From: an uncultured delta proteobacterium
GTDB lineage: Bacteria > Desulfobacterota > Binatia > UBA9968
Direction of reading: 5' to 3'
Assembly: GCA_963760795.1 (NCBI GenBank)
Contig: CAVXEP010000020.1
Span: 64,001 to 128,000 of the forward strand
Length of the DNA stretch: 64,000 bases
A program made the translations under genes and the position numbers. Below are positions 1 to 64,000 of the stretch, in pieces; positions within the stretch are counted from its first letter, which is position 1; each line of letters begins with the position of its first letter. The notes beneath the pieces are model-generated. The model was not told the DNA's origin. It saw only the letters and a list, made by a program, of their open reading frames with translations, and did no database searches.

Positions 1-372
1 CACCCGGGCGTGATGGCCGACGGCGGTTCTGCCGCCGCGGTTGAAATATTCGGTGAACTCCTTCATGTCGCGGCCGAAGATCGATGTCGGTTTGAAATCC
101 GCCCCGGCCTCGCGCTCGACGAATCCGCCGAGCCGCTCTTTGGTGTAGCGGGAGAAATTCGATTTGCCCAGCTCGCCGTCATTGACCACGTCGATGCCGC
201 AGTCGATCTGCTTTTGCACCACTTCGGCCACCGACTCGCTGGTCCGCTTGGCCAGCGCCGCGCTGTCATAAGGTTTACCCTCATTGCGCGCCACCAACAT
301 CTCCATCAAATCCTTGGGCCGCGCCAAACTGCCGACATGGGAGACTAAAATTCTATCCGTGCTATGTTTCAT
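1..372 (-). CDS. Cobalamin-independent methionine synthase II (MetE C-terminal-like) family protein, 5' part (runs off window start)
   Basis: Manual translation from ATG at 372 (RBS GGGAG): MKHSTDRILVSHVGSLARPKDL...QKQIDCGIDVVNDGELGKSNF. HVGSLxRP and GIDVVxDGE are family motifs. Not in the ORF track. Confidence 0.85.
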   Translation of the reverse strand, partial: MKHSTDRILVSHVGSLARPKDLMEMLVARNEGKPYDSAALAKRTSESVAEVVQKQIDCGIDVVNDGELGKSNFSRYTKERLGGFVEREAGADFKPTSIFGRDMKEFTEYFNRGGRTAVGHHARV

Positions 373-400
373 AAACTCCCTCAATAATGCTTCTAAACAA

Positions 401-436
401 TTGGAACCTTTGGAACCACTGGAACGATTGGAACTA
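401..436. repeat. Tandem 9-bp repeat x4 (ttggaacct/ttggaacca/ctggaacga/ttggaacta)
   Basis: Read directly; intergenic, abutting the stop of the 437-1579 gene. Confidence 0.85.
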
Positions 437-1579
437 TCATTGCTTTGCCGGCAGCGCCTTCTTGATCAACTCGCGAATGCTATCCAACTCCTCGATCCAC
501 TCAGTCGTGATCCACAGGTAGCGCCCGCCTTTGCTGCGCTTGGCGAGATCGAGAACTTTATCCTTGGGAATGTCTTCGCGCAGGGAGTCATACTGGCCGA
601 AAGTCTTGGCGTTGTGCTCTAGCCAAGTGCTCTGTCCTTCTTTGGAAAGCAGCCAATTGATCGCCACCTTGGCGGCGTTGGGATGGGGCGCGCGGTTGAA
701 GAAGCTCAGCGTGCCGTTGTAAGTCGCCAGCGACGCCCCTTCCTTCATATGGTTGGGAACGAATTGGTTGATCGGCAGTCCCTGCGCGATCGCTTTGTCG
801 ACATCGCGGGCGCCGAAGCCGAGGGCATGGCGCCCGGTGCTGAGCCAGTCCATCAGCTGGTCGTCCGAGCGCACGATGGTCATGTTGGTTTCGGCGTAGA
901 GCCGGCGCAGAAACTCCGGACCGAGTTCGGGATGCTTGTAGAAAAAAATCTGCGGCGTATTGATCGGCCCGGCCACCAGCGGATCGATGGTGACGATCTT
1001 ACCCTTCCACTTGGGATCGAGCAGATTCCAGTAGGAGCGAATCTCCGCGGCATTGACCAGCTTCGAATTAAAAGTGATATCGCCCGCCCGCGGCGTGCCT
1101 TCGAAGACGAAGATATAACGGTTCTCCGGATCGTTGTAATGATGCTTGCCCTCGAACCAATTGGCTTCGTTAAGAATCTCGGGCAGCACCAACAGCGGCT
1201 TGATCGGCTCGAGGATCTTGGCCTTGTGAAACACCGTCAGCGGCGTGACGTTGCCGGTGATGCACAGGTCGGCGATATACTTCTCGCCGCGCCGCTCGCT
1301 CATCACCCGCTGGCCCAGCTGAAAACCGCGGCCGACTACTGATGTAACCTTGATCTTGGGATACTTCTTCTGAAACCCGTCGCGAAACACCGACTCGAAC
1401 GCCGAGGTCATGTAAATGCTCACCGCCCCCTCTTCCTCCGCGGCTTTCACGGTCTTTTCCCAATCCGCTTGCCAGGCCGCCGGCTTAACTTCAGCGGCAT
1501 GGCCCAACGATTCGACCATGACTGAGAACAGCGTCAACAGAACCATTGCATAGGCATCACGAATCGATTTTGCGGTCAT
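437..1579 (-). CDS. Extracellular solute-binding protein (Fe3+/thiamine/polyamine-type, SBP_bac_6-like)
   Basis: Signal peptide; WEKTVKAAEEEG, LLDPKWKGKI and APHPNAAKVAINWLLSKEGQ motifs. Confidence 0.85.
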   Translation of the reverse strand: MTAKSIRDAYAMVLLTLFSVMVESLGHAAEVKPAAWQADWEKTVKAAEEEGAVSIYMTSAFESVFRDGFQKKYPKIKVTSVVGRGFQLGQRVMSERRGEKYIADLCITGNVTPLTVFHKAKILEPIKPLLVLPEILNEANWFEGKHHYNDPENRYIFVFEGTPRAGDITFNSKLVNAAEIRSYWNLLDPKWKGKIVTIDPLVAGPINTPQIFFYKHPELGPEFLRRLYAETNMTIVRSDDQLMDWLSTGRHALGFGARDVDKAIAQGLPINQFVPNHMKEGASLATYNGTLSFFNRAPHPNAAKVAINWLLSKEGQSTWLEHNAKTFGQYDSLREDIPKDKVLDLAKRSKGGRYLWITTEWIEELDSIRELIKKALPAKQ

Positions 1580-1717
1580 GGGCAGGCTTCCTTTCGCACG
1601 CCGGGTGATTAATCAATGGCCCGGTCAAAACGATACATGGAGGTAAATTTCTCAATTGATAATGTAAGCGGACCAGCTGATATTCCGCGGCGAAAATTTT
1701 ATCGATGTCTCGGCGTC

Positions 1718-3190
1718 CTAATCGCCTACTCGCCCCGACTGTTTCTCCATCACGTACTTCACCAAGAACGGCCATACTTGAGTTGCGTCGGCCAACATCT
1801 CGGCGTAGATGCCGTTCTTGTCAGCTTTGCGCCACGATTCATTCTCAGAATAGGTGCAGCCCGACAGATGGCCGAAGTGGGGCTTGTCAGGGCAAATTCT
1901 CACGCCATAGCAGAATTTGCGATTGGGGAAAGTCGGGCCCAGCCGCTCGTTGATGATCTCGATCAAGGGCGCGACGTTTTGCACGTTGTTACGCGGCACG
2001 CCGCCGCCGATGGAAAGTATGCCAAACCGCTTCGGCCCGGTGACCACGCGAATCAACTCTTTGCTGTCCAGTTCCAGGTTCATCAGGATCGGTTTCTTGC
2101 CGCGCCGGCGCCGTTTGATGTTGTGAATATAGATATCGTTGCCCAGCTCCGAGTCGACGAACGCCGGCACGAACACCGGAACGCCATGCTGGTACGCCGA
2201 CTTCAGCACGCCGCGATCCTTAGGGTAATTTTCCGCAAGATGCTTGCCGATTAGTTTATTAAACGCCGTCGGACTGAGCATCACTTTGCCGTCGATCTTG
2301 TCGATCACCTTGCCGATGACTTCTTCCACCGTGTCCAGATTGGATTCCGGCTCCAACGTGTCGGTCACGCGGTTGAGCTTACGCCGCGCCAGCTCGGTGT
2401 CGTCGTACTTGGGATTGTATTTGTAATGCTTGAGGCCTATGGAGGATACCAAGCCATGAGCCATCAGCGCGCCGGTGGACGAGATCGCATGGATCAAGCC
2501 CAGCTCGATCATGTCGCAGATGATCAGATCCATCTTGCCGACGGTCATGGCGCCGCTGACCGTGAGAAAACGCACGCAGTCCTTATCGCCGGTCATCGCT
2601 TCAAGAGCTTTTGCGCCGCGCGCCACCTGCGCCGCCAGGCCGCCATTGGCAGCCAGGCCGGAGATGAAGGAACTGATCGAGCTGCGCCTGCCGTTCAACC
2701 ATTCATCGAGGGCGGCGTAAATCACCGGCATGATGAAACGCGGATCGGCGAACACGGCGTCGGGGAAAAACCCGTCACGCACCTGGCCGGGCCGCGCCAT
2801 GTCGAAGGGGTTAATAAAGATGGCGCGCTTGGGCTTCTTATAAATCGGCTCGGCATCGCGCTCGGAGAACGCGCCGACGACGATGACATTGCCGCCGCGA
2901 GTCTGCATCTTGGCGTAGGCCGATGGCGTCACGATCCGCCGGCACCAGCGATTTTCAACAAACTTCTTGAGCAGCCGTCCCAGCGGTGTATTCTCCAGAC
3001 CGTCGTAGATCAGCAGCGGCTTGTCTTGAGCCGACGCCATCGCGCAAATGGTCTTGGCCGCCTCGCCGAGCATGCGCGCGCCAAAGGCGCAGTAGCGCAT
3101 GGCGTCAACGATATCACCGACCGATTCGCACCGTTGTAGATCGATGGATTTCAGTTCCTCGAATTGTCGGGTTTTGGCGGAATGTTTCAT
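1718..3190 (-). CDS. Deoxyhypusine synthase-like (homospermidine synthase-type) protein with extra N-terminal domain
   Basis: LTVSGAM, ISSTGA, PAFVDSELG, IGGGVPRN and GHLSGCTYSENESWRK motifs of the DHS family. Alternative TTG start at 3211. Confidence 0.85.
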   Translation of the reverse strand: MKHSAKTRQFEELKSIDLQRCESVGDIVDAMRYCAFGARMLGEAAKTICAMASAQDKPLLIYDGLENTPLGRLLKKFVENRWCRRIVTPSAYAKMQTRGGNVIVVGAFSERDAEPIYKKPKRAIFINPFDMARPGQVRDGFFPDAVFADPRFIMPVIYAALDEWLNGRRSSISSFISGLAANGGLAAQVARGAKALEAMTGDKDCVRFLTVSGAMTVGKMDLIICDMIELGLIHAISSTGALMAHGLVSSIGLKHYKYNPKYDDTELARRKLNRVTDTLEPESNLDTVEEVIGKVIDKIDGKVMLSPTAFNKLIGKHLAENYPKDRGVLKSAYQHGVPVFVPAFVDSELGNDIYIHNIKRRRRGKKPILMNLELDSKELIRVVTGPKRFGILSIGGGVPRNNVQNVAPLIEIINERLGPTFPNRKFCYGVRICPDKPHFGHLSGCTYSENESWRKADKNGIYAEMLADATQVWPFLVKYVMEKQSGRVGD

Positions 3191-3225
3191 TGCAGCTTTC
3201 GTGTTCTTCAAATGCCCTTAGCAAA

Positions 3226-3253
3226 GAGGACGGGTTTAAAGCCCGTCCCCAAC
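3226..3253 (-). repeat. REP-like palindrome (GTTG variant of the GTAG family)
   Basis: ggacgggtttaaagcccgtcc hairpin followed by ccaac; similar to 9775-9800. Confidence 0.6.
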
Positions 3254-3300
3254 AAGAATTGAATCTATTTTGCGTTCTTTGCGGCTAACCTTCCGGGATT

Positions 3301-4335
3301 CTAGCGCAGCGCCGGCAACACCGACTGGGCGCAGCGCTCCATCGACTTGAGCACTTTGTCTTGGCTCAAGCCGCCGAAGTGAAAGGTCAAGCCGATATGG
3401 GTCGTGCCAACCACGTCGACGATGCGCTTGAGAATGCGCGCGCAAGTCTCCGGCCCGCCGAACACCCCGCGGCTTTCGCGCGCCATCGCATCGTAGCTCA
3501 AGTGTGGGAACCTGGTCTCCCAGGCCGGAGTTCCCGGCTCGGTGCCGGTCGCTGCCAAGGCGAACACGCGCCAGCGGTGCCAGTGCTCGATCACTTCTGC
3601 GCGCGCGCTTTCGTCGGTGTCGCCGACATAGACCGGATACATGGTAAAGACATCTTTGTCGTCGGTGCGATGACCAGCCGCGCGAAGCGCCGCTTTGTAC
3701 CACTCAATGCGCGGTGCCTGGTCTTCGTTGGTGACGACCCACGGCAAGGTCATCAAATGGTGGCCGCGCTTGCCGATCATGGCGAAGCTCTCCGGATCAC
3801 GATTGGCGGTGATATATATCGGTGGATGGGGCTGCTGAAACGGTTGCGGATAGACTTTGAGCTTGGGAAACTTGTAGTAATCTCCCTGCCACTCGAACTC
3901 CTCACCGCTCCAGGCCCGCATGACGATATCGAGCGCTTCGGGCAAGCGTTTCTGGGCGCTCGTATAGTCGTGACCGAATACCTCGTATTCGTCGGGGTGC
4001 ATGCCTCGTCCCGCGCCGAAATTTAGCCGCCCGCTCGACAGCTGATCGACCATGGCAAACTCTTCGGCGATGCGCAGCGGGTTGTGCATCGGCAGCAGCG
4101 ATACCGCTGCGCCCAAGCGCATCTTCTTGGTGCGCTGCGCCGCCGCCGCGAGCATCACCGACGGACTCGGCATCTGCCCGCCGAAGTGGCGAAAGTGATG
4201 CTCGGTCACCCACAACGAATCGAAACCCAGCGCTTCCGCGGCGTCCATCTGCTCGAGCCACTTGGAATAAATCTCCCGGCTACCGCCATCCAAATCGGGA
4301 ACATAGGTGTTAAGAATGTAATAACCGAATTTCAC
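3301..4335 (-). CDS. LLM-class flavin-dependent (luciferase-like) monooxygenase
   Basis: GTG start after GAGG; MKFGYY, LGFDSLWVTEHHF, PLRIAEEFAMVDQLSSGRLNFGAGRG, PFQQPHPPI. Confidence 0.9.
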   Translation of the reverse strand: MKFGYYILNTYVPDLDGGSREIYSKWLEQMDAAEALGFDSLWVTEHHFRHFGGQMPSPSVMLAAAAQRTKKMRLGAAVSLLPMHNPLRIAEEFAMVDQLSSGRLNFGAGRGMHPDEYEVFGHDYTSAQKRLPEALDIVMRAWSGEEFEWQGDYYKFPKLKVYPQPFQQPHPPIYITANRDPESFAMIGKRGHHLMTLPWVVTNEDQAPRIEWYKAALRAAGHRTDDKDVFTMYPVYVGDTDESARAEVIEHWHRWRVFALAATGTEPGTPAWETRFPHLSYDAMARESRGVFGGPETCARILKRIVDVVGTTHIGLTFHFGGLSQDKVLKSMERCAQSVLPALR

Positions 4336-4511
4336 ATCGACCTCTCTTTGTAACGTGCCACCGAAAATATGGGGAATTCGCCTGTGGGTCAAGCAAAGTT
4401 CGCAGGTTATAAATTGCCAGCGTCCCGGCGCTGCCTGCGCAAAGCCACTTCTATTTGCAATCGCGCGGTAAATTGGGATTATAGAGCGGTAACGATGCTA
4501 AGGAGACCCGC

Positions 4512-5381
4512 ATGAATCGAATCACCACCGCCGGCCGTCTGCTGTTGGCCCTTTTTTGGTTGGCGACATCGGCCGCGGCCCAGGCTCAAGACCTTGAGAA
4601 ACTGCCCTTCGTGCCGACACCGCAGATCGTCGTCGACGAGATGCTGAAAATGGCCGGCGTCACCGACAAAGACTTCGTCGTCGACTTGGGCTCCGGCGAT
4701 GGCCGTATGATCATCACCGCGGCGCGCAGCTTCAAAGCCAACGGTCTCGGCGTCGACATCGATGCCAAACTCGTCGATCTCGCCACCAGCCACGCGCGCA
4801 ACGAAGCCGTCAGCGACCGCGCCAAGTTCATCGAGCAAGATATGTTCAAGGCCGACATCAGCAAAGCCACGGTGGTGACGCTCTATGTCCTGCCCGATTT
4901 CATGGAAAAGCTACGGCCCAAACTTCTGCGCGAGTTGAAACCCGGCGCGCGTATCGTCGCCCATGATTATTATATGAGCGAGTGGCCTCCCGATCGCTTC
5001 GCGGAAATGAACGTGCCGGAGAAAAAAGCCGCCAACGGAACGGAGAAGGCCTATCTCTACCTGTGGACCGTTCCGGCAACCGTCCAAGGCGACTGGCGCA
5101 TCAATTGGGATTTCGGCGATGGCAAACCGCAGTTGATCGTCCTGGCATTCAATCAAAGATACCAAGTGATCAATGCTTCCGCCGCCAGCAAAGACGGCGA
5201 GATGAAGATCGCCAACGCCACGCTCAAAGGCGACGATATCGACTTTTTCCTCACCGTCGGCGCGAACAATTACCGCTTCACCGGCAAAGTTCAGGGCGAT
5301 CGCATGAGCGGCATTGCCGTCACCGGCGCCGGTGGCAAACCGATCCCGTGGAGCGCCGCCAAGATGCCGCCGGAAAAGTGA
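4512..5381 (+). CDS. Class I SAM-dependent methyltransferase with signal peptide and C-terminal beta domain
   Basis: PFVPTP, VVDLGSGDGR (motif I), GVDID, ATVVTLY, LKPGARIVAHDY; N-terminal h-region ending AQA. Confidence 0.85.
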   Translation: MNRITTAGRLLLALFWLATSAAAQAQDLEKLPFVPTPQIVVDEMLKMAGVTDKDFVVDLGSGDGRMIITAARSFKANGLGVDIDAKLVDLATSHARNEAVSDRAKFIEQDMFKADISKATVVTLYVLPDFMEKLRPKLLRELKPGARIVAHDYYMSEWPPDRFAEMNVPEKKAANGTEKAYLYLWTVPATVQGDWRINWDFGDGKPQLIVLAFNQRYQVINASAASKDGEMKIANATLKGDDIDFFLTVGANNYRFTGKVQGDRMSGIAVTGAGGKPIPWSAAKMPPEK

Positions 5382-5506
5382 GTTTGACATCTTGGCTTGG
5401 GTCTCGTAGGGAAAGGAAGTTGTCGACATCCTTCGGGCCTTGATGATGAATCGACTTAAGCAAAAACAAGTGAAATAAACCTAGATCGAAAGCGAGGGCA
5501 AATCTC

Positions 5507-6566
5507 ATGAACGCACCCGTATCCGCATACACCCCTGAAGTGGTATTGGCCGGCGAGAAGATCATTTCCGCCGACTCCCACATCCAGGAACCGGAAGATC
5601 TATGGGTCAATCAACTGCCGGCGGCGATGAAAGATCGCTACCCCAAATTTCCCAAGCGCAATTCGCCCGGCGAAAAACCCGGCGGCTGGGACCCCAAAGC
5701 GCGCATTAGCGAGATGGAAACCGACGGCGTGTCGGCCGAAGTGCTCTATCCGACGCTGGGGCTGCGCTTGTTCGCCATGGAAGACGCCGAATGCCAGGAA
5801 GCCTGCTTCCAAATCGCCAACGATTGGATGATCGACTACTGCAAAGTGACGCCGGGCCGGCTTGATCGGCATCCCGATGATCTCGCTGTACAATATCAAG
5901 AACGCCATCAAGGAACTCGAGCGTTGCAAGAAAGCCGGCATGGTCGGCTGCTTGATCTGGCAGGTACCGCCGGACCATCTGCCGTTCTCCAGCGACTACT
6001 ACGATCCGTTCTGGGAAGCCGCCGGCGAGATGAATATGCCGGTGAACTTGCATATCCTCACCGGTTTCAACTACAGCCGCTTCGAGCGCAAAGGACTCGA
6101 CACCTACAAGACCGCCGTCAACGATAAGGTCAACGACGCGGCGAATACGTTATTCGATCTGATCTTCACCGGCGTGTTGTCGCGTTTCCCAAAACTCAAA
6201 CTGGTCTACGTCGAAAATGAATGCGCCTGGCTGCCCTTCTACTCCCACGAGTGGGACAAATACTACACCCGCTTCAAAACCAAAGTGCCGCTGCCGTTCA
6301 TGAAAAAACTCCCCGGCGAGTATATCGACGAACAAGTGTACGCGACCTTTTTTAGCGATCCGTGCGGCGGCCAGCTGATGAATCGTTTCGGCCAAGACAC
6401 CTTCATGTGGTCCAACGATTACCCGCACGCCGCCTCGCCCTGGCCGCACTCGCGCAAGGTGATCGCCGAAGAGTTGGGCCACCTGCCCAAAGACGTGCTG
6501 CGCAAGGTCGTGCGCGAGAACGTCATCAAGCTCTACAACTTGAAGATCGACGGCATCAACAATTGA
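5507..6566 (+). CDS. Amidohydrolase family protein (Amidohydro_2), one frameshift near 5860
   Basis: ORFs 5507-6127 and 5862-6566 join; ISADSHI, VLYPT, NLHI, VENECAW, MWSNDYPH. Confidence 0.85.
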
Positions 6567-6579
6567 ATTGTCCAAGCGA

Positions 6580-6650
6580 GTCATCCCGAACGAAGGTGAG
6601 GGATCTCGATTCCCGCGCCTATCCGAGCGCTGCCGAGGCTCGAAATGACA
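6580..6650. repeat. GTCAT...ATGAC-bounded intergenic palindromic element
   Basis: gtcatcccgaacgaaggtgagggatctc ... ctcgaaatgaca. Confidence 0.55.
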
Positions 6651-6670
6651 AAATAACACGGAGAATCGCC

Positions 6671-7165
6671 ATGCAGAAAAGCGCCACCGCCGCGGTTTTT
6701 AAAAACTACGATCAACCGAAGACCCAGCTCTTCTCGCTCAAGACGCCGTACATGGAACAAGGCCGAGTCACCCAGCTGGTCGCGGAAACGCCGAACCTGT
6801 GGATTCACACCAAGGTCAATGCCGAAGGCGGCGAAAACGAAATCCATAAGCACTTGGGCGAAGACCACGCCTTCATCGTTCTCGAAGGACAGATGAGCGT
6901 CTTCGACGAACAGGGCGGCGAGATCGAAGTGAAGCAATATCAGGGCGTGATGATCCCCAAGGGTGCTTACTATCGGTACTTGAATACCGGCGACGGCAAC
7001 CTGGTTGTGATCCGTGTCGGCGCCGGCGTAAAGGGACAACAGCAGGCGGGTCAGGAAACGCGCCTCGGCGCCGACGGCAAACCACTGGTCAGCGGCACAC
7101 CGGAGAACCGCAACAAACCGCCCATCGAGATGATCGGCAAGTTTTTCGCCGAAGCCGCGGGTTAA
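6671..7165 (+). CDS. Cupin domain protein
   Basis: ATG after GGAG; GENEIHKHLGEDHAFIVLEG ... GVMIPKGAYYRYLNTG cupin motifs. Confidence 0.85.
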   Translation: MQKSATAAVFKNYDQPKTQLFSLKTPYMEQGRVTQLVAETPNLWIHTKVNAEGGENEIHKHLGEDHAFIVLEGQMSVFDEQGGEIEVKQYQGVMIPKGAYYRYLNTGDGNLVVIRVGAGVKGQQQAGQETRLGADGKPLVSGTPENRNKPPIEMIGKFFAEAAG

Positions 7166-7202
7166 GCGCGCTGCTGCGCGGCAAATACTTGTCGAAGCCA
7201 AA

Positions 7203-7232
7203 GGGCCGCTCACAGTGAGCGGCCCATTTTTT
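7203..7232 (+). terminator. Rho-independent terminator
   Basis: GGGCCGCTCAC-A-GTGAGCGGCCC perfect inverted repeat followed by ATTTTTT, downstream of the cupin gene. Confidence 0.8.
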
Positions 7233-7294
7233 GGCGCGTAGTTTCCGTAGATCTTGACTCATAGGTCGCGAATAGATTTAGCAGTCGTTTCGTC

Positions 7295-7368
7295 GTCATG
7301 CCGGCGCAGGCCGGCAACCATCTTCGTTGCCACAGCCACACCTGGATACCGGCCTGGGCCGGTATGAC
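7295..7368. repeat. GTCAT...ATGAC-bounded palindromic element (26-bp imperfect inverted arms)
   Basis: GTCATGCCGGCGCAGGCCGGCAACCA versus the reverse complement of TGGATACCGGCCTGGGCCGGTATGAC (4 mismatches). Confidence 0.7.
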
Positions 7369-7530
7369 CGATGATCGATTTGATGAATTTCAAAGCATGC
7401 ACGCTCGTTCATCTTAACTCCAACCGCAACATTCTCCCCAACCGAGTTTGACAGCCCACCGCTGAGTTCAGTATTGCTCATAGCGCAAGTCATTCTAGGG
7501 CGCGTGAGCGCCAATCCTGTGAGGGTTGCT

Positions 7531-8559
7531 ATGAAAAAAATAGTTCTAGCTCTTTCACTCGGTTTGTTCTGCACTTCACATGTGCACGCCCAAGGGCAAT
7601 TCTTCGAAGGCAAGACCGCCAAGATCATCGCCGGCTTCGGCGCCGGCAGCGTCGACGATGCTTGGTCGCGCATGCTCGCCCGCTTCATGGGCAAACACAT
7701 CGCCGGCACACCGAGCTTTCTCGTGCAAAACATGCCCGGCGCCGGCGCCATGATCGCGGCTAATTATGTTTATAGCGTCGCCAAACCTGACGGACTCACC
7801 TTGGCCGGCATTCGCGCCGGGCTTTACTTCGACCAGCTGGTGCGGCGCAAGCAAGTGCATTTCGACTGGCGCAAGTTCACCTGGCTCGGCAGTCCGTCGC
7901 AGCCCGATCAGATGATCTATATCCGCGCCAATTCGCCGTACAAAACCATTCACGACGTGCGCAGAGCCGCCGACCCGCCCAAGTGCGGCGCCTCCGGCAC
8001 CGCATCCCCCGGCCACTATCTGACTACTCTCTTGGAACAAACCATCGGCGCGAAATTTATTTCGATCACCGGCTACAAAGACGGGCCCGAGGTCGACCTG
8101 GCGGTCGAGCGGGAAGAAATCCATTGCCGCGGCATTTCCTTGGAAACCGGCTTCGCCCGCGAGCCGCTCATCGGTTGGCTCAAAAGCGGTTATGTCCGCG
8201 TGCTCATGCAGACCGGCAGAAAGCGCGACCCCAGACTGCCCGATGCGCCGACCATCTACGAGCTCATGGATGAGTTCAAAACGCCGGAGTCGGGCCGGCG
8301 CTTGGCGACGATTGTCCTCGCCGTCGCGCAATTCGGCCGCCCCTACGTGTCGTCGCCGGGACTGCCGCCGGAGCGGGCGAAAATGTTACAGAGCGCCTTT
8401 GTCAAAGCGACCAGCGATCCGGAGTTCGTCGCCGAGGCGAAACGGCGCCAACTCGAACTCAATCCGATCTACGGCGACGAACTGAACACCCTTGCCCAGG
8501 AAGTCATCGCTCAGCCCGTCGACGTCGTCGAACGGATGAAACAGATCATGGGCAACTGA
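7531..8559 (+). CDS. Tripartite tricarboxylate transporter (Bug/TctC) substrate-binding protein
   Basis: Signal peptide; GFGAGSVDD, VQNMPGAG, AKPDGLTL, GYKDGPEVDLAVEREE. Confidence 0.88.
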   Translation: MKKIVLALSLGLFCTSHVHAQGQFFEGKTAKIIAGFGAGSVDDAWSRMLARFMGKHIAGTPSFLVQNMPGAGAMIAANYVYSVAKPDGLTLAGIRAGLYFDQLVRRKQVHFDWRKFTWLGSPSQPDQMIYIRANSPYKTIHDVRRAADPPKCGASGTASPGHYLTTLLEQTIGAKFISITGYKDGPEVDLAVEREEIHCRGISLETGFAREPLIGWLKSGYVRVLMQTGRKRDPRLPDAPTIYELMDEFKTPESGRRLATIVLAVAQFGRPYVSSPGLPPERAKMLQSAFVKATSDPEFVAEAKRRQLELNPIYGDELNTLAQEVIAQPVDVVERMKQIMGN

Positions 8560-8573
8560 GCAAAAAGAGTCCG

Positions 8574-9665
8574 ATGAGAAACTTGATAATCTTGATCGCA
8601 TTCTTCTGCGTCGCCGCCTATGGCATCAGTTCGGCTCACGCGTTGACCGCTGAGGAGATCGCCCTGCTAAACAAACCGGACCGCCAAAAGATTCTCGAAG
8701 AAGGCGCCAAGAAAGAAGGTAAAGTGGTTTGGTACACGCCGCTGATCGTCAACCAGGCGGTGCGCCCACTCAAAGAAGTTTTCGAGAAAAAGTATCCATT
8801 CCTCAAAGTCGACTTCCATCGCGCCATCTCGCGCGGTTTGGTGCAGAAATGGCTCGCGGAAAACGCCGCGAAGCGCTACGAAGTCGACGTAGTCGGCGGC
8901 GGCGAAGTGACCATGCTCGGCAAGAAGGCCGGTCTGCTACTGCGCTTTTCCTCACCCTTCTCGCGCGAATACCCTACGGAATTGAAAGACCCCCAAGGTC
9001 TTTGGAGCGCGACCAATCTTTATTTCATGACGCTCGCCTATAACACACGGCGCATCAAGCTCAATGAAGCGCCGAAAACCTATGAAGACTTATTGAACCC
9101 CAAGTGGAAAGGTCGCATGGCCTGGCACATGGGCTCCAACAGCGGCACGCCGCTGTTTATCGGCAACATCATTTCGGCCCTGGGAGAAAAAGCAGGTACC
9201 GCATATTTGCAGAATTTGGCCAAGCAAGGTGTTATCTCGGCAACCGCAAGCGCCCGCGGCATCGTCGATCTGGTGGTCGCCGGCGAATACGACATCGCCA
9301 TCAATATCTTTAACAACCATGCAGAGATCAGCAAAGATGCCGGCGCGCCGGTAGACTGGCAACCCCTGGAGCCGGTGCCGTCGCAGATGGGAACAACCAG
9401 CGTGGCGAAAACCGCGCCGCGGCCCCATGCGGCGATGCTATTCACCGACTTTCTCCTATCCGAAGAAGGTCAAAAGGTGTTTCAACGCGCCGATTATTTA
9501 CCGGCCCATCCCAAGATTTTGGCACAATCTCCCGAGCTCAAACCAGGCGGCGGCAGATTCGCCAAGGCCAATTATTTTCATCCGGAAACAGTCATGGAAC
9601 AGAGCGACAAATGGCTCGCGCTGCAAGAGAGAATTTTTACCAAGCAGCGAAGCACTTCGCCGTGA
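8574..9665 (+). CDS. Extracellular solute-binding protein (Fe3+-type family), paralog group A
   Basis: EEIALL..PDRQKILEEGAKKEGKV, YNT, PKTYEDLLNPKWKG, APRPHAAMLFTDFLLS. Confidence 0.88.
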   Translation: MRNLIILIAFFCVAAYGISSAHALTAEEIALLNKPDRQKILEEGAKKEGKVVWYTPLIVNQAVRPLKEVFEKKYPFLKVDFHRAISRGLVQKWLAENAAKRYEVDVVGGGEVTMLGKKAGLLLRFSSPFSREYPTELKDPQGLWSATNLYFMTLAYNTRRIKLNEAPKTYEDLLNPKWKGRMAWHMGSNSGTPLFIGNIISALGEKAGTAYLQNLAKQGVISATASARGIVDLVVAGEYDIAINIFNNHAEISKDAGAPVDWQPLEPVPSQMGTTSVAKTAPRPHAAMLFTDFLLSEEGQKVFQRADYLPAHPKILAQSPELKPGGGRFAKANYFHPETVMEQSDKWLALQERIFTKQRSTSP

Positions 9666-9733
9666 ATAGCCGCGACCATCGCATTTTCAGCAGTCAGGTC
9701 ATAGGGCGGCGAAGCCGCAACCGAAAAAAGAAT

Positions 9734-9760
9734 GGCCGCAAAGAACGCAAAGGCGCAAAA
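9734..9760. repeat. ccgcaaagaacgcaaaggcgcaaaa periodic micro-repeat
   Basis: Related copies at about 3268-3288 (rev), 38625-38648 (rev), 39450-39472 and 56443-56472. Confidence 0.6.
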
Positions 9761-9774
9761 TAGAATCGGAAGTC

Positions 9775-9800
9775 GTAGTGGCGGGTTTGAAACCCGCCCT
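9775..9800 (+). repeat. GTAG-family REP
   Basis: GTAG tail followed by the hairpin ggcgggtt-tga-aacccgcc. Confidence 0.7.
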
Positions 9801-9976
9801 CTCGGCTTTGGCGCATCGAGAAATTTCCAAGCGCGCAAGCACGTGCCACTTTCTGAAACCTTCGTGTCGTTGGCGACCTTCGGCTAAGACCGACTTTTCT
9901 CTCGGTTGTCCCTTTGCCAACCATAACCGTTTTGTGATTAAAATCGAAAAAAGCGAATCTGCCAAGGAGTAATGCC

Positions 9977-11063
9977 ATGCCGATCATCGATGCCGACACT
10001 CATATCGACGAGACCGAAGCCACTTGGGAATATCTCCGCGACTTCGAGCAGGACTTCAAACCGATCACCCAGTATCCCAGCCGCGTCGATCCCTCGAAGA
10101 CACCGGCGCGCTATTGGCTGGTCGACGGTCATCGCCAGATGCGCTTCGTGCGCGATGACGGCAATACCCGCACCACGGTGGCGACCCGCGAGTTGCTCGA
10201 CGTGCCGGCGCGGCTGCGCGACATGGATGCCATGGGCACGGAAGTCCAAGTGCTTTATCCGACGCTATTCTTGATGGAAGCCACCGAGCGCCCGGAAGTG
10301 TCCACCGCCCTGCGCCGCAGCTACAACCGCTGGCTCGCCGACCGCTGCGCCGAGTCCCATGGCCGCTTGCGCTGGGTCTGCTTGCCGCCGCTGATGAACA
10401 TGGACGAGACCATCAAGGAACTACAATTCGCCAAGGATCACGGCGCCTGCGGCATTTTGAAAAAAGGCGATTTGGAAGCCGGCAAATGGCCCGCTGACCA
10501 ATATTTCACCCCGCTATACGAGGAAGCCAATCGTTTGGACTTGCCGATCTGTGTGCACATCGGCTCGGGCACACCGGACTTCGTGCCGGCGCGGGAATTT
10601 TCCCTGGGTTCGTTCATGCGCTCGCAGTTGCCGACCGTTCATGCGTTTCACACCATCATCCGTCACCAACTGCCGGTGAAGTATCCCAAGCTGCGCTTCG
10701 GTATTATCGAAGCCGGCTGCTCGTGGATCCCGTTTATCGCCTGGGAACTCAAACGACGCATGGAAAAAGCCGCCGACGGCTCCGGCTCATTCAGCCAGTT
10801 CGCCCGCTACTACGCTGTCATCCGACTTGCTCAAAGCCAACCGCATGTACGTCACCTGCCAGGTCGACGAAGACTTGCCGTATGTCCTAAAAGTCGCCGG
10901 CGAAGACAGCCTGATGGTCGGCTCCGACTACACTCACCGCGATTCGTCGATGGAGTACGAATTTCCGCGCCTGCTCAAAGAACGCGCCGACGCCGGCGAG
11001 ATTTCGAAGTCTGCGGTACAGAAGATTCTCTACGACAACGCCAAAACGTTCTACGGAATCTGA
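9977..11063 (+). CDS. Amidohydrolase family protein (Amidohydro_2), one frameshift near 10810
   Basis: IIDADTHI, QVLYPT, CVHIG, IEAGCSW; continues in ORF 10827-11063 (MVGSDYTH, ILYDNAKTFY). Confidence 0.85.
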
Positions 11064-11134
11064 GAATTGTCAGCGGACAATGCCGAGCGCGTTATGAATC
11101 GCGCAAGCGCGGCGGCAACCCGAAGCAATCGCCG

Positions 11135-12235
11135 TCATTTGAGAAATTGGTTATAAAAGTAGTCAACCCAGTCGTTATTCTTATCGGATTGCAGATCCGG
11201 GTTTATGTAAATCGCCTTTTGAAATCTGCCACCGCCGGCTTTAAGATCGGCCTGCAAAGCGGGAACCCCCGGATGCGCGGGTAGATAGTTCACCGCTTGA
11301 AAAACTTTCTGTCCGGCCCTGGATAGCAAAAAATCGAGAAACAACATCGCCGCGTGGGGATGGGGCGCGTGCTTCGCTAAGCCGACCGTGCTTATCGTAG
11401 CCGGCACCGGCTCCAGCGCTTGCCACTCCGCGGGCGCGCCGGCAATTTTGCTGATATGAGCGTGATGGTTAAAAATCATCAGCCCGAGCGGATATTCCCC
11501 GGCAATGACCAAGTCCAAAATCTGTCTGTTAGCGGCTGCGTTATTGGCGATACTTTGCGCTTTTAACTTTTGCAGATAGGACTTGCCTGCGTTGTCTCCC
11601 ATTGTCAGCAGCGCGTTGCCGATGAAAAGCGGCGCTCCCGAGGTGCGGTTTGTCGACCACATCATCTGATTTTTCCAGCGCGGATTGAGCAGATCCTCGT
11701 AGGTTCTTGGCACCTCGTTGGGTTTGACCATCCTGCTGTTGTATCCAAGAGTCATGAAATAGACATTGCTCACACCCCAAAATCCTTGCGGGTCCTTGAG
11801 CTCGGCGGGATACTCGGCCGAGTGCGGCGAGAGAAACTTTTGCAAATAGCCCGCCTGCCGCGCCACCGTCGTGGCGCCGCTGCCGCTGATGACATCGACG
11901 TCGTATCTCTTCGCTTGATACTCGGTGAGGATTTTCTGGCCTAGGCGGTCCGAATTTGCGCGAAAAAACTCAAGTTGGATAAACGGATACTCCTTTTCAA
12001 ACGCCGCTTTCAGCGGACGGACGACCTGATCGACGATCAGTGCCGTGTAAAACATCAGCCTGGCTTCCTTCTTGGCCCCATCGACAAGAATCTTTTGGCG
12101 CCCGGCCGATTTAAGCAAAGCAATCTCTTCCATTGTCGCGGCGGTCGCGAACGGAGTCCACAAGAACGCTCCAAGCGCCATCGCCACCAGCAGGTAACCT
12201 GATTGAAGAATCGACCGTGGCTGTTGACCGGTCAT
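11135..12235 (-). CDS. Extracellular solute-binding protein, paralog group A
   Basis: EEIALLKS..RQKILVDGAKKE, YTALIVDQVVRP, IFNHHA, APHPHAAMLFLDFLLS. Confidence 0.88.
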   Translation of the reverse strand: MTGQQPRSILQSGYLLVAMALGAFLWTPFATAATMEEIALLKSAGRQKILVDGAKKEARLMFYTALIVDQVVRPLKAAFEKEYPFIQLEFFRANSDRLGQKILTEYQAKRYDVDVISGSGATTVARQAGYLQKFLSPHSAEYPAELKDPQGFWGVSNVYFMTLGYNSRMVKPNEVPRTYEDLLNPRWKNQMMWSTNRTSGAPLFIGNALLTMGDNAGKSYLQKLKAQSIANNAAANRQILDLVIAGEYPLGLMIFNHHAHISKIAGAPAEWQALEPVPATISTVGLAKHAPHPHAAMLFLDFLLSRAGQKVFQAVNYLPAHPGVPALQADLKAGGGRFQKAIYINPDLQSDKNNDWVDYFYNQFLK

Positions 12236-12295
12236 CTCGCTACCTCCTCAGAACTTAGTCTCCCGTCCATGAGTGCGGCAATTTCACGAACGTCG

Positions 12296-13066
12296 TCACT
12301 GCTTCCGGGTCGCCGCGAGCTTTTGATAATTCCACGTTCCGTCGCGTTGCGGCGGGCGGCCTTTGAGGACATCTTTGAAATGCGGCTGTTCGTACAGCGG
12401 TGTGCGATTGGACATCTCGTCGACTAAGTTGCCAGGCAAGCTTTTATAATCCTTGCCCTCAGCGCAATAGGCCAGGTAATTCATCCGCGCCTGTTCTTCC
12501 AAGTACGCCATGCCCATCACCGCTTCGGACGGATTCTTTCCCGTCGTCACCGCGCCGTGGCCATAAAGCAGCATCGCTTGGCTCTCGCCCAACAGATTTG
12601 CCACCTCCATGCCTTCGGCGTCGCTCTGAATCGTCTTGACGTGGGGATAAATCGGCAACGGCCGCTGCACCAGCTGCGCGCCTTCCTGACACATCGGCTT
12701 TAGCCCGCCGGTCAGGATGCTCATGAGTATCGTGTAGCGCGGATGCACGTGCACGACCGCCTGCACGTTCGGATGCGTCTTGTAAATGCAGGCGTGGATT
12801 TTGACTTCCGAGCACTGCGTCAGCCCGGTACGCCCGCCGATCTTGAAACCCTCGGTGTCGCACATGACCATGTCATCGGCCTCCATCACCGCCAGCGCGT
12901 CGTACTCGTACTCGCGTCCTTTGACGAAAAAATGATTGGGCTCAGTGGGAATGCGCATACTCGCGTGGCCAAAGGCGGCGGCAAACCCGGTGGCTAAGCC
13001 AAGATTGGCGAGCACTCGGTTCGCCGCTGCCACCTCGCGTTTTACGTCTTCATTGTCTGAATTCAT
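12296..13066 (-). CDS. Class II aldolase/adducin family protein
   Basis: FGHASMR, SEVKIHACIY, VVHVHP, LLYGHG (Zn-binding His residues). Confidence 0.88.
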   Translation of the reverse strand: MNSDNEDVKREVAAANRVLANLGLATGFAAAFGHASMRIPTEPNHFFVKGREYEYDALAVMEADDMVMCDTEGFKIGGRTGLTQCSEVKIHACIYKTHPNVQAVVHVHPRYTILMSILTGGLKPMCQEGAQLVQRPLPIYPHVKTIQSDAEGMEVANLLGESQAMLLYGHGAVTTGKNPSEAVMGMAYLEEQARMNYLAYCAEGKDYKSLPGNLVDEMSNRTPLYEQPHFKDVLKGRPPQRDGTWNYQKLAATRKQ

Positions 13067-13308
13067 TTCTCTCTCCTTCTAGCGCGAGCGCGTTCTTTCA
13101 CGCCCGCTGGTTATGCCGTTTTGTATTTGTGCTTCTTGATTCGAATTGCAAAACTCGTCCTGAACGAATGTGCAGGATCTTGATCTACCTGACTCCCAAC
13201 TCCCGCCGCTTTGCGAATCGATGGATAACTGATTCCCCTCAAGGCCGCCTCGCGATCCATTTTCATTACGCTGATCGAGGTTTTGCTCCGTCCGCGGTAA
13301 TTGGGCGA

Positions 13309-13743
13309 TTAGAACGACACGCACGAACGGGCCGTCACTCGAAGCACCGACTCTTGTTGAAATTGTTCCTTGTACACGGCGACGAGCTCTCGAACATTCT
13401 TTTCGAAGCGTTCCTCGTTGGGATGAATAATTTGCACCACGTAGGTTGCCTCTCGAGCCATCGTGCCATTTTCCATATTCCACTGCCCCGACGCTCGAAA
13501 CACGGTGAGCCCCTGCGGAAACCGAGGAGTGATGACATCTCCAAGGAATTGATTCCATTCCTCTCCCGTAACCACGCCATCTGGTTTGGCGGTACCGAAG
13601 TACAGCGAATTATGAATGGCAAATTGCTCCTCGCTCCGACAGTTTTCCTGGCGCAGTGACATGCATGCGGGCAACCAGGCCGCAATAGCAACGACAAGCG
13701 TGATTTGCGAAAACTGCATGGCTACAACGAGATATCCCATCAA
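13309..13743 (-). CDS. DUF3574-like (lipo)protein
   Basis: LYFGT..PDG.V...EW..FL...ITPRFP.GLTV....GQW and F.QESVLRV match my recollection of DUF3574; LPAC is lipobox-like. Confidence 0.75.
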   Translation of the reverse strand: MMGYLVVAMQFSQITLVVAIAAWLPACMSLRQENCRSEEQFAIHNSLYFGTAKPDGVVTGEEWNQFLGDVITPRFPQGLTVFRASGQWNMENGTMAREATYVVQIIHPNEERFEKNVRELVAVYKEQFQQESVLRVTARSCVSF

Positions 13744-13897
13744 TCAATATTCTTCGCAACGCGCAATTCAACTTAGCCTGAACCATCTGCGTACCCTCAG
13801 CGAAATTACTCTTGCCCGAATTGACCCACCCCCGCGATGCCCTGGCGATGGAAAATCTCCGGTCTCAGTTTCCCGCCCAACCGGCAGCGAGTTTCCC

Positions 13898-14644
13898 CTA
13901 GCCAGGTTTCACGGCGACGAGGTTGACCAGCGTTTCTTCCCGCTGCGCCGGGACGCCGAAGCCAAACCACTCGAAGGCGCCGAGATCAGACCGACTCCAC
14001 CACAGATAGGGTAGCGACACATTCTGGGAACCAAAAGTAAAACCTTGATCCCGAATCATCGCCTGGTACTCCGCCGCGCTACGCTGCACATGCATCGGAT
14101 GGCGAAACAACAGGCGAATGATCCATGAGTGGATATAGGCGCGAGTCGATTCGGCGAACAACAATAACCCGCCGGGTTTGAGCACGCGAAACATTTGCGC
14201 CAATGCCATTCGCTGTCGCGATAGATGGTGAAAGGTCTGATGGCAAAACACCAAGTCCACGCTGGCATCGGCGACATCGAGCGCCGCGATATCGCAATGA
14301 CGCAGTTCTATCGGAATTTTTTCTTTCAACGCTTCAGCCTGGGCATGTTGCAGACATTTCACTTCAGCGTCGACACCGATCAAGCGCTGTGGCGAGAAAT
14401 GCTCGATCAACAGCCGGAAGGACTTGCCTTGCCCGCATCCCGCGTCGAGCACGATCGGATAGGATGGCTGGCGTTGCGGCATCAGTCGTTCCAAATCGTC
14501 AAGCGCAACTCTCAGCACATGGGTGGTCCAAGTCTGGGTGCCGAGAAACCAAAAGCCAATCCTGGTCTCCGGTACGAAGGCTATGTCAGCAGCGCTATGA
14601 GTTGTCTTCATACCTATGAACTGAACATTCATCGAGTCGTTCAA
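13898..14644 (-). CDS. Class I SAM-dependent methyltransferase (Methyltransf_11)
   Basis: VLDAGCGQG, GVDAE, DASVDLVFCHQTFHH, RVLKPGG. Confidence 0.88.
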   Translation of the reverse strand: MNDSMNVQFIGMKTTHSAADIAFVPETRIGFWFLGTQTWTTHVLRVALDDLERLMPQRQPSYPIVLDAGCGQGKSFRLLIEHFSPQRLIGVDAEVKCLQHAQAEALKEKIPIELRHCDIAALDVADASVDLVFCHQTFHHLSRQRMALAQMFRVLKPGGLLLFAESTRAYIHSWIIRLLFRHPMHVQRSAAEYQAMIRDQGFTFGSQNVSLPYLWWSRSDLGAFEWFGFGVPAQREETLVNLVAVKPG

Positions 14645-14655
14645 CCCCCCGGGCC

Positions 14656-15738
14656 TCAGCGCAAAAATTCCTTCTCAAAATAATCCGCCCATTCATTGCT
14701 CTTGTCGTAGAGCAACTCCGGGCTGAGATAATTGGCTTTCTTGAAGCGCACGCCGGGTTTCAGATCGGCCTGCAGGGCGGGGATTTCGGGATGGGCCGGC
14801 AAATAATTGGCGGCTTGAAATACCCGCTGGCCTTTGCGCGAAAGCACGAAGTCGAGAAACAGCATCGAGGCATGCGGATGGGGCGCGGTTTTGGCAATGC
14901 CGATGGAATTGTTGGTCGCGGTCACCGGTTCCAGGGGATGCCACTCCACCGGGGCACCGGCGGCTTTGCTGATAAACGCATGGTGGTTAAAAATTTGAAT
15001 CGACAGCGGATATTCGCCGGCGATGACCAGGTCGAGTATCTGCCGCGCGCTGGCGGTGCTCTTGGCGATGTTTTGCTGTCGCAATTTTTGCAGATAAGCC
15101 TTGCCGGCTTCCTGACCCATGCTGGTGAAAATGTTGCCGACGAATTGCGGCGCGCCCGAGCCCCGGCTGGTGGACCACATCATTTGGCCTTTCCAGCGGG
15201 GATTGAGCAGGTCTTCATAGCTCTTCGGCAACTCGGCCGCTTTCACCAGGCGCGTGTTGTAACCCAAGGTCATGAAGTAAACGTTAGTGCTGCCCCAGAA
15301 ACCGTTGGCATCTTTCAACTCGCGCGGGTACTCGGCGATGGGCGGCGAATAGAAACGCTGCATTATCCCGGCGCGCTGCAACATGGTCGCGGCGGCGCTG
15401 CCGCTGACGATATCGACCTCGTAGCGTTTAGCCTGGTGCTCGGCCAACACCCGCTGGGCTAGGCGGTCGGCGTTGGCGCGAAAAAACTCGATTTGGAGAA
15501 ACGGATATTCCTTCTCGAAGGCATCCTTCACCGGGCGCACCACCTGATCGACGATCAGTCCGGTGTAGAATGTAACCTTGCCCTCTTTTTTCGCGCCTTC
15601 GACGAGAATCTTTTCGCGATTGGGCGATTTCATTAAAGCGATTTCTTCCACCGTCGCCGCGTGCGCCACAGTGGCGGGAACCGCCGCCACGGCGGCGGCC
15701 AAAGCCAAGAGTAAGCGCATGAACAGATTGCCAAACAT
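14656..15738 (-). CDS. Extracellular solute-binding protein, paralog group A
   Basis: VEEIALMKSPNREKILVEGAKKEGKVTFYTGLIVDQVVRP; IFNHHA; APHPHASMLFLDF. Confidence 0.88.
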   Translation of the reverse strand: MFGNLFMRLLLALAAAVAAVPATVAHAATVEEIALMKSPNREKILVEGAKKEGKVTFYTGLIVDQVVRPVKDAFEKEYPFLQIEFFRANADRLAQRVLAEHQAKRYEVDIVSGSAAATMLQRAGIMQRFYSPPIAEYPRELKDANGFWGSTNVYFMTLGYNTRLVKAAELPKSYEDLLNPRWKGQMMWSTSRGSGAPQFVGNIFTSMGQEAGKAYLQKLRQQNIAKSTASARQILDLVIAGEYPLSIQIFNHHAFISKAAGAPVEWHPLEPVTATNNSIGIAKTAPHPHASMLFLDFVLSRKGQRVFQAANYLPAHPEIPALQADLKPGVRFKKANYLSPELLYDKSNEWADYFEKEFLR

Positions 15739-15963
15739 AACCGTTCCTCCTCTGACCGCAGTTTAGGCGATCATCTTGCCAAATAAGTTGCCAACGACTT
15801 CATGGCGCAAGCTAGACCTGCTGTCGCCTCGCTGTCAAGTATGGCCCCGGCAGCGCGAAAAACGGTCGCACTGAATTTTTCTTGCCAGTCGGCCGATTCA
15901 TGGTAAGGTCCGGCCAAATTAGCTGAGCGAAACCACCGCGGCAATTTTCTCGGGAGAAATATC

Positions 15964-17146
15964 ATGCCGGAACAAGCCATCAAAGATAAAACCGCCATCG
16001 CCGGTATCGGCTGGACGGCGTTTACACGCAAGTCGGGGGTGCACACATTGACGCTCGCCGCAGAGGCGAGTCTCAACGCCATCGCCGATGCCGGACTTGA
16101 GGTGCAGGATATCGACGGCGTCGTTTCGTATTTTCACAAGCGGCCGGAGTCTAAAGAGGTGTCCGAGCTGACGCAGATGTTGGGCATCAAGAATTGCAAC
16201 TTTCAGCTCTACAGCGACGGCGGCGGCGGTTGGAACTGCGCCGCGGTATTATCCGCGGCCATGCTGGTGCACTCGGGCGTCTGTAAGAACGTTCTGGTGT
16301 TCAAAGCGCAGAATCGCTACAGCGAAGGCCGCGCCGCGCGCAGCCGAGCGCGCCCATGACGTGAGCGGTCCCGATCAGTTTACGATGCCCTTCGGCCAGC
16401 ACCATGCCGCGGCCCATTTCGGCCCCCACGCCACCGCGCACATGGCGCGCTACGGCACCACGTCGCTCGACTTCGCCCATCTCGCCGTCACCGAGCGCAG
16501 CCACGCCATGCTCAACAAGAAAGCCATGATGCGCAAGCCGATGACCATCGAAGAACATCAGGCGTCGCGTTGGATCATTTATCCATTTCGCCTGTTCGAC
16601 TGCTGCCAGGAAACCGACGGCGCCGTGGCGCTGGTGGTGACTTCCGCCGAGCGAGCGCGCGACCTGAAACACGCGCCGGTCTACATCATGGCCGGCGTCG
16701 GCGGCACCAGCCAGCCCGCCGGTTGGTGGGAGACCAATGGCGTGAATACGGCGCCGCGACTTTACGAAGGCGCCGGCATCACGCCGCGGGATGTCAGCTT
16801 CGCCGAGATTTACGATCCGTTCACGTTCATGTGCATGACCCATCTCGAGGATTTAGGAATGGTACCCAAAGGCGAGATTGGCCCATGGGTTCGCGCCGGA
16901 AATAATCGCCTCGATGGCTCGCTGCCAGTGAATACCCACGGCGGCCTGTTGTCGGAAGGACATATCGCCGGCCTCAACCATTTCATCGAAGCGGTGCAGC
17001 AGCTACGCCCCGAAGGCGTCGTCGACGATCTCTGCGATGGGCCGCACAGCTACGACCGCGCCACCTGCCGCCAGGTGCGCGATCCGCAGATCGCGCTGCT
17101 CTGCGGCGAATGCGTCGACAGCGCCATGCTGCTGAGAAAGGCTTGA
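15964..17146 (+). CDS. Thiolase-like protein (SCP2/Ltp2-type), one frameshift near 16341
   Basis: TAIAGIG, AIADAGL...DIDG, DCCQETDGA, AEIYDPFT, PVNTHGGLLSEGH; ORFs 15964-16359 and 16361-17146. Confidence 0.85.
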
Positions 17147-17148
17147 GT

Positions 17149-17565
17149 ATGAACGCCTACGCCAAACCGCTGCCCCGCACCGATGTCGACACGCAACCAT
17201 TTTGGGATGCTTGCAAGCTTCACGAACTGCGCGCCCAACGCTGCAACGATTGCCAGCACTTCCGCTGGCCGCCCCAAGCATTTTGTCCCGAGTGTTATTC
17301 GTGGAAGTTTGAATGGACCCGCCTGGCGGACACCGGCAAGGTTGCAACCTTCGTCGTGGTTCATTACGCCGCGATCACGGCCTTTCAACCCGACCTACCC
17401 TACGTCGTCGCCCATATCGCCATCGACGGCACCGACGGACGCGTGCAGCTCCTCAGCAACGTCATCGACTGCCCGTGGCAAGAAGTGAAAGTCGGTATGG
17501 CGGTAAAGGCAGTGTTCGAAGATGTGACGCCGGAAGTGACGTTGGCGAAGTTCAAACCGGCTTAA
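17149..17565 (+). CDS. Zn-ribbon/OB-fold protein (DUF35, ChsH2-like)
   Basis: PFWD, CNDC...CPEC zinc ribbon, PYVVA, VKVGMAVKAVF; starts 2 bp after the thiolase stop. Confidence 0.9.
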   Translation: MNAYAKPLPRTDVDTQPFWDACKLHELRAQRCNDCQHFRWPPQAFCPECYSWKFEWTRLADTGKVATFVVVHYAAITAFQPDLPYVVAHIAIDGTDGRVQLLSNVIDCPWQEVKVGMAVKAVFEDVTPEVTLAKFKPA

Positions 17566-17634
17566 CCAGGACGGCTCCCGCTCGATTCTTCCGCGTGACA
17601 TGAATCACCAATTTTTCCATGGAGGTGATCACCT

Positions 17635-18798
17635 ATGCCTGGCGCATTAGAAGACATTCGCGTGATCGATTTCACCCACGCGCTCAATGGCCCTTTTTGC
17701 ACGATGCTGCTCGGCCACCTCGGCGCCGAGATCATCAAGATCGAGCCGCCGAGCGGCGACAGTTTTCGCCGTATCTGGATGCCACCCGACGCCAAAGTCG
17801 ACGGCTACGAGTTTCTCTGGATCAACGTCAACAAAAAAAGTGTCGCCCTCGATCTCAAAAGCGAACGGGGCCGTGAGCTGGCGCGGCAGCTCATCGCTTG
17901 CTCCGACGTGTTGGTCGAAAATTACTACAAGGGCACCATGGAACGCTTTGGTCTCGACTATGAATCCGTCAAGAAGATCAACCCGCGCCTGATCTATGCC
18001 TGCTCGCGCGGCTATGGCGATTGGGGCCCCTATTCGAACTACGGCAACACCGCCGCCAGCAACAACAGCATCGCCGGCTGGACGCACACGGCGTGGCAGG
18101 AAAGCGGCGTGGAGGGAGCGCGCGCGCTGGGTATCGGGGATGAAGCTGCCGGCGTCAGCATGGCCCTGGGAATCTTAGCGGCGCTGCACGCGCGCCAACA
18201 CACCGGCGAAGGCCAAAAGCTCGTGGTCTCCATGCAGGAAGCGGTGCTGGGTTTCATGGTCAGCTCGATGCACGAATTTTTTACCGGGAACAAGGTCGGC
18301 GGTCAGCCGATGAAAGTTGCCGACGGCTATTTCACAATGCGCATGGCGGATTTAAGCGATGCCAACTGGGCCAAGCTCGCCCGCTTGATTGGCCAGGATA
18401 ATCTTACTACCGACGCGCGTTTTGCAACGGCCGCGGCGCGCCGCCAGAATCATGCCGCGCTGGAGGCAATCATTCGAGCCTGGGCGCGACAAAAAACTCG
18501 CCAAGAGATTTGGCAAGGACTCCGCGACCTCGGTTACTTTGGCGCACCGGTCCTGTCACTTGGCGAGGTAATGGAAGATCTCCATATCAGAACCCGCAAA
18601 GCCTTTATCCAACGCGACCACCCCAGCGCGGGAGCCACCACCCTGCTGGCGCCCTGGATTCACCTCTCGAAAACGCCGGCGACCATTCATGACGATGCGC
18701 CGGCGATCGGCCAGCACACCGACGAGGTACTTGGCAAGCTTCTCGGCGTGAGCCCGACGGAGCTAAGCGATCTGCGCCAGCAAGGTGTCGTAAAGTGA
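17635..18798 (+). CDS. Family III CoA-transferase (CaiB/BaiF), copy 1
   Basis: [53 protein letters not shown] (catalytic Asp), APAIGQHT. Confidence 0.92.
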   Translation: MPGALEDIRVIDFTHALNGPFCTMLLGHLGAEIIKIEPPSGDSFRRIWMPPDAKVDGYEFLWINVNKKSVALDLKSERGRELARQLIACSDVLVENYYKGTMERFGLDYESVKKINPRLIYACSRGYGDWGPYSNYGNTAASNNSIAGWTHTAWQESGVEGARALGIGDEAAGVSMALGILAALHARQHTGEGQKLVVSMQEAVLGFMVSSMHEFFTGNKVGGQPMKVADGYFTMRMADLSDANWAKLARLIGQDNLTTDARFATAAARRQNHAALEAIIRAWARQKTRQEIWQGLRDLGYFGAPVLSLGEVMEDLHIRTRKAFIQRDHPSAGATTLLAPWIHLSKTPATIHDDAPAIGQHTDEVLGKLLGVSPTELSDLRQQGVVK

Positions 18799-18898
18799 CT
18801 AGGGGCCACACGCGAGATTGCCGCGAAGGAAGGGTAGCAAAGCAGATCGTGTGAAACTAACTCCATCCTAAGATTCTAACCGAAATGGCGGGTGAACC

Positions 18899-20038
18899 AT
18901 GAAATACCGGCATTACGCGGGCAGTGCTTATCTCCGGGGTTTTACCTTGCTGCTGATTTGCCAGCTGAATTTTCCCACCACCGCCGCTTTTTCTCAGAGC
19001 GCGACGGGCTGGAAAGCCAAGTGGGACAAGGTGCTTGGCAGCGCCAAGAAAGAAGCAACGGTGGTCGTCTGGGGGCCGCGCGGCGATATCATCCGCAACG
19101 CGCTGGTTCAAGGCTTCAAGAAAGCAATCGGCGAGATTGATGTCGAGTACTTGGCCGCCAGCGGCAGCGAGTTCGCCGCCAAAGCAAGGGCGGAGCGGGC
19201 CGCTGGGCTCTATAGCGTCGATGTCGTGCTCGCCGGCAGTACGACGGCGATCTGGTATTTCAAACCCATGGGGGCCCTCGAACCCATCGAACCGATTTTG
19301 CTATTGCCTGAGGTAACCGAGGGAAAAAACTGGCGCGAGGGCAGGTTGGAATTCTCAGACGAGCCCAGGCGTACGAATCTGGTTTTTGTCACCCACGCGC
19401 AGTTTCCAGTGATCTACGATCCCGCCCAGGTCAAAGCCGATGAGGTCGATGAGCTCAGTGACCTGCTCGAGCCAAAGTGGAAAGGCAAATTTATTTTGAG
19501 CGATCCGCTTCCCGCCGGTCCGGGAAATTCATTTTTCCGGCTCATCTGGGAGAACCTCGGGCCGGACAAGGCAACCGATTATTACAGAAAACTTCGCGGC
19601 CAAATCGGCGCCGTGGACCGCGACGCGCGGCGCCTCATCGAGTGGGTGGCGCAAGGGCGGTTTGCCGTTGGACTGGGTGCCAATAGCTCGATTGTCGAAC
19701 AGTTGCAAAAGCGTGGGCTGGTGGTCAGCGTGATGCCCTATTTCAAAGACATTGGCACCCATGTCGGTGCCGGCAGCGGCACGATCATGCTCATGAACAA
19801 GGCGCCGCACCCCAACGCCGCCGCGATTTTCATCAACTGGCTGCTCAGCAAAGACGGCCAGACATCATGGACCAAAGCCGACAACGATCTCAGCCGCCGG
19901 ATCGACGTGCCGTCCGACAACGTACCGCCATATCGTTTGATCAAACCAGGTGTGCCGTACTGGCGCGGCTACCTGGAAAAGAACGTGCCCCGTTCAGAAG
20001 AAGAGGAGAAACTGCTTAAGGAGCTTTTCAGCAAGTAA
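18899..20038 (+). CDS. Extracellular solute-binding protein
   Basis: WDKVLGSAKKE, DLLEPKWKGK, APHPNAAAIFINWLLSKDGQ; same subfamily as 437-1579. Confidence 0.85.
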   Translation: MKYRHYAGSAYLRGFTLLLICQLNFPTTAAFSQSATGWKAKWDKVLGSAKKEATVVVWGPRGDIIRNALVQGFKKAIGEIDVEYLAASGSEFAAKARAERAAGLYSVDVVLAGSTTAIWYFKPMGALEPIEPILLLPEVTEGKNWREGRLEFSDEPRRTNLVFVTHAQFPVIYDPAQVKADEVDELSDLLEPKWKGKFILSDPLPAGPGNSFFRLIWENLGPDKATDYYRKLRGQIGAVDRDARRLIEWVAQGRFAVGLGANSSIVEQLQKRGLVVSVMPYFKDIGTHVGAGSGTIMLMNKAPHPNAAAIFINWLLSKDGQTSWTKADNDLSRRIDVPSDNVPPYRLIKPGVPYWRGYLEKNVPRSEEEEKLLKELFSK

Positions 20039-20043
20039 CGCGG

Positions 20044-20126
20044 CTGCCCGTGCAAGAAGTCAAAGTCGTCTGGCGGTGCAGGCAGTATTCGAAGACGTGA
20101 CGTCCTGGATGACGCTGGCGAAGTTC
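20044..20126 (+). pseudogene. Decayed copy of the 3' end of the DUF35/OB-fold gene (17469-17553)
   Basis: ctgcccgtg-caagaagtcaaagtcg-tctggcggtgcaggcagtattcgaagacgtgacg...ggcgaagttc aligns to 17469-17553 with two 1-bp deletions. Confidence 0.85.
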
Positions 20127-20205
20127 CACGACGAATTCGCGAGCAATGGCGAAGATCCTCATCCCATTTTGGTCCGCGGGGCCGCTTTTCGATTGTCACA
20201 TACGT

Positions 20206-20289
20206 GTAGGGGCGCCGACCGGCGTGTCGGCCCTCCGAAATGGCGGTCACCCTTCGACTCGGCTCAGGGCCGGCGCCGGTCCGCCCTAC
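20206..20289. repeat. GTAG-family REP doublet (inverted pair) with internal CCCTTCGACTCGGCTCAGGG motif
   Basis: GTAGGGGCGCCGACCGGCGTGTCGGCCC ... GGGCCGGCGCCGGTCCGCCCTAC. Confidence 0.7.
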
Positions 20290-20307
20290 CATTAAATGCT
20301 GCTTTCT

Positions 20308-21291
20308 TCATCGGATCACCCGGTCCGCCCGCGCCAGCACATTCGGCGGTATCGTCAGACCGATTTGCTGCGCCGCTTTCAGATTGACGATGAACTCGAA
20401 CTTCATCGGCTGCTCGACTGGCAAGTCGGCGGGCGTCCGACCTTTGAGAATTTTGTCGACATAGGTAGCGGCGCGCCGCATCAAGTCGGGAAAGCTGGCA
20501 CCGTAGCTCATGAGCCCGCCAGCTTCGACGAAATCGGACCTAGAGTAGGTCGCCGGTAGGCGGTTCTTCACCGCCAGTTCGATAAACTGCGTGCGATGCA
20601 GCGAGGCCAAGGGAGTCTGCAACACGAGGATTGCGTCGGCATGACCCTTGGTGGCGGCGAGGAATGCAGTCTCAACATCCTTAGGATCGAGCACATCCAG
20701 GTATTGAAGCTTCACCTTCAACGCCTTTGCGGCGAGTTCCACCTCTTGCAACGATTGTGCGTTACCCGGCTGGCGCGACGTCCCGAAAACAGCGATGCGG
20801 GAGAGCCGACGAACGATTTCCTTCATCAGCTCCAGTTGTTTGCCGCTTATCTCGGGCGCCAGTGTGGATAATCCAGTGATGTTTCCACCAGGTCGCGCGA
20901 GACTGGCGACGAACCCATTGCCGATGGGATCATTATCGAACCCCATGACAATCGGAATCGTGCTGGTCGCTTCCTTAGCACCTTTAGTATCCGCTGGCCC
21001 GGCCGTAACAATCACATCCACATTCAAACGCACCAATTCAGCTGCGAGGCCGGGGATGCGATCGAGCTTGCCCTCGGCCCAGCGGTAGTCAATGAAAATA
21101 GTTTTCCCCTCGACATAACCAAGTTCACGCAAACCCTGCTTGAACGCGTCGATGCGTGCCGCGGTCGCCGCCGGCGAAGTAGCACCCAGGTATCCGATGC
21201 GTGGGATTTTCGTTGGCTGTTGCGCGTCAGCCACGAATCCAAGTCCCAGCAATGTCACTGTGATGACGATCGACCTAACGATGTTATTCAT
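20308..21291 (-). CDS. ABC transporter substrate-binding protein (ABC_sub_bind, PF04392-like)
   Basis: QQPTKIPRIGYL, GLRELGYVEG, VASLARPGGNITG, GGLMSYG, ADLPVEQP. Confidence 0.9.
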   Translation of the reverse strand: MNNIVRSIVITVTLLGLGFVADAQQPTKIPRIGYLGATSPAATAARIDAFKQGLRELGYVEGKTIFIDYRWAEGKLDRIPGLAAELVRLNVDVIVTAGPADTKGAKEATSTIPIVMGFDNDPIGNGFVASLARPGGNITGLSTLAPEISGKQLELMKEIVRRLSRIAVFGTSRQPGNAQSLQEVELAAKALKVKLQYLDVLDPKDVETAFLAATKGHADAILVLQTPLASLHRTQFIELAVKNRLPATYSRSDFVEAGGLMSYGASFPDLMRRAATYVDKILKGRTPADLPVEQPMKFEFIVNLKAAQQIGLTIPPNVLARADRVIR

Positions 21292-21365
21292 AACTCTCCT
21301 GTAAAGTTGTGCGGTACTCCTGTAATCGAAAAGCGGTCCGCGCGGTTTCTGTTCTTATTACCCTT

Positions 21366-22350
21366 TTACTTATGAACCCGGTCCGCGCGCACCAGCACGT
21401 TCGGTGGAATCGTCAGGCCGATCTGCTTCGCCGCTTTCAGATTGACGATGAACTCGAACTTCATGGGCTGCTCCACCGGGAGGTCAGCCGGCGATCTGCC
21501 TTTCAGGATCTTGTCCACATAAGTAGCGGCGCGCCGAAACAAGTCCGGGAAGCTGGTGCCATAGGACATGAGTCCACCGGCGTCGACGTATTCTCTGAAG
21601 CTGTACATCGCCGGGTACCTGTGCTTAGCCGCAAACTCCACGATCAGTCCCCGGTTTAAGAAGACCAATGGGTCCGGCAGCTCGAAAAGTGCCTGGGGCC
21701 GTTCCGTTCCCCACGCCGGACAGGACCTTTTCAATCTCTTTCTGGTTTCGCGCCTCCATGGAGAGCAATGCCACTTTCAGCGCCTGGGCCGCCACTTGCG
21801 TGTCTTTGAAAGCGGTCGGCTGACCCGGCTGGTTTGGGTTCCATATGACACCGACGCGCAAGAGGCGTGGAAGAACTTCTTTGAGTAGCTCCAGCCGTTT
21901 GCCGCTCAAGTCAGGGGAAAGGTGGGTCAGCCCTGTGATGTTTCCACCCGGACGTGCCAGGCTGGCGACAAATCCTACTCCGACTGGATCGGTGACTCCC
22001 GCCATGACAATGGGGATGGTAGTGGTTTGTTCCTTGGCGACCCGGATCGCCGGTGTCGCCGAAGAAATTATCACATCAACCTTGGCCTGGACGAACTCAG
22101 CCACGAAACCTGGCAAGCGTTCTAACTTTCCTTCGGCCCATCGGTACTCGATCACGATGTTTTGGCCATCAACATACCCAAGCTCGCGCAGCCCCTGCAC
22201 GAATGCCTCGGCGTGATGCCCGGCAGTCTTCAACGATCCGGCCCCTACGTAACCTATTCGCGGGATCTTAGTTGGCTGTTGCGCCTCGGCGGATAAGCTA
22301 AACGTGAGGATCATGGTGCATAGAGCAACGCGATAGATTTTTCTAGTCAT
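21366..22350 (-). CDS. ABC transporter substrate-binding protein (ABC_sub_bind), tandem paralog, one frameshift near 21705
   Basis: ORFs 21625-22362 and 21366-21734 join; same motifs as 20308-21291. Confidence 0.85.
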
Positions 22351-22562
22351 GTCTGTTCTCACTTTCGATGGTTAACGCCGCAGGTTAGTCCTGCCGTTGG
22401 CTCCCTGTCAAGTTTTTCCTCCGCTGAGCATGACGCATTCGCGGTGGTGAAAACTGTTGCCTACCCATCGATTCGTGCTATGTTCCAGCCAAATTATTTC
22501 CCAGACGTGATGACGGCGGTGATCATTTCATCCTGCCATCCTTGCTCAAACGAGGAGGCCCT

Positions 22563-23725
22563 ATGCCCGGTGCACTAGATGACATTCGCGTGATCGATTT
22601 TACCCATGCTTTGAACGGCCCGTTCTGCACCATGCTGCTCGGCCATCTGGGCGCGGAGATCATCAAGATCGAACCGCCGGCGGCGACGGCTTTCGCCGGT
22701 CGTGGATGCCGCCCGACGCAAAGGTCGACGCTTACGAATTTCTCTGGATCAACGTCAACAAGAAGAGCGTCGTGCTCAATCTCAAAAGCGCTCAAGGCGC
22801 CGAGCTGGCGCGCCAGTTGATCGCCAAAGCCGATATCGTCGTCGAAAACTACCACACCGGGCAGATGGAGAAATTCGGCCTGGGCTACGAAGATTTGAAA
22901 AAGATCAACCCGCGCCTCATCTACTCTTGCACGCGCGGCTTCGGCGAGTCGGGTCCGTACAAAGACTACGGCAGCACGGCGCATACCAACAACAGCATGA
23001 CCGGCTGGACCCACACCGGCTGGGGCTACAACAAAGCGCCGGGCACCAAGGCGATCGGCATCGGCGACGAAGCCGCCGGCGTCAGCATGGTTTGCGGCAT
23101 TCTCGCGGCGCTGCATGCGCGGGAGAAATCCGGCGAAGGGCAAAGAATCGTCGTGTCGATGCAGGAAGCGCTGTTGGGTTTCATGATCAGCGAGTTTCAC
23201 GAGCATTTCGTCGGCATCGAAGTCGGCAACTATCCGGTGCCGGCGGCGGACGGTTATTTCACGCTGCGCATACCGGATATCAGCGACAGCGGCTGGGCAA
23301 AGCTCGCGAAATTAATGGAACGCGAAGATCTGCTCGCCGACCCGCGCTTCGCCGACGCGCCGGCGCGCAAGCAGAACCGCGGGCAATTGAACGACCTGAT
23401 CAAAGCCTGGGCGAAAACCAAAACCCGCCAGGAACTTTGGCAAGGACTGCGCCACATCGACTACTTCGGCGCGCCGGTGCTGTCGATGGGCGAAGTCATC
23501 GAAGACGAGCATATCAAAGAACGCAAAGCCTTCATCGACAGGAATCACCCAGTCGCCGGCCCAACCAAACTCTTGGCGCCGTGGATTCACATGTCGAAGA
23601 CGCCAGCCAGCATCCGCGACGACGCCCCGCTGCTCGGCCAGCACACCGATGATGTTTTGGCAAAAGTCTTGGGCTTGAGCGCCACGCAGTTAAGCGCCCT
23701 GCGCGCGGAGAACGTGATTAAATAA
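22563..23725 (+). CDS. Family III CoA-transferase (CaiB/BaiF), copy 2, one frameshift near 22680
   Basis: ATG after GGAGG; nearly identical N-terminus to copy 1 ([30 protein letters not shown]); IGDEAAG. Confidence 0.9.
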
Positions 23726-23779
23726 CCGCGACGAAGTAAACAAAGCATTTCGCGTCCGGGGGATTAACCCTGCGCGCGA

Positions 23780-23841
23780 CCAAAGGGGTTGCTCGCCCCC
23801 TTTGGATTCCCGATTTAATGGCGCCCGCAGCAAGCTGCGGG
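23780..23841. repeat. Two intergenic hairpins (ccaaagggg-ttgctcgc-cccctttgg; cccgcagc-aa-gctgcggg)
   Basis: Read directly; the first has a close relative at about 38323-38346. Confidence 0.6.
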
Positions 23842-23891
23842 GAATGTTTAGATGCAACTCTTCATCCGTCTAGCGAAAGCGGAGGTGAACG

Positions 23892-24923
23892 ATGTCTCGT
23901 TTAACTCGTAGGGGTTTTCCTGGTCGGGCGTTAATGCTCGGGTGCTCCTTCGCCTCTCTGTCCCTGTCCCTGTTTCACCCCGCAAGCGTAGCGGCCCAGA
24001 CCAAGCCGCTCAAACATATCTACGTCGGCATCTCCTCGGTCAGCATGGGCAACATCATCATCTTCGTGACCAAGGAAGCCAAACTCTATGAAAAGTACGG
24101 ACTCTATGCCGATCCGGTCGCCATGCGCGGCTCGGGCGAATCGTCCAAGGCGATGATCGGCGGCAGCATCCAATTTTCCCCCATCGCCACGCCGACAGTG
24201 ATCAACGCCGGCCTGTCGGGCGCCGATCTGGTGATCCTCGGCCATACCATGCCGGGCGTCGTTCATGCCATGGTCGTCAAGCCGGAAATCAAAAGAGTCG
24301 AAGATCTTAAAGGCAAGAAGATCGGCGTCACCACTTTCGGTTCGCTCACCGATTTTCTCGTCCAATTCCATCTGCGCAAGAAAGGGCTTAACCCCCAGCG
24401 CGACGTCGCGCTGATCCAGATCGGCGGCGATCCCGAGCGCATCGGCGCGCTCAAGCAAGGCTCCATCGACGCCGCGTCGCTGTCATTTCCCGGTTACGGC
24501 ATCGCCACCAAGATGGGTTTCCCAATTCTCTGGGATTCGGCGAAAGAGATCGATTATCCGTGGATCGAGATCACCACAAGGCGCTCGATCATTCAGAAAG
24601 ACCGCGAGATGGTGATGAATTACATGAAGGCGCATCTGGAAGCGACCGCGCTATTCAAACGTGACCGCGAGTTCGGCAAGAAAGTGATCAAGAAAGCTCT
24701 GCGTCTGGACAATGAAGAACTGGTCAACGAATCCTACGATATTTTTTCCAAGGCGTTCCTGCCTACGCCCTATCCCAACACGGCAGGGATGAAAACCAGC
24801 TTCGAATACGTCGCCGCCACCCGCCCCGAAGTCCTGGACCACAAACCGGAAGAGTATGTCGACCGCAGCTTCGTCGAAGAGCTCGACAAAAGCGGCTTCA
24901 TCAAAAAGCTCTATGAGAAGTGA
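23892..24923 (+). CDS. ABC substrate-binding protein, NitT/TauT (SsuA/THI5-like)
   Basis: Tat-like RRGF leader; DLKGKKIGVTTFGSLTD, VALIQIGG, DRSFVEELDKSGFI. Confidence 0.88.
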   Translation: MSRLTRRGFPGRALMLGCSFASLSLSLFHPASVAAQTKPLKHIYVGISSVSMGNIIIFVTKEAKLYEKYGLYADPVAMRGSGESSKAMIGGSIQFSPIATPTVINAGLSGADLVILGHTMPGVVHAMVVKPEIKRVEDLKGKKIGVTTFGSLTDFLVQFHLRKKGLNPQRDVALIQIGGDPERIGALKQGSIDAASLSFPGYGIATKMGFPILWDSAKEIDYPWIEITTRRSIIQKDREMVMNYMKAHLEATALFKRDREFGKKVIKKALRLDNEELVNESYDIFSKAFLPTPYPNTAGMKTSFEYVAATRPEVLDHKPEEYVDRSFVEELDKSGFIKKLYEK

Positions 24924-24932
24924 ACTGAGCGG

Positions 24933-25013
24933 ACCGACGACGTGTTGGGAAAAGTCCTGGGCTTGAGCGCCGCGCAGTTAAGCGAACTGCGCGGCGGGAA
25001 CGTCATCAAGTAG
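24933..25013 (+). pseudogene. Diverged copy of the last 27 codons of CoA-transferase copy 2 (23645-23725)
   Basis: Translates TDDVLGKVLGLSAAQLSELRGGNVIK* versus [26 protein letters not shown]; 15 differences in 81 nt by manual count, no indels. Confidence 0.9.
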
Positions 25014-25083
25014 CACATTGTAATTCTAGTCAGCCGAGAGAAATACCATTCTCAGAATCCGGTCTTCGCCCAGGGAGCTTCGT

Positions 25084-26184
25084 TTACCGCAAGAACTCTT
25101 TTTGAAAATAATCGGTCCACTCGTTGGCCTTTTCATGCATCACTTCCGGGGTGATGTAGCTGGCGCGCTTGAATCGTCCGCCGCCGGGCTTGAGATCGGC
25201 TTGGCGTGCCGGGACCTCCGGATGGGACGGCAGGTAGTTGGCCGCTTGCATGATCCGTTGGCCTTTGCGCGACAGGATGAAGTCGAGAAACAACATCGCC
25301 GCATGGGGATGGGGCGAATTTTTCGCCAGGCCGATGGTGCTGATGGTCGCGGTCACCGGCTCCAACGGCAACCACTCCACCGGCGCGCCGGCGGCTTTGC
25401 TGATGTAAGCATGGTGATTAAAAATCTGCAGCGCCATTGGATACTCGCCGGCGATCACCAGGTCGAGCACCTGGCGCGCGCTGGCGGTGCTCTTGGCGAT
25501 ATTTTGCATCTTCAACTTTTGTAAGTAGGCTTTGCCGGCTTCTTGTCCCATGGTGAGGAGAATGTGGCCGATGAACTGCGGCCCGCCCGAGCCGCGGCTA
25601 GTCGACCACATGATCTGCCCTTTCCAGCGCGGGTGGAGCAAGTCATCGTAGCTCTTCGGCACATCGGCCGCGCGGACGTTGCGCGTATTGTAGGCCGCGG
25701 TCATGAAATAAACGTTGCTGCTCGCCCAAAAGCCTTTGGGATCTTTGAGTTCGTTGGGGTACTCGGCCAGCTGCGGCGAATAGAAACGCTGCATGAAACC
25801 CGCCTGCTGGATCATCGTCGTCGAACCGCTACCGCTGATCAGATCGACATCGAAGCGCTTGGCCTGATATTCGAGCAGCATCTTTTGCGCGACCCGTTCC
25901 GAGTTGCCGCGAAAAAAATCCAGCTGAATAAACGGATAGTCTTTCTCGAATGCCTCCTTGAGCGGCCGCACCACCTGGTCGACAATCAGTCCGGTGTAAA
26001 AAGTAACCTTGCCCTCTTTCTTGGCGCCTTCGACGAGAATCTTCTCGCGGCCCGGCGACTTGAGCAGCGCGATGTCTTCCACCGTGGCTGCTAACGGATT
26101 TGCCCCCGGTAGCATCGCGACGCCGAGGCAAACGGCCAGGAACAACTTTAACGACCGATATCCTCTGAGATTCATCATGATCAT
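25084..26184 (-). CDS. Extracellular solute-binding protein, paralog group A
   Basis: VEDIALLKSPGREKILVEGAKKEGKVTFYTGLIVDQVVRP; IFNHHA; start uncertain (26175-26214). Confidence 0.88.
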   Translation of the reverse strand: MIMMNLRGYRSLKLFLAVCLGVAMLPGANPLAATVEDIALLKSPGREKILVEGAKKEGKVTFYTGLIVDQVVRPLKEAFEKDYPFIQLDFFRGNSERVAQKMLLEYQAKRFDVDLISGSGSTTMIQQAGFMQRFYSPQLAEYPNELKDPKGFWASSNVYFMTAAYNTRNVRAADVPKSYDDLLHPRWKGQIMWSTSRGSGGPQFIGHILLTMGQEAGKAYLQKLKMQNIAKSTASARQVLDLVIAGEYPMALQIFNHHAYISKAAGAPVEWLPLEPVTATISTIGLAKNSPHPHAAMLFLDFILSRKGQRIMQAANYLPSHPEVPARQADLKPGGGRFKRASYITPEVMHEKANEWTDYFQKEFLR

Positions 26185-26235
26185 TTTCCCCTTGCCCCTG
26201 TAATCGTTACCCATGTAAGTCGTGCCTGAACACGC

Positions 26236-26390
26236 AATCCTCCGTTACCCCTCTTTGGCAAAGAGGGGCAGGGGAGATTTTTGGGCTCGCGCGAGCCCAT
26301 CGTCCCACAGGACAATCTGGCTGCTAACAAGACAACCGCCCTACCGCACAACCAAATCCCCCTCGATCTCCCTTTTCCAAAGGGAGAAGA
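26236..26390. repeat. Pair of CCCCTTT...AAAGGGG-type hairpin elements
   Basis: cccctcttt-ggc-aaagagggg and tctccctt-ttcc-aaagggaga with aaatcccc/ggggagattt flanks. Confidence 0.6.
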
Positions 26391-26527
26391 GATCACAAAG
26401 AACCTTCTGCCCCCTCCCTCCGTGTCCAGCGAGTGACATGTAATGCAAGAGAAGTTGCCGTCGATGCGCTGTAGAAATTTACCACGAACTAATCTTGGCG
26501 CCGTCGCATTTCAAGTTAACCGCCGAT

Positions 26528-26554
26528 TTGACAGCTCCGACACGCTGCCATAAT
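26528..26554 (+). promoter_or_regulatory. Candidate sigma70 promoter (TTGACA ... extended -10 TGcCATAAT)
   Basis: Upstream of the amidohydrolase at 26591; spacer only 15 bp. Confidence 0.4.
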
Positions 26555-26590
26555 TTGCCTGGTGAATCATTAAGAGAGAAGGAAACAGGT

Positions 26591-27679
26591 ATGCGCGTGA
26601 TCGATTGCGACGCCCATGTCGAAGAGTGTGTCGAGACTTGGCAATTTCTCGACCCGGAATTTTATTTGTTAAGACCGATACCGGTGACGTTTCCCGAAGA
26701 CACCTGCTTCGGCTGGCATAACGCCGCCTGGGTGATCGACTACAAGCTGCGCTTCTTTGCCGCGAATCCGACCACCATGAAGCGCGCCGGGGAAAAAGAC
26801 GTGTCGATCCCGGTGCAGGAAATGCGCGATGTCAAGACTCGCCTGCGCCACATGGACGAGTTGGGCATCGACACTCAAGTGGTTTTTCCGTCGATTTGGC
26901 TTGGCTGCTTGGCCGAGAACGTCGAACTCGAAGCCGCGCTGGCGCGCAGCTACAATCAATTCATGGCGACTCAGTGCGCCCAGTCCGGCGGGAGAATTTG
27001 CTACGTCGCCATTGTGCCGTGGCGCCGTCCTGACATGGCGGTAACGGAAATTCGCCGGGTCAAAACTCTCGGCTGCGCCGCCGGCATCTATGCCCGCGGC
27101 ATCGAATGGGACCGGCCGCTCACCCATCCCGACCACTGGCCGATCTACGAAGAGGCGGCGAATCAAGATTTACCGGTCACGGTCCATGTCGGCAACGGTT
27201 CGAGTCCGATGATCCGCGAAATGTTCCAGGGCGTGCCGCGGCCGACCTACGAAGACGGCAAGCCCCATGTCCATCCCTTGGGTAAAGGCATCGTCAGCGG
27301 CCCTTACGTGCTCTACGCCTTTCAACAAATTCTCGGCTCTAGGCTGCTCGAAGATTTTCCCAAGCTGCGCGTCGCTTTCTTGGAAGCCGGCTCGGAGTGG
27401 ACAGTGCAACTGATCAAAGGCCTGCGCGGCCAGAACGGCGCGAAGATAGATCAATGGCTCGCCGAACGGGTCTTCGTATCCTGCGCCATGGACGACGACC
27501 TGCCGTACATCATCGGCAAGAACGGCGACGATTTTCTCGTCACCGCAACCGACTTTCCCCATGGCGATGCGTTCCGCCAAGATCATCTGGCCAACGGATT
27601 AAAGGCGCGCGGCGATCTGAGCGCCAGGACGATGGAGAAAATCCTCTCGGCAAATCCGCAGCGGTTGTTTCATTTTTAA
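26591..27679 (+). CDS. Amidohydrolase family protein (Amidohydro_2)
   Basis: VIDCDAHV, QVVFPS, TVHVG, LEAGSEW, ATDFPHGD, ILSANPQRLF. Confidence 0.88.
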   Translation: MRVIDCDAHVEECVETWQFLDPEFYLLRPIPVTFPEDTCFGWHNAAWVIDYKLRFFAANPTTMKRAGEKDVSIPVQEMRDVKTRLRHMDELGIDTQVVFPSIWLGCLAENVELEAALARSYNQFMATQCAQSGGRICYVAIVPWRRPDMAVTEIRRVKTLGCAAGIYARGIEWDRPLTHPDHWPIYEEAANQDLPVTVHVGNGSSPMIREMFQGVPRPTYEDGKPHVHPLGKGIVSGPYVLYAFQQILGSRLLEDFPKLRVAFLEAGSEWTVQLIKGLRGQNGAKIDQWLAERVFVSCAMDDDLPYIIGKNGDDFLVTATDFPHGDAFRQDHLANGLKARGDLSARTMEKILSANPQRLFHF

Positions 27680-27681
27680 CT

Positions 27682-27705
27682 GTAGCAGCGACCGGCGGGT
27701 CGCCC
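27682..27705 (+). repeat. GTAG-family REP
   Basis: GTAGca-gcgacc-ggcg-ggtcgc directly after the stop codon; related to 33613-33640. Confidence 0.55.
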
Positions 27706-27757
27706 GCGGGCCAAGCCGCACGCTTAAGGTTTCACGACCACAGCTGGATTGGGCAAC

Positions 27758-29761
27758 TCAGTTGGTTTTCCAATTCCTGGCCAACCGGAAAATTTCGGCG
27801 GAACGAAAGATCTCCAACAACGCATCGTCGACTAAGCCACGCTTAGCCTCGTCGTGCAGGATATCGAGGGCCCGCTCCCACGGCACGGCCGGTTTGTAGG
27901 GCCGGTCGCCAGCCGACAGCGCGTCGTAAATATCGGCGATGGTCATCATCTTCGACTGCATCGGGATATCCTGCGCCGCCAGACTGTGCGGATAACCCGT
28001 GCCATCGAGTTTCTCATGATGCGCCGCGGCGATCTCGGCGACGTTCTTGATCTCCTTGGTCCAGGGGATTTGCCGTAGGAAATTCTGCGTGTGATCGACA
28101 TGGGATTGAATTTGCAAGCGTTCCGCCTCGTCGAGACTGCCCTGCGGGATCGCCAACAGCCGCGCCTCCTGCGGCAACAATAGCGCCAAGGGTCGCCCAT
28201 CGGCGTCGGCGACTTGCCGCGCTGCCCCCAGGGCCAAGCGCGCAAAGTTACCTTCATGTAACAGCGTCGGCTCGTTGCAGCGAACGATAAACCCTAGCAG
28301 CTCGTCGAGTTCCAGCAGCTCGGCTGCCAATTCGCCCTGGAACCCCACCTGCTGGCGCAGAAACTCGTCCCGCCCTTTGTCGAGTAGGTAAGCAAGCCGG
28401 CGTTCGCTCTGCGCGTGTTCTAAAGCTTTGCGCGCGTAGGCAAAGCGTTGTTGGATCAGTTCGAGCTGGCCGGGATAAAGCTTTTTGGCTTTGACCAGCA
28501 CCTGTTCGCGCACACCGACCTTGCCGAAGTCATGCAGCAGCGAGGCGTAGCGTATCTCCTTCATCTCATCGCGGCTGAAGCGAACTTTGCGAAATGGCGC
28601 GGTGTCGGCGCGGTCTACGGCTTGCGCCAGGCCGAGGGTCAGATCGGCGACGCGAAAGGAATGGCCGGACGTGGTCGGGTCGCGCGATTCGATGGCCGTG
28701 ACCGACGCACGCACGAAACCCTCGAAGAGAGTCTCGATGCTTTCATAGAGCCGGATGTTCTCCACCGCCACCGCGGCCTGGCTCGCCAGGGAACGCAACA
28801 TCGGCCGGCATTGCTCGGGGAAGGGCACCACCACCGCATCCACGCTCCGTTGGTCAACGCGCAGCGTCGCGTCGCGTTTGCAATTGATCAATTGCACCAC
28901 GCCGATGATTTCCCCTTGGGGATTTTTCATCGGCACGGCGAGCATCGATTTGCAGCGATAGCCGTATTCCTCGTCATAGCTGGTATTGAAAGTGAACGGC
29001 AAGTCGCAAGGAATTTGATAAACATTGTCCAATACCAACTCCGTGCCGGTAAGCGCGACGTATCCAGCGATACTGGTATGATCGATCGGCAAATAGGTCT
29101 CGGCCATAGGCTCTTGGATGCTGTCGTTTTGCGTCTGGGTAAAACGCAACCGGTGCCCGCCATCGCCGTCGTCCTCGACCAAGTACAGTGACCCGGCGTC
29201 GCTCTGACTAATCTCCCGGCTTTTCTGCAGGATCAAATTGAGCAGCGATTCGCGGTCATGCTGAGACGACAGCGCGATGCCGATCTCATTGAGCCGGTCG
29301 ATCTCGCTCTGAGTGCGCTGAACTTGTTTTTCAATCTCGCTCTGCCGGCGCCACAGCAATAGATTATCAAAGGCAGTGCGAATCTGGCTGCCCAAGACCG
29401 GCGCCGGCGCGGCGATCTGCACGACCGCGAAAATCGGCAGGCCGCTCGCGTGTGGCAATACCTCGTCACCCGGGCCGGCAACGTATAACAGTCGCGCGCG
29501 ATGGTCACGGATCGCCGCGCGCCAACTTTCATTGAGCAACTCCAGCCGGTCGACCAATGCCACCGCAAGACCGCCCTCCCCAGCGGGACAATTTTCCGCC
29601 AGCGGCAGAATCCGCCAGTGAGGATCAAGTCCGCTGAGCGACGGTGCCCAGTCGTCATACTGATAATAAACTTGCCGGCCGAGGCCAGCTTGAAGGAAAT
29701 CTCCGCCGCTTTGGGTTTGCGCGGTATCACTCGCGCGAGCAGATGGATCGTTAAATTTCAT
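27758..29761 (-). CDS. GAF domain / HD-GYP cyclic-di-nucleotide phosphodiesterase
   Basis: GAF (DAGSLYL, SIAGYVA, SMLAVPM, IIGVVQLIN); RDPTTSGHS, LLHDFGK, HHEKLDGTGYP, IADIYDAL...RPYK. Confidence 0.92.
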   Translation of the reverse strand: MKFNDPSARASDTAQTQSGGDFLQAGLGRQVYYQYDDWAPSLSGLDPHWRILPLAENCPAGEGGLAVALVDRLELLNESWRAAIRDHRARLLYVAGPGDEVLPHASGLPIFAVVQIAAPAPVLGSQIRTAFDNLLLWRRQSEIEKQVQRTQSEIDRLNEIGIALSSQHDRESLLNLILQKSREISQSDAGSLYLVEDDGDGGHRLRFTQTQNDSIQEPMAETYLPIDHTSIAGYVALTGTELVLDNVYQIPCDLPFTFNTSYDEEYGYRCKSMLAVPMKNPQGEIIGVVQLINCKRDATLRVDQRSVDAVVVPFPEQCRPMLRSLASQAAVAVENIRLYESIETLFEGFVRASVTAIESRDPTTSGHSFRVADLTLGLAQAVDRADTAPFRKVRFSRDEMKEIRYASLLHDFGKVGVREQVLVKAKKLYPGQLELIQQRFAYARKALEHAQSERRLAYLLDKGRDEFLRQQVGFQGELAAELLELDELLGFIVRCNEPTLLHEGNFARLALGAARQVADADGRPLALLLPQEARLLAIPQGSLDEAERLQIQSHVDHTQNFLRQIPWTKEIKNVAEIAAAHHEKLDGTGYPHSLAAQDIPMQSKMMTIADIYDALSAGDRPYKPAVPWERALDILHDEAKRGLVDDALLEIFRSAEIFRLARNWKTN

Positions 29762-30094
29762 GGCAATTACGCTACCGTTCGGCCAATGACCGGATAATAA
29801 CTATGTAGCGGCAGCCTACTCAACCAGCTAGGGTCAGGCCCAAACAGGAACGATCTTGACGCTCGGATTTCTCCGCCAAGGTATCGATAAAGGGACGCAG
29901 ACATTGCGACCGGCGAAATACTCTCTTTCTAAGTCAGCCACTGATCCAGGCAAAAGACGAGAATGACAGCCGCGCCATCGCCACTGACGATTTTGGTCCT
30001 CCCACTGGGCTTCCCCCGCCAACCCGATCTGACTCACAGCTGAAAATTTTGACAACCGGGGTTCGCCACGACGCATGCAGATTCGCCTGTCGAG

Positions 30095-30110
30095 TGGCAT
30101 GAGGCGTGCT
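30095..30110 (+). promoter_or_regulatory. Candidate sigma54 (-24/-12) promoter
   Basis: TGGCATGAGGCGTGCT = GG-N10-GC, about 90 bp upstream of the peptidase start. Confidence 0.5.
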
Positions 30111-30197
30111 CTTTCTCAAACACCAAAACATATTGGCTTCACCAACTCCCGGCGGACTCCCGTCCTGGATCTATGAACAGTGGAAAGGATCGCAACT

Positions 30198-32013
30198 ATG
30201 AACCTATTTATGTCAATGACGCGACGATTGGCAATCCTCGGTAGCATCGCAGTCATCGTCGGCCAATTTGACCCTAGCGCGTTTGGCCAATCTCATCCGC
30301 ACCTGTTTCGCCAACGGCCAGTGCCGATCTTGCCGGAGCGTAACGCCAGCGTGGCGTCCATCGGCGACGTTGATCACAACCTTCTGGCCAGTAACCCCGA
30401 GCGCTTGACCATCGTCGTGCCCGGCAAAGCCGATCTGCTGATCGACCGTCATCATCACGACCAGCGCAGCGCGGACAACATGGTATGGCGCGGTCAGGCC
30501 GACGACGACCCAAGCAGCAAGGTGACTTTGACCCTCCATAACGGCATTCTCCTCGGCCATATACAGAGCGGCAACGAAATCTTTGCGCTGCGTCCGGGAC
30601 GCAATGGCCGCACGATCATCGAAAAAATCGACACCGACAGTTTTAACCCCGAATGGGGCCATGACCATCGTACCCATGGCCATGATAAAGTCCCGCCAAA
30701 GCGCGCTGGCACTGCCGACCTGAGCGGCACCAGCAGCGCAACCGCGCCTGCCACTGCAGCAGCAACAACGACCACAGAAATTGTCTTGATGTCGGTCTAC
30801 ACGCCCCAGGCTCGCGCCGCCGCTGGAGGAGTAGCGCAAATCCAAGCGCAAATTCAAGCCGCGGTGGATCAAGCCAACACCGCCTTTATCAACAGTAACA
30901 TGATCGCCCGTTACCGCTTGGCGCACACCGCCGAAGTGGCTTACACCGATTCAGGCGATATTGACACCGACTTGAACTGGGTCACCGGCAACGCCGCCGT
31001 CGCGTCATTGCGCAATACCCACTCGGCCGACATGGTGTCGCTGATCACCGAAAACGGCGGCGGTTATTGCGGCATCGGCTGGGTGCAAAGAAATCCTGGC
31101 GCAGGTTTCGCCTCCTATGCCTTTCAAGTCACGGCACGTGGCTGTCTTGCCAATAGCACTTTAGCCCATGAACACGGCCACAACCTGGGTATGGAACATG
31201 ACCCGGCTACCGCGGGAATTTCCCCGGCGGGCGCTTCCTATGACTGGTCTTTCGGTCACAACGTCCCCGGCTCATTCCGCACGATTATGTCCTACAGCCT
31301 GCGCCGCGCCTTGTCCGCGCGTGTTGCATTACTCCAATCCCGATGTTCTCTACAACGGTCTGCCGACCGGCATCGCCAACGAGCGTGACAACGCTTGGAC
31401 TGGAGATTTGACCGCACCGATCGTCGCCGCCTTTCGCAGCGGCGGCGACGCCGCCGTCAACAACCCACCGGCGTTTACCAGTGATCCGATCAGCAAGCCA
31501 AACGCCACCCAGGCGCTAGCCTATTCAAGCAGCGTCGCCAGCAACGCCAGCGATGCTGACGGCGACACTTTGACATTCTCCAAGAGTGGCGGACCAGCCT
31601 GGCTCATTGTCGCCCAAAACGGCGCTTTGACCGGCACCCCGAGTGGCAGCAATCTGGGAGTTAACACTTTCACAGTGAGCGTTACCGACGGCAAAGGCGT
31701 CCCTGACACCGCGACACTGCAAATCACCGTAGTGAGCGGGTTGAGCGCGCCGAGCGGTCTCGTCGGTTCGTCGACACTCGCGCGGCGCATTAATCTTGTC
31801 TGGAATGATAACTCCAGTAACGAGAAAGGGTTCAAAATCGAGCGCTCCACTGACGGCGTGAACTTTACTAGAATCGCCACCCGTCCCGCTAACGCAACGG
31901 CTTTTACCGATGGTAACCGCCGCTCAGGATCGACCTACTACTACCGAGTCCAGGCATATAACGCGAGCGGCCATTCCGCCTATTCAAATACTGTCAGCGT
32001 GGTTGCCAAGTAG
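30198..32013 (+). CDS. Secreted metzincin (M12B/reprolysin-like) zinc metallopeptidase with Ig/cadherin-like and fibronectin type III domains, one frameshift near 31298
   Basis: HEHGHNLGMEHD zinc motif and Met-turn RTIMSY; the second frame gives CPRVLHYSNP, an NNPPAFTSDP Ig-like domain and FN3 (W.DNSSNE.GF.IERS...YYYRV.AYN). Confidence 0.88.
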
Positions 32014-32047
32014 TCCGCCCAAGATTCACTTCATCACCCCTCGGTCG

Positions 32048-32079
32048 AACCGGCTCGAGCCATCGAGCCGGTTTTTTTT
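32048..32079 (+). terminator. Rho-independent terminator
   Basis: AACCGGCTCGA-GCCA-TCGAGCCGGTT followed by a T tract. Confidence 0.85.
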
Positions 32080-32182
32080 CGCCTTCGTCTTGCTGTTCTC
32101 TGTTCGATTCAATTTCGGGGCCGTAGACATTCTGCGCGCCTTGGCATAAGTGATCTGAGACAATCTGTGAAGGGGCGCGCCC

Positions 32183-32860
32183 ATGGACATCGACAAACTC
32201 AAACAAGACATCGTCACCGCCAGCCACATTCTCCACCAGCAAGGGATCGCCGCCGCCTTTGGCCATGTCAGCGCGCGCATTCCTGGCACGAATACGTTCA
32301 TCTTCCCGCCGCGTATGAGTCCCGCACTGGTGCGAATGGATAATCTCTTGACGCTCGATGTCGACGGCAACCAACTTTCCGGCGAAGGCCGGCCGAACAC
32401 CGAATTCTGGATTCACGCGCGAATTTACCAAGCCCGCCCCGATGTCCAATCGGTTTGCCATGTGCATCCGCCGAGCTGTGTGGTGTTAGGCTCTCTCGGT
32501 GAAACCGTGCGGCCGCTGCACGCGTCCGGCGCGGTGTTTAGAAACGACGTGCAAGTCTTCGATCCTATCACGTTAATTCGCACCCGCGAGTTGGGCGATG
32601 CCGTGGCCAAGACTCTCGGCAACCATGGCGCCATGTTACTGCGCGGCCACGGCGTCAATGTCGCCGACAAAGATGTCCGGCGCGTCTGCATCATGACCCT
32701 GTGGATGGAAGAAGCGGCCAATTATCAGCTGCGCGCCATGGCCGCCGGCAAGCCGCGCTACTTCACGCCGGAGGAGCTGGCGGTCATTTATCCGCAAGTC
32801 TCCGGTGAAGAAGTCTCCAACCGGGCGTGGGAGTATTTCAGCAGCCGGGTCGAATCTTGA
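32183..32860 (+). CDS. Class II aldolase/adducin family protein
   Basis: FGHVSAR, EFWIHARIY, VCHVHP, LLRGHG. Confidence 0.9.
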   Translation: MDIDKLKQDIVTASHILHQQGIAAAFGHVSARIPGTNTFIFPPRMSPALVRMDNLLTLDVDGNQLSGEGRPNTEFWIHARIYQARPDVQSVCHVHPPSCVVLGSLGETVRPLHASGAVFRNDVQVFDPITLIRTRELGDAVAKTLGNHGAMLLRGHGVNVADKDVRRVCIMTLWMEEAANYQLRAMAAGKPRYFTPEELAVIYPQVSGEEVSNRAWEYFSSRVES

Positions 32861-32927
32861 TGCCAAAGGCTTGAGACCGTCCGCCTGATCGCGATATTGT
32901 CGGTCCAGCAATAGCGAGGGGAAACCA

Positions 32928-33611
32928 ATGGCACTAAAACACAGCGACCTGCGCCAAGCGGTCATCGAGAGCGCGAATTTTCTCGTGCGCATCGGCGCGA
33001 TCTCGATGAGCCACCATGGCAACTTTAGCGTGCGCGTGCCCGGCACCGACACGATCTTGCTCACTGCATCGAGCTCCTTCGATAATTTGCAGCCGGAGAA
33101 TCTCGCGTTGCTCGATCTCGATGGCAAACTCGTCGAAGGCGAGATCAATCCGACCAACGCCGAGATCGTCCACATGCATGCCATCGTCTACAAACAACGG
33201 CCGGAGACCGGCGCCGTCGTCCACACCCACTCGACCTACGCCACCAGCTTCGCCCTCGCGAGCCGCGCCCTGGGTTGCTCCTATGAAGCGCTGGTGCGCA
33301 ATGACATGGCCGACGGCGTGCCGTTGGCGAAATATGGCCCGCGCGGCTCCGGCGAATCCATCGCCAACATCGTCACTGCCTTGAACGGGACGAAAAACAC
33401 CAAAGCCGTGCTGTTGGAAAACCACGGCGTGCTCGCCTTCGGCGCCAATCCCGCCGCCGCGGCGCGGGCCAATTTGATTGTCGAAGAAGCGGCGCAAATG
33501 GCGATCTACGCCGAGGTTTTGGGCGGCGCCAAGATCATCCCGCCGGAATTACTGAAAGCCACCGTCGGCCGTAGAGATGAATTTGCCCACGCGGGAATGC
33601 AGCGGGCATGA
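32928..33611 (+). CDS. Class II aldolase/adducin family protein
   Basis: HGNFSVR, MHAIVY, VVHTHSTYATSFA, LLENHG. Confidence 0.9.
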   Translation: MALKHSDLRQAVIESANFLVRIGAISMSHHGNFSVRVPGTDTILLTASSSFDNLQPENLALLDLDGKLVEGEINPTNAEIVHMHAIVYKQRPETGAVVHTHSTYATSFALASRALGCSYEALVRNDMADGVPLAKYGPRGSGESIANIVTALNGTKNTKAVLLENHGVLAFGANPAAAARANLIVEEAAQMAIYAEVLGGAKIIPPELLKATVGRRDEFAHAGMQRA

Positions 33612-33612
33612 C

Positions 33613-33640
33613 GCAGCGGCGACCGGCCGGTCGCCCTAAC
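33613..33640 (-). repeat. REP-like palindrome
   Basis: ggcgaccggccggtcgcc perfect palindrome followed by ctaac. Confidence 0.6.
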
Positions 33641-33689
33641 CCGTATCAGCAGACCATCACAAGCAGGAAACAGGAAAGGAAGAAAGAAA

Positions 33690-34554
33690 ATGGCTATGAC
33701 CGCAAATGAAAAACGCAAGGCGTTGAAGGCGATGATGCAGCAGCCCACCTGTCATCTGGCGCCGAGTTGTAACGATGGCATTCAAGCCCGCTTGGTTGAG
33801 TGGCTGGGCTTTCCGCTGGTGCATATTTCCGGCAGCGGACAACACCGCTCGCTCGGATTTGCCGACGCCGGATCTGCTTACCCTCACCGAGATGATCAAC
33901 AAAGCGCGGGAAATCGTCGACGCCGTCAACATTCCCATCGTCAGCGACGCCGAGACCGGCTACGGCAATGCCGTCAACGTCTATCGCGCGGTAAAGGAAT
34001 TCGACCGTACCGGCGTCGCCGCCATCCACATCGAAGACCAGATGACGCCCAAGCGCGCCGGCCATGAAGGCTTCGACGTCGGTTTGATTTCGCGCGAGGA
34101 ATTCGTCGCCAAAATCAAAGCCGCCGTGGACGCACGCAGCGACCAGGACCTCGTCATCATCGCCCGCTCGGAAGCCAAGGACTCGCTGCAAGAGCGCCTC
34201 GAACGCACCCAGGCCTGCATCGAAGCCGGCGCCGACGCCTCCTGGGTCAGCGCGCGCACCGAGGAAGAAATCCAAGCCTATGCCAAGCTCGGCAAGCCGC
34301 TGGTCGGCGTGCCGCCGCGCGGCGTGATGACCATCCAGCGCTACGGCGAGTTGGGCGGCCGCGTCGGCTGCATCCCAACGGTGCTGCAAGTCGCCATGCT
34401 GCACGGCATGCGCCAGTGCTTGGAAGAACTGAAAAAGAACGGCACAGAAGCGGCCTATTTCAAAAACACTCCCGGCATCGAAGACACGCGCAAATGGTAC
34501 GCCAACATGGGTAATGCCGAGCTCAAGGAAATGGAAAAGAAGTACGGCTATTGA
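33690..34554 (+). CDS. Isocitrate lyase / PEP mutase superfamily protein, one frameshift near 33872
   Basis: LGFADAG, IPIVSDAETGYG, IHIEDQ..PKRAGH, VIIARSEA, EAGAD. Confidence 0.88.
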
Positions 34555-34612
34555 GAGTATGCATCACTGACCGCCAATTAACTGCAGTATAACTAGACGT
34601 TGAGGGTTGTCT

Positions 34613-35612
34613 ATGTTTAGATCGAAATGCTTTGCCAGAATCATCCTAGCGATGGTGCTGATTCACCGGCACCGCACAGTCGGCGCAGGCACAACTGACG
34701 AAAATCAACGTCGGCTACAGCGCCATCAGCGGCGATGCGCTGCCGGCGTGGCTGGCCAAGGACGCCGGTATCTTTGAAAAAAATGGCCTCGACGTTCAAG
34801 CGGTTTTCTTCGCCGGCGGCACGACGGCGATCATGGCGTTGGTTTCCGCAGACACGCCGATCGCGCAGCTAGCCGGGCCCGCGGTAGTGAATTCCGTCAT
34901 GGCGGGTTCCGATGCGACAATCGTCGCCGGCGGCGTCATCTCGCTCAATTACTATTTACAAAGCCGAGCCGAAATCAAAACTCCCGAGCAGCTCAAAGGC
35001 GGGTCGGTGGCGGTCAGCCGCTTCGGCTCGTCTTCTGATTTCATCGCCCGCTACGCGCTGACAAAAATTGGACTCACGCCCGGCAAGGATGTCACCATCG
35101 TGCAGATCGGCAGCACCACGGCGCGCGTCGACGCCGTCATCGCTGGGCGCGTCCAGGCCACCGTGGTTAATCCACCGGCGAGTATCATCGCAACAAAGCG
35201 CGGTATGAACACGCTGGCCGACCTGCCCAAGCTCGGACTCGTCTATCAGCACACCGCGGCAGTCACGACTAAAAAATACATTCGCGAGAATCGCGACATC
35301 GTTCGGCGCTATGTAAAATCTCAAATTGAAGCCGTCCATCGTATTTACACCGACAAAGAAAGCGCCGTTCGCGCGTTGGGGCGATTCATCGGCCGCACGG
35401 TCGAGCGCGATGTCTTGGAAAAAACCTGGGAAAATTTAATCAGTGAAGCGGTGATGCCGAGAAAACAGTACCCGTCCATCGAAGGGCTGAAAACCATCCT
35501 CGCTTCAGAGCCGAAAGCCAAGTCGCACAACCCCGAGGACTATTTCGACGCGAGCTTCGTTAAAGAATTGGATCTGAGCGGTTATACCGATAGCCTCTAC
35601 AAGAAACGGTGA
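34613..35612 (+). CDS. ABC substrate-binding protein, NitT/TauT family, one frameshift near 34660 in the signal peptide
   Basis: The frame of ORF 34833-35612 extends upstream through QLTKINVGYSAISG..GIFEKNGLDV; ATG at 34613 follows GAGG in another frame. Confidence 0.82.
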
Positions 35613-35619
35613 GAAGATA

Positions 35620-36408
35620 TCAATGGTGCGCCGCCGTTTGACCGGCGCCGCGGTAGCGCCAGCGTAACAGCCGCCGCTCAACGGCTTCCGCCCCGGTGAA
35701 CAGCAGCAGCACAAAGGCCATGATGAGAAAGATCAGTCCCATGGTCAGGGCTGCGTTGTAGGTGCTCTGAGCGAACTGCAGCAGATAACCAAGCCCGCGC
35801 GTCGCCGCGACGAACTCGCCGACCACCGCACCGGTAAAAGCAAAACCAACCGCGACTTTGAGGCTCCCCAACACCCAGGCGGTGACCGACGGAATATAAA
35901 CTTCGCGCAGCAGCACCAAGCGTCCGCCGCCGAGGGTGCGCACCCGGTCGACCAGCAACTGATTGACGTCGCGGATGCCGCTGTAAACGGCGAAGAAGAT
36001 GAGCACCGCCACCAGCACCACGGCCAAGGCGATTTTCGAAGGCAGTTCGATGCCGAGCCAGATCACGAATAGCGGCGCGAGGATCACGCGCGGGATCGCG
36101 TTCAGCAGCATCATGATCGGTTCGAGAATATCGGCGAGCAGCGGAACCAGCGCGGCGCCAAAGCCGAGCACGATGCCCAACGCCAAGCCGATCGCCAGGC
36201 CGGCGAGCGCGGCGGTAAAGGTCGCCTGCAAGTGACCGAGAATCGTGCCCTCGGCAAACAAGGAAAAAACAACTCGTAAAATTTCACTCGGAGCCGGAGC
36301 ATAAAATGGATTTATGATCCCCAGCCGCGCCAACACCTCCCAAAGAGCCGCGAGGACCAGTAGCGAAACAAACCGCCGCACCCATAACTTTTCTCCATAG
36401 GCTCTCAT
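35620..36408 (-). CDS. ABC transporter permease (NitT/TauT)
   Basis: IPRVILAPLFVIWLG, AVVGEFVAATRGLG. Confidence 0.9.
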   Translation of the reverse strand: MRAYGEKLWVRRFVSLLVLAALWEVLARLGIINPFYAPAPSEILRVVFSLFAEGTILGHLQATFTAALAGLAIGLALGIVLGFGAALVPLLADILEPIMMLLNAIPRVILAPLFVIWLGIELPSKIALAVVLVAVLIFFAVYSGIRDVNQLLVDRVRTLGGGRLVLLREVYIPSVTAWVLGSLKVAVGFAFTGAVVGEFVAATRGLGYLLQFAQSTYNAALTMGLIFLIMAFVLLLFTGAEAVERRLLRWRYRGAGQTAAHH

Positions 36409-37163
36409 CTCGTGGCCTCAACTTGCGGCGAACCCACCACGTCCGACAGGTCCTTCCAAAGCTGCTCAAGAAGCGGGGCGAAGCTAGGATGTCTGCGGCT
36501 GGCGATAATATCCCGTGGACGGGGAATCGACACTTCATACGAGGTTTGGACTCGCGCCCTCGGACCCTGCGACAGCAGGTAGACCGTGTCAGAGACGGTC
36601 AACGCTTCTTCAAGATCATGGGTTACCAAGAGCACGCTCAAGTGCTCGCGCTCCACCCAGTTTAAAAGTTCCTGCGTGATGCGCGTTCGAACGATCGCAT
36701 CGAGCGCCGCGAATGGCTCGTCCATGAGCAGCAATTTTGGCTTCAGGGCGAGAATCTGCGCGATGGCGACCCGCTTTCTTTGACCGCCCGAGAGTTCGTG
36801 AGGGAAACGCCCGCCTAAACCTTCGAGTCCAAGTCGCGTAAGCCATGCGTCGGCCTCGACCTGCGCTTTACTTTTGGCAAGTTTTCGAATGCGCAAACCA
36901 AGCGCGACGTTTTCCCGGGCGGTACGCCAAGGCAGAAGCGCATCGTCCTGAAACAAAAAACCCAGCGACTCGCCGCTGCCATTCAAATCGATATGGCCGG
37001 CGCTTGGTGTGAGCAGGCCGTTTACCGCGCGCAGAATGCTGGTCTTGCCGGAGCCCGACGGCCCGATCAAACTGACGAATTGCCCCGCGGCGACTTCGAG
37101 GCTAACTCCTTCGATAACCGGTTCTTGCCCATAACCCAAGGCGAGGTCTGAGACGCGAAGCAC
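36405..37163 (-). CDS. ABC transporter ATP-binding protein (NitT/TauT)
   Basis: GPSGSGKT, LSGGQ, LLLMDEPF, VTHD. Confidence 0.93.
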   Translation of the reverse strand: MLRVSDLALGYGQEPVIEGVSLEVAAGQFVSLIGPSGSGKTSILRAVNGLLTPSAGHIDLNGSGESLGFLFQDDALLPWRTARENVALGLRIRKLAKSKAQVEADAWLTRLGLEGLGGRFPHELSGGQRKRVAIAQILALKPKLLLMDEPFAALDAIVRTRITQELLNWVEREHLSVLLVTHDLEEALTVSDTVYLLSQGPRARVQTSYEVSIPRPRDIIASRRHPSFAPLLEQLWKDLSDVVGSPQVEATR

Positions 37164-38228
37164 TTAATTCCCGACTATCGATAGATCGAGCAAGGGTTTG
37201 AGATCGACGGATGCAGCCAGCAGACCTGCGGCCTTATGGGCGTCCCCAACACGAGTTACAGCGGCGAGATCGATTTTGACGTTGTCGGGATAAAGAGATC
37301 GCCGGTAGCGCTCCAGAATCCCGCTAAGCCGATCCCGATTGGCACCGGTGATGAGCTCTTTAGGCAGCGCAGCGACAGCTTCCTTAACGGGGATGTTGCG
37401 CGTGTCCTGCAATCCCTTCGCGAGCGCTCGGGCCAGCCGACCCATTTCGTCCCGCCGTTTCTCACGTTCCTCGAGGCGCACAGATACACCCATAAATTCG
37501 TACGCTCCGCCGAGATAGCGGTTCGCTTCCTCGATGTTCATTACATTAGCGATCACTCCACCACCCGCGCCGGTGATTAGAGTCAACGCCGGCTCTTGCA
37601 CCATACCGGCATCGACTTGTCCAAGCCGGAGCGCATCATAAAGGTTAGGGCCGAGAGTAGCGAAGCGCACCCGGTCGGGATCAGCACCCGCCCGCTTCAT
37701 AAGGTGAATGACCAAGATGTGGTCGGCGTTGCCTAGACCCGAGATCCCCACCGTCCGGTTCTCAATATCCTTCAGGCTCCGTATATCTTTCGCCGTTTTC
37801 GGGCCGCTTGCGAGGGCAAAGAGCGGCACTCTTCCTGTCGAGGCGAAGCGGGCTATTTTGGCGCCGTGGGCAAAGGCCTGAAGCGCCACATCAAAAGAAG
37901 TCCCCGCGTAGTCCACCGCGCGCCCGACCAGTGCCTGCATGGCCACGTTGCCGCCGCGGGTGTATACCAGCCTGACATCGAGCCCTTCCTCGGCAAAATG
38001 TCCTCGCGCCCTGGCTACCTCGTAGGGTACGACGCAGAGGAGCTGCCCGCAGAATGCGAGCAATACTTGCCGGCCTTGAGCGTGGGCATTTTTCTTGGAG
38101 ACGAACATGATGCCGCTCGCCAAACCTGCCAGGCGCTTTAATGCCGTGCGTCTGCCAATTTGTTTTTTGCCACTGGTGATTTCGGGTTCTTCGGAAAAAT
38201 CAGGCGTCAACTTTTCACAGCAATCCAT
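37164..38228 (-). CDS. ABC substrate-binding protein (NMT1/THI5-like), Tat-like leader
   Basis: GRRTALK leader; GHFAEEGLDV, GQVDAGMVQEP; operon with ATPase and permease. Confidence 0.88.
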   Translation of the reverse strand: MDCCEKLTPDFSEEPEITSGKKQIGRRTALKRLAGLASGIMFVSKKNAHAQGRQVLLAFCGQLLCVVPYEVARARGHFAEEGLDVRLVYTRGGNVAMQALVGRAVDYAGTSFDVALQAFAHGAKIARFASTGRVPLFALASGPKTAKDIRSLKDIENRTVGISGLGNADHILVIHLMKRAGADPDRVRFATLGPNLYDALRLGQVDAGMVQEPALTLITGAGGGVIANVMNIEEANRYLGGAYEFMGVSVRLEEREKRRDEMGRLARALAKGLQDTRNIPVKEAVAALPKELITGANRDRLSGILERYRRSLYPDNVKIDLAAVTRVGDAHKAAGLLAASVDLKPLLDLSIVGN

Positions 38229-38666
38229 CTTGGTCTCCCTTCACGGAGAGAATTTCGTAGCGTACCGGCAAGACAATAAACGACGCCACTTCGCGGGTGG
38301 AGTTTTAACCCCACCCTTGAGCAAAGGGGGATGCTCGCCCCTTTTGGCAACCCACCACAATAATGTTCCCACCTCAAGAGGCGGGATTACCTTCGAATGT
38401 GCGAGGGAGTTAAAATACATCAACCACGGCAAAAGCCAAATGGCAATCTCGACCCGGCCAGCTTTTTCACGCTGGAACAGCCAACCTACCCAACTCGCCG
38501 AGGCTTGGCTCATGTTCAGGCGCTATTGTGCTCATCGCGGCAACCGATTATAGAGGTCGGCAGGGATTTAAGAGGGTCAATTAAACAACTGCGATCCCCA
38601 TGCGCCCATGCAAATCCGATTTCTTTTTTGCCTTCTTTGCGGTTAAATTTATTCAAAGGAGTGGCT

Positions 38667-39423
38667 ATGAGCGGTTATAAAACATTTAGCGAATGATTTG
38701 ATCAGCGCATTGGAACTATCCCAGCCGCCGATTGCCATATCATTTTGCGACGCCCCACCGCCAAATGTTCCGGCTTTCAATGGCATGGTTCCGGCTGGTT
38801 GCTCTTTCTGGCAGCAGGCGGCGACGCGGATGTTTTTTACCTCGACGAAAGACCATGAGCTTTGCGCCATCGGCGTCCACACGCACCATATGTCGCAGCC
38901 TTCACCGTCGCATCAGTCCGAGCTCGGTGACGCGCTTGCGGCCATGAGTGGGTTGGATTACGTGCGCGCCGAGGAGGTCGCGGCGATCCCGGTGGTGCAG
39001 CGCGAAGTGAAGCATGTCGTCTATGGTCCACTAGCGGAATGGCGCAGCGACCCCGAAGTCGTGCTCCTATTCGCGCACGCCCAGCAGGGATTAATCGTCA
39101 GCGAAGCGGCCAGCCGCGTCGACAAGGGTATGCCGGCGGCGATGGGACGGCCCGCTTGCGCCGTCGTGCCGCAGGTGATCAATCAAGGCCGCGCGGCCAT
39201 GAGTCTCGGCTGCTGCGGCGCGCGCGCCTACCTTGACATTTTACCCGACAGCGTCGCCATGTGGGCGTTTCCCGGCAACAAGCTTGAGCAATACTGCGCC
39301 GAAATCGTCACTCTCGCCCGCGCCAACCAGACTCTCGCGGTGTTTCACGCGCGGCGCAAGCAAGATGTCGAAGCCGGCAAACATCCGACGGTGCGCCAAT
39401 CCCTCGATCGGCTGTCATCTTAG
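38667..39423 (+). CDS. DUF169 family protein, one frameshift near 38686
   Basis: ATG after AAGGAG; LELSQPPIAI, GCSFW, CAIG, RPACA, SLGCCGAR. Confidence 0.75.
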
Positions 39424-39493
39424 GGAAACATTCAGTCCGTTCGGACAATCTCGCGCAAAGACGCAACGCACAGAAAACAAAAGAGGCAAGCCG

Positions 39494-40575
39494 ATGAAGT
39501 TCGCCCACTTCTCCCATGTCTGGAACAAGCCCGGTATGAACGCGGCGGAGCGCTACGGGCAACTGTGGCGCGAATTAGCAGCGGCGGATGAGCTCGGTTT
39601 TGACTATGGCTTTTGCGTCGAGCATCACTTCAATCCGCGCGAAAGCTGGATGCCGTCGCCGTCGATTTACTGCGCCGCGGCTGCCGCCCATACCCGACGG
39701 CTGCGCGTCGGCACCATGGGCAATGTCGCGCCCCTTTACGATCCGTTGCGTATCGCCGAAGACGCCGCGGTGCTGGACAACGTCGCCAATGGCCGGTTTG
39801 AACTGGGACTCGTCTCCGGCATTGTGCCCGACTTCTTCGGCCCCTACGGCGCTGATTTTAATAATCGCCGCGCGCTCACTCACGAAGCGCTGCTCTGCAT
39901 CAAACAAGCGCTAGCGAGCCAGGGGCCGTTCAGCTTCAACGGGGAATTTCACCAGTACCAGAACGTCACGCTCGGAGTTAAGCCACTCCAACAGCCCCAT
40001 CCGCCGATTTGGATTCATTCGCGGGACGCCGACACTCTGGCGCTCCTTGCCCGCGAAGGCGTCCATACCGGATATCTTTTCTTGGTGCCGCGCGACGAGG
40101 TTGCGCCGCGCTATCGCGAATATTTACGCCTGTGGAAAGACAGCGGGCCACACCGGCGAAGCCCAACATCGGCTACTGGATTTTAGTGTATGTCGATGAG
40201 ACCGACGCCAAAGCCGTGGCGAAAGCCAAACCCTATTTCGAGCACTGTTTCACCAATGTCTTTGGCACCCGCGCGGACGGTGGCATCGGCTACCAGCGGC
40301 TGGCCGAGAATCACGAGAAACGCGGCAATCCCCGCGGCGCCGAGATCGCGCGCCACTCGATCGACGTCGAATATTTGCGAGAAAAGAATCTAGCCTTTGT
40401 CGGCTCGCCGAAAACTGTCATCGAACAGATCAAGCAAGCGGCCGGCGAGGGTGTATTCAACACCGTCATGGCCGAGTTCAACATCGGCGCCATCGCAGAA
40501 GAAGATTTAATGCGCTCGATCAAACTCTTCGGCAGCGAAGTCCTGCCGGCTTTGCGCGACTTCGAACCCTATTGA
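39494..40575 (+). CDS. LLM-class flavin-dependent monooxygenase, frameshift near 40150
   Basis: MKFAHF, ADELGFDYGFCVEHHF, PLRIAED..VLD, PLQQPHPPIW; C-terminus VGSPKTV...SIKLFGSEVLP in ORF 40009-40575. Confidence 0.87.
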
Positions 40576-40610
40576 GCCAAGAGTCAATTGCGCTCAAGGC
40601 TCCTATTGGA

Positions 40611-41030
40611 TCACGGGTAGGTCCGGTAGATCTCCGACTCCGGTGGAATTTCCATCAGCTCGATGCTGTTACCGTCGGGATCGGAGACAAACGCGATGCG
40701 CTGCTTGGCACGGCCGATGAATTTGCGATCGGGCTTCACGCCCATCTTCGCCAGATGCTCCAGTGCCTGCTCGAGATTATCGAGCACCAGGCAGAAATGA
40801 ATGTAGCCGATCGGATCGGGCGGCGACGCCAACATGTTTTTGCCGCCGGGAAAAAGCTCGACGCACTGTCCTTTGGAAAACTCCAAGAACATCAGCTCCG
40901 GCCGCTCGCCGCTCGCCTCGACGCGATAGATCACCTTGGCGCCGAAGGCATCGCCGTACCAGCGAATACTCTTCTCGACATCCGCAACTTTAAAGGCCAC
41001 ATGGCCAAAACGAACTCCATCAATCGGCAT
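40611..41030 (-). CDS. VOC (glyoxalase) family protein
   Basis: FGHVAFKVADVEKS, VELF, IHFCL, FVSDPDGNSIELME. Confidence 0.9.
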   Translation of the reverse strand: MPIDGVRFGHVAFKVADVEKSIRWYGDAFGAKVIYRVEASGERPELMFLEFSKGQCVELFPGGKNMLASPPDPIGYIHFCLVLDNLEQALEHLAKMGVKPDRKFIGRAKQRIAFVSDPDGNSIELMEIPPESEIYRTYP

Positions 41031-41073
41031 GATATTAGTTCCTTTCCGTGTCAGTTAATGAATAGTTAGAGAT

Positions 41074-41655
41074 CTACTGAACTGCTTTGCTTCGTGCTTT
41101 ACCATAGCGCGCCGGTCGTTCACCGACGAGAAAACCAATCCGCCGCTTCTTGGGCTCCGGTTGTACCATTAGTTTTCGGAGCGCGTCGAAAACAACCTTG
41201 AACTGGTTGTCATATTGGCGTTCCATGGCGGCGAGCTTGCGCGCCAGCTTGGCGTGTGACGCTAACAGTTGGCGCAAGCGCGCAAAGGTCCGCATAATCT
41301 CGATATTGACCTTTAGTGCGCGCTTGCTTTTTAGCACGCTCGACAGCATCGCGACGTCCTGTTCCGTGAACGCATAAGGTACAGCCCGGCGTACTCCGCC
41401 CCAACTTGAAATCACAATTTGTGATTTCAAGTTGGTAAACTCCGCCTTACTGAGTTGAAACATGAAATCCCCCGGGGAGCGATCGAGATTGCGCTTCACG
41501 GCCTGCACCAATGCGCGTGGCTCGACCTCATAGAGTTCGGCGAGATGTGTGCTCAACATGACCTTCTTGTTGCCGATAGCCACAATGCGTTGTTCGATTC
41601 GCTCCAGGGGAACAGCTTTGATCTGTCCGGCCATAAGTTCGGGGATATTATGCAA
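41074..41655 (-). CDS. ORF6N domain DNA-binding protein
   Basis: [30 protein letters not shown] ... [26 protein letters not shown]; C-terminal RRIGF. Confidence 0.9.
41401..41435. repeat. Perfect intragenic palindrome, 17-bp arms, 1-bp centre
   Basis: CCAACTTGAAATCACAA-T-TTGTGATTTCAAGTTGG. Confidence 0.95.
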
Positions 41656-41683
41656 ATAAGCCGCTAGACAGCAAGTCCAAAAG

Positions 41684-41713
41684 TTGACAATACAGCGCTG
41701 CCCCTTGTACTAA
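41684..41713 (+). promoter_or_regulatory. Candidate sigma70 promoter
   Basis: TTGACA-18bp-TACTAA upstream of the VOC gene at 41756. Confidence 0.45.
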
Positions 41714-41755
41714 TGGCTTGGCGCGATTCTGCTATTCCAGTGAGGAGGACATTCG

Positions 41756-42601
41756 ATGCCAACGGAAGCCTCGATTCGCTTCGATCATTTTGCTTACCCG
41801 GTCGACGATCTCGTGAAAGCCGAGGATTTTTACACCGGCGTGCTCGAAGTGCCGATCTATGAGAGACGCGGTCTGCGCGTCATTGACGTGCGCGCCGGCA
41901 CTTTGCCGCGGACGTTTTTGAATGTGGCGGGCAGCCGTGTCGGTATTTTTCTTGGCCGCGAGTCACTGCCGGAAGACAAAGAATTGCATGGCGCGCCGGT
42001 TGTTGGCATTGAAGTCACCAGCGACGGTTTCAAGCGGATTCACCGGCGATTGGAAGAGAAACAGACGGTAAAATTCGACGGCCCGCGACTGCGTGAGAGA
42101 CTAGGCCCTAGAGCGAAATCGATTCTGCTCCAAGACCCCTTCGGCAATCATCTCGAACTGATCGAGAAAGATCGTCCCGCCGCGCATAACGGCTCGGCCT
42201 ATTTGGGCTTGAGCCAGTTGGAATTGGAAGTCACCGACTTGGATCGCTCCGAAGCTTTTTATCGCAACGTCTTCGGTTTGAAAGTACTGGGCCGGGAACA
42301 GGATGCCCTGGGCCGCGAGACCTCCTGCTTGCAATTGCAGAGCGGCCAATGGCTCGTGCTGCACAAAGTGAAAACGCTCAACGAACGCAGCAGCGCTAAC
42401 TATCGCTTCGAAGGGCAGCACTACGCTTTTTTTACACCGACGGCGGACACCCTGAAGCAATTTCGCCAAGCGGTGGCGCGGGAAGGCGGTAAAGTCGACG
42501 CCTTGGAACAGACTCAAGTGCGCAGTGCGACGGCGCACGGACTCTACTTTACCGACTACGACGGCAACCCGCTGCAGCTGCAAGTCGAAGGATCGGAATA
42601 G
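41756..42601 (+). CDS. Two-domain VOC family protein
   Basis: FDHFAYPVDDL..AEDFY...DPFGNHLEL, then LELEVTDLDRSEAFY...HYAF...YFTDYDGNPLQL. Confidence 0.85.
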   Translation: MPTEASIRFDHFAYPVDDLVKAEDFYTGVLEVPIYERRGLRVIDVRAGTLPRTFLNVAGSRVGIFLGRESLPEDKELHGAPVVGIEVTSDGFKRIHRRLEEKQTVKFDGPRLRERLGPRAKSILLQDPFGNHLELIEKDRPAAHNGSAYLGLSQLELEVTDLDRSEAFYRNVFGLKVLGREQDALGRETSCLQLQSGQWLVLHKVKTLNERSSANYRFEGQHYAFFTPTADTLKQFRQAVAREGGKVDALEQTQVRSATAHGLYFTDYDGNPLQLQVEGSE

Positions 42602-42638
42602 GCTTGTTCGGCAATTTATTTTTTGGAGATCACCAGCC

Positions 42639-43740
42639 ATGATGCTAATCTCGGCATTGCTCGCGACCGTTCTGGCGCTGGCGCCGCTGCTTTGCGGTAT
42701 CGACTCAGCAGGGGCGGCCGCCGCGCCTGGCGCCAATGAAAAACTCGCCGCGCTGAAGAAAGGCCGCCCAAGCCGAAGGCATGCTCAATTTGGTCTGGGG
42801 CGAGAATACCTTTCGCGGCCTGCAAGGCGTGCGCGATTTGGTGTCGGGAATGAACAAACAGTTCGGCACCAGTATCATCGCCAACTGGACGCCGGGACCA
42901 AGCCAGCCGCAAATGGCGGCGAAGATCGCCCAGGAGTTCGCCGCCGGCGTGCCGGCGACCTCCGACGTTTATATCGGCGGCTCGGAAACCTATATCGCCA
43001 CGCTGTCGACGCCGCTCATGGTGCTCGATCAGTTCGATTGGGCATCGACTTTCCCGCAGATCGATCCGGCCGCCGTGTCGCTCAAAGGCGCCGCCCTGGA
43101 AATCAGCGGCCGTTTTCCCGGCATCGTTTACAACACCAAACTGATCAGCAAGAACGATGTGCCGAAAAGCTTGAGCGATCTGCTTCAGCCTAAGTACAAA
43201 GGCAGAGTTTCGACCCAGCCCTACTTGTCCTATTTCGATATCTTGGCCGGTCCCAAACAATGGGGACCGGAACGAACCGCCGATTACGTCAAAAAACTTT
43301 CCGGCCAGGTTTCCGGCCTGATGCGCTGCGGCGAGTACGAGCGCGTCGTCAGCGGCGAATTTCCCATCCACGTGCTCGCCTGCGGCGAGGGCGGCGTCGC
43401 GCCGTTCATCGAGAAAGGCGCGCCGCTGGCCTATGTGATCCCGAGCGATGCGGCGATGGTCACACACCGCTACTGCGCCGTGCCCAAGAACGGCAAGGCG
43501 AAGGCCGCCGCCAAACTGTTCTGCGCCTTCTTGATGACCAAGTCCGGGCAGGAGTTTCAGTGGACTGTCGACCGGCAGGATAGCGAGAAGTTCCCCGGCA
43601 CCAGGTACAACCGCCAAATGAAACAGCTCCAAGCCGCCGGCGTCAAACCCCTCGACGTCTCGGTCGACTATGTAATGAGCTTCCCGGTTCTGAAATACGC
43701 CAAGGAGCAGGAAAACATCATCAAAGCCGTGGCGAACTGA
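42639..43740 (+). CDS. Extracellular solute-binding protein (Fe3+-type), one frameshift near 42762
   Basis: Signal peptide in the frame of ORF 42525; IVYNTKL, PKSLSDLLQPKYKG, AAAKLF..FLMTKSGQ. Confidence 0.82.
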
Positions 43741-43790
43741 CGGATCAGCGGTCGCAGTCGCGAAACTAATCTTGGTCAGTAATTGCGACC

Positions 43791-45497
43791 GTGAATCGCC
43801 TGCCCAATCCCGCCATTGTTTTTGCCGCCGCCATCGGTCTGATTATCGGACTGATGCTCGCGGTGGTTTTCTACCTGAGTTTCTACGAAGGTTTGCCGGG
43901 CATTCCCGGTGGATTTCTCACCACCGCGCACTACACCGATCTGCTTAAAGACCAACTGGTTTTTCGTGTCACGATCAACACTGTGATCTACACCGCCACC
44001 GCGATGTTTTTTTCCCTGCTCTTCGGCGTGCTGATCGCCTGGCTGGTCGAACGCACCGACATCGGCGGCCGCAATCTCATCTACACCGGCATGACCGTGA
44101 GCTTGCTGATCCCGACTTTTTTTCCCGCCATGGGCTGGTTGTTTCTGCTCCATCCGCGCATCGGCTTTTTAAATGTCGTCATGCGCCAATTCTTCGGCGC
44201 AGATTTTAGGCTAAGCATCGCCACGCCCATCGGCATGGGCTGGGTCGAAGGCATCACCCTGGCGCCGGTGGTGTTCATCATGGTGGCGGCGAATCTGCGC
44301 ATGGCCGATACGACGCTGGAAGAAGCCGCCAAAGTCGCCGGCGCCAGCGCCTGGCAGCTGTTCAAGACCGTGATCCTGCCGCTGTCAACACCAGCCACCA
44401 TGGCCGCGGCGTTTTACGTTGCCGCCATCGCCGTCGCTTCCTTCGACGTGCCCGCGATCATCGGCCTGTCGAACCGCGTCTACACTCTCGGCACTTTTAT
44501 CTATGAAGATCTGGTGCCGCACCAGGGCTTTCCGCTCTATGGCAGACCCGCGGCGGTGAGCACGCTGCTGATCGCCATCGGCGTTTTGTTATCGGTCTGG
44601 TATCTGCGCGCGATCCGCCAAGCCAACCGATTTCAACTGGTATCGGGGAAAAGCTACCGGCCGCTGCGCTATCAATTGACTGGTTGGCGCTACGCCGCCA
44701 ACCTATTCGTGCTGGGATATTTTCTCGTGGAGCTACTTATTCCGCTCGCTCTGCTCATCTGGGTAGCTTTTCAACCCTATGTCCAGCCGCCGTCGTTGGA
44801 AGCCTTGGCGCAGTTGGAACTCGGCAACTTCGTCCGCGCGCCCTGGGACTTATTTTTTCGCGCGCTTAAGAACAGCGCCCTCCTCGCCCTCGCCGTGCCG
44901 ATCTTGTCGATCGTCGTTTGCTTCATCTATTCCTGGGTGGTGCTGCGCTCGAAAACCCGGCTGCGCTACTTTCTCGACGCCCTGGCGTTTCTCCCCCACG
45001 CGGTGCCTTCCATCGTTTTCGCCGTCAGCGGCCTGTTGCTTTCGCTCTTTGTCTTTCGCAATTTCTTGCCGCTCTACGGCACGTTGACGCTGCTGGTCGC
45101 GGTCCATGTCATCCACCGCCTGAGTTTCGGCACCCGGGTGACCAACGCGGCGATCATCGCCGTCAGCGAAGAGCTGGAAGAAGCCGCCGCAGCCTGCGGC
45201 GCCGGCCGGCGCGATGTCATCTCGCGGATTCTTTTGCCGCTGATCGCGCCGACGCTGATCAATGCGTTTTTCTGGATTGCGCTTTTAACGCTGCGAGAAC
45301 TTACGCTGGCGACCATACTGTTCAGCCCGAACAACATCACCCTGTCGGTGGTCATCTGGAGCTTGTGGAGCTCCGGCCAGCATGGACCGTCGGCCGCCAT
45401 GAGCCTAGTTATGATTCTACTGATGCTACCGGTAATGATCCTCTACTGGCGCGTCGGCAATCGCGTCGGCGGCTCACTGAGCGGAACCAAAGATTGA
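43791..45497 (+). CDS. Iron(III)/thiamine-type ABC permease (FbpB/ThiP-like, fused double permease)
   Basis: Two EAA motifs (LEEAAKVAGA, LEEAAAACGA); many transmembrane segments. Confidence 0.9.
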   Translation: MNRLPNPAIVFAAAIGLIIGLMLAVVFYLSFYEGLPGIPGGFLTTAHYTDLLKDQLVFRVTINTVIYTATAMFFSLLFGVLIAWLVERTDIGGRNLIYTGMTVSLLIPTFFPAMGWLFLLHPRIGFLNVVMRQFFGADFRLSIATPIGMGWVEGITLAPVVFIMVAANLRMADTTLEEAAKVAGASAWQLFKTVILPLSTPATMAAAFYVAAIAVASFDVPAIIGLSNRVYTLGTFIYEDLVPHQGFPLYGRPAAVSTLLIAIGVLLSVWYLRAIRQANRFQLVSGKSYRPLRYQLTGWRYAANLFVLGYFLVELLIPLALLIWVAFQPYVQPPSLEALAQLELGNFVRAPWDLFFRALKNSALLALAVPILSIVVCFIYSWVVLRSKTRLRYFLDALAFLPHAVPSIVFAVSGLLLSLFVFRNFLPLYGTLTLLVAVHVIHRLSFGTRVTNAAIIAVSEELEEAAAACGAGRRDVISRILLPLIAPTLINAFFWIALLTLRELTLATILFSPNNITLSVVIWSLWSSGQHGPSAAMSLVMILLMLPVMILYWRVGNRVGGSLSGTKD

Positions 45498-45508
45498 ACC
45501 GACCTAGG

Positions 45509-46462
45509 CTAGAAATTCTGATAGAGCCTTTCCACCGCCGGCTTGTTCTTGATCAGTTTCAGATCGAACAGTTGATTGACCAACGCTGTCCAGCGCTCGG
45601 CGCTCATTCTACCCAGCTCTTTATTTGGCGTATTGGCGGCGAGGATAAAGGGCTTCTGGACTTCGGCGGATTCTTTCATGGTCTCGCTGTCCATCGCCGG
45701 ATTTAACTTGACCATCCACGCATTGGCAGTTTCGGGCGCGCGCAGGTATTCGCTCCAGCCATCGCGAATCGCGCTGATCAAGTCGCGCACCTGCTTGGGG
45801 TTCTTATCGATATATTGGCGCCGCGCAATCACCACGGTGCCGTAAGGATTGAAACCGGCATCGGCGATGAGAAAGCTCGCCGCCGGCTTGTTCTTTTTCC
45901 TAGCGAGCAAAGGCTCCGCCGTAACAAAGCACTGCTGCGAGTAGTCGGCATCGGTAAGAAATTGCCCGATGCCGCCGGCGTAGGGAACAAGTTTAACTTT
46001 GGCGTTAGGAAATTTGCTTTGAAGAAAAAGCGTGTAGGGCGCGCCGCTCTGAATCGCCAGCTTGCCCGGCGCGGCGAAGACATCGCCAAGCGCTTTGAAT
46101 CCGCGTTCGGGGTGAACCATGATTCCTTGCGGATTGATTTGATAGACGGCAAATAGCGCGACCACGTCGGTGCCGCGCGCTTGCGAGAGCACCACTTCAT
46201 CCGCCGCCGCGATGCCAAACGGTGCTTTTGAATTAGCGACCATCTGCACCACCGGCGTGCCGGCGCCGCCTTCGGTAATCTCGACATTGAGACCGCCGCG
46301 CTTTTCGAAACTGCCGGCGAGCTTGGCGGCGTAAAAACCGCCAAACTCTGGCTCCGCCTTCCAATTAAGCGCGAGCGTTAGCGCCGGATGCTTCGCGCCC
46401 TCGGCCGCCTGAGCCGCAATGGGCAATAAAATCACGGATAGTAATAGGAGGAGAAAATTCAT
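45509..46462 (-). CDS. ABC substrate-binding protein (NMT1/THI5-like)
   Basis: LNWKAEPEFGGFYAA, GLNVEITEGG, FNPYG. Confidence 0.88.
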   Translation of the reverse strand: MNFLLLLLSVILLPIAAQAAEGAKHPALTLALNWKAEPEFGGFYAAKLAGSFEKRGGLNVEITEGGAGTPVVQMVANSKAPFGIAAADEVVLSQARGTDVVALFAVYQINPQGIMVHPERGFKALGDVFAAPGKLAIQSGAPYTLFLQSKFPNAKVKLVPYAGGIGQFLTDADYSQQCFVTAEPLLARKKNKPAASFLIADAGFNPYGTVVIARRQYIDKNPKQVRDLISAIRDGWSEYLRAPETANAWMVKLNPAMDSETMKESAEVQKPFILAANTPNKELGRMSAERWTALVNQLFDLKLIKNKPAVERLYQNF

Positions 46463-47232
46463 GATGACTGCCTTTCTGAGCTATGCCACGATCCCAGGGA
46501 TAGTCCCGAGACAAAATTAACCGCACCGACTAAAACGATACCCAGCAGAGAAGAGATTAGCACCGCCGCGAACACTCGATCAATTCGTTGTTGGGTGCGC
46601 GCAGCATCGACGACGCTGCCGAGTCCGCCGCCGCCGATGAATTCCCCGACGATGGCGCCGACCACCGCCAGGCCCGATGCAATCCTCAAGCCGGAGAAAA
46701 TTTGCGGCAGGGCGAAGGGGATTTTCAACATCCAGAGCAGTTGCCGCTTCGATGCCGTATACAATTTGAAGAGATCGAGCAACGCCGGCTCGGTCGATTT
46801 CAAGCCTAACAGAGTGCTGGCGATGATCGGAAACACCGAGACAATCGCCGCCGAGGCGATCACGGTGGGCTGGCCGAAGCCGAACCAGATCACCAAGAGC
46901 GGCGCAATGGAAATAATCGGTACGGTTTGAAAAAATACCGCGTAGGGATAAAACGCCCGGCGTGCCAAGTCGGAGGATGACAACGCGATGGCGAACATTG
47001 TCCCTGTGACAAAGCTCAGCAGTAGCCCGGCCAATGCGGAACTCAGCGTCGCCCAAGCCGCCAGCGCCAGTTCGGACCGATCGTCGAGCAGCGATTGCAA
47101 CACTTCGCTGGGCGCCGGTATTAAATACGACGGAACCCAGGCCATGCGGACGACAATCTCCGCAGCGCCGAGGGAAAGAACCAGCGGCAGCAAAGGCGGC
47201 AACCATGAAGCAAAGCGCGCTCTCATTGTCAT
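46459..47232 (-). CDS. ABC transporter permease (NitT/TauT)
   Basis: QTVPIISIAPLLVIWFGFG, GAIVGEF. Confidence 0.9.
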   Translation of the reverse strand: MTMRARFASWLPPLLPLVLSLGAAEIVVRMAWVPSYLIPAPSEVLQSLLDDRSELALAAWATLSSALAGLLLSFVTGTMFAIALSSSDLARRAFYPYAVFFQTVPIISIAPLLVIWFGFGQPTVIASAAIVSVFPIIASTLLGLKSTEPALLDLFKLYTASKRQLLWMLKIPFALPQIFSGLRIASGLAVVGAIVGEFIGGGGLGSVVDAARTQQRIDRVFAAVLISSLLGIVLVGAVNFVSGLSLGSWHSSERQSS

Positions 47233-48014
47233 GATGGCTCTACGCCCACCGGCACCGCGGTACCGACACGCCGGACTTCAGTGATGTATTCCAGCGATGT
47301 GCGCAGCTCGATGTTGCGGTTCTCAGGGAGCGCGATGCTTTGATCGCGGAGCAGCCGCGCCGGGCGCTGGGACAGAACGATGATCCGGTCGGCGAGAAAA
47401 ACCGCCTCGGTAACCGAATGAGTGACAAATAATACGGTCATTTTGAGCGCGCGCCAAATCTCGCGCAGCTGCATTTGCAGCGCGTGACGCGTCGGCTCAT
47501 CGAGCGCGGCAAATGGCTCATCGAGCAGCAGTAAGTTCGGCCGGGTCGTCAAGGCGCGCGCCACCGAAGTGCGCATCTTCATGCCGCCGGAAAGTTCGTG
47601 TGGATAGCGCGCGGCAAACTCGGTCAAGCGTACCCGGCCCAGCTCTTCGGTCGCACGGCCGTCGGCATCCGCCCTGGACCAACCAGCCAATTCCAGCGGC
47701 AATGTAGTGTTGCGCAACACGGTGCGCCATGGCATCAGCGTGGCTTCTTGAAAAACAAAACCGCGCGACAACACGCCACTGGTTACTTCAATCACAAGGC
47801 TGCCGCTATTCGGTTGATCGAGCCCAGCGGTGAGGCGAAGCAGAGAAGATTTCCCTGAGCCGGAAGGCCCGAGCAAAGCGACGAATTCACCGGGCTCGAC
47901 TTGAAAGGAAATTTGGTCGAGCACCAAACCGGTGCCGGCGAACGAGCGCGAAACCGCCTCGCAACGGATTGCCGCGCCGAACCGCTCTTGACCTAGTTGC
48001 AAATCGGCGATCAT
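47229..48014 (-). CDS. ABC transporter ATP-binding protein (NitT/TauT)
   Basis: GPSGSGKS, LSGGM, LLLDEPF, VTHS. Confidence 0.93.
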   Translation of the reverse strand: MIADLQLGQERFGAAIRCEAVSRSFAGTGLVLDQISFQVEPGEFVALLGPSGSGKSSLLRLTAGLDQPNSGSLVIEVTSGVLSRGFVFQEATLMPWRTVLRNTTLPLELAGWSRADADGRATEELGRVRLTEFAARYPHELSGGMKMRTSVARALTTRPNLLLLDEPFAALDEPTRHALQMQLREIWRALKMTVLFVTHSVTEAVFLADRIIVLSQRPARLLRDQSIALPENRNIELRTSLEYITEVRRVGTAVPVGVEPS

Positions 48015-48026
48015 CGACGATGTCGG

Positions 48027-49061
48027 TCAAATCCGCAACGAATAAAAATCAACACAGTTGTCGCGCAGGATAAGTTTTTTGACCTTATCCGAAAGGTCTT
48101 CCCGCGCCTGGAAGTGGGGAATATCGGCGAGAAACTGTTCGAGGGTCGGCCGCTCGTGCGGAAAGTCCGATGGATACATGATCTTTTTCTCAAGGCCCAA
48201 ACCGATAACGTAGGAAAGAATGCGTTCTTCCAATTCGCAAGAAAAGTAGATTGAGCCGTCCTTGACGTACTCGCTCGGGGCTTTGGTCAGTAGCGGTGCC
48301 TGGTGCGGCAACTTCTCATATTTTTCGTCGAGCCGTTCCATCAAATAAGGCACCCAGCCAACGCCGGCTTCGAGGAAAGCGATCTTAAGATCGGGAAAAC
48401 GCACCGGCCCGCCGTCGAGAAGAAAACTGGTAAAATGAATCTGCTGCGCCACAGCGTGTTCCAGGACCAAGATTTTCACGAACGAGTCTAAAATATCGAG
48501 GCCGAGCCCCGCGCTCGACCCGCCATGAACAGCTAACGGCACGTTCAATCGCACGGCGGTGCGATAGAGCGGATCGTACATCGGATGGCCGAGGCCTTTC
48601 GACAAACCGACGGCGGGAATCACCCCGCCGACCATTTGCAAATCCTTGACGCAGCGTTCAAGTTCGTCGGCTGCCGCTGCGACATCTTGTATCGGCAGCA
48701 AAGCCACGCCCCAGAGCCGCTCTGGCTCCTGGGCGAGATATTCGCCGTAAAGATAGTCGTTGTAACAGCGCGCCATCACCGTCGCCCATTGGACGTCTTT
48801 GATATGCGCCATGGCGAGACCCATGGTCGGATAGAGTACCGAACCCGCCACGCCGGAGGCATTGAGAAACATCCGCCATCTTTCTAAACAAGGCGTTGGG
48901 TCCGGCGCCTTGCGCGTGCTGCGCGGCCAGCCGTCGAGGGATGGAAACAGCGCGGTCAGCGCGCGCCGCCCCTCGAAGGGCGGCGGCAAATAGCGGCGCA
49001 GCTCGTCGTCGGTCTCCATCACATGGCCGTCGGCATCGATCGGTGCATAACTCGCGTTCAT
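48027..49061 (-). CDS. Amidohydrolase family protein (Amidohydro_2)
   Basis: IDADGHV, VLYPT, AVHG, LEAGVGW, YPSDFPHE, ILRDN. Confidence 0.88.
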   Translation of the reverse strand: MNASYAPIDADGHVMETDDELRRYLPPPFEGRRALTALFPSLDGWPRSTRKAPDPTPCLERWRMFLNASGVAGSVLYPTMGLAMAHIKDVQWATVMARCYNDYLYGEYLAQEPERLWGVALLPIQDVAAAADELERCVKDLQMVGGVIPAVGLSKGLGHPMYDPLYRTAVRLNVPLAVHGGSSAGLGLDILDSFVKILVLEHAVAQQIHFTSFLLDGGPVRFPDLKIAFLEAGVGWVPYLMERLDEKYEKLPHQAPLLTKAPSEYVKDGSIYFSCELEERILSYVIGLGLEKKIMYPSDFPHERPTLEQFLADIPHFQAREDLSDKVKKLILRDNCVDFYSLRI

Positions 49062-49073
49062 CCAAACTCCCTT

Positions 49074-50060
49074 TCACTTACCCCACAGCGATTTGTAGAA
49101 CCCTTCGCTGATAAGCTCCTGCACTAAGCTGTTGTCGTAGAATCGCTCGGCGGTGACATCCTTCGCCTGGGGAATCTTCGCCGCCTCTTGATCGAGCACC
49201 ACCTGCACGCCCTCGCGCTTTACCAGGGGAATCTTCTCGGTAAAGTCATAGGCGTATTTCATGCTGCCTTCGAGCATGCCGGCGTCATCGATCTTGGCAT
49301 ATTTGGTCAGGAGCTTTTTCGCCTCGTCCTTTTGTTGAAACATGAAGTGGGTGGCGCGGCCGAAGGCGCGCAGAAAAGCTTTGGCTTCGCCGCGTTGCTC
49401 GCGCAGATAGCGGCGCGTCGTCGTCAGTCCGGCGATGACAAAGTAAATTCGTTCGTCAGCGAGGTTGGCGATGATCCGGTTTCCCCGTTGTTCGGCGATA
49501 TGGAAACTCGGCGCCGACAACGGCGCCGCGCTGATCGAGCCATTGTTTAATGCCGCGGCCAATTCCGGCATGCCGCCGATCTGGACGATATTAACGTCAC
49601 GGCTGGGATTCAATTTATTTCTTTGCAGATATTCGCGCACGGCGAAATCCGAGGACGAGCCCAATCGCGTAACGCCAATTTTCTTGCCGCGCAACTCCTG
49701 AACGTTGGCGATCTCCGGCCGGGTCATGATGTAAAACCCGGCCACATTCATCACCGCGCCCATGAGGACCAGATCGCCGCCCTGAAGCGTGCTGGTCACC
49801 ACACTGCCGCTGTTGACCGACGAGATCGCCACCTGGCGGGCAAACATCGCCTGCGCCATGGTCGTCGAGCTGGCGATGTAGACGAGCTGAGCGTCGAGCC
49901 CTTCTTTCTTGTAAAACCCCGCTTCTTTGCCGATCCAGAACGGCAAGAACACCGAACTCACCGCCGAGTAGCCGACCACCAGCGGCTCGGCAGACGCATT
50001 TGCCATCGGCATGTGCCAACAAAACATCAAACAGAATAAATATCGTAATGCAGGCTTCAT
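49074..50060 (-). CDS. ABC substrate-binding protein, NitT/TauT family
   Basis: VGYSAVS, GFYKKEGLD, ELRGKKIGVTRLGSSSD, DNSLVQEL. Confidence 0.88.
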   Translation of the reverse strand: MKPALRYLFCLMFCWHMPMANASAEPLVVGYSAVSSVFLPFWIGKEAGFYKKEGLDAQLVYIASSTTMAQAMFARQVAISSVNSGSVVTSTLQGGDLVLMGAVMNVAGFYIMTRPEIANVQELRGKKIGVTRLGSSSDFAVREYLQRNKLNPSRDVNIVQIGGMPELAAALNNGSISAAPLSAPSFHIAEQRGNRIIANLADERIYFVIAGLTTTRRYLREQRGEAKAFLRAFGRATHFMFQQKDEAKKLLTKYAKIDDAGMLEGSMKYAYDFTEKIPLVKREGVQVVLDQEAAKIPQAKDVTAERFYDNSLVQELISEGFYKSLWGK

Positions 50061-50148
50061 AATCGTCGGGCCTTTCCCCCTTGGGCGCAAGCTAATCGGA
50101 ATTCCCCGATTTGGCAATTACCTTTCTGCGCCCACTCCCCACTTTTCA

Positions 50149-50177
50149 TTGACACCAATCCAATTGGGCGATATGTC
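50149..50177 (+). promoter_or_regulatory. Candidate sigma70 promoter of the LVIVD-copCD operon
   Basis: TTGACA-17bp-TATGTC; weak -10. Confidence 0.35.
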
Positions 50178-50239
50178 AAGCAACGTTCGTATTCGAGCGT
50201 AGCGTGCCGGCGGGGAGAATTCGCAGGAGGAGATATCTC

Positions 50240-51647
50240 ATGGGTGTAAAGAAGCTTTTCCAATTAACTCGGTTTAGTTGCGTAATCGTTTTGGCATTGA
50301 GCTCGGCGGCACAGGTGGTCGCGCAGACGCCAATCCTCGGCGGCGCCAAGGAACGCCAGCCAAGCTACGGCGAGCTGGAGAACTTCACGATCCTGTCTTA
50401 CACCGATCTCGACGGCTGGGACCAGGCCGCCGAATTTCGCGTCAGCAAAGACGGCAAACACGCTTATGTTTCCAATTATCAAGGTTTCAGCATCGTCGAC
50501 GTCAGCGATCCGACAAAACCGAAGGTCATCTCCAAGGTCAAAAACAAGCGCCGGCGTGCAGAGCCAGTACATCGACGTTCTCGGTAATACTTTGGTCATC
50601 AATCAAGACGGCTTGCGCGATCCAAAGTTCCCTACTTGGGACGGCGGCATCCGACTTTACGACATCACCGATCCGGCCAAGCCGCGCGAAGTGGGATTTT
50701 TCAAAACCGACGTCGCGCCGCGCCGCGGCGTCCATGGTTTCTGGCTGCATGAAGACCCCAAACAGGGAAAATTCGCTTTCATCGCGACTACCATGGAAGG
50801 CTACTACGACCAGATCCTCTTGATCGTCGATATTAACGACCCGGCCAGTCCCAAGGAAGTGGCGCGCTGGTGGTTTCCCGGCCAATGGACCGCGGGCGGC
50901 GAAAAGCCCGGCGACAACTGGGTCGAGCCCGACCGCGGCCTGCGCGAAGGGCTGCCGAAAATCTGGGTCGCGCTGCACGACGTAACAACCTACAAGGATC
51001 GCGCCTACCTAGCGTACCGCGATGAGGGAGTGATCATTCTTGACATCAGCGATGTGCGCAAACCGACTAAGATCAGCCAGATCAAGTGGTCGCCGCCCGA
51101 GGAAGGCAATACCCACAGTATCGGCATCGTCATTCCGTCCCACGGCGGCAGACCCGATGTGATTATCGCCGGCGATGAAATCACTCAACCACAGCAATGC
51201 CCGTTCGGATACATGCATGTTCTCGACGTCCGCAACGAGAAAAATCCGGTGCAGATTTCCACCTTCCGGCTGCCTCTCAACCGCTTTTGTCCGCCCGACC
51301 GGCCCGGCCGGCGCTTCGGCATCCACGATATCGAGCGGATGATCAAGGGCAATATTGTTTTTAGCGCCTGGGAAAATTCCGGCTTTTGGGCAGTCGACAT
51401 TTCCGACCCGCATCAACCGAAAGCCGTCGGCCACTTCGTGCCGCCCGTGTTTCGCCGGGTGAATTCCGACGCAGGCCATGCCGATGATGTGTTTGTCCAC
51501 GATAATGGCTTGGTTTTCTTCAGCTCCTCCGATCCCGGCGGCGGCTTTTGGATCACGCGCTACACACCAGGCGTGAAAGGCACGGTCTCCTGGACCGAGG
51601 ACAACAAAAATGTGATCGTCAAGTATGACAAGCGGCCGGAGAATTGA
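50240..51647 (+). CDS. Secreted LVIVD-repeat beta-propeller protein, one frameshift near 50547
   Basis: ATG after AGGAGG, signal peptide; repeats IVDVSDP, LYDITDP, IVDINDP, ILDISD, VLDVRN, AVDISDP. Confidence 0.85.
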
Positions 51648-52053
51648 CCTCAAGATCTTCTTCCTACTCGGATTGATCGGTGCTTTCCTACCGTGGCCGG
51701 CCTTTGCCGGCCACGGAGTCGAGGACACCGTCGACAATCTTACTGCTGACCGGGTGAAGCAGCTGCTCGATGCCGGTGAAAAGCTGACATTCATCGACAT
51801 GCGCCCGGCCAAGGAGTATCAGCAGACTCGCTTGCCGGGCGCCAAGTCACTGCCCATCGCCGAAGTCGCTAATCGATTCAGCGAGATTCCCAAAACCGGC
51901 CGGGTGGTTCTTTACTGCGACTGCAAGCCTTACGACGTCGCCGACCGCGCCGTCTTCTTGGAGTATCGCGGATTTCGTAACATATTCATCATGCCTGAAG
52001 GCTACGCCGGCTGGGTTAAACGGGGCTATCCACTAGAGAAGACACCGCGCTAA
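51625..52053 (+). CDS. Secreted rhodanese-like domain protein
   Basis: FIDMRP..EY...RLPGA, VVLYCDC, EGYAGW; hydrophobic leader ending AFA. Start uncertain. Confidence 0.85.
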   Translation: MTSGRRIDLKIFFLLGLIGAFLPWPAFAGHGVEDTVDNLTADRVKQLLDAGEKLTFIDMRPAKEYQQTRLPGAKSLPIAEVANRFSEIPKTGRVVLYCDCKPYDVADRAVFLEYRGFRNIFIMPEGYAGWVKRGYPLEKTPR

Positions 52054-52412
52054 TGATCAGGCCGGGGCTCGCCGTACTGCTGATATCGCTGTTGTTGCCA
52101 TCATCGCTATGGGCTCACGCCTATCTGGTCAAGTCGGCGCCTGCCCAGCGTGCCACGCTCTATCGCGCGCCAGCGAAAATCCAACTATGGTTCAACGAGC
52201 GCTTGGAACCGCGCTACTCGTCGTTCACCGTCAGCTCAGCCGACGGCAATTCGATTGAGACCATCAAAAGCGCCGTCGACGACCATGACGCCAAGCAAAT
52301 CTTCGCCGTGCTGAACCCGCTGCCGCCCGGCCGTTACCTGGTCAAATTCAGGGTCCTATCGGTCGACGGCCACGTCGTCGAAGATCAGTTTCCCTTCACC
52401 ATAAAGCGATGA
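52053..52412 (+). CDS. copC: Periplasmic copper-binding protein CopC
   Basis: Signal peptide then HAYLVKSAPA (N-terminal His), LWFNE, VLSVDGHV. Confidence 0.93.
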   Translation: MIRPGLAVLLISLLLPSSLWAHAYLVKSAPAQRATLYRAPAKIQLWFNERLEPRYSSFTVSSADGNSIETIKSAVDDHDAKQIFAVLNPLPPGRYLVKFRVLSVDGHVVEDQFPFTIKR

Positions 52413-54428
52413 GCGAACTCGCCGCGCTGGTTCGTTTCGTTCATTTGACAGCGGCGATCGTTCTCGCCGGCGGTTTCGGCTTTTGGCTGTTTGTCGCGCG
52501 GCCAACGTTTGCCAGCGCCAAGGATGCGTCGGCGGCGCTGGAACATTTTATCCAGCGTTCGCAGCTACGGAATTTTCGTTGGTGCGTTGCCGTCCTCAGC
52601 GTAACCATGCTGCTTGGCCTATGGCTGCAAGCCGCCAATGTGAGCGGCTCATCGCGCCCTACTCTCGGCGCGCTATTCCCCCTCGTGACGGAAACCCAAT
52701 TCGGCAGAGTATGGTTAACGCGCATGGCGCTGCTGATCGTCATCGCCGTCCTGGTCAAACGAAAACCAACGGCAAATGAACCGCCAAACCTACTAGCGCT
52801 CGGTTTCACACTCAGTGGCTGTCTATTGGCTGGGTTGGCCCTCGCTGGTCATGCCGCAGCCGCCGATGGTGCTGAGTTTGCGTTGCAGGTGTCCGCCGAC
52901 GCTGTGCATCTGCTCGCCGGCGGCGTCTGGCTAGGCGGTCTCGTGCCATTGGCTTTGCTGCTGCGCCAATGTAATCGAAACGATGATGCGGCGAACCTTG
53001 CGGCGGCCAGAGAGGCTACCCGGCGCTTTTCGAGCCTGGCCTTGGCGAGCGTAATCGTTCTCATCTGCACCGGCCTCTACAACACGTGGAATTTAGTCGG
53101 CGGTTTCGCGCCGCTGTTTGGCACAGCCTACGGTAAGCTCTTGCTGGTCAAGCTCGGACTGCTTCTGCCGCTGCTCGCCATCGGCGCGGTAAACTTATTG
53201 CGGCTCAAACCGACAATCGTCGCGTCGAGCGACCGCGCAGGAGCAACCACCGGCGCGCTACGAAGCCTGAGCCGCAACGTCATCATCGAAGTTTTGCTCG
53301 GCCTTGCCATTTTGCTGATCGTCGGCCACATGGGCGTCACGCCGCCGGCGCGCCATGTTCCACCCGATTGGCCCTTGTCATTTCGCTGGGATTGGACGGT
53401 TCTTGAAAAAGCGCCGAGGGCGTTTGCCGAAGTTCAACGCGGCGCGATCTGGTTCACGATTGGTGCCATTGCGCTCATCGGCGGGATTTTCCAGAGACGA
53501 AAACGGCTTATTGCAACAATGATTGGCATTGGCGCGATGGCTTACGCGATCAATCTCGTGCACCAGGCGGTGCTGATCGATGCTTACCCTGACACCTACA
53601 AACGGCCGGCCGTAGCCTACCAAGCGATTTCCGTAGCCAACGGCGCAGCGCTCTATCAAGATAGCGGTTGCGCCGCTTGCCACGGCGACGGCGGTCACGG
53701 CGACGGCCCGGTGGCAGCCGAACTCAACCCTCCGCCACCCGATCTTACCGGCCGCCACGCCAACGCCCACACCGCCGGCGATCTGTACTGGTGGTTGAGC
53801 TACGGCGTCAAACCGGCTTCGGCGATGCCGGGGTTCAGCCAAAGCTTGAGCGATGAAGAGCGCTGGGATTTGATCAATTATTTGCGCGCGCTTGCCAGCG
53901 GCGAGCGCGCCCGCAATCTTGGCTCCGATAATCGACGACAACGCCTGGTTGGTCGCGCCGGATTTCAATTACGGCACATCCACGGGAGAATCGCGAACGC
54001 TCAAAGACCATCGCGGCGACAAGATCGTCCTGCTCGTCCTGCTCAATTTAGCAGCCACTGAAAAACGCTTGCAACAACTCGCCATCAGCTTGCCTCAACT
54101 CAGGGCCGCTGGCGTCGAAGTGATCGTCGTCCCAAACCTGATCGATTACCTTTACGTCGCCAATAAACTCCCCGGCCTGATTGTCAACGAAGGAATCAGA
54201 GAAATCACCGAAACCTATAAACTGTTCGCTCGCTCGTTTAGTGATGAAAACCTGATCACAACCACACCTCATGTCGAATTTCTAATCGACAAACAAGGCT
54301 ACATCCGCGCCCGCTGGTTGCCCGCCGAGAGCGAAGCTTGGAGCAAAATCGCAGGTCTTCTGTCGCAAGTAGAATTACTCAGGAATGAAAAGCCGCGCGC
54401 TGCCGCGCCGGACGATCATGTGCACTAA
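52409..54428 (+). CDS. copD: CopD copper uptake membrane protein fused to cytochrome c and a thioredoxin-fold domain, one frameshift near 53920
   Basis: TQFGRVW, AGHAAA, HLLAGGVWLGGL, RRFS, YGKLLLVK (CopD); CAACH haem motif with AMPGF; then APDF...LKDHRG.KIVLL...EFLIDKQGYIRARW, ending DDHVH. Confidence 0.85.
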
Positions 54429-54510
54429 TCACCCAAGCCGTGAGAAAACTACGTTCCTTTGATAATGTTTGATCAGATTACCGGCAATTCGAACATATGC
54501 GCGCGGAGGT

Positions 54511-55020
54511 CTACAAGAACACGCTGATATTTTTCGCGTCCAGCACCGCTTGATCGAGGATGATCGTGCGCCGGGCGATTTTGAAGGTCGCCGCCGCGCG
54601 CCGCAGGATATCCTGGCGCGTGCCGACGAAGATATCTTTGTCGCTTTCCTGGCGCGTGCGGTAGACAAGGAAATTCGAATGGGCTTCGATTTGCTCGCCG
54701 TCGTCTTTCTTAATACGGATGTTGGTAATCAGGTGGCGCGTGCGCGACGGCGGCACTTCCGCCCAGGCGATTTTGGAATAGGCGCGCTCGACGCGGATCT
54801 TCAAACTCTGCCAATCGTCGTTGAAATAATAGGCGTCGCCGGGCTGGGAAAGCTCGTCGCTGACACTTTCAGGCCGCTCCAGCGTGTTGTGCCGTAGCGG
54901 CATCCAGTAACGAATGTCTTCGGTCAGCAGCTCGAACCACTCGCGCAGCTTGCGCTCGTCGAGCAGCTCGGCTTCGAGGTAATAAAAATCCTCGACTTGG
55001 TGGCGCAGCTGGCTATCCAT
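54511..55020 (-). CDS. Aromatic ring-hydroxylating dioxygenase beta subunit
   Basis: FYYLEAELLD, IRYWMP, WAEVPPSRTRHLITN, KNISVFL. Confidence 0.92.
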   Translation of the reverse strand: MDSQLRHQVEDFYYLEAELLDERKLREWFELLTEDIRYWMPLRHNTLERPESVSDELSQPGDAYYFNDDWQSLKIRVERAYSKIAWAEVPPSRTRHLITNIRIKKDDGEQIEAHSNFLVYRTRQESDKDIFVGTRQDILRRAAATFKIARRTIILDQAVLDAKNISVFL

Positions 55021-56296
55021 TGGACTCGCTCGCAACCTCGCGCCAATTTTTCGCTTGCAACAGCTTGGCCCAATGCATGTACAGGCTCAGCTGATTGTTG
55101 TCGCTGAAGCGGCTTTTCACGCGTCCCGGCAGATCGATTTCCACCGGCGGCTCGTTGCCGCGCATCTGATAGTTGGCCGGAAAACGCTGGCCGATCAGGC
55201 TGCGCGCCGCGCCGGTGACTTGAATCCAGTTGTCCATGTCATCCTGCTCAAAGACTCCCGACGGACTGAAACGGTACTGCGCCACGAAGCGCATGACATC
55301 CTTGATCTTCGGCGAAGCCGCTTTGTCGACGATCGCCCAGCTCCAGATCTCCATCTTGTCCGGCCCGCGCGGCTGCCAGACGCGTATCGTCCGCGTCAGC
55401 CAGTGCACCGAGAGATTGGGGAAAACCGTTCCCGCCGACGGGGAAATCTGCCGCGCCCGCTTGGTTCCTAAACGGCTTTCAATTTCAACTTCGTGCTCTT
55501 TCATGTAGTCGGCGAGCTGATCATCCGGCTGAGCAAACCACGGCCCGCTGTCCGGCGGCGTCAGCCAGGAGACTAGAATATGGCCGTTGTCGCAGGCGAT
55601 CTGACAGCCTTTGTTCCATTGGCGGGTTTTGCTGGTGGTCGTGTCGATGCCCAACTCGCGAGCCGAGCCATGAGTCGAGGCGATGTGGTAACCGTCGCCA
55701 CCGAAATTTTCCGCGGCGGTCTTCCAGTTGGCGTCGACTACCCAGCGCTGCGGACCGCTTACCTCCGTGCCGCCCTCGCGGCGGTCGAGGAGAATGTCCA
55801 AATACCAGGCCATGTCACCGAGATAATCGCATAGCGACGGCGCTTCGGGATCGAAGGTCGCGAAGATCAGTCCCTTGTAACTGTCGACCTGCGCCACCGA
55901 AACCAAGCCCCACTGCGAGCGATCGAGATTGCCGAAAGTGTCGACCATCGGCACCAGCGCGAGTTTGCCATCGGTGGTGTATGACCAGCCATGATACGAG
56001 CATTGAAATAATTTGGTATTGCCGCGGTCGGCGCGGCACACCCGATTGCCGCGATGGCGGCACATGTTTAAATGCGCGCGCAGTTGGCCGTTTAAGTCGC
56101 GCGCTAAAATCACCGGGTCTTCGCCCATGTAGCGGGTGACGAAATCGCCGGGGTTGGGTATCTCACACTCGTGGCCGAGGTAAAGCCAGCAGCGCGCAAA
56201 GATCCGCTCGCGTTCCAAATCGTAGATCTCCCGGTCGGCGAAGATCCGCCGATCGATGAGACCGCCTTCCGGGTCGACGAGTGATTTGATGTCCAT
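55013..56296 (-). CDS. Rieske aromatic ring-hydroxylating dioxygenase alpha subunit (phenylpropionate/biphenyl-like group)
   Basis: CRHRG...CSYHGW Rieske motif; NWK..AENF.GDGYH...TH mononuclear Fe site; FEQDD. Confidence 0.93.
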   Translation of the reverse strand: MDIKSLVDPEGGLIDRRIFADREIYDLERERIFARCWLYLGHECEIPNPGDFVTRYMGEDPVILARDLNGQLRAHLNMCRHRGNRVCRADRGNTKLFQCSYHGWSYTTDGKLALVPMVDTFGNLDRSQWGLVSVAQVDSYKGLIFATFDPEAPSLCDYLGDMAWYLDILLDRREGGTEVSGPQRWVVDANWKTAAENFGGDGYHIASTHGSARELGIDTTTSKTRQWNKGCQIACDNGHILVSWLTPPDSGPWFAQPDDQLADYMKEHEVEIESRLGTKRARQISPSAGTVFPNLSVHWLTRTIRVWQPRGPDKMEIWSWAIVDKAASPKIKDVMRFVAQYRFSPSGVFEQDDMDNWIQVTGAARSLIGQRFPANYQMRGNEPPVEIDLPGRVKSRFSDNNQLSLYMHWAKLLQAKNWREVASESNG

Positions 56297-56569
56297 GCCA
56301 ACACCTCGCTTAGGTCGAGAGCGCCTGTTCGGTCATAATAACTCTGGCGCCATTGTGTCAAGCTAACGCCGATTAGCCAAGCGACTGCGATAAAAATCAC
56401 TTTGCCGTGCGAACAGCGCTGGTGCTATAAGCGGACAATAAGATTGGCCGCAATGAACGCATAGAACACAAAATAGATATCGGGAGAAATCCGATGTAGG
56501 GGCGCGCTTGCACTGCAACAACACTCATTCGCGCCAGCACTAAAGATCGGCAAATAAAGGAGCACTGCC

Positions 56570-58102
56570 ATGGCTACCAAAGAAACCAACCTAAGTCGCC
56601 GGCGTTTTCTGCAACACAGTACCACGCTCAGCCTCGGGGCTCTGATCGGGCCAGCCCTTGGAGGGAATGCGCTCGCGGCGTCCAGAGAGCGGGTCGTCAT
56701 CTATCAAGGCGTCAGCCTCGACTCGCTCCATCCCTACGGCTACAGCGGCGGCGGCATCAACGGCATCTGGCTCCATCTGATCGAGCCGCTGATCGTCATG
56801 GACTACACCCGGCAAAAATATGTCGGCGTGCTCGCCGACTCGTGGGAGTTCCAAGGACGACGCTGGATATTCCAGCTCAGAAAAAACATCCGCTTTCACA
56901 ACGGCGCGCCGTTCACATCGAAAGACGTGGCCTATTCGATCGAGCGCATGAAAACCGACAAGCGCAGCCTTCAGGGCGGCGACATCTTGGAGCTAGAAGT
57001 TGAAACGCCCGACGATTTCACCGTGGTTTTCAACACCAAGCAGCCACTCTCGCTGCTGCTCGACCGCCTGGACACGCGCTACATCATCAGCAAAGCCGCT
57101 GCGGAAAAATACGGCGACCAAGCCGACAACTACGCCATCGGCACCGGCCCCTATAAATTTGTCAGCTGGCAGCGCGGCGGCAACCTGGTCTTGACGCGCA
57201 ACGACGACTATTGGGGCGCCAAGGCGGAGATCAAGGAAGTCATCTTGAGAGGCGTAAAAGAAGAGGCAGCGCGGGTCGCCGGCCTGCTGTCAGGCCAGGC
57301 CGACGTGGTCAGCAACCTGCCCATCGAAGAAATCGATCGAGTAGCGAAACATCCGCGCGTCCGGGTCGAGAAGATTCCCGGCTTTCGCATGTATTTCGTC
57401 GCCATGAACTTCGCCCATAAACCTTTCGACAACAAGTTGGTGCGCCAAGCGATCAACCACGCCATCGATCCGGCGCCGATGATGAAACATGTCTTTTCCG
57501 GCAACGGCCAGGTGCTCAACGGCCCGCTGGCGGCGAACATGACCGGCTTCGACCCGGCGATGAAACGCTATGCCCACGATCCCAAGAAAGCCCGCGAGCT
57601 GCTCGCCCAGGCCGGCTATCCAAACGGCTTCGAAATCAAGCTGCATTTCTCGCCCGACCGTCATCTCAAGGGCCGAGAAGTCTGTGAAGTGATCGGCGAT
57701 CAGTTGGCAAAAGTCGGCATCAAAATCGAATTGGTCGGCCAGGAGTACGCCGTCTACTGGGGCAGGGATGGCGTCAACGGCGGCAAGCTGCCCTTCTACT
57801 ACGCCGGCCGCACCGCCTCCGACGCCGACACTTTCTACGATCAATACTTTCACACCGGCATCACCAAGCGCATCGGCTACAGCAACCCGGAGGCCGACAA
57901 ACTCATCGAAGAGCAACAGCGCACCGCCGATCAGAAAAAACGCGTGACGATCTTGCAGCAAGCTGGCCGCCTGATCATGGAAGACGCGCCCTTCGTGCCC
58001 CTCTACACCCTATCGGAAATTTACGGCGTGGCGAAAAATGTCATCTGGAAAGGCACACCCGACAACCGTATCCTCGCTGCGGAGATGAAGATCAGAGGGT
58101 GA
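56570..58102 (+). CDS. Tat-exported ABC substrate-binding protein, family 5 (peptide/nickel)
   Basis: SRRRFLQ Tat motif; LRKNIRFHNG, IGTGPYKF, PFDNKLVRQAINHAID. Confidence 0.92.
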   Translation: MATKETNLSRRRFLQHSTTLSLGALIGPALGGNALAASRERVVIYQGVSLDSLHPYGYSGGGINGIWLHLIEPLIVMDYTRQKYVGVLADSWEFQGRRWIFQLRKNIRFHNGAPFTSKDVAYSIERMKTDKRSLQGGDILELEVETPDDFTVVFNTKQPLSLLLDRLDTRYIISKAAAEKYGDQADNYAIGTGPYKFVSWQRGGNLVLTRNDDYWGAKAEIKEVILRGVKEEAARVAGLLSGQADVVSNLPIEEIDRVAKHPRVRVEKIPGFRMYFVAMNFAHKPFDNKLVRQAINHAIDPAPMMKHVFSGNGQVLNGPLAANMTGFDPAMKRYAHDPKKARELLAQAGYPNGFEIKLHFSPDRHLKGREVCEVIGDQLAKVGIKIELVGQEYAVYWGRDGVNGGKLPFYYAGRTASDADTFYDQYFHTGITKRIGYSNPEADKLIEEQQRTADQKKRVTILQQAGRLIMEDAPFVPLYTLSEIYGVAKNVIWKGTPDNRILAAEMKIRG

Positions 58103-58119
58103 GGGTGAATCGGGGATAG

Positions 58120-58192
58120 TGGAGTGATGGAGTTCTGGAGTACTGGAGGGAGGAACCGTCTGACCCATCACTCCAACACTCCATTACTCCAA
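58120..58192. repeat. 8-bp periodic (tggagtNN)n repeat with an inverted copy (NNactcca)n
   Basis: tggagtga tggagttc tggagtac tggag ... catcactccaacactccattactccaa between convergent genes. Confidence 0.8.
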
Positions 58193-59680
58193 CCTAAGCA
58201 TTTGTCCCAACGCGAGGCCGAACGGCGCGGCGTGAACGCCGTACTGGCTAAAGTCATTGGCGAATGCGCACAGCGCCCAGTGCGCCGCGTCGCGATACTT
58301 GGCGTCCTTCGTCGCTTGAGCCAAATGAGAGAAAGAACGAAGCCGCGGTGCCGTTCTGTTCGATCAAAGTTAACCGAAGTCGGAGCGAAGCCGAATCCGG
58401 CGTGCAAATATCGTAGAAACCGCCGGCCGGGTTTTTCAGTTCTGATAAAATGAACGCCGCCAACCGTCGCGCCCGATCCACGTATGTCACCATCTCCCGT
58501 CACTTGGTAGGCGCGCAACAACGCGCTGCCCATCTGCGCTTGATCCTGCAGCAGCCCTGGCACATGCGCCGCGCCGTCGAAGTAGTGAAACATCCCGCCG
58601 CCATCGCTGCGGCAGTTCTGCCAGAGAAACTCCAGCGCGGCGAGCCCTCGCTCGCGGTAAGCCGGTTGGTCTAATAACACCGCAGCATCGAGATACGCCG
58701 CGCTGGCAACCCCGTTCGCGTCGGTGTAAATGCAGCGATCGATGATCGTGAAGAATTCCTCGCCATCGACGGCCGGCGGTTCATAACGCAACCAATCTTC
58801 GCAGCCGTGGAAAGTTCCGCTCGCCGGATCGAAAAGCCTGGCATCCAAGTACTCAATAATCTCCTCAGCCATGCGCCGGTATTCCGCCCGCTGAGTGATA
58901 CGAAATACAGACAAGCAATTGGCCAACAGCCCGGCCTCTTCCAACAGCAATTTTTCCCGGTGCGGATGGCTCCAGTCCGGGTTGGAAGAAGTGCGAAAGT
59001 AGGCGCCGCCTTGCTGATCGTAAAGCTCACCTGCGCGCATGCGCTCAAGAGTCAAACAAACCTGATCGAGATATTGCGTGTCGTCGGTCGCTTGATACCG
59101 CGCCAGCAAAAAATCATTAACTTGGGGATGGATAAATTTCTGCCCACGATCGTAACCGCCGTAGGAACGGTCCGCCAGCGCCATTACGCTCGCGGTGATC
59201 TCCGAAAGATTCGTTGCCAACTCCGCCTCATCCAACTGTCGCGCCGGCTCAGGCGTCGACTCTTCCGGTAGCTTGAGCCGCGGCACGAAGCTCCTCTTTG
59301 CGCTGCTGGTAGCTCATGTACACATCGATGAGCAATTCTTTGAACTGATCCGTCGGCAAATAATTTACGGCCGCGAGCAACTGCCCAGCGGGCGTCATGA
59401 AGGCGATGGTCGGCCAGCCGTTCAAGTTGTAACGCGCATCGACGTCGGGCCGCTGGGCATACTCGACCCGCAGCGGAATGAAGTAAGCATTCAAGAGTGC
59501 GATGTTTTCAGTCTCAGAAAACGCTTGCTCATCCATACGCTGGCAGAACCGGCACCAGAACGCCGACAAGTAAAGCATAACAGGTTTGTCCTCGGCGTGG
59601 GCCGCGCGGAAGGCCGCGTCGCCCCATTCATGCCAGGGGATGATATGAGCTTGGTTGGGAAGCGGTGAGAAACGGATCAC
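58184..59680 (-). CDS. Thioredoxin-domain (DUF255)/YyaL-SSP411 family protein, about three frameshifts (near 59275, 58487, 58330)
   Basis: PWHEWG..AF..A..EDKP, WCRFC..M, RPDVD.RY..GWPT; D..YGG, LYDQ.GG.YFR, PH.EK.L, LQDQA, GGFYD; manual C-terminus ...ALGQMLRLE*. Confidence 0.8.
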
Positions 59681-59780
59681 GGTTTTGAATGACCTCTGTT
59701 AATCTGCCTAGCTTTTAGCACTTTTCACCTTCGCGAAGAAAGGCCATAAACTAGTTCGTGGTTCAGTTTCGAATGTAACC

Positions 59781-59840
59781 GTAGGGGCGACCCCCTGTGG
59801 TCGCCCGTCCGAGAGGGTAGGCACAGGGGCCTACCCCTAC
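59781..59840. repeat. GTAG-family REP doublet
   Basis: GTAGGGGCGACCCCCTGTGGTCGCCC ... GGGTAGGCACAGGGGCCTACCCCTAC. Confidence 0.8.
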
Positions 59841-59881
59841 AATGACAATTCACTGAAATCACAGTGAATCACGACCACAAG

Positions 59882-59911
59882 TTGACAAGCGCAAGCGCGG
59901 GGACATAGATT
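59882..59911 (+). promoter_or_regulatory. Candidate sigma70 promoter of the grd-like operon
   Basis: TTGACA-18bp-TAGATT. Confidence 0.5.
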
Positions 59912-59959
59912 GCCTAGAATCGAAGTTTGATCTGTCAGTTGTAATCGGGAGATCGTCGC

Positions 59960-61237
59960 ATGCAGTTGACCCTTGCAGTCCATCCAATCACCGACATTCA
60001 ATTCGGCACGCGCTTGTCGCTCGACGGCAGCGCGCTTACGGTCGATGGCGAGGAATTGCGCCGCTTGGTGTTGGAAGATGCGGCCATCGATAGCGTCGCT
60101 TTCGACATCGTCCGTCCCGGCGAGAGCTGCCGCGCCGGGCCGATCTTCGATGTCGTCGAGCCGCGCGCTAAAGCCGACGGCGGCAGCGACTTTCCCGGCA
60201 TCATTGGCGCGCCGACTACCGCGGGGATGGGAACGACTCATGTACTCGCCGGCGCGGCGGTCTCGATCCTCGCCGAAATGTCCCCCGACCCGTCGCGCAG
60301 CGCCACCGGACGGGTGTTGGAGATGAGCGGCAGCGCCACCGCCGGCAGCGCATATTCAAAACTTTGTCATCTCTTGGTGGTACCGCAGACAAAATCAGGA
60401 TTGCCGCGCTCGGCGGTGTTAAAAGCCTACCGCGTCGCCAGCGTCAAAGTCGCCGTGCGTCTAGCCCGCGCCGCGCTTGCGCAGGCACCGGCGTCCACAC
60501 AGACGTTTGAGCCCATCGGCGCCGAAGACAAGAGCCGCGAAGGGTTGTCCCGGGTCGTTTATATCGGGCAGATTTTTTCGCGCCAGCGCAAACCGGCGGT
60601 GGACGAGCCGATTATTTATGGAACCAATACCGACGGCATGCTGCCGGTAATTTTACATCCCGACGAATGGCTCGATGGCGCGCTGGTGCCGTCGCTCAAC
60701 TCCTGGTTTGGCGGCACGGAGACTTATTTTTATCAAAATCACCCGGTGGTTCTCGATCTCTACCGGCGCCACCACGCGCGCGAGATAAACTTTGTCGGCA
60801 CCGTGGCCACCGTCGCCGGCAACGACAATGTCGACCGGGTAAGGCAGTGCCACGCCGCGGCGAATTTAGCCAAGTGGAACCTGCGCGCCGACGGCGCCGT
60901 GATGACCAAGTACGGCGGCGGCTTGCCCCACGCCGACCTGTCGGAGACCGCGCGCTTGTTGGAACATATGGGCATCAAAACCGCCGTCATGGTTTCCGAC
61001 GTGGCGCGCGACCGGCGCGTCGAATCGGCGCTCTTGTTCAACGTCCCTGAAGTCAACGCCATCGTCTACAACGGCGGCAACGGCACCGAATATGAAATTC
61101 CCAAAGCCGCCCGCGTCATCGCCGCCAAACCGGAACTGGCCGCGCTGCTTGCCGGACCCATGACGATAGATGCCAACAACATCATCGGCGTCACCAACCA
61201 GCAGGGCGCGTCGCGAATGAAATCGTTAGTCTATTGA
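59960..61237 (+). CDS. Glycine/sarcosine/betaine reductase component B proprotein-like (GrdE/GrdG/GrdI family)
   Basis: DIQFG, RPGES.R..PIFDVVEPR.K, FPG, THVL.GAAV, LHPDEWLDGA, YQNHP..DLY..H..EINF.G, GIKT, G.TN. Confidence 0.88.
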   Translation: MQLTLAVHPITDIQFGTRLSLDGSALTVDGEELRRLVLEDAAIDSVAFDIVRPGESCRAGPIFDVVEPRAKADGGSDFPGIIGAPTTAGMGTTHVLAGAAVSILAEMSPDPSRSATGRVLEMSGSATAGSAYSKLCHLLVVPQTKSGLPRSAVLKAYRVASVKVAVRLARAALAQAPASTQTFEPIGAEDKSREGLSRVVYIGQIFSRQRKPAVDEPIIYGTNTDGMLPVILHPDEWLDGALVPSLNSWFGGTETYFYQNHPVVLDLYRRHHAREINFVGTVATVAGNDNVDRVRQCHAAANLAKWNLRADGAVMTKYGGGLPHADLSETARLLEHMGIKTAVMVSDVARDRRVESALLFNVPEVNAIVYNGGNGTEYEIPKAARVIAAKPELAALLAGPMTIDANNIIGVTNQQGASRMKSLVY

Positions 61238-61301
61238 AGAAAACGCGAGGCATGAGTAGAAATCCGAACTCGCGCTTCATGCCTGTATGAAGGAGCTAAG
61301 T

Positions 61302-62585
61302 ATGCGCATCGTTTACTACGTCAATCAATTTTTCGGCGGCATCGGCGCGGAAGAACATGCCGGCGCGCCACTGGAATTTCGCGACGGCGCATTGGGGCCA
61401 GCGAAGTTGTTCGAACAGCTCATGGGCGAAGATACGACGGTAACCATGACAATCGTCTGCGGTGACAATCATGCCGTCGAACATCAAGACCAGGTAACCG
61501 CGGCGGTGTTGGAGAAGGTTCGCGCCACCGGCGCGGATCTCTTCGCCGCCGGTCCCTGCTTCGATGCCGGCCGTTACGGCATGGCCGCCGGCGCAATCTG
61601 CAGCGCCATACAGAGCGAGTTGGGGATTCCCGCGATCACCGCGATGCACGTGGAGAATCCCGGTGTCGATCTTTTCCGCGAGCAGCTTCACATCGTCGAC
61701 TCGGGGAACAGTATCGCCAAGATGCGCGATATCATCGCCACCATGGCAAAGCTCGGCAAAAAACTCGTCGCCAAGCAACCCATCGGGCTGCCGGCCGAGG
61801 AAGGCTATATCAGCCGCGGCCTGCTGCGCGATCAACTCGGCGACAAGACCGCGGCCACGCGCATGATCGATATGCTCATAGCCAAAATGAACGGCGAAAA
61901 GTTCGATTCCGAAATGCTGCCGAACGCGTTCGCGCCCGTGCCGATGCCGGCGCGGATTAAAGACATGTCGAAAGCCAAGCTGATGGTTATCACCGACGGC
62001 GGGCTGGTGCCCAAGGGGAATCCCGACAAGATCGAAGGCACTGCGGCGACTCGTTGGGGCGCCTATAACATCGAAGGCAGCGATGATTTACGCAGTGAGG
62101 ACTACGAAGTCTCGCACGGCGGCTACGATACGCGATTCGTCCAGGACGATCCCGACCGTTTGGTACCCCTCGACGCCCTGCGCGAGCTGGAAAAGAGCGG
62201 CGTCATCGGCAAACTGCACGAGGAGTTTCTCTCCACCTGCGGCCGTTCCAATCCGCTCTCGAACACCCGCCGACTGGGACGGGAAATGGTGGAAAAAATC
62301 AAGCGCGACGGCGTCGACGCGGTGATCCTCACGTCAACTTGAGGCACCAGCACTCGCAGCGGCGCTGCGATCACCACCGAACTCGAAAAGGCCGGCATCC
62401 CGGTCGTGCAAATCACCTCCGCGCTGCCGATCGCCAAAATGGTCGGCTCCAACCGCGTCGTTTTAGGCACTGGAATTGTCCATGTGACTGGCGACGCCAA
62501 GTTACCGCTGAAGGATGAAAAAGAGCTGCGCCGCAAGCTCGTCCAACAAGCCCTCGACGCGTTGCAGTCGAATGAGAAACAGTAG
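61302..62585 (+). CDS. grdB: Glycine/sarcosine/betaine reductase selenoprotein B-like (Sec at TGA 62340-62342)
   Basis: MRIVYYVNQFFGGIG, CGDN, AGP.F.AGRYG, ENPG, TDGGLVPKGNPD, HGGYD, DPDRLVPLD, VDAVILTST-UGA-GTSTRSGA...EKAGIPVV...VGSNR; 80 in-frame codons follow the UGA before TAG. Confidence 0.9.
62354..62370 (+). promoter_or_regulatory. Bacterial SECIS-like hairpin
   Basis: TCGCAGC-GGC-GCTGCGA; the apical loop starts with G, 18 nt after the UGA. Confidence 0.75.
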
Positions 62586-62640
62586 CAGGCGGCTGTAAAA
62601 CTCACATCTTCGGCGCGTTCCCAATGACAAGAAGACTTTT

Positions 62641-62716
62641 ATCACGAAGGCACGAAGGACACGAAGTTTCGCAAATTAAATCTCTTACCTTCGTGATCTT
62701 CGTCCTTACGTGGTGA
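62641..62716. repeat. (cacgaagg)n periodic repeat with an inverted copy
   Basis: atcacgaaggcacgaaggacacgaag ... cttcgtgatcttcgtccttacgtggtga between convergent genes. Confidence 0.75.
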
Positions 62717-62725
62717 GTCTTAGGA

Positions 62726-64000
62726 TCATCCCTTGGCTGCGATTTCGTCCAAAACCGGTAGCAGATAGCTTCGGAACACTTCGTAGTTCTCCGTCATCGG
62801 GAAGTGGCCTAGCCCTTTCATCTCGACAAACTTCGATCCTTTGATGTGCTCTGCGAGCGCGCGGGTTTCGATCGGCGAATTGCCCCAATCATACTCACCG
62901 GTCAGTAAGTAGACGGGAATCTTCGAAGTGTCGATTTGTGCCGCCTTTTCCTCCGTCAGCCCGTGATCGATGAAGTTGTAGTACAGATCGCCCTTGGAAA
63001 CCGACGGCGAGCTTTGGCCGTAGATCCAGGCAACCTCGCGGCGGTAGGTTTCTGGATTGCCCGGTGCGGTCTTGCCGTACATGGTCGCCATGCGCATCTC
63101 GTTGCCGATACGCGGGTGATCGTGGAAATCGAGCGAACGAGCCATGCTGTATTTGCTCGCGCCCGATTCAAGCCCGACCACGGCACGGAACTTATCCGGA
63201 TGCTCTAGCGCCAGATTTATCGCCAACCGGCCACCGATCGAGCAACCGACATAAACGGGTTGTGTCAAGTGCAACGCGCCGCTGATCGCGATTTGGCACT
63301 CGACAAAAAAACTTCGCGTCAATTTATATTCCTGCTTCCACCACTCGACACTTTCCGGCGGCGACGACTTGCCGTGGTAGGGGATATCGGGAACGATGAC
63401 ACGAAAGCGCCGGGTAATTTCCTCGTCATTCAAGAGATGGCGCCACTGCCGGCCATCGGACGCCGCGGTGTGCTGGCAGAGCAGCGGAATGCCTTGGCCG
63501 TTTTCTTCAAAATAAATCCGGTATTCAATCCCCAAGATGTCCACGTGGAGGTATCTGCCGACAATCGCCTCGCATCCCCCTCGATCGAATTTCGCCGCCG
63601 GGCCGGACTGAATCGTCGATCCGGTTTGGCACTCCCGAAAAATATCGAGCATGCGATTCACGGCCCAAAAGTGTGCGAACATCGCTTCGATGTCGCCGCC
63701 GACGTCGAAATGCCGGCGCGCCATCAGGCCCGACAGGTCGGAAAAATAGGCTGGCGGCTGTCGCTGTAAAAACTTCTCCCACGCCGCCGCCGAACCCTTG
63801 ATGAAAAAACTCCAGGGATTCATGAACGTGGGATTGAGCTGAATTTGGGTGACGATACCGTCACGCAGCTTGACGATACACTCGGCGTCGTCAACCGCCA
63901 AAAGAATGTCTTTGGAAAAAAAACGGCTGGCGCGGCAAAACTCTCGGTCGTTGTTTAGGGTGTGACACACCCGGCCGATTTGGTCTTGTTGAAGAAAGCA
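62726..64000 (-). CDS. Alpha/beta hydrolase with N-terminal SCP2-like domain (5' end may lie beyond the window)
   Basis: HTAASDGRQW, DIPYHGKS, GCSIGG nucleophile elbow, LTGEYD, LGHFP; the frame stays open to position 64000. Confidence 0.85.
   Translation of the reverse strand, partial: CFLQQDQIGRVCHTLNNDREFCRASRFFSKDILLAVDDAECIVKLRDGIVTQIQLNPTFMNPWSFFIKGSAAAWEKFLQRQPPAYFSDLSGLMARRHFDVGGDIEAMFAHFWAVNRMLDIFRECQTGSTIQSGPAAKFDRGGCEAIVGRYLHVDILGIEYRIYFEENGQGIPLLCQHTAASDGRQWRHLLNDEEITRRFRVIVPDIPYHGKSSPPESVEWWKQEYKLTRSFFVECQIAISGALHLTQPVYVGCSIGGRLAINLALEHPDKFRAVVGLESGASKYSMARSLDFHDHPRIGNEMRMATMYGKTAPGNPETYRREVAWIYGQSSPSVSKGDLYYNFIDHGLTEEKAAQIDTSKIPVYLLTGEYDWGNSPIETRALAEHIKGSKFVEMKGLGHFPMTENYEVFRSYLLPVLDEIAAKG

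Follow-up and report, generated by a model that had tools for sequence, protein, structure and literature searches.

A conserved operon of soil Binatia-type bacteria combining a β-propeller with a rhodanese-like protein and a CopCD-cytochrome module

The locus at positions 50240-54428 of the forward strand of the window, i.e. the 64,000-nucleotide stretch of DNA that was analysed, raises the question of what a secreted, histidine-rich β-propeller does together with a rhodanese-like protein, CopC and a CopD-cytochrome c fusion. It is a conserved, uncharacterised operon, similar to the set of genes that assists a known copper enzyme, and in the literature searched no characterised system with this gene set was found, as a sequence-only reading of the locus had supposed.

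Gene content and reading frames

The locus consists of four translationally coupled genes, encoding an LVIVD propeller, a rhodanese, CopC and a CopD-cytochrome c-Prx protein (Table 1), with ORF overlaps of 23 nt between propeller and rhodanese and of 1 nt between rhodanese and CopC. This confirms the four overlapping same-strand genes described in the sequence-only reading, and signal or anchor sequences are visible at the N-termini of the propeller, the rhodanese and CopC. The domains that it had named were recovered by Pfam, but a C-terminal Cys-less Prx-fold domain of the CopD protein had been missed: the ORF at 53892-54428 encodes this domain and is no gene of its own, and in the intact ortholog L018 the CopD-cytochrome-Prx protein is a single 668-aa ORF. 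The view that this is not a copper-resistance locus is upheld by Pfam: among 66 ORFs scanned throughout the window, none was a CopA/CopB, Cus or sensor gene. An SsuA-like solute-binding protein gene lies upstream of the locus.

The propeller gene is split by an extra base, because of which the N-terminal frame meets a stop at 50587. A frameshift had been pointed out near 50547 and is genuinely present in the sequence: the base at 50549/50550 is omitted in contigs of runs X1 and X2 (DNA) and X15 (RNA library), and the propeller is in one frame in L018 and in the 465-470-aa homologs, with the N-termini of which the N-terminal part aligns (LVIVD E 2.4e-5, Pfam). A second one-base insertion, which had escaped notice, lies at about 53917, where the base is omitted in contigs of runs X1, X2 and X5, and L018, L010 and ten further loci have an uninterrupted CopD-cytochrome-Prx frame. 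As judged from such sequence comparisons, both frameshifts most probably arose as errors in the assembly consensus, since further window genes look broken too (DUF255, ABC_sub_bind, NMT1, luciferase-like); DUF255, for example, is split in the window and intact at 498 aa in L057 and L058. That the locus is instead a decaying pseudogene cluster in this genome, with both frameshifts being genuine mutations, is quite unlikely: two +1 frameshifts fall inside 4.2 kb and the ORFs of the flanking 5.5 kb, which is shared with L018, are intact, but each extra base is missing from related contigs of three runs, the frames are open and conserved but for the two bases, and the damage extends to the other window genes named above and, in sibling long-contig MAG loci such as L033, to every gene.

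Table 1. Positions of genes, domains, motifs and inserted bases in the window
Feature	Position	Strand	Remarks
Propeller frames	50204/50240-50587 and 50466-51647	+	Gene split over two ORFs
Propeller, N-terminal part	50240..50548	+	Sec-type signal peptide (MGVKKLFQLTRFSCVIVLALSSAAQVVAQ) and first blade; ORF 50204-50587
Extra base, +1 frameshift splitting propeller gene	50549..50550	+	One base omitted in related contigs
Propeller, remaining six blades	50547..51647	+	LVIVD E 2.7e-13 (Pfam), invariant columns, Sb-PTE profile match
GVHGF motif	50727-50741	+	Propeller; His at 50733 (H63)
ALHDV motif	50970-50984	+	Propeller; His at 50976 (H144)
NTHSI motif	51108-51122	+	Propeller; His at 51114 (H190)
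Propeller Asp-Glu	51174-51179	+	Conserved residues
Propeller Cys	51198 and 51288	+	Conserved residues
GIHDI motif	51318-51332	+	Propeller; His at 51324 (H260)
GHADDV motif	51474-51491	+	Propeller; Asp-Asp at 51483-51488
Rhodanese-like protein, periplasmic, 142 aa	51625..52053	+	Rhodanese Pfam E 2.8e-13
Predicted mature N-terminus Gly-His (AFA↓GHGVED)	51706-51717	+	Rhodanese-like protein
LYCDC motif	51910-51924	+	Rhodanese-like protein
CopC, 119 aa	52053..52412	+	CopC Pfam E 1.3e-23
Predicted mature N-terminal His of CopC (WA↓HAYL)	52113-52127	+	Cleavage site predicted by eye
CopC D-G-H motif	52365-52376	+	D-x-H of predicted Cu(II) site
CopD-cytochrome c ORF	52409-54061	+	4-nt overlap with CopC
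CopD membrane domain fused to periplasmic class I c-type cytochrome domain	52409..53917	+	CopD Pfam E 6.9e-23, Cytochrome_CBB3 E 5.8e-13
CAACH haem motif	53669-53683	+	CopD-fused cytochrome domain
HANAHTAGD	53756-53782	+	CopD-fused cytochrome domain
SAMPGF (distal Met)	53819-53836	+	CopD-fused cytochrome domain
Extra base, +1 frameshift within CopD-cytochrome-Prx gene	53917..53917	+	One base omitted in related contigs
C-terminal peroxiredoxin/thioredoxin-fold domain without Cys	53918..54428	+	AhpC-TSA Pfam E 2.8e-4, below cut-off
APDFNY	53955-53972	+	Prx-fold domain
PHVEFLID	54267-54290	+	Prx-fold domain
Conserved DDHVH tail	54411-54425	+	End of Prx-fold domain

The propeller and its predicted metal site

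One search returned 312 propeller homologs, none of which has a name. The match to LVIVD (PF08309) reaches 49.5 bits for the C part in the window and 65.8 bits for the L018 ortholog (cut-off 20.2), and in the 468-aa ortholog the propeller was the only domain that Pfam detected, with no cupredoxin. An AF2 model of an intact ortholog (pLDDT 91.1, pTM 0.87) has seven four-stranded blades. The recurrent histidines, to which the sequence-only reading had drawn attention, hold up for four of the five motifs: the first four are invariant in an alignment of 24 homologs, and in a larger set of 70 three remain invariant, with the LHD histidine kept in at least 90%. The fifth (GHADDV) is variable, being S, T or Q in some homologs; the DD after it is invariant. 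The conserved histidines mark the start of the first strand in blades 3, 4, 5 and 6 of the model, and these strand positions, together with homology, suggest that the four histidines and one Glu form a two-metal site at the propeller axis.

Sb-PTE of Sphingobium sp. TCM1 (5HRM, 5IOJ), also called haloalkylphosphorus hydrolase, is a phosphotriesterase with a seven-bladed propeller and a binuclear manganese centre; its PDB titles give it as a manganese-binding hydrolase. A profile of the 24 homologs found only this protein in the PDB (5hrm, E 2.2e-17; 5ioj, E 4.4e-17), and among the structural matches listed 5hrm is the best for Foldseek (E 5e-16, vs about 1e-9 for generic WD40 propellers), while 5ioj has the longest VIA alignment (359 residues) with the highest identity (20%) and Z 30.1. 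The metal ligands of Sb-PTE are reportedly His258, His317, His389, Glu407 and His475, with Glu201 bridging, an assignment attributed to Mabanglo et al. 2016. Within the aligned chain, residue 258 corresponds to GVH, 389 to NTHS and 407 to D-E, and both conserved Cys align too. Residues 317 and 475 lie outside the HMMER alignment, and by motif (PHEVSIS vs LHDITTY) and spacing, which is off by two residues, they probably correspond to the LHD and IHD histidines. The column aligned to the bridging Glu201 is variable (V/E/D/N) in the propeller homologs, so that the metal site may differ; invariant on the equivalent blade are a Q and a Y, three to four positions later. The sequence relationship suggests that the site derives from a propeller hydrolase of the Sb-PTE kind.

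The partner proteins and their linkage to the propeller

The rhodanese scores 50.6 bits (PF00581 cut-off 22.2), and its best NCBIfam match is NF041203 (E 3.4e-13, 49 bits vs a cut-off of 115). Across 20 orthologs and paralogs A28 and H30 are invariant and C98 and C100 are kept in at least 90%; the paralogs retain the AxA↓GH N-terminus, and 19 of the 20 have the CxC motif. CopC (84.3 bits vs 23.3 for PF04234; NCBIfam copper_CopC E 6e-23 in L018, under the cut-off of that model) is followed by CopD (81.5 bits vs 32.1 for PF05425; NCBIfam copper_CopD E 6.5e-50, 170 bits, under the cut-off of 195). Ten hydrophobic segments are predicted in CopD from hydropathy and K/R loops, a topology with both the haem and the Prx domain on the non-cytoplasmic side. 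The haem domain has the CxxCH motif, distal Met and family match (Cytochrome_CBB3, 49.4 bits vs 27) of a class I c-type cytochrome, with PDB relatives at E 8e-25 to 6e-21, including 6h5l_B (E 8e-25) and T. paradoxus cytochrome c552 (E 5e-21, identity 35-38%). The Prx-fold domain scores 21.2 against the AhpC-TSA cut-off of 26 and best matches Bcp1 (3drn, Foldseek E 1.3e-6), with Prx proteins also among the fold matches. None of 12 aligned fusions has a Cys in this domain, which thus lacks a peroxidatic Cys; H617 is invariant and H666/H668 are kept in at least 90% of the aligned fusions, with invariance in 23 sequences.

The gene set, for which the sequence-only reading had envisaged a common function, is conserved as a unit. 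In 72 of 73 close loci (propeller identity at least 75%, at least 450 nt downstream) a rhodanese lies directly downstream of the propeller, and the 30 loci with at least 2800 nt downstream contain the rhodanese in 29 cases, CopC in 21 and CopD-cytochrome-Prx in 19. The CopCD module is absent from 11 of these 30 in an otherwise syntenic region, indicating that it can be done without or works in trans. Propeller, rhodanese, copC and copD follow in this order, their stops and starts overlapping, in MAGs labelled as different phyla, and two Burkholderiales MAG loci, L020 and L021, contain the complete set. Among 60 relatives, a propeller ortholog is present in 11 genomes and a rhodanese ortholog in ten of these, the eleventh being cut by a contig end, while no propeller-less genome has this rhodanese ortholog (10 and 9 genomes, respectively, if the unpublished G035 is left out). 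We read the locus as an accessory operon of soil Binatia-type bacteria that also occurs in some Burkholderiales MAGs. An alphaproteobacterial clade (55-65% identity) has neither the rhodanese (0/15) nor CopCD (0/10). Distant relatives with a Tat signal in L035 and L044 adjoin a multicopper oxidase, a MerR regulator, an HMA protein and a P-type ATPase; of the nine distant-clade loci that have a usable flank, just two contain clear copper genes.

In sibling genomes the rhodanese and the CopCD-cytochrome module stand beside secreted TIM-barrel Amidohydro_3 hydrolases, which carry an HxH motif and each have their own rhodanese. Five of the six secreted Amidohydro_3 genes in L048 are each followed by a rhodanese paralog, with a single CopD-cytochrome-Prx gene beside them, and L050 and L051 are arranged similarly. 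Altogether, CopD-cytochrome-Prx adjoins rhodanese-paired enzyme genes, rather than standing alone, in at least 10 of 13 genomes examined or tallied. The presence of the module beside TIM-barrel hydrolases argues against the idea, put forward in the sequence-only reading, that the rhodanese is the sulfur donor for a propeller-specific Cu-S cluster.

Possible functions and comparison with known systems

A copper precedent is provided by thiocyanate dehydrogenase (TcDH), known from Thioalkalivibrio, Thiohalobacter and Guyparkeria. It is a copper enzyme of the periplasm with a seven-bladed propeller, and its operon includes copC and copD. A dedicated cytochrome c552 is encoded upstream of the tcdh operon; that of T. 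paradoxus copurifies with TcDH and takes its electrons in vitro, and halophile tcdh loci contain a Cys-less thioredoxin-superfamily gene, the product of which is the proposed sulfur acceptor. For the copper enzyme with its own supply and electron acceptor that had been proposed here, this precedent in CopCD and cytochrome is favourable, as is the homology of the haem domain to c552, but copper would be assigned to the propeller from its neighbours only. In favour of copper there are also the CopC and CopD family matches and the copper-related genes next to the Tat-signal relatives. Counterpoints are that the sole solved relative of the propeller is a manganese hydrolase, that 11 of 30 close loci have no CopCD, that the alphaproteobacterial clade has none of the partners and that few distant-clade loci contain clear copper genes.

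We tentatively favour, at somewhat less than an even chance, the reading that the propeller is a two-metal enzyme of the periplasm, served by a copper-delivery and redox module of its own. The Sec-exported seven-bladed propeller enzyme would be made with an obligate, translationally coupled rhodanese-like partner, usually with a reductive copper-handling module next to it. CopC would capture Cu(II) at its N-terminal His site, the c552-type haem domain would give an electron, and CopD would either carry copper across the membrane or let it be relayed on the periplasmic side by the Cys-less Prx-fold domain, which ends in a His-x-His tail. The rhodanese-like protein (Gly-His mature N-terminus, CxC loop) may be a metallochaperone or redox partner specific to this enzyme, loading or servicing the His4-Glu site of the apo-enzyme, which would fold in the periplasm. 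The reaction could be hydrolytic, or else an oxidation in which the fused cytochrome takes up the electrons, along the lines of TcDH. Of this scheme, the domain identities, conservation, linkage and topology are observed, and the steps are proposed. If it holds, this would be a widespread soil system in which a metalloenzyme has its own copper capture, reduction and hand-over proteins, and a tractable model for correct metal acquisition by Sec-exported periplasmic enzymes; it would also provide a function for the common, unexplained CopD-cytochrome c fusions and widen the known roles of rhodanese-fold proteins. Being akin to Sb-PTE, which degrades flame retardants, the propeller family is useful for tracing the natural substrates and ancestors of that enzyme. 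More speculatively, and improbably on present evidence, the Sb-PTE-type propeller and the Amidohydro_3 TIM barrel could both have become periplasmic copper-dependent enzymes, loaded by an unrecognised pathway from CopC via the CopD-fused c552-type haem and the His-tailed Prx-fold domain to a one-per-enzyme rhodanese-fold copper chaperone (Gly-His, CxC). This would amount to a new copper-enzyme class and the first rhodanese-fold metallochaperone; we know of no amidohydrolase-superfamily enzyme that uses copper.

Somewhat less likely is an ordinary metallohydrolase, i.e. a Mn/Zn/Fe enzyme like Sb-PTE that acts on a periplasmic ester or amide. CopCD-cytochrome would then be a nearby general importer, or would lower periplasmic copper to prevent mis-metallation of Sec-exported His-rich enzymes, and the rhodanese would handle a sulfur-containing product or keep the site reduced. 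The ligand positions presumably shared with the only solved relative fit this explanation, as do the HxH hydrolases beside the module, the 11 of 30 close loci lacking CopCD and the description of CopCD, in PMC8689200, as a likely importer to the cytoplasm. However, the overlapping gene order retained across MAGs of differently labelled phyla, the regular association of CopD-cytochrome-Prx with rhodanese-paired enzyme genes, and a dedicated cytochrome for which a hydrolase has no evident use all speak against it.

A strict TcDH-like oxidoreductase is quite unlikely. Here a multi-copper site would oxidise a sulfur-containing small molecule, passing sulfane sulfur to the rhodanese Cys and electrons to the CopD-fused haem. 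Parallels to the tcdh operons exist in copCD, the c552-homologous haem domain and the Cys-less thioredoxin-fold protein, and the obligate rhodanese with its catalytic Cys and the upstream SsuA-like gene would also suit such a reaction. On the other hand, TcDH is neither among the PDB profile matches at E up to 10 nor among the 50 Foldseek/VIA matches listed, which are filled by generic seven-bladed propellers, so that no relation in sequence or fold appears there; conserved histidines number only four; L048, with a rhodanese for each enzyme, points to a specific protein partner rather than to a sulfur carrier used in common; and two unrelated hydrolase folds would both need to have turned oxidoreductase.

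In nitrous-oxide reductase (N2OR), seven propeller histidines bind the CuZ centre, and the C-terminal domain is a cupredoxin with CuA. An N2OR-like Cu-S cluster or methanethiol-oxidase-like copper centre with sulfur from the rhodanese, the specific model offered by the sequence-only reading, is very improbable: histidines do recur at the same spot of successive blades and the rhodanese and CopCD adjoin the propeller, but four rather than seven are conserved, the 468-aa ortholog has no cupredoxin or CuA domain, the SBP56 (PF05694) match covers one 19-residue stretch at 15.8 and 22.3 bits (cut-off 34), the only detectable solved relative is the binuclear-manganese hydrolase Sb-PTE, and the rhodanese family pairs with TIM-barrel hydrolases as well.

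To our knowledge, Sb-PTE has no rhodanese, CopCD or cytochrome partner. Like the window propeller it is seven-bladed, and the homology is detectable by sequence profile, although identity is only 16-20%; Sb-PTE has been studied for its action on flame retardants, as a phosphotriesterase that stands alone, whereas the window propeller belongs to an operon. The rhodanese shares the fold and active-site Cys of single-domain periplasmic rhodaneses (PspE) and of NF041203, the 'rhodanese-related (seleno)protein', but differs in its invariant AxA↓Gly-His predicted mature N-terminus and CxC motif, and in its one-to-one pairing with secreted enzymes of hydrolase folds. Adjacent genes likewise encode CopC and CopD family domains in the copper import systems YobA/YebZ of E. 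coli and YcnJ of B. subtilis, with the same predicted CopC site of N-terminal His and D-x-H, but here CopD is longer by two membrane segments and by its c-type haem and Cys-less Prx-fold domains, and is dedicated to secreted-metalloenzyme operons. Finally, the TcDH system and the window operon have in common copC/copD, a c552-type haem and a Cys-less thioredoxin-fold element; in contrast to TcDH, which has a Tat signal, the window propeller has a Sec-type signal, the cytochrome and thioredoxin-fold domain are fused to CopD, and the rhodanese is an obligate neighbour.

Gene row and propeller lineage

A periplasmic metalloenzyme system that is conserved yet uncharacterised is encoded here, together with copper-handling genes and a cytochrome of its own. 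The row of four overlapping same-strand genes read from the sequence alone is borne out by the ORFs and by Pfam matches (Table). In L018, the locus with the closest intact relative (97% identity over the C-terminal part of the propeller), the propeller is a single ORF and the counterpart of the last ORF of the window is the C-terminal domain of one 668-aa CopD-cytochrome c protein. A sigma-70 promoter scan of the locus returned no promoter-like site and terminator-like sites did not exceed those of shuffles, so that no operon boundary is drawn from the scan. Parts of each of the four genes are matched at 90-99% identity by contigs of the soil RNA library X15, but since DNA carry-over is possible and the contigs derive from relatives, they are at most a weak hint of operon expression.

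Table. Features of the operon, its surroundings and related loci (window coordinates unless a locus is named)
Feature	Coordinates	Strand	Remarks
Propeller gene	50204/50240-50587 and 50466-51647	+	Two frames; LVIVD Pfam
Rhodanese, 142 aa	51625-52053	+	Overlaps propeller stop by 23 nt; Rhodanese Pfam
CopC, 119 aa	52053-52412	+	1-nt overlap with preceding gene; CopC Pfam
CopD-cytochrome c gene	52409-54061	+	4-nt overlap; CopD and Cytochrome_CBB3 Pfam
Last ORF, different frame	53892-54428	+	Weak AhpC-TSA Pfam match (E 2.8e-4, below cut-off)
Genes upstream of and divergent from the operon	45509-50117	-	Binding protein, Amidohydro_2, ABC transporter
DUF255 gene	58171-59680	-	Two overlapping ORFs
Other split or truncated-looking genes	21628-22362 (-), 34833-35609 (+), 39233-40183 (+), 15964-17143 (+)
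Gly_reductase component B gene	59960-61234		Just upstream of GrdB-like gene
GrdB-like gene	61287-62588	+	ORF halts at TGA
Cytochrome b561-CopC fusion	L049:6130-7296 (G007:C9)	+	Directly upstream of CopD-cytochrome c-Prx
Genes adjoining the propeller in L012	L012:11847-12740	-	GTPase and archease
Alphaproteobacterial-clade genes after the propeller	L029:11085-13015, L027:11165-11590, L031:11499-13040, L025:6218-7816, L122:1717-3246, L131:1182-2723

In one search, 312 of 1296 candidates were propeller homologs at E <= 0.001; the full-length ones measure 465-470 aa and none bears a functional name. Of the five His that the sequence-only reading had placed at repeated propeller spots, four are invariant in 24 homologs with identities down to 45%, and in 70 homologs down to 34% identity three of them do not vary and the other is present in at least 90%; the fifth (GHADDV) is not conserved in the homolog alignment. 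The His are matched in conservation by an Asp-Glu pair, two Cys and an Asp-Asp pair. The signal of the window propeller is of the Sec type, and distant homologs (40-50% identity) carry RRxFLQ twin-arginine signals. The AlphaFold2 model of the L018 ortholog, computed from the 70-sequence alignment (pLDDT 91.1, pTM 0.87), has seven four-stranded blades; in blades 3-6 the first strand begins with a conserved His, Q/Y sit on blade 2, and blade 7 carries D-D. These positions form a ring lining one mouth of the central channel, where the modelled His would converge.

Compared with the PDB, the family profile matched a single solved protein, the Sphingobium sp. TCM1 phosphotriesterase Sb-PTE (5hrm, E 2.2e-17; 5ioj, E 4.4e-17), a haloalkylphosphorus hydrolase with a binuclear manganese centre according to the PDB titles. 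Foldseek also placed 5hrm first (E 5e-16, versus ~1e-9 for WD40 proteins); the VIA wide search does not discriminate, since every seven-bladed propeller scores near Z 30. HMMER aligns the GVH, NTHS and D-E residues with Sb-PTE chain residues 258, 389 and 407, and both conserved Cys align as well. We take the six metal ligands of Sb-PTE to be Glu201, His258, His317, His389, Glu407 and His475, so that the three aligned positions are presumably among them. The LHD and IHD histidines plausibly correspond, by motif and spacing, to His317 and His475, and the family column aligned to Glu201, presumably the bridging residue, is variable. The Sb-PTE alignment was more fragmentary with the larger profile A3 than with A2, and the C-terminal third of the propeller alone drew only a chance T-cell-receptor match from the PDB. 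The propeller enzyme descends from this binuclear-metal hydrolase family and not from the Cu-S or methanethiol-oxidase propellers, which had been the models of the sequence-only reading. Among the matches listed, the general fold is all that connects it with N2OR, TcDH or methanethiol oxidase, and the SBP56 Pfam match spans a 19-residue stretch below threshold.

Another LVIVD repeat protein, encoded by cadB1, is listed in Table 1 of PMC13191619 with the genes for chloranilic-acid degradation in Herbaspirillum lusitanum TQ07, next to an FAD oxidoreductase and a TAXI-TRAP binding protein; by analogy this adds to the hints that propellers of the LVIVD type may serve as catabolic enzymes.

Linkage, partner proteins and copper

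Linkage was followed in 39 MAG loci and 80 metagenome loci, searched with the window's own proteins. Where the propeller is at least 75% identical and at least 450 nt of flank are present, 72 of 73 loci have the rhodanese immediately after it; the rhodanese start usually overlaps the propeller stop by 19-23 nt, and the sole exception is L012. With at least 2800 nt of flank (n = 30), rhodanese is found in 29 loci, CopC in 21, and CopD with cytochrome and Prx-like domain in 19. The full set recurs in 4/7 loci of 65-75% identity, and two MAGs with the label Burkholderiales or betaproteobacterium (L020, L021) carry the complete row of four genes. In the alphaproteobacterial clade, of 55-65% identity, neither the rhodanese (0/15) nor the remaining genes (0/10) are present. 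All these counts are of non-independent cases, since the loci are interrelated and some perhaps stem from the same samples. Where CopCD is lacking, the locus otherwise keeps synteny with the window (SBP_5, DUF255 and GrdB genes), so that the copper module behaves like an inserted or deleted block. In a set of 60 relatives of the window genome the propeller ortholog is patchy (11 genomes; 10 of the 30 of the same genus), and the rhodanese ortholog accompanies it in 10 of the 11, the eleventh being truncated at a contig end, and occurs in no propeller-less genome; without the unpublished G035 these counts are 10 and 9.

Several neighbouring genes deserve mention. The propeller of L012, an Acidiferrales MAG, adjoins a CobW/COG0523-type metallochaperone GTPase and an archease. 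Divergent from the window operon lie genes for an NMT1/SsuA-like solute-binding protein, an Amidohydro_2 protein and a NitT/TauT-type ABC transporter (ATPase, permease and second binding protein); the binding-protein gene adjoining the operon is kept upstream in several Binatia loci and largely deleted in L018. If the TGA of the GrdB-like gene (glycine/sarcosine/betaine reductase selenoprotein B) is read as selenocysteine (U352, TSTUGTST), the frame runs 81 more residues to a TAA. Downstream of the propeller, loci of the alphaproteobacterial clade have, in order, a small cupredoxin-like secreted protein (Cupredoxin_1 with E 8e-5 and 0.18 in two loci), a conserved polytopic membrane protein of 510-514 aa and no known family (predicted mature N-terminus HA(F/Y)GERYDLP) and a metallo-beta-lactamase-fold protein. 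The 511-aa membrane protein is not called a copper transporter, since its profile-profile probability against CopD is 0.1 and the Atlas gave hypothetical clusters only. Distant propeller relatives with Tat signals (41-49% identity) sit in copper islands in two of nine loci with usable flank, L035 (two redoxins, multicopper oxidase, DsbD_TM, MerR, HMA protein, P-type ATPase and CopC) and L044 (multicopper oxidase and a P-type ATPase with HMBD and YHS domains).

All 12 aligned CopD fusions have a CxxCH followed by two invariant His (HANAHTAGD) and a thioredoxin-fold domain without any Cys, and all end in a (D/E)HVH tail. From ten hydrophobic segments whose K/R-rich loops alternate between the two sides, the haem and Prx-like domains are predicted to be periplasmic. 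The model of this part (pLDDT 78) best matches Bcp/peroxiredoxins (3drn, E 1.3e-6), with TlpA and Sco structures lower in the list. By sequence, the best solved relatives of the haem domain are 6h5l_B (E 8e-25) and Thioalkalivibrio paradoxus cytochrome c552 (E about 5e-21; 35-38% identity in the fold alignment).

The cytochrome-Prx part has full-length matches in 13 relatives, including G035, and a shorter one in G029, and four loci carrying it away from the propeller were scanned (L048-L051). L048 (G029:C19:116500-136499) has six secreted Amidohydro_3 genes in a row, five of them each followed by its own rhodanese paralog, with one CopD-cytochrome c-Prx gene, two SBP_bac_6/8 solute-binding genes and a VWA gene; in that assembly three of the six Amidohydro_3 genes come out split. 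In L050 (G008) Amidohydro_3 and rhodanese adjoin CopD-cytochrome, followed by VWA, MoxR-type AAA and DUF58 genes, and the short contig L051 (G023) holds CopC, CopD-cytochrome and solute-binding proteins. L049 (G007), syntenic with the window site, has CopD-cytochrome-Prx without propeller or rhodanese, preceded by a prokaryotic cytochrome b561 membrane domain fused to CopC, which might form a transmembrane electron route to CopC-bound copper; the bicupin beside these CopC/CopD genes was rejected as a partner, being gentisate/5-aminosalicylate dioxygenase-like and without signal peptide. The amidohydrolases beside the module carry Sec signals and an HxH metal motif, and Amidohydro_3 genes also adjoin distant propellers in L034 and L041. 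The helpers of the propeller enzyme are common to TIM-barrel hydrolases.

The window rhodanese and its paralogs share an invariant AxA followed by Gly-His, the predicted mature N-terminus, and LYCxC is kept in 19 of 20 paralogs and orthologs. N-terminal Xaa-His pairs are classical Cu(II) sites, and CxC could plausibly serve as a site for Cu(I) or for redox chemistry. In NCBIfam the closest model is 'rhodanese-related (seleno)protein', with a score far under its cut-off. The predicted complex with the propeller scored 0.21 against a mark of 0.32 and is counted neither for nor against the pairing. Since each enzyme has its own rhodanese and a cluster has a single CopCD, the rhodanese is suggested to be a specific protein partner, chaperone or subunit, and the CopCD module looks like a shared service.

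The interpretation made from the sequence alone is partly right: conservation and the system's own copper-handling genes and cytochrome stand, but the propeller is of the Sb-PTE lineage and its helpers are shared with TIM-barrel hydrolases. We tentatively propose, at somewhat below even confidence, that a dedicated copper delivery and redox pathway services a predicted His4-Glu two-metal site, with the rhodanese as an enzyme-specific partner. The main alternative is a hydrolase using Mn or Zn, to which a neighbouring copper importer is coupled only loosely; it would fit the manganese centre of Sb-PTE and the loci without CopCD, sits less easily with the recurrence of the copper genes at close loci, and is judged somewhat less likely.

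Frameshifts in the window operon

The frameshift suspected near 50547 is located at 50549/50550 by related contigs, and a second one at 53917 had been missed; both are +1, and two are counted because the propeller and the 668-aa CopD-cytochrome c are each one ORF in L018. One base is absent at the first site in matching contigs of X1, X2 and the RNA library X15, and at the second in those of X1, X2 and X5. These contigs, from public soil runs matching the stretch at 90-99%, differ from the window elsewhere too and are thus relatives, not the same strain. The DUF255 gene, split at 59252-59286, is a single 498-aa ORF in L057 and L058, and the window also holds partial ABC_sub_bind, NMT1 and luciferase-like domains and a thiolase-like gene in two abutting ORFs. 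The broken-looking genes suggest a general frameshift load in the assembly; the source genome is a 35-contig MAG, and sibling long-contig MAG loci, e.g. L033, are fragmented throughout. Assembly error is the likelier source of the two frameshifts than decay, and that they are real and the operon genes pseudogenes is improbable.

Comparison with the thiocyanate dehydrogenase system

In agreement with the claim that no characterised system has this gene set, no description of it was found in article texts on LVIVD and copper, on CopD/CopC fusions and on Binatia with copper, CopD or rhodanese. No copper propeller dehydrogenase system other than that of the copper thiocyanate dehydrogenase TcDH is known to have been characterised. 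Its thiocyanate-induced cluster has copC, copD, tatA and fccAB beside TcDH (Berben et al., 2017), and CytC552, with His-rich termini, copurifies with TcDH and takes its electrons in vitro, and every TcDH-positive Thioalkalivibrio has its gene upstream of that operon (Britikov et al., 2022). For Thiohalobacter and Guyparkeria a 2019 Frontiers paper describes a TcDH with a Tat signal, Cus copper genes in place of Cop and, just upstream, a thioredoxin-superfamily gene without redox Cys, proposed by its authors as a sulfur acceptor. CopC/CopD, a c552-type cytochrome and a Cys-less thioredoxin fold thus recur in the window operon, one of these elements being homologous, whereas the matches listed show no relation between the catalytic propellers, and the Tat signal reported for TcDH of Thiohalobacter and Guyparkeria contrasts with the Sec-type signal of the window propeller.

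Follow-up and report, generated by a model that had tools for sequence, protein, structure and literature searches.

Positions 61302–62587 on the forward strand of the window, the 64,000-nucleotide stretch of DNA analysed here, hold a gene of the GrdB family of selenoprotein B. Judged by its sequence, it genuinely encodes selenocysteine (Sec), and its product is the substrate-binding subunit of an enzyme of the glycine-reductase type. Two serines stand where GrdB of glycine reductase has two cysteines after Sec, and across the aligned homologues this Ser/Ser motif is real, clade-defining and under purifying selection. It is proposed that the gene encodes a functional Sec-containing protein B of a Grd/Far-type system, a member of a distinct Ser/Ser (SS) subfamily that acts with a GrdE-like protein encoded upstream, is read with the aid of an RNA hairpin and cleaves an X-CH2-COO- substrate other than glycine. 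This is the best explanation of the observations and is considered probable.

Translation likely starts at ATG 61302, which is preceded at 7 nt by AAGGAG; orthologues begin MRIV or MKIV. Another possible start, the ATG at 61287, is the origin of the residue numbers used below (U352, Cys91, A101). With TGA read as Sec (U), an uninterrupted frame runs from 61287 to 62587, closing with the TAG stop codon at 62585–62587, and its translation includes ...VILTST-U-GTSTRSGAAITTE.... The TGA in question, the predicted codon for U352 at 62340–62342 on the forward strand, is matched by an aligned TGA in all 112 rows of alignment A2, and the source genome contains tRNA-Sec, SelB, SelD and SelA. The protein matches Pfam GRDB PF07355 (7e-132, 440 bits, cut-off 22) and NCBIfam TIGR01918 (473 bits, cut-off 65.45) over its full length and above both cut-offs. 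A PDB sequence search with the protein returned no relative at E <= 0.01. In its AlphaFold2 model (pLDDT 92.6), U352 is placed in a loop between strand 345–349 and helix 353–368.

The stretch 62340–62366 reads TGA GGC ACC AGC ACT CGC AGC GGC GCT, or U-G-T-S-T-R-S-G-A, exactly as an earlier sequence-only reading had given it. AGC thus encodes Ser both at +3 (62349–62351, forward strand) and at +6 (62358–62360, forward strand); the former codon lies outside the hairpin stem described below, and the latter has all three bases in its 5′ arm. The expectation that a tabulation of the +3 and +6 residues would reveal a UxxSxxS clade was borne out. Of 112 aligned homologous loci, 52 carry the motif unchanged. 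All 52 belong to one clade, with the extended motif U-G-T-S-T-R-S-G-A-A-I, which is represented in Binatia, in several Dehalococcoidia and on numerous contigs from soil metagenomes. In an unrooted tree from a quick LG+G4 search, with sampling skewed toward relatives of the query, a single branch separates the 51 full-length SS rows from all others, with SH-aLRT support of 99, or 99.9 when the motif columns are left out. Removed ahead of the counts were a locus in which a 22-nt deletion takes out the Sec codon (L056), a partial locus lacking the motif region (L109) and loci of other genes (L006–L014); three loci with ORFs shorter than 380 aa (L072, L097, L110) were excluded from the trees and cysteine tables.

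Across 28 related genomes, all 29 orthologous loci (69–94% identity) keep the motif, and it occurs in 21 of the 80 loci that were kept out of 591 relatives in GTDB genomes. Within the clade, the +3 Ser codon is AGC in 47 of 48 genes and AGT in the remaining one; where other clades have Ser at +3, the codons are TCN (L072, L104, L134–L136). Across the sampled family, position +3 may be C, S, G or D and position +6 C, S or G, spread over several clades, so UxxCxxC is not the family constant that it had been taken for. Most of the sampled selenoprotein B diversity is missing one or both post-Sec cysteines, and UxxCxxC is combined with a partner carrying pyruvoyl-precursor cysteines only in true glycine-reductase GrdB. 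The term 'UxxSxxS' was not found in a literature search, and no paper among those listed pairs Binatia or Binatota with a Grd term.

A SECIS minihelix is predicted at 62355–62369 on the forward strand from an RNAalifold consensus, pair counts, shuffles and slid controls. Its 6-bp stem (CGCAGC/GCUGCG) begins 12 nt after the UGA and consists of a 5′ arm at 62355–62360 (CGCAGC), a loop at 62361–62363 (GGC) and a return arm at 62364–62369 (GCTGCG), and a seventh pair, U62354–A62370, is possible. The bacterial SECIS criteria, said to go back to Zhang and Gladyshev in 2005, reportedly comprise a stem-loop shortly 3′ of the UGA and a G in the apical loop. The element at 62355–62369 has both features, and throughout the alignment its apical loop is GGN with both G residues invariant. 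A permissive Rfam scan of 62250–62500 gave chance-level matches only and no SECIS family, and the folding energy of 62335–62400 alone lends no support (z = -0.12; 86 of 200 shuffles were equally stable).

Pairing across the alignment is more informative than energy in this respect: 96.6% of 700 stem cells are paired versus 83.7% in shuffles, a value matched by 0 of 500 shuffles, and sliding the stem by -3 to +3 columns leaves only 17–63% of cells paired. The contact proposed in the sequence-only reading, between A62358 of the second AGC and T62366 of GCT in an intact stem, is recovered by RNAalifold; the corresponding pair 25–33, between base 1 of the +6 codon and base 3 of the +8 Ala codon, is formed in each of the 100 distinct sequences (A-U 53, U-A 42, U-G 3, G-C 2). 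Among 48 distinct clade genes, codon entropy averages 1.21 bits over 173 conserved degenerate columns and falls to zero only at CGC357, AGC358, GCT360 and GCG361, which are precisely the stem codons. By these comparative measures, the stem is maintained by compensating change and by RNA-level constraint. With 52 loci, invariant stem codons and purifying selection, the Ser variant is no one-off under relaxed selection. Independent base swaps in the stem are few, about five. The anticipated A-U/U-A covariation holds in that pair 25–33 is formed in every distinct sequence, but a sign test on independent tree contrasts has too few of them for significance, with 1–3 at pair 25–33 and 5–6 at pair 24–34 (4 concordant, 0 opposite, 1 unchanged, p = 0.125).

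The gene is probably read through its UGA because the predicted SECIS hairpin 12 nt downstream permits it. As the hairpin would limit the +6 codon to NGC, a UGC-to-AGC change (Cys to Ser) is matched by GCA to GCU in the opposing Ala codon. The locus may serve as a worked example of a SECIS hairpin within coding sequence constraining active-site residues, since NGC at +6 gives C, S or G, exactly the residues seen.

A lone Sec had been expected to be incapable of forming a selenenyl-sulfide. This overstates the case, because the clade has cysteines of its own, namely C91 in the B subunit and C297 and C57 in the partner. Cys91 (TGC at 61557–61559, forward strand) lies in a GP-C-F loop after strand 85–88, and its column holds Cys in 51 of 51 clade rows versus 0 of 58 others; ten residues further on, at the A101 column, the proportions are 0 of 51 and 56 of 58. 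In the partner, the C297 column holds Cys in 86% of the clade's rows and in 0% of the rest. In the structural model, C91 appears to occupy a strand-loop-helix element resembling the one that holds Sec. Hence one possible, if doubtful, reading is that a resolving or protecting thiol has been relocated to Cys91, to partner C297 or C57, or to a neighbouring DUF255 protein, which would form the selenenyl-sulfide and leave ordinary protein B chemistry in place. On the tree, however, C91 was gained and the Cys of the A101 column lost in a single event, which gives no statistical support for a relocated thiol. The DUF255/thioredoxin-like gene, which has a WCRFCQ site, is divergently oriented at 58168–59680 on the reverse strand; an intact gene with this CxxC adjoins 7 of the 22 clade loci with compared neighbourhoods, but it is missing at most loci and is frameshifted in the window, where it is split over at least two frames (59680–59249 and 59286–58168).

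The partner gene sits just upstream of the GrdB-family gene, at 59960–61237 on the forward strand, and encodes a GrdE-family 'protein B' alpha/beta-type subunit of 425 aa (Pfam PF09338, 1.4e-73). A GrdE-family partner was found in 101 of 112 loci overall, and a GrdE-like partner adjoins 43 of 51 full-length clade loci, the other eight of which mostly end too near the gene to contain one. Both processing cysteines of the SGN-C-VSA-C site are present in 19 of 19 canonical partners versus 0 of 72 non-canonical ones. The window partner has N247 and G251 at these two columns and thus appears to lack the proprotein cysteines of a glycine-reductase partner. Without a pyruvoyl-forming Cys in the partner, the substrate is probably not bound as a Schiff base.

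In most pyruvoyl enzymes, the pyruvoyl group is made by serinolysis. Partner Ser245 is invariant in 43 of 43 clade partners and lies two residues before the canonical pyruvoyl-Cys column, in the same loop after an invariant DGA, so that a Ser-derived pyruvoyl group is conceivable; the system would then be an amine (glycine- or sarcosine-like) reductase still using a Schiff base. The top NCBIfam matches of the window pair are indeed sarcosine GrdF and GrdG, but the scores are far under the respective cut-offs (about 483–484 versus 800 bits for GrdF NF040794; 181 versus 780 bits for GrdG). Furthermore, the residue preceding S245 is variable (P/T/C/I), and S245 aligns opposite a Gly of the canonical site. 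Neither the GrdB nor the GrdF motif, as set out in the accessible part of Nobu et al. 2022 (PMC9751293), is matched by the window protein. FarE and GrdI, the nearest characterised relatives without these cysteines, are described in the accessible text of PMC10838667 as unprocessed. An amine reductase with a Ser-derived pyruvoyl group is therefore unlikely.

Glycine reductase itself (GrdB/GrdE of Clostridium sticklandii and P. acidaminophilum) shares with the window system its fold family, the position of Sec and the codons of the SECIS stem-loop, and GrdA and GrdC are likewise encoded in the window's genome. The proteins nevertheless differ. The window protein scores 429 bits against glycine-reductase GrdB TIGR01917, below the cut-off of 602.2, which was passed by 13 of 16 canonical-motif loci tested and 0 of 15 variant-motif loci. 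The motif is UGTCTRCGATM in glycine reductase and UGTSTRSGAAI in the window, and the UxxCxxC ascribed to GrdB (Wagner 1999, as cited in the accessible part of PMC6778437) is replaced in the window by U-G-T-S-T-R-S. By eye, against the GrdB motif in the portion of PMC9751293 that was available, the window has GAE for GGE, GPCFDAGRYG for GPxF[NF]AGRYG, SHGGYDT for AHGGxD, RLVPLD for RV[IL]PxD and TCGRSNPL for TxGNxTxV. Only glycine reductase has SGN-C-VSA-C in its partner, its canonical loci place grdA between grdE and grdB, unlike the window, and GrdD was not found in the window genome; conversely, the clade has the additional Cys91 and no Cys at the A101 column.

A closer parallel is fluoroacetate reductase. 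FarB, according to the accessible text of PMC10838667, has no CxxC, and its partner FarE is unprocessed and is likened to betaine GrdI. Like the window pair, FarB and FarE of Cloacibacillus porcorum MFA1 and other Synergistota are a GrdB-family selenoprotein and an adjacent GrdE-family partner, in the same partly available account (PMC10838667), and FarE also has neither processing cysteine. FarB has Ser at +3, as in the window, and Cys or Gly at +6, where the window has Ser; its motifs are UGTSSRCG (L134–L136) and UGTSSRGG (L137–L139). In the unrooted tree, FarB falls in the same half as the window protein (+3 Ser) but forms a separate clade. True FarE proteins score 694–937 bits against NCBIfam NF053623 (cut-off 675), and the window partner scores 148.9 bits. 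Moreover, the farA antiporter and farC radical SAM genes, which belong to the far operon in what could be consulted of PMC10838667, have no counterpart (antiporter, MFS or radical SAM) among the 10 scanned ORFs of the window at 50–64 kb or among the conserved neighbours. Far hosts are gut Synergistota, and SS-clade hosts are soil Binatia and Dehalococcoidia. The shared traits, a B subunit without CxxC and a partner without processing cysteines, thus amount to resemblance rather than membership.

The Far precedent also bears on novelty. The idea of a lone Sec is itself not new, and, with a FarB lacking CxxC already described in the accessible text of PMC10838667, loss of the cysteines alone is no sign of a new mechanism. 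The sequence-only reading had proposed a different mechanism or substrate; the first of these finds no such footing, whereas a substrate other than glycine is likely, given the sub-cut-off profile scores, the departure from the motifs available in PMC9751293 and a partner without processing cysteines.

Betaine reductase (GrdH/GrdI of Peptoclostridium acidaminophilum) similarly combines a selenoprotein B with a partner that, in the accessible part of PMC10838667, is not a proprotein. The leaving group of betaine makes a Schiff base unnecessary, a likeness to the substrate proposed here. GrdH is set apart by its description, since it is reported with UxxCxxC (PMC6778437, citing Wagner 1999, in the part available), and by profile score: the window protein reaches 439 bits against NF040795 (cut-off 775), and 0 sampled loci reached that cut-off. 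D-proline reductase PrdB (TIGR04483), which has a Sec-containing C-terminal domain, is homologous to the window protein over residues 224–428 (89 bits versus a cut-off of 300), but PrdB, unlike the window protein, is short, has a Sec/Cys pair and is independent of GrdA.

The clade is linked to grdA and grdC. The source genome (G000) has one grdA, with a TGA, beside grdC (GrdA 179.7 bits, cut-off 130; GrdC 536.8 bits, cut-off 450), and GrdA occurs in 34 of 41 related genomes and in 5 of 5 single-chromosome genomes holding the clade. At one Dehalococcoidia locus (L075), grdA-grdC is divergently adjacent to the pair, and in two Binatia genomes (G025, G029) grdA lies immediately upstream of it. 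The best match to GrdD, component C alpha, in the source genome scores 24.5 bits versus a cut-off of 350, this genome being 89% complete, and GrdD was not found in any of 41 related genomes or of 5 complete clade-bearing genomes. On this showing, the route downstream probably departs from that of the textbooks. Among other neighbours, a family-5 ABC substrate-binding protein (56570–58102, forward strand), which is also a neighbour at two orthologous loci (L045, L046), may be a candidate component. Neighbourhood clustering of clade loci yielded no consistent transporter or enzyme and no pointer to the substrate; neighbours differ among loci and include family-5 and NMT1/SsuA-like binding proteins, an amidohydrolase and unknown genes. 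Several of the neighbourhood clusters probably consist of antisense ORFs, the genome being GC-rich.

The absence of GrdD from the genomes searched would also suit a stand-alone redox protein, such as a selenium peroxidase or a thiol oxidoreductase, whose cooperation with GrdA and GrdC has been lost, and peroxidase activity of GrdB is the subject of a reference listed in the accessible part of PMC3091704. Against this, the GrdE-like partner adjoins most full-length clade loci, synteny with grdA and grdC extends over two phyla, and a peroxidase would be expected to retain a resolving thiol, which together make a stand-alone function highly improbable.

Sequencing or assembly error, or decay of a pseudogene whose Cys codons drifted to AGC, has negligible probability and had already been doubted in the sequence-only reading: AGC is one base off TGC, and the same assembly contains frame-split genes (the nearby DUF255 gene and, elsewhere, the C4 paralogue and its partner), but the identical motif recurs at 52 loci of many genomes, the exact 32-nt motif-plus-stem pattern is found in at least 120 metagenome contigs, the reading frame continues past the UGA and is conserved there, and the stem is compensated with invariant codons. 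Logan contigs, which are contigs and not raw reads, from three soil DNA runs of three independent studies (X1, X4, X6) span 62340–62369 with the same letters, and no letter differing from the window is listed from 62337 to 62572. A 246-base contig from an RNA-library run (X15) spans 62340–62369 as well; it is the one RNA-library contig across the site, and RNA runs had small shares of sampled words (0.09–0.14). As RNA libraries may contain DNA, this contig is no proof of transcription.

For the preferred reading, a functional protein B of a Grd/Far-type system, the following mechanism is proposed by analogy with the characterised enzymes. The partner, having no pyruvoyl-forming Cys, would resemble betaine GrdI and fluoroacetate FarE, and no Schiff base would probably be formed. 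Rather than glycine, the substrate is probably an X-CH2-COO- compound in which X leaves readily. Positioned where helix 353–368 begins, at its N-terminus, the U352 selenolate would attack the alpha-carbon, and the 6-bp hairpin formed by the R-S-G-A-A codons, 12 nt after the UGA, would serve as the SECIS element for its insertion. The protein would thus most likely cleave a non-glycine X-CH2-COO- substrate and hand the carboxymethyl group to selenoprotein A (GrdA), from which it would pass to GrdC; FarEB is likewise reported, in the accessible text of PMC10838667, to feed a shared GrdA. The two post-Sec cysteines would be dispensable for such chemistry, and serines could take their places.

More speculatively, and with rather low confidence, the locus may represent a reworked, undescribed 'Grd-like' system of soil Binatia and Dehalococcoidia that has no pyruvoyl group and no CxxC, draws on C91 or a DUF255 thiol, employs GrdA and GrdC without GrdD, and acts on an X-CH2-COO- substrate from soil. 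If this were true, the carboxymethyl or acetyl unit would exit other than as acetyl phosphate, for example to CoA, and the substrate would be an abundant soil compound such as betaine or a sulfonium-, sulfo- or halo-acetate. Such a system would extend selenium-dependent C-X bond cleavage, in a new form, beyond strictly anaerobic Stickland fermenters.

For the family as a whole, genome annotation takes UxxCxxC as diagnostic, and a paralogue without it has been called a likely pseudogene in the accessible part of PMC6778437, yet most of the selenoprotein B sampled here lacks one or both cysteines. Conservation of the SS clade, its wide occurrence in soil metagenomes and its linkage to grdA and grdC together indicate that abundant soil bacteria without cultured members carry out an uncharacterised reaction that depends on selenium.

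The TGA codon at 62340–62342 is followed by GGC ACC AGC ACT CGC AGC GGC GCT GCG and, when read as selenocysteine (Sec), lies within one open frame of the forward strand that extends from an ATG at 61287 to a TAG at 62585–62587. The ATG at 61302 is the likelier start codon, as it is preceded by AAGGAG and agrees with the starts of the orthologues. The product therefore comprises 432 or 427 residues, depending on the start, and reads ...VILTST-U-GTSTRSGAAITTE..., with Sec at residue U352 when numbered from ATG 61287. Re-reading of the sequence upheld the letters, coordinates and hairpin of the sequence-only reading, and thereby the U-x-x-S-x-x-S site with a compensated stem that it had described. 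The protein is a full-length match to Pfam GRDB (7e-132) and matches the NCBIfam subfamily TIGR01918 with 473 bits, and it scores under the equivalog cut-offs for GrdB (429 vs 602), GrdF (484 vs 800) and GrdH (439 vs 775). A GrdE-family gene (59960–61237, forward strand; PF09338, 1.4e-73) is located directly upstream.

The host genome (6.58 Mb, 57% G+C, 35 contigs) encodes a Sec decoding set of tRNA-Sec, SelB, SelA and SelD, the last with its own TGA; selD, with this in-frame TGA, selB and selA are clustered on a single contig (C11:1948–7514). A single grdA with TGA adjoins grdC. Five GrdB-like paralogues each contain one in-frame TGA, with the motifs UGTSTRSG (twice), UGTCSRSG, UGTGTRSG and UGTCTRSG, and all five have Ser at +6, counted from Sec. 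Both the paralogue with UGTCTRSG and its GrdE-like partner (C4:155454–156735 and C4:156798–157977) were matched as two pieces in different frames, and another GrdE-like gene (C7:96546–97725) is likewise in two frames; either the copies have decayed or the assembly contains indels.

GrdB-like genes were found in 37 of 41 related genomes, and TST-U-GTSTRSGAAI is kept in 29/29 best orthologous loci, which span three families of the order at 69–94% identity. These counts include one row, L027, from a genome flagged as unpublished (G004), and no claim hangs on it alone. A GTDB scan with one genome per species yielded 591 relatives; the 80 best were retained, and 21 of them contain the same motif. 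Besides Binatia, the hosts of these 21 are seven MAGs of Dehalococcoidia and others annotated as Thermodesulfobacteriota or Deltaproteobacteria. Furthermore, the exact 32-nt motif and stem pattern was present in at least 120 metagenome contigs, and assembled Logan contigs, as distinct from raw reads, from three soil DNA runs of three studies span 62340–62369 with no differing letter listed. An error, as judged from contigs, or a one-off Ser variant is thus rejected, and the earlier argument against sequencing error or decay is borne out. One RNA-library contig also spans 62340–62369 without a differing letter, which is no proof of transcription. Summed contig depth of soil runs over 62331–62377, covering the motif and SECIS, peaks sharply (69.7 vs ~10 in sequencing run X1; 47.5 in RNA run X15), likely reflecting near-identical 40 bases common to many paralogues and species. 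Two loci were dropped from the counts: L109, which is partial, and L056, in which the Sec codon is deleted. L056 (VBKX01000192.1, ~5010–5035), a single MAG's copy, has lost 22 nt that include the IILTST-U codons, which causes a frameshift; the TGC preceding its motif arose by chance through this deletion, and its reading as a Cys homologue was rejected.

Two unrooted trees placed the Ser/Ser sequences together: a quick maximum-likelihood tree of 109 GrdB-like proteins (LG+G4, SH-aLRT), and a second of 116 proteins, with FarB sequences of fluoroacetate reductase added and ten motif columns taken out. All 51 full-length Ser/Ser rows lie on one side of a branch in both, with support of 99 and 99.9, respectively; a UxxSxxS clade thus exists among GrdB homologues with UGA read through. 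Neighbouring clades carry a Ser/Cys combination at +3/+6 and comprise Rokubacteria, Methylomirabilia, Anaerolineales, Syntrophales and Lachnospiraceae; Cys/Ser and Gly/Ser clades are located in the opposite half of the tree. At least three changes at +3 and at least five at +6 are needed on this topology. As sampling was biased towards relatives of the query, motif proportions do not represent family-wide frequencies.

Substitution at +6 is accompanied by changes in the SECIS stem. RNAalifold, applied to 112 loci aligned without gaps (100 distinct rows), returned a single 6-bp stem with a GGN loop, which in the window occupies 62355–62369 and begins 12 nt after the UGA. Paired cells amounted to 96.6%, vs 83.7% in shuffles (0/500 as high), although these figures overstate independence because independent swaps are few; controls slid by −3 to +3 columns paired in 17–63% of cells. 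The first base of the +6 codon and the third of the +8 codon (columns 25 and 33) are paired in all 100 distinct rows (A-U 53, U-A 42, U-G 3, G-C 2), and the third base of the Arg codon and the first of the +9 codon in all but one (C-G 59, U-A 39, A-U 1). From these counts, the partner codon is GCA opposite Cys UGC, GCU opposite Ser AGC, and GCC or UCC opposite Gly GGN. Tree contrasts gave 1–3 independent A/U swaps at pair 25–33, all concordant, and 5–6 contrasts at pair 24–34, of which four were concordant and none discordant (p = 0.125). Folding energy on its own was uninformative for the hairpin, and an Rfam search at the motif region matched no family.

Because they pair in the stem, positions 2 and 3 of the +6 codon (62358–62360; alignment columns 25–27) are held to G (100/100 rows) and C (97/100), which limits the codon to NGC, encoding C, S, G or R. 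We infer that this limit accounts for the family's repertoire at +6, namely C, S and G; one GGA codon is compensated by UCC. Among 173 conserved degenerate codon columns of the clade (48 distinct genes), mean codon entropy was 1.21 bits, and only CGC357, AGC358, GCT360 and GCG361 had zero entropy.

UxxCxxC is the cited motif of GrdB/F/H, credited to Wagner 1999, and PMC6778437 gives it a proposed role in shielding Sec from oxidation and calls a paralogue lacking it a likely pseudogene. PMC13188914 also gives the motif, suggests that GrdA interacts with it, and lists GrdB as UxxC. Compared by eye, the window protein matches neither the GrdB nor the GrdF motif given in the Methods of PMC9751293. 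'UxxSxxS' was found in no paper of the collection searched, and none of 15 listed papers combines Binatia or Binatota with a Grd term. Loss of CxxC is itself already published: according to PMC10838667, CxxC is missing from FarB, and FarE, like the betaine partner GrdI, is not a proprotein, since both processing cysteines are absent from FarE. The window B protein and its partner share both absences. Nevertheless, identity with FarEB was rejected, as the partner scored 148.9 bits vs the FarE cut-off of 675. FarE exceeded its cut-off in 12/201 Synergistota genomes, where the adjacent FarB genes encode UGTSSRCG or UGTSSRGG and the stem is compensated too. The two forms beside bona fide FarE (L134–L139), UGTSSRCGAVM and UGTSSRGGSMI, also occur in Lachnospiraceae loci L087, L098, L102, L104 and L112.

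C58 (CGD) and C105 are retained in the clade. C91, located in the GP-C-F loop, is a gain of the clade (61557–61559; Cys in 51/51 rows vs 0/58 others), and the Cys of the A101 column, near-universal elsewhere, has been lost (0/51 vs 56/58). GP-C-F...A-A is confined to the Ser/Ser clade, and GP-A-F...A-C occurs almost everywhere else; a Cys thus appears to have shifted within the GPxFxAGRYGxAC element. An AlphaFold2 model of the window protein (49-row alignment, pLDDT 92.6, pTM 0.86) places Sec in the loop joining strand 345–349 to helix 353–368, C91 in the loop joining strand 85–88 to helix 95–112, and A101 and C105 on that helix. Among 91 partner sequences, both SGN-C-VSA-C cysteines are present in 19/19 partners of canonical GrdB and 0/72 others. 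Clade partners instead have invariant V243 and S245 (43/43), and C297 is Cys in 86% of the clade and 0% elsewhere.

GrdA, with TGA in every case, was found in 34/41 relatives and in 5/5 single-chromosome genomes with the clade (two Binatia, three Dehalococcoidia). By coordinates, grdA lies immediately upstream of the GrdE-like/Ser-Ser pair in two Binatia genomes (G025 and G029), and in Dehalococcoidia locus L075 grdA is followed by grdC (577 bits) and then, divergently oriented, by the GrdE-like and Ser/Ser genes. GrdD, component C alpha (NF040747), did not exceed its cut-off in the host genome (89% complete), in any of the 41 relatives, or in the five genomes of L049, L051, L062, L075 and L084. 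These lineages have GrdA and GrdC, but seem to lack that half of the textbook complex which forms acetyl phosphate.

In 7/22 clade loci, a neighbouring gene encodes a DUF255 thioredoxin-like protein that has a CxxC site. The window copy (58168–59680, reverse strand) is split, with an N-terminal thioredoxin domain (59680–59249) and a middle part (59286–58168) in different frames, and its alignment to the intact L045 copy ends at about residue 400 of 500; it is either a pseudogene or the product of assembly indel errors. Genes for NMT1/SsuA-family substrate-binding proteins (L044, L050, L055, L124:8358–9476) recur near the second Ser/Ser paralogue type and also beside grdA in the host genome, a possible hint of a sulfonate-like or related substrate.

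The sequence-only reading had proposed a lone-Sec variant with a different mechanism or substrate, which holds up in part. The lone Sec is unproven, because clade-specific cysteines exist, and the loss of CxxC is not new: it is a recurring state of the selenoprotein B family. What stands is that the window carries a conserved variant gene whose SECIS has co-adapted and whose product probably acts on a different substrate. Most likely, this product is the substrate-specific B component of a GrdA-linked reductase that operates independently of a Schiff base.

What the first reader, a model, noticed from the sequence alone, without database searches (positions are those of the whole stretch)
61302..62585. 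Hidden selenoprotein: GrdB-like gene reads through UGA
Seen: the ORF track stops at ...VDAVILTST (TGA 62340-62342), but the same frame continues for 80 codons with GrdB-like sequence (EKAGIPVV, VGSNR, EKELRRKLVQQALDAL). A G-loop hairpin lies 18 nt downstream. Known: GrdB/F/H carry Sec in STUGT, and bacterial SECIS elements sit just 3' of the UGA. Unlike the other broken genes here, this is an in-frame stop and not an indel.
Basis: partly seen in the sequence, partly recalled or inferred. Interest (0 to 1): 0.75.

Follow-up and report, generated by a model that had tools for sequence, protein, structure and literature searches.

The report
Selenocysteine UGA in GrdB-family reductase gene
The apparent stop codon inside this gene is almost certainly read as selenocysteine, making the gene a genuine member of the known selenoprotein B reductase family, in a subgroup whose substrate is not known.

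Summary
TGA at 62340-62342 interrupts a 427-codon frame (61302-62585), and the 80 codons after it are still under protein-coding selection. Read through, the protein matches NCBIfam TIGR01918, "reductase selenoprotein B", end to end (473 bits, cutoff 65). The TGA aligns with the Sec of P. acidaminophilum GrdF and E. gilvus GrdH (STUGT).

The same codon is TGA in 74 of 74 intact orthologues from other genomes, mostly Candidatus Binatia plus Dehalococcoidia/SAR202. A 17-nt hairpin (62354-62370, loop GGC) starts 11 nt after the UGA and meets the published bacterial SECIS model. Its synonymous sites are frozen (GCT 75/75, GCG 75/75). The same hairpin in grdF/grdH keeps pairing through two compensatory changes.

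- **What differs:** this clade has U-x-x-S-x-x-S instead of UxxCxxC. Its GrdE-like partner lacks the pyruvoyl-forming Cys. It scores below the GrdB, GrdF and GrdH cut-offs. It is usually linked to a DUF255 thioredoxin-fold gene. FarB/FarE is a published precedent for the first two traits.
- **What could not be checked:** the Sec machinery. No sel genes or tRNA-Sec lie in the window, and the genome was not available.

The parts
61302..62585 (+). grdB-like selenoprotein B gene: 427 codons including UGA347, ending at TAG 62583-62585
   Evidence: translation. Pfam PF07355, 439.6 bits over residues 1-346. TIGR01918, residues 2-424 of 431 profile positions, 473 bits against a cutoff of 65.45.
62340..62342 (+). 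In-frame UGA, proposed Sec347 in the context ILTST-U-GTSTRS
   Evidence: TGA in 74 of 75 loci that cover the site. The exception, L067, is a 22-nt deletion; the codon aligns with U350 of GrdF and the Sec of GrdH.
62354..62370 (+). Proposed bacterial SECIS hairpin: 7-bp stem with a 6-bp conserved core at 62355-62369 and a GGC loop at 62361-62363
   Evidence: synonymous sites are frozen; the lowest synonymous entropy in the whole gene lies at codons 350-357; the 6 core pairs form in 38 of 38 sequences, and 2 pairs carry compensatory changes; delta-G is -9.9 kcal/mol.
61290..61295 (+). AAGGAG ribosome-binding site 6 nt before ATG 61302
   Evidence: Read from the sequence. The orthologues start at the equivalent Met.
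59960..61237 (+). grdE/grdG-like partner subunit gene, 425 aa, ending in a genuine TGA stop at 61235-61237
   Evidence: Pfam PF09338, 248 bits. GrdG 181 bits and FarE 149 bits, both far below their cut-offs; this gene lies immediately upstream on the same strand in 59 of 65 loci; it lacks the Asn-Cys processing site.
58187..59749 (-). DUF255 thioredoxin-fold gene with a WCRFC motif. It is a conserved neighbour, but here it is broken by three frame changes.
   Evidence: PF03190 and Thioredoxin_7; frame changes at about 59266, 58485 and 58300 relative to the intact L004 orthologue; found within 7 kb in 42 of 52 loci. W-C-x-x-C in 44 of 49 ORFs.

Best explanation
**Shown or strongly supported (about 0.93).** The gene at 61302-62585 encodes a 427-residue member of the glycine/betaine/sarcosine/D-proline reductase selenoprotein B family. 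UGA347 is decoded as selenocysteine rather than stop. The signal is a 17-nt hairpin (UCGCAGC-GGC-GCUGCGA, 62354-62370) that begins 11 nt after the UGA inside the coding sequence. In bacteria this kind of hairpin is bound by SelB carrying Sec-tRNA(Sec).

**Inferred (about 0.6).** Together with the GrdE-like protein encoded just upstream, it forms a substrate-specific 'protein B'. The selenol would attack the alpha-carbon of a small carboxylate substrate. The carboxymethyl-type group would then pass to selenoprotein A (GrdA) and GrdC. Both of these are encoded next to the same gene pair in 7 related loci but are not in this window.

**More speculative (about 0.3).**
- The clade has Ser in place of both Cys of UxxCxxC, and its GrdE-like subunit has no Cys at the pyruvoyl-forming site.
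- This suggests the subunit is not processed, and that the substrate needs no Schiff base. Candidates would be a quaternary ammonium compound or another compound with a good leaving group, as in betaine reductase or FarB/FarE.
- The linked DUF255 thioredoxin-fold protein (WCxxC) may supply the thiol or the reducing equivalents.

The confidence value given for this explanation refers to the first, core claim (Sec decoding in a selenoprotein B family member).
For: **Family membership**
- Full-length match to TIGR01918 (473 bits, cutoff 65.45) and to PF07355.

**Sec position**
- The UGA aligns with U350 of P. acidaminophilum GrdF. The RefSeq CDS for that gene spans its TGA. It also aligns with the Sec of E. 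gilvus GrdH.

**Conservation of the stop**
- All 120 best homologues among 5.8 billion proteins cover only 81% of the query, and 118 of the 120 are exactly 346 aa. They are cut at the same codon.
- In 77 genomic loci, 75 span the site. 74 have TGA and 1 is a deletion allele.

**Translation continues past the UGA**
- Per-site entropy at codon positions 1/2/3 is 0.405/0.227/1.182 downstream, against 0.553/0.369/1.296 upstream.
- The stretch between the UGA and the first possible restart (GTG 62406) is invariant at the protein level in 39 of 39 sequences.

**SECIS**
- Codon use: GCT 75/75, GCG 75/75, AGC 75/75, CGC 74/75. Flanking four-fold codons have 1.1-1.7 bits.
- Of 132 conserved four-fold columns in 66 genes, the four lowest entropies are at codons 355, 356, 352 and 354. 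The sliding minimum lies at codons 350-357.
- The hairpin sits in the same register in grdF, grdH, an A. noterae homologue and the L033 paralogue. C-G becomes U-A and A-U becomes U-A.

**TGA is otherwise a stop here**
- 33 of 55 Pfam-supported ORFs in the window end in TGA, including the grdE-like gene.

**Second Sec gene in relatives**
- grdA has TGA at C-F-V-U in 7 related loci, next to a GrdC homologue. The one GrdC scanned (L045) scores 629 bits against a cutoff of 450.

**Variant features**
- U-G-T-S-T-R-S is invariant in 39 of 39 aligned clade members, against UGTCTRC in GrdF and GrdH.
- The GrdE-like segment has no Cys where GrdG has SGNCVAPC.
- FarB/FarE is described with the same two departures (passage of PMC10838667).
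Against: **Sec machinery.** None could be shown for this organism.
- There is no tRNA in the window.
- There are no SelA, SelB or SelD domains among 72 ORFs.
- tblastn with E. coli SelA, SelB and SelD found nothing in 1.34 Mb of window plus loci, apart from GTPase-domain hits that proved to be TypA.
- This is weak evidence, because only 64 kb of the genome was visible.

**Hairpin energy.** It is not exceptional.

**Covariation.** It rests on only 4 sequences outside the clade, which means one or two evolutionary events. Inside the clade the stem is invariant, which by itself does not prove pairing.

**Rfam.** There was no match. I am not aware that Rfam holds a bacterial SECIS family; that is recalled, not checked.

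**Partners missing here.** grdA and grdC are absent from this window and from 45 of the 50 loci that have at least 5 kb on both sides. Dependence on GrdA is therefore an inference.

**DUF255.** The gene is multiply frameshifted in this window. This could mean an error-prone assembly or a decaying locus.

**GrdE-like processing site.** The alignment there has a gap, and a Ser lies nearby. Serine-based pyruvoyl formation cannot be excluded.
Confidence: 0.92

Rival explanations
1. The TGA is a nonsense mutation or a sequencing or assembly error, so the gene is a pseudogene in an error-prone or decaying region.
For: The window holds several split genes. The adjacent DUF255 gene has three frame changes. 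ABC_sub_bind and luciferase-like genes are in pieces. One related locus, L067, carries a 22-nt deletion at this very place.
Against: The same codon is TGA in 74 of 74 intact orthologues at 59-94% protein identity. Canonical grdF and grdH also have TGA there. The gene has no indel, and coding constraint continues after the TGA.
Confidence: 0.02
2. UGA terminates translation. The functional product is the 346-aa N-terminal protein, with or without a separately initiated C-terminal peptide, so this would be a split gene.
For: Gene callers produce exactly this 346-aa product everywhere. A GTG at 62406 opens a 59-aa ORF. Some termination at Sec codons is expected when selenium is scarce; this is general knowledge, recalled.
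Against: Codons 348-368 lie before any restart codon, yet are invariant at the protein level in 39 of 39 sequences and show third-position-biased variation. The catalytic motif itself begins with the UGA. The family profile and Cys-type homologues are continuous across the site.
Confidence: 0.03
3. UGA is read through as an ordinary amino acid (Trp, Cys or Gly), by a reassigned genetic code or by near-cognate suppression, not as Sec.
For: One database entry, P0122, translates the codon as W. No Sec machinery was seen.
Against: TGA is the commonest genuine stop in the window, ending 33 of 55 Pfam-supported ORFs including the gene immediately upstream. A conserved SECIS-type hairpin sits in the canonical position. 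Related loci have a second TGA at the GrdA Sec site. P0122 looks like a code-4 gene-calling artefact; that is my inference.
Confidence: 0.03
4. A rival about function: it is simply an ordinary glycine, sarcosine or betaine reductase protein B, with a pyruvoyl subunit and the usual mechanism.
For: The best family scores are GrdF 483, GrdH 439 and GrdB 429 bits. It shares 44% identity with P. acidaminophilum GrdF. grdC and grdA are adjacent in 7 related loci.
Against: All three substrate-specific models are far below their cut-offs of 800, 775 and 602. Only 1 of 5 elements of the published GrdB motif and 1 of 5 of the GrdF motif are met, while GrdF itself meets 5 of 5 (motifs from PMC9751293). 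Both Cys of UxxCxxC are Ser. No Cys lies at the GrdE processing site. Betaine-type chemistry, with an unprocessed GrdI, remains compatible.
Confidence: 0.15

Closest known systems
GrdF/GrdB/GrdH, the selenoprotein B subunits of sarcosine, glycine and betaine reductase (Peptoclostridium acidaminophilum, Enterococcus gilvus)
   Same: - Same length and domain, 39-44% identity over 99% of the protein.
- Sec sits in the same ILTST-U-GT context.
- The SECIS hairpin has the same register and a GGN loop.
- The gene is preceded by a PF09338 partner gene.
   Different: - It scores below the curated cut-offs of all three.
- It has UGTSTRS instead of UGTCTRC.
- It fails the GrdB and GrdF motifs.
- No trxB-trx-grdA-grdC-grdD genes flank it in this window, whereas E. 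gilvus has the whole set.
- Its hosts are Binatia and Dehalococcoidia, whose loci also carry oxygenase genes, not Stickland fermenters.
FarB/FarE, the fluoroacetate reductase protein B of Cloacibacillus (Synergistota), PMC10838667
   Same: The paper states that farB lacks the CxxC after Sec, and that farE lacks the cysteines for pyruvoyl processing, like grdI (passage). The same two departures are seen here.
   Different: - The FarE model scores only 149 bits against a cutoff of 675.
- No radical-SAM or antiporter gene is among the conserved neighbours.
- No FarB sequence was available, so direct comparison was not done.
PrdB/PrdA, D-proline reductase
   Same: It is homologous over the C-terminal half (TIGR04483, 89 bits, residues 219-423). 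It is a Sec enzyme that works with a GrdE-like partner.
   Different: PrdB is about 240 aa and scores below its cutoff of 300 here. The PrdB-type representatives seen keep the Cys at +6 (P0228 and P0262). The review lists UxxC as the PrdB motif.
Bacterial SECIS consensus model (bSECISearch model as summarised in PMC13188914)
   Same: All four criteria are met: loop of 3-9 nt, stem of 4-16 bp, G in the first two loop positions followed by G, spacing of 16-37 nt (here 18), MFE at or below -7.5 (here -9.9).
   Different: The stem is short and the triloop minimal. There is no bulged U as in E. coli fdhF (recalled, not checked here).

Membership tests
Reductase selenoprotein B family (NCBIfam TIGR01918 / Pfam PF07355) | Profile score above the curated cutoff over the full length | tested here: met
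   TIGR01918: 473.1 bits against 65.45, residues 2-424 on profile positions 1-423 of 431. PF07355: 439.6 bits against 22.
Reductase selenoprotein B family (NCBIfam TIGR01918 / Pfam PF07355) | In-frame UGA at the position of the catalytic Sec (S-T-U-G-T) | tested here: met
   Aligned with U350 of GrdF and the Sec of GrdH. TGA in 74 of 74 intact orthologues.
Reductase selenoprotein B family (NCBIfam TIGR01918 / Pfam PF07355) | CxxC following Sec (the UxxCxxC motif named in PMC13188914) | tested here: not met
   U-G-T-S-T-R-S is invariant in 39 of 39 clade members. GrdF, GrdH and the A. noterae homologue have UGTCTRC. This feature defines the canonical enzymes, not the HMM family. FarB also lacks it.
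Reductase selenoprotein B family (NCBIfam TIGR01918 / Pfam PF07355) | Adjacent gene for the GrdE/GrdG/GrdI-type partner subunit (PF09338) | tested here: met
   The gene at 59960-61237 matches PF09338 at 248 bits. It lies immediately upstream on the same strand in 59 of 65 loci.
Reductase selenoprotein B family (NCBIfam TIGR01918 / Pfam PF07355) | Selenium actually incorporated at residue 347 | not testable with these tools
   Needs 75Se labelling or mass spectrometry.
Glycine-specific GrdB (TIGR01917) | Equivalog cutoff, and the GrdB motif of PMC9751293 | tested here: not met
   429 bits against a cutoff of 602.2. 1 of 5 motif elements met.
Sarcosine-specific GrdF (NF040794) | Model cutoff, and the GrdF motif of PMC9751293 | tested here: not met
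   482.7 bits against 800. 1 of 5 motif elements met, while the positive control, P. acidaminophilum GrdF, meets 5 of 5.
Betaine-specific GrdH (NF040795) | Model cutoff | tested here: not met
   439.3 bits against 775.
Bacterial SECIS element | Stem-loop just 3' of the UGA that meets the consensus model (loop 3-9 nt with G in its first two positions, stem 4-16 bp, spacing 16-37 nt, MFE at or below -7.5) | tested here: met
   Loop GGC, stem 6-7 bp, spacing 18 nt, MFE -9.9. Criteria taken from passages of PMC13188914.
Bacterial SECIS element | Selection on the RNA beyond the protein code, and covariation | tested here: met
   The lowest synonymous entropy of the gene lies at codons 350-357. 2 of 7 pairs carry compensatory changes, and the core is paired in 38 of 38 sequences. 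The covariation comes from only 4 sequences outside the clade.
Bacterial SECIS element | Binding by SelB, and dependence of read-through on the hairpin | not testable with these tools
   Needs a reporter or binding assay.
Sec-decoding organism | selA, selB, selC (tRNA-Sec) and selD present in the genome | not testable with these tools
   The genome was not available. None was found in the window or in 1.34 Mb of window plus 77 loci. Indirect support: grdA has TGA at its Sec site in 7 related loci.
FarB/FarE fluoroacetate reductase | FarE equivalog score; radical-SAM and antiporter genes in the operon | tested here: not met
   FarE scores 148.9 bits against 675. No such neighbours were found. 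The two motif losses are shared.
Pyruvoyl-dependent protein B (GrdE/GrdG proprotein) | Asn-Cys self-cleavage site | tested here: not met
   GrdG has SGNCVAPC. The window has PSLNSWFG, and no clade member has a Cys in this segment. The alignment has one gap, and processing at a Ser is not excluded.

The most novel reading that the evidence does not exclude
The window's gene pair may represent a widespread but undescribed class of Grd-type 'protein B', found in soil and ocean bacteria (Binatia, SAR202/Dehalococcoidia, Acidobacteriota).
- It keeps the catalytic selenocysteine but has lost both the CxxC next to it and the pyruvoyl-forming cysteine of its partner.
- It is genetically tied to a DUF255 thioredoxin-fold protein instead of thioredoxin and thioredoxin reductase.
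- It would reductively cleave a carbon-heteroatom bond of a substrate that needs no Schiff base, such as a quaternary ammonium, sulfonium or halogenated acetate.
- It would do so in organisms whose surrounding genes point to aerobic metabolism.
- An invariant Cys86 (GPCF[DE]AGRYG), absent from GrdF, could be a relocated resolving thiol.
Probability: 0.3. Interest if true: 0.6.

Novelty: new member of a known kind. Interest (0 to 1): 0.35.

Why it matters
**Annotation.** Every automatic gene call of this clade in the large protein collections is cut at residue 346. The catalytic residue and an 80-residue conserved tail are therefore missing from almost all database entries. Only 3 proteins among 5.8 billion carried the C-terminal part.

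**Biology.** The result places selenocysteine use and a glycine-reductase-type enzyme in Candidatus Binatia and SAR202-type Chloroflexota. My searches of the held literature found no paper that links these groups with selenoproteins. Glycine reductase in serpentinite Dehalococcoidia has been reported (PMC9751293). The motif filter used in that study would have excluded this clade.

**Possible new chemistry.** The loss of CxxC and of the pyruvoyl site, shared with the fluoroacetate reductase FarB/FarE, hints at a substrate other than glycine or sarcosine. If so, this would be an uncharacterised reductive C-X cleavage that is common in soils.

Tried and rejected
- **Rfam:** a scan of 61000-62900 at E up to 10 gave only chance matches below the gathering scores.
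- **Folding energy:** the 71 nt after the UGA are not distinguishable from shuffles. Energy was dropped as an argument.
- **PDB by sequence:** no hit for either subunit. No structure was predicted, because the tool returns no coordinates and the question of interest (the Cys86-Sec347 distance) could not have been answered.
- **The 'TGC' at the Sec position in L067:** it looked like a Cys orthologue, but it is an artefact of a 22-nt deletion and a frame shift.
- **Search for Cys-type or full-length relatives using the C-terminal 103 residues:** it found only 3 proteins. These were a TGA=W mistranslation, a Bathyarchaeota Cys form, and a 281-aa deltaproteobacterial fragment with C at the site.
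- **SelB-like tblastn hits in L057 and L061:** these are TypA.
- **tRNA-Sec:** none in the window or in the 77 loci.
- **ORF clustering:** it undercounted GrdE-like and DUF255 neighbours, because long antisense ORFs displaced true genes. The counts were redone with tblastn.
- **Complex prediction for DUF255 with the GrdB-like protein:** not run. Adjacency alone is not reason enough, and the read-through protein is not a table-11 product.
- **Whole-genome check for sel genes and for grdA/grdC/grdD in the complete Binatia chromosomes:** not possible.
- **Supplements:** those of PMC9751293 (Fig. S6 tree, Table S5) and PMC10838667 (Fig. S4, SECIS of the grdB genes) were not opened. They may already show this clade or a comparable hairpin.
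Full report
**What is in the sequence**

The ORF that starts at ATG 61302 runs to TGA 62340-62342 (...VDAVILTST). An AAGGAG lies 6 nt upstream of that ATG. The ORF finder's ATG at 61287 has no such site, and the orthologues start at the equivalent of 61302. The same frame stays open for 80 more codons to TAG 62583-62585. Read with TGA=U, the product is 427 residues with U347 in the context ILTST-U-GTSTRSGAAITTELEKAGIPVV. The window is 57.7% G+C with no N.

**Family**

- The N-terminal 346 residues match Pfam GRDB PF07355 (439.6 bits).
- The read-through protein matches NCBIfam TIGR01918, 'glycine/betaine/sarcosine/D-proline family reductase selenoprotein B'. The match covers residues 2-424 on profile positions 1-423 of 431, at 473 bits against a cutoff of 65.45.
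- It stays far below the substrate-specific models: GrdF 483 against 800, GrdH 439 against 775, GrdB 429 against 602.
- The gene just upstream (59960-61237) is a PF09338 'component B subunit' protein of the GrdE/GrdG type (248 bits). It ends in a genuine TGA stop.
- Neither protein has a sequence relative in the PDB copy.

**Is the TGA real and conserved?**

- A search of 5.8 billion proteins returned 5867 hits. All 120 listed cover only 81% of the query, and 118 of the 120 are exactly 346 aa. Gene callers stop at the same codon everywhere. One hit is named by NCBI 'selenoprotein B [Candidatus Binatia...]'.
- Among 1.84 billion cluster representatives, 1616 match. Only 9 of the 150 listed extend past residue 347.
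- A search with residues 325-427 found only 3 proteins that carry the tail. These were a TGA=W mistranslation, a Bathyarchaeota form with Cys, and a 281-aa fragment with C at the site.
- In GTDB genomes, 77 loci encode a relative at 59-94% identity. Most are Candidatus Binatia or 'delta proteobacterium' MAGs. Others are Dehalococcoidia/SAR202, an Acidiferrales MAG and a Udaeobacter MAG.
- 75 of the 77 loci span residue 347, and 74 have TGA there. The one 'TGC' (L067) is an artefact: a 22-nt deletion removes the VILTST-UGA codons and shifts the frame. So 74 of 74 intact orthologues keep TGA.
- In the window, TGA is otherwise the commonest true stop, ending 33 of 55 Pfam-supported ORFs. This excludes a reassigned code.

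**Is the tail translated?**

This analysis used 66 intact, unique full-length genes. Nine of 75 were left out because of frame shifts, short upstream frames or odd tail lengths: L010, L021, L025, L029, L039, L062, L069, L071, L072. The mean per-site entropy at codon positions 1/2/3 is 0.405/0.227/1.182 after the UGA and 0.553/0.369/1.296 before it. The pattern is the same, so the tail is under protein-coding selection in this frame. Residues 347-357 are invariant in 39 of 39 aligned sequences. They lie upstream of the first possible restart codon (GTG 62406).

**The hairpin**

- *Position and shape.* UCGCAGC-GGC-GCUGCGA occupies 62354-62370. The stem starts 11 nt after the UGA and the loop 18 nt after it. 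Delta-G is -9.9 kcal/mol, or -8.0 for the 6-bp core.
- *Published model.* The bSECIS model is quoted in passages of PMC13188914: loop 3-9 nt, stem 4-16 bp, G in the first two loop positions, spacing 16-37 nt, MFE at or below -7.5. The hairpin meets all four points.
- *Chance.* 18 of 1892 TGA triplets in the window (0.95%) have a comparable perfect hairpin. Energy alone is not distinctive.
- *Frozen synonymous sites.* In 75 unique sequences of 76, the hairpin codons are CGC 74/75, AGC 75/75, GCT 75/75 and GCG 75/75. The loop codon is GGC 69/75. Neighbouring four-fold codons have 1.1-1.7 bits.
- *Gene-wide comparison.* Across the whole gene, the four lowest of 132 conserved four-fold columns are codons 355, 356, 352 and 354. 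The two lowest of 76 two- or three-fold columns are 353 and 350. The minimum of an 8-codon sliding mean is at 350-357 (0.16 against a gene mean of 0.71).
- *Comparison outside the clade.* I then fetched named reference genes from the plasmid collection: P. acidaminophilum grdG-grdF, the E. gilvus trxB-trx-grdA-grdC-grdD-(B subunit)-grdH operon, and an A. noterae homologue. They carry the hairpin in the same register, as CGUUGC-GGN-GCAACG.
- *Pairing test.* I aligned 38 sequences: the window, 33 of the 63 other unique clade sequences, and 4 from outside the clade. The 6 core pairs form in 38 of 38. Two pairs change on both sides: C-G to U-A in 3 sequences, and A-U to U-A in 4. The outer U-A pair forms in only 26 of 38. 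No shuffle of 500 reached the observed covariation score, and slid registers pair in 12-57% of cells.
- *Caveat.* The compensatory changes come from four sequences, which is one or two events.

**What differs from the textbook enzymes**

- GrdF, GrdH and the A. noterae protein have U-G-T-C-T-R-C. The review calls this the UxxCxxC motif.
- The window and every clade member have U-G-T-S-T-R-S.
- The other relatives I could see keep Cys at +6. The exception is P0230, which also has Thr at the Sec position.
- The GrdE-like partner has PSLNSWFG where GrdG has the processing site SGNCVAPC. No clade member has a Cys there. The alignment has one gap and a Ser is nearby.
- The protein meets 1 of 5 elements of the published GrdB motif and 1 of 5 of the GrdF motif. 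GrdF itself meets 5 of 5 (motifs from the Methods passage of PMC9751293).
- A passage of PMC10838667 describes the same two losses in the fluoroacetate reductase FarB/FarE, and says the unprocessed state resembles betaine GrdI. However, the FarE model scores only 149 bits against 675 here.

**Neighbourhood**

- By tblastn, the GrdE-like gene lies directly upstream on the same strand in 59 of 65 loci that have enough sequence.
- A DUF255 thioredoxin-fold gene lies within 7 kb in 42 of 52 loci. It is about 520 aa and has W-C-x-x-C in 44 of 49 ORFs.
- In this window, that DUF255 gene has three frame changes.
- E. gilvus GrdA and GrdC find homologues beside the pair in 7 and 8 loci respectively. 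This is 5 of the 50 loci that have at least 5 kb on both sides.
- All 7 grdA genes have TGA at C-F-V-U-T.
- The GrdC homologue of L045, the one scanned, passes the equivalog cutoff (629 against 450).
- No GrdD, GrdX or TrxB-type neighbour was found.
- L033 carries a second protein-B pair (UGSSTRC) behind one grdC-grdA. This is the 'several B proteins feeding one A/C system' layout described in PMC10838667.
- The window itself has none of grdA or grdC.

**Sec machinery**

- There is no tRNA in the window, and no tRNA-Sec in the 77 loci.
- No SelA, SelB or SelD domain appears in 72 window ORFs.
- tblastn with E. coli SelA, SelB and SelD found no hit in 1,335,357 bases, except GTPase-domain matches that are TypA.
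- The second conserved Sec gene (grdA) in related lineages is indirect support.

**Verdict**

This is a genuine selenocysteine codon with its SECIS element, in a member of a known selenoprotein family. It is mis-called as a 346-aa protein by ordinary gene finders.

It is not a new kind of system. The subgroup is nevertheless distinct: no CxxC, no pyruvoyl Cys, its own place below the GrdB, GrdF and GrdH cut-offs, and DUF255 linkage. It is widespread in Binatia and SAR202-type bacteria.

The held literature does not discuss this subgroup, as far as my searches show. Searches returned 0 papers. One search returned 1 paper, seen only in the listing. One search returned 5 papers, of which I read passages of PMC9751293. 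Its substrate and its reductant are inferences, not results.

Noticed in passing
window 58187-59749 (-): The DUF255 thioredoxin-fold gene next to the grd pair changes frame three times (about 59266, 58485, 58300) relative to the intact 519-aa orthologue in L004. This means either assembly indels or a decaying gene.
   Followed up: partly
window 21366-22362 (-), 39233-40575 (+), 16361-17146 (+), 22706-23725 (+): Other genes appear split or truncated: ABC_sub_bind in two ORFs, luciferase-like monooxygenase in two ORFs, a thiolase C-terminal part only, and a CoA-transferase lacking its first ~50 profile positions.
   Followed up: no
L019, L022, L024, L027, L033, L045, L058 (e.g. L022 6505-8548): grdC and grdA lie beside the grdE/grdB-like pair. 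grdA carries an in-frame TGA at C-F-V-U-T, a second selenoprotein gene. No GrdD homologue was found nearby.
   Followed up: partly
L033 13503-16140: A second, 45%-identical protein-B pair lies downstream of the first. It has TGA at 15889, the motif U-G-S-S-T-R-C, and a hairpin with a U-A compensatory pair.
   Followed up: partly
L067 about 10380-10400: A 22-nt deletion removes the codons VILTST-UGA and shifts the frame. This is a broken allele or an assembly error in that MAG.
   Followed up: yes
proteins P0141, P0151, P0152, P0226: These cluster representatives of about 774-798 aa carry the GrdB part at their C-terminal end, stopping at the Sec position. They are apparently GrdE-GrdB fusions truncated at UGA.
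   Followed up: no
window residue C86 of the GrdB-like protein (61557-61559): Cys86 in GPCF[DE]AGRYG is invariant in 39 of 39 clade members, while P. acidaminophilum GrdF has Ala there. It is a candidate relocated thiol, given the loss of the CxxC.
   Followed up: no
window 54511-56296 (-), 52053-54061 (+), 56570-58102 (+): The grd pair sits among Rieske dioxygenase alpha and beta subunits, CopC/CopD-cytochrome c genes and a family-5 solute-binding protein. The solute-binding protein recurs upstream in 15 loci. Oxygen-dependent enzymes next to a Grd-type reductase are unusual company.
   Followed up: partly
L057, L059, L061, L064, L065, L072: In the Dehalococcoidia/SAR202-type loci the DUF255 gene lies downstream of grdB. 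In L057 the order is grdB-DUF255-grdE, and in L057, L059 and L061 no grdE lies directly upstream of grdB.
   Followed up: no
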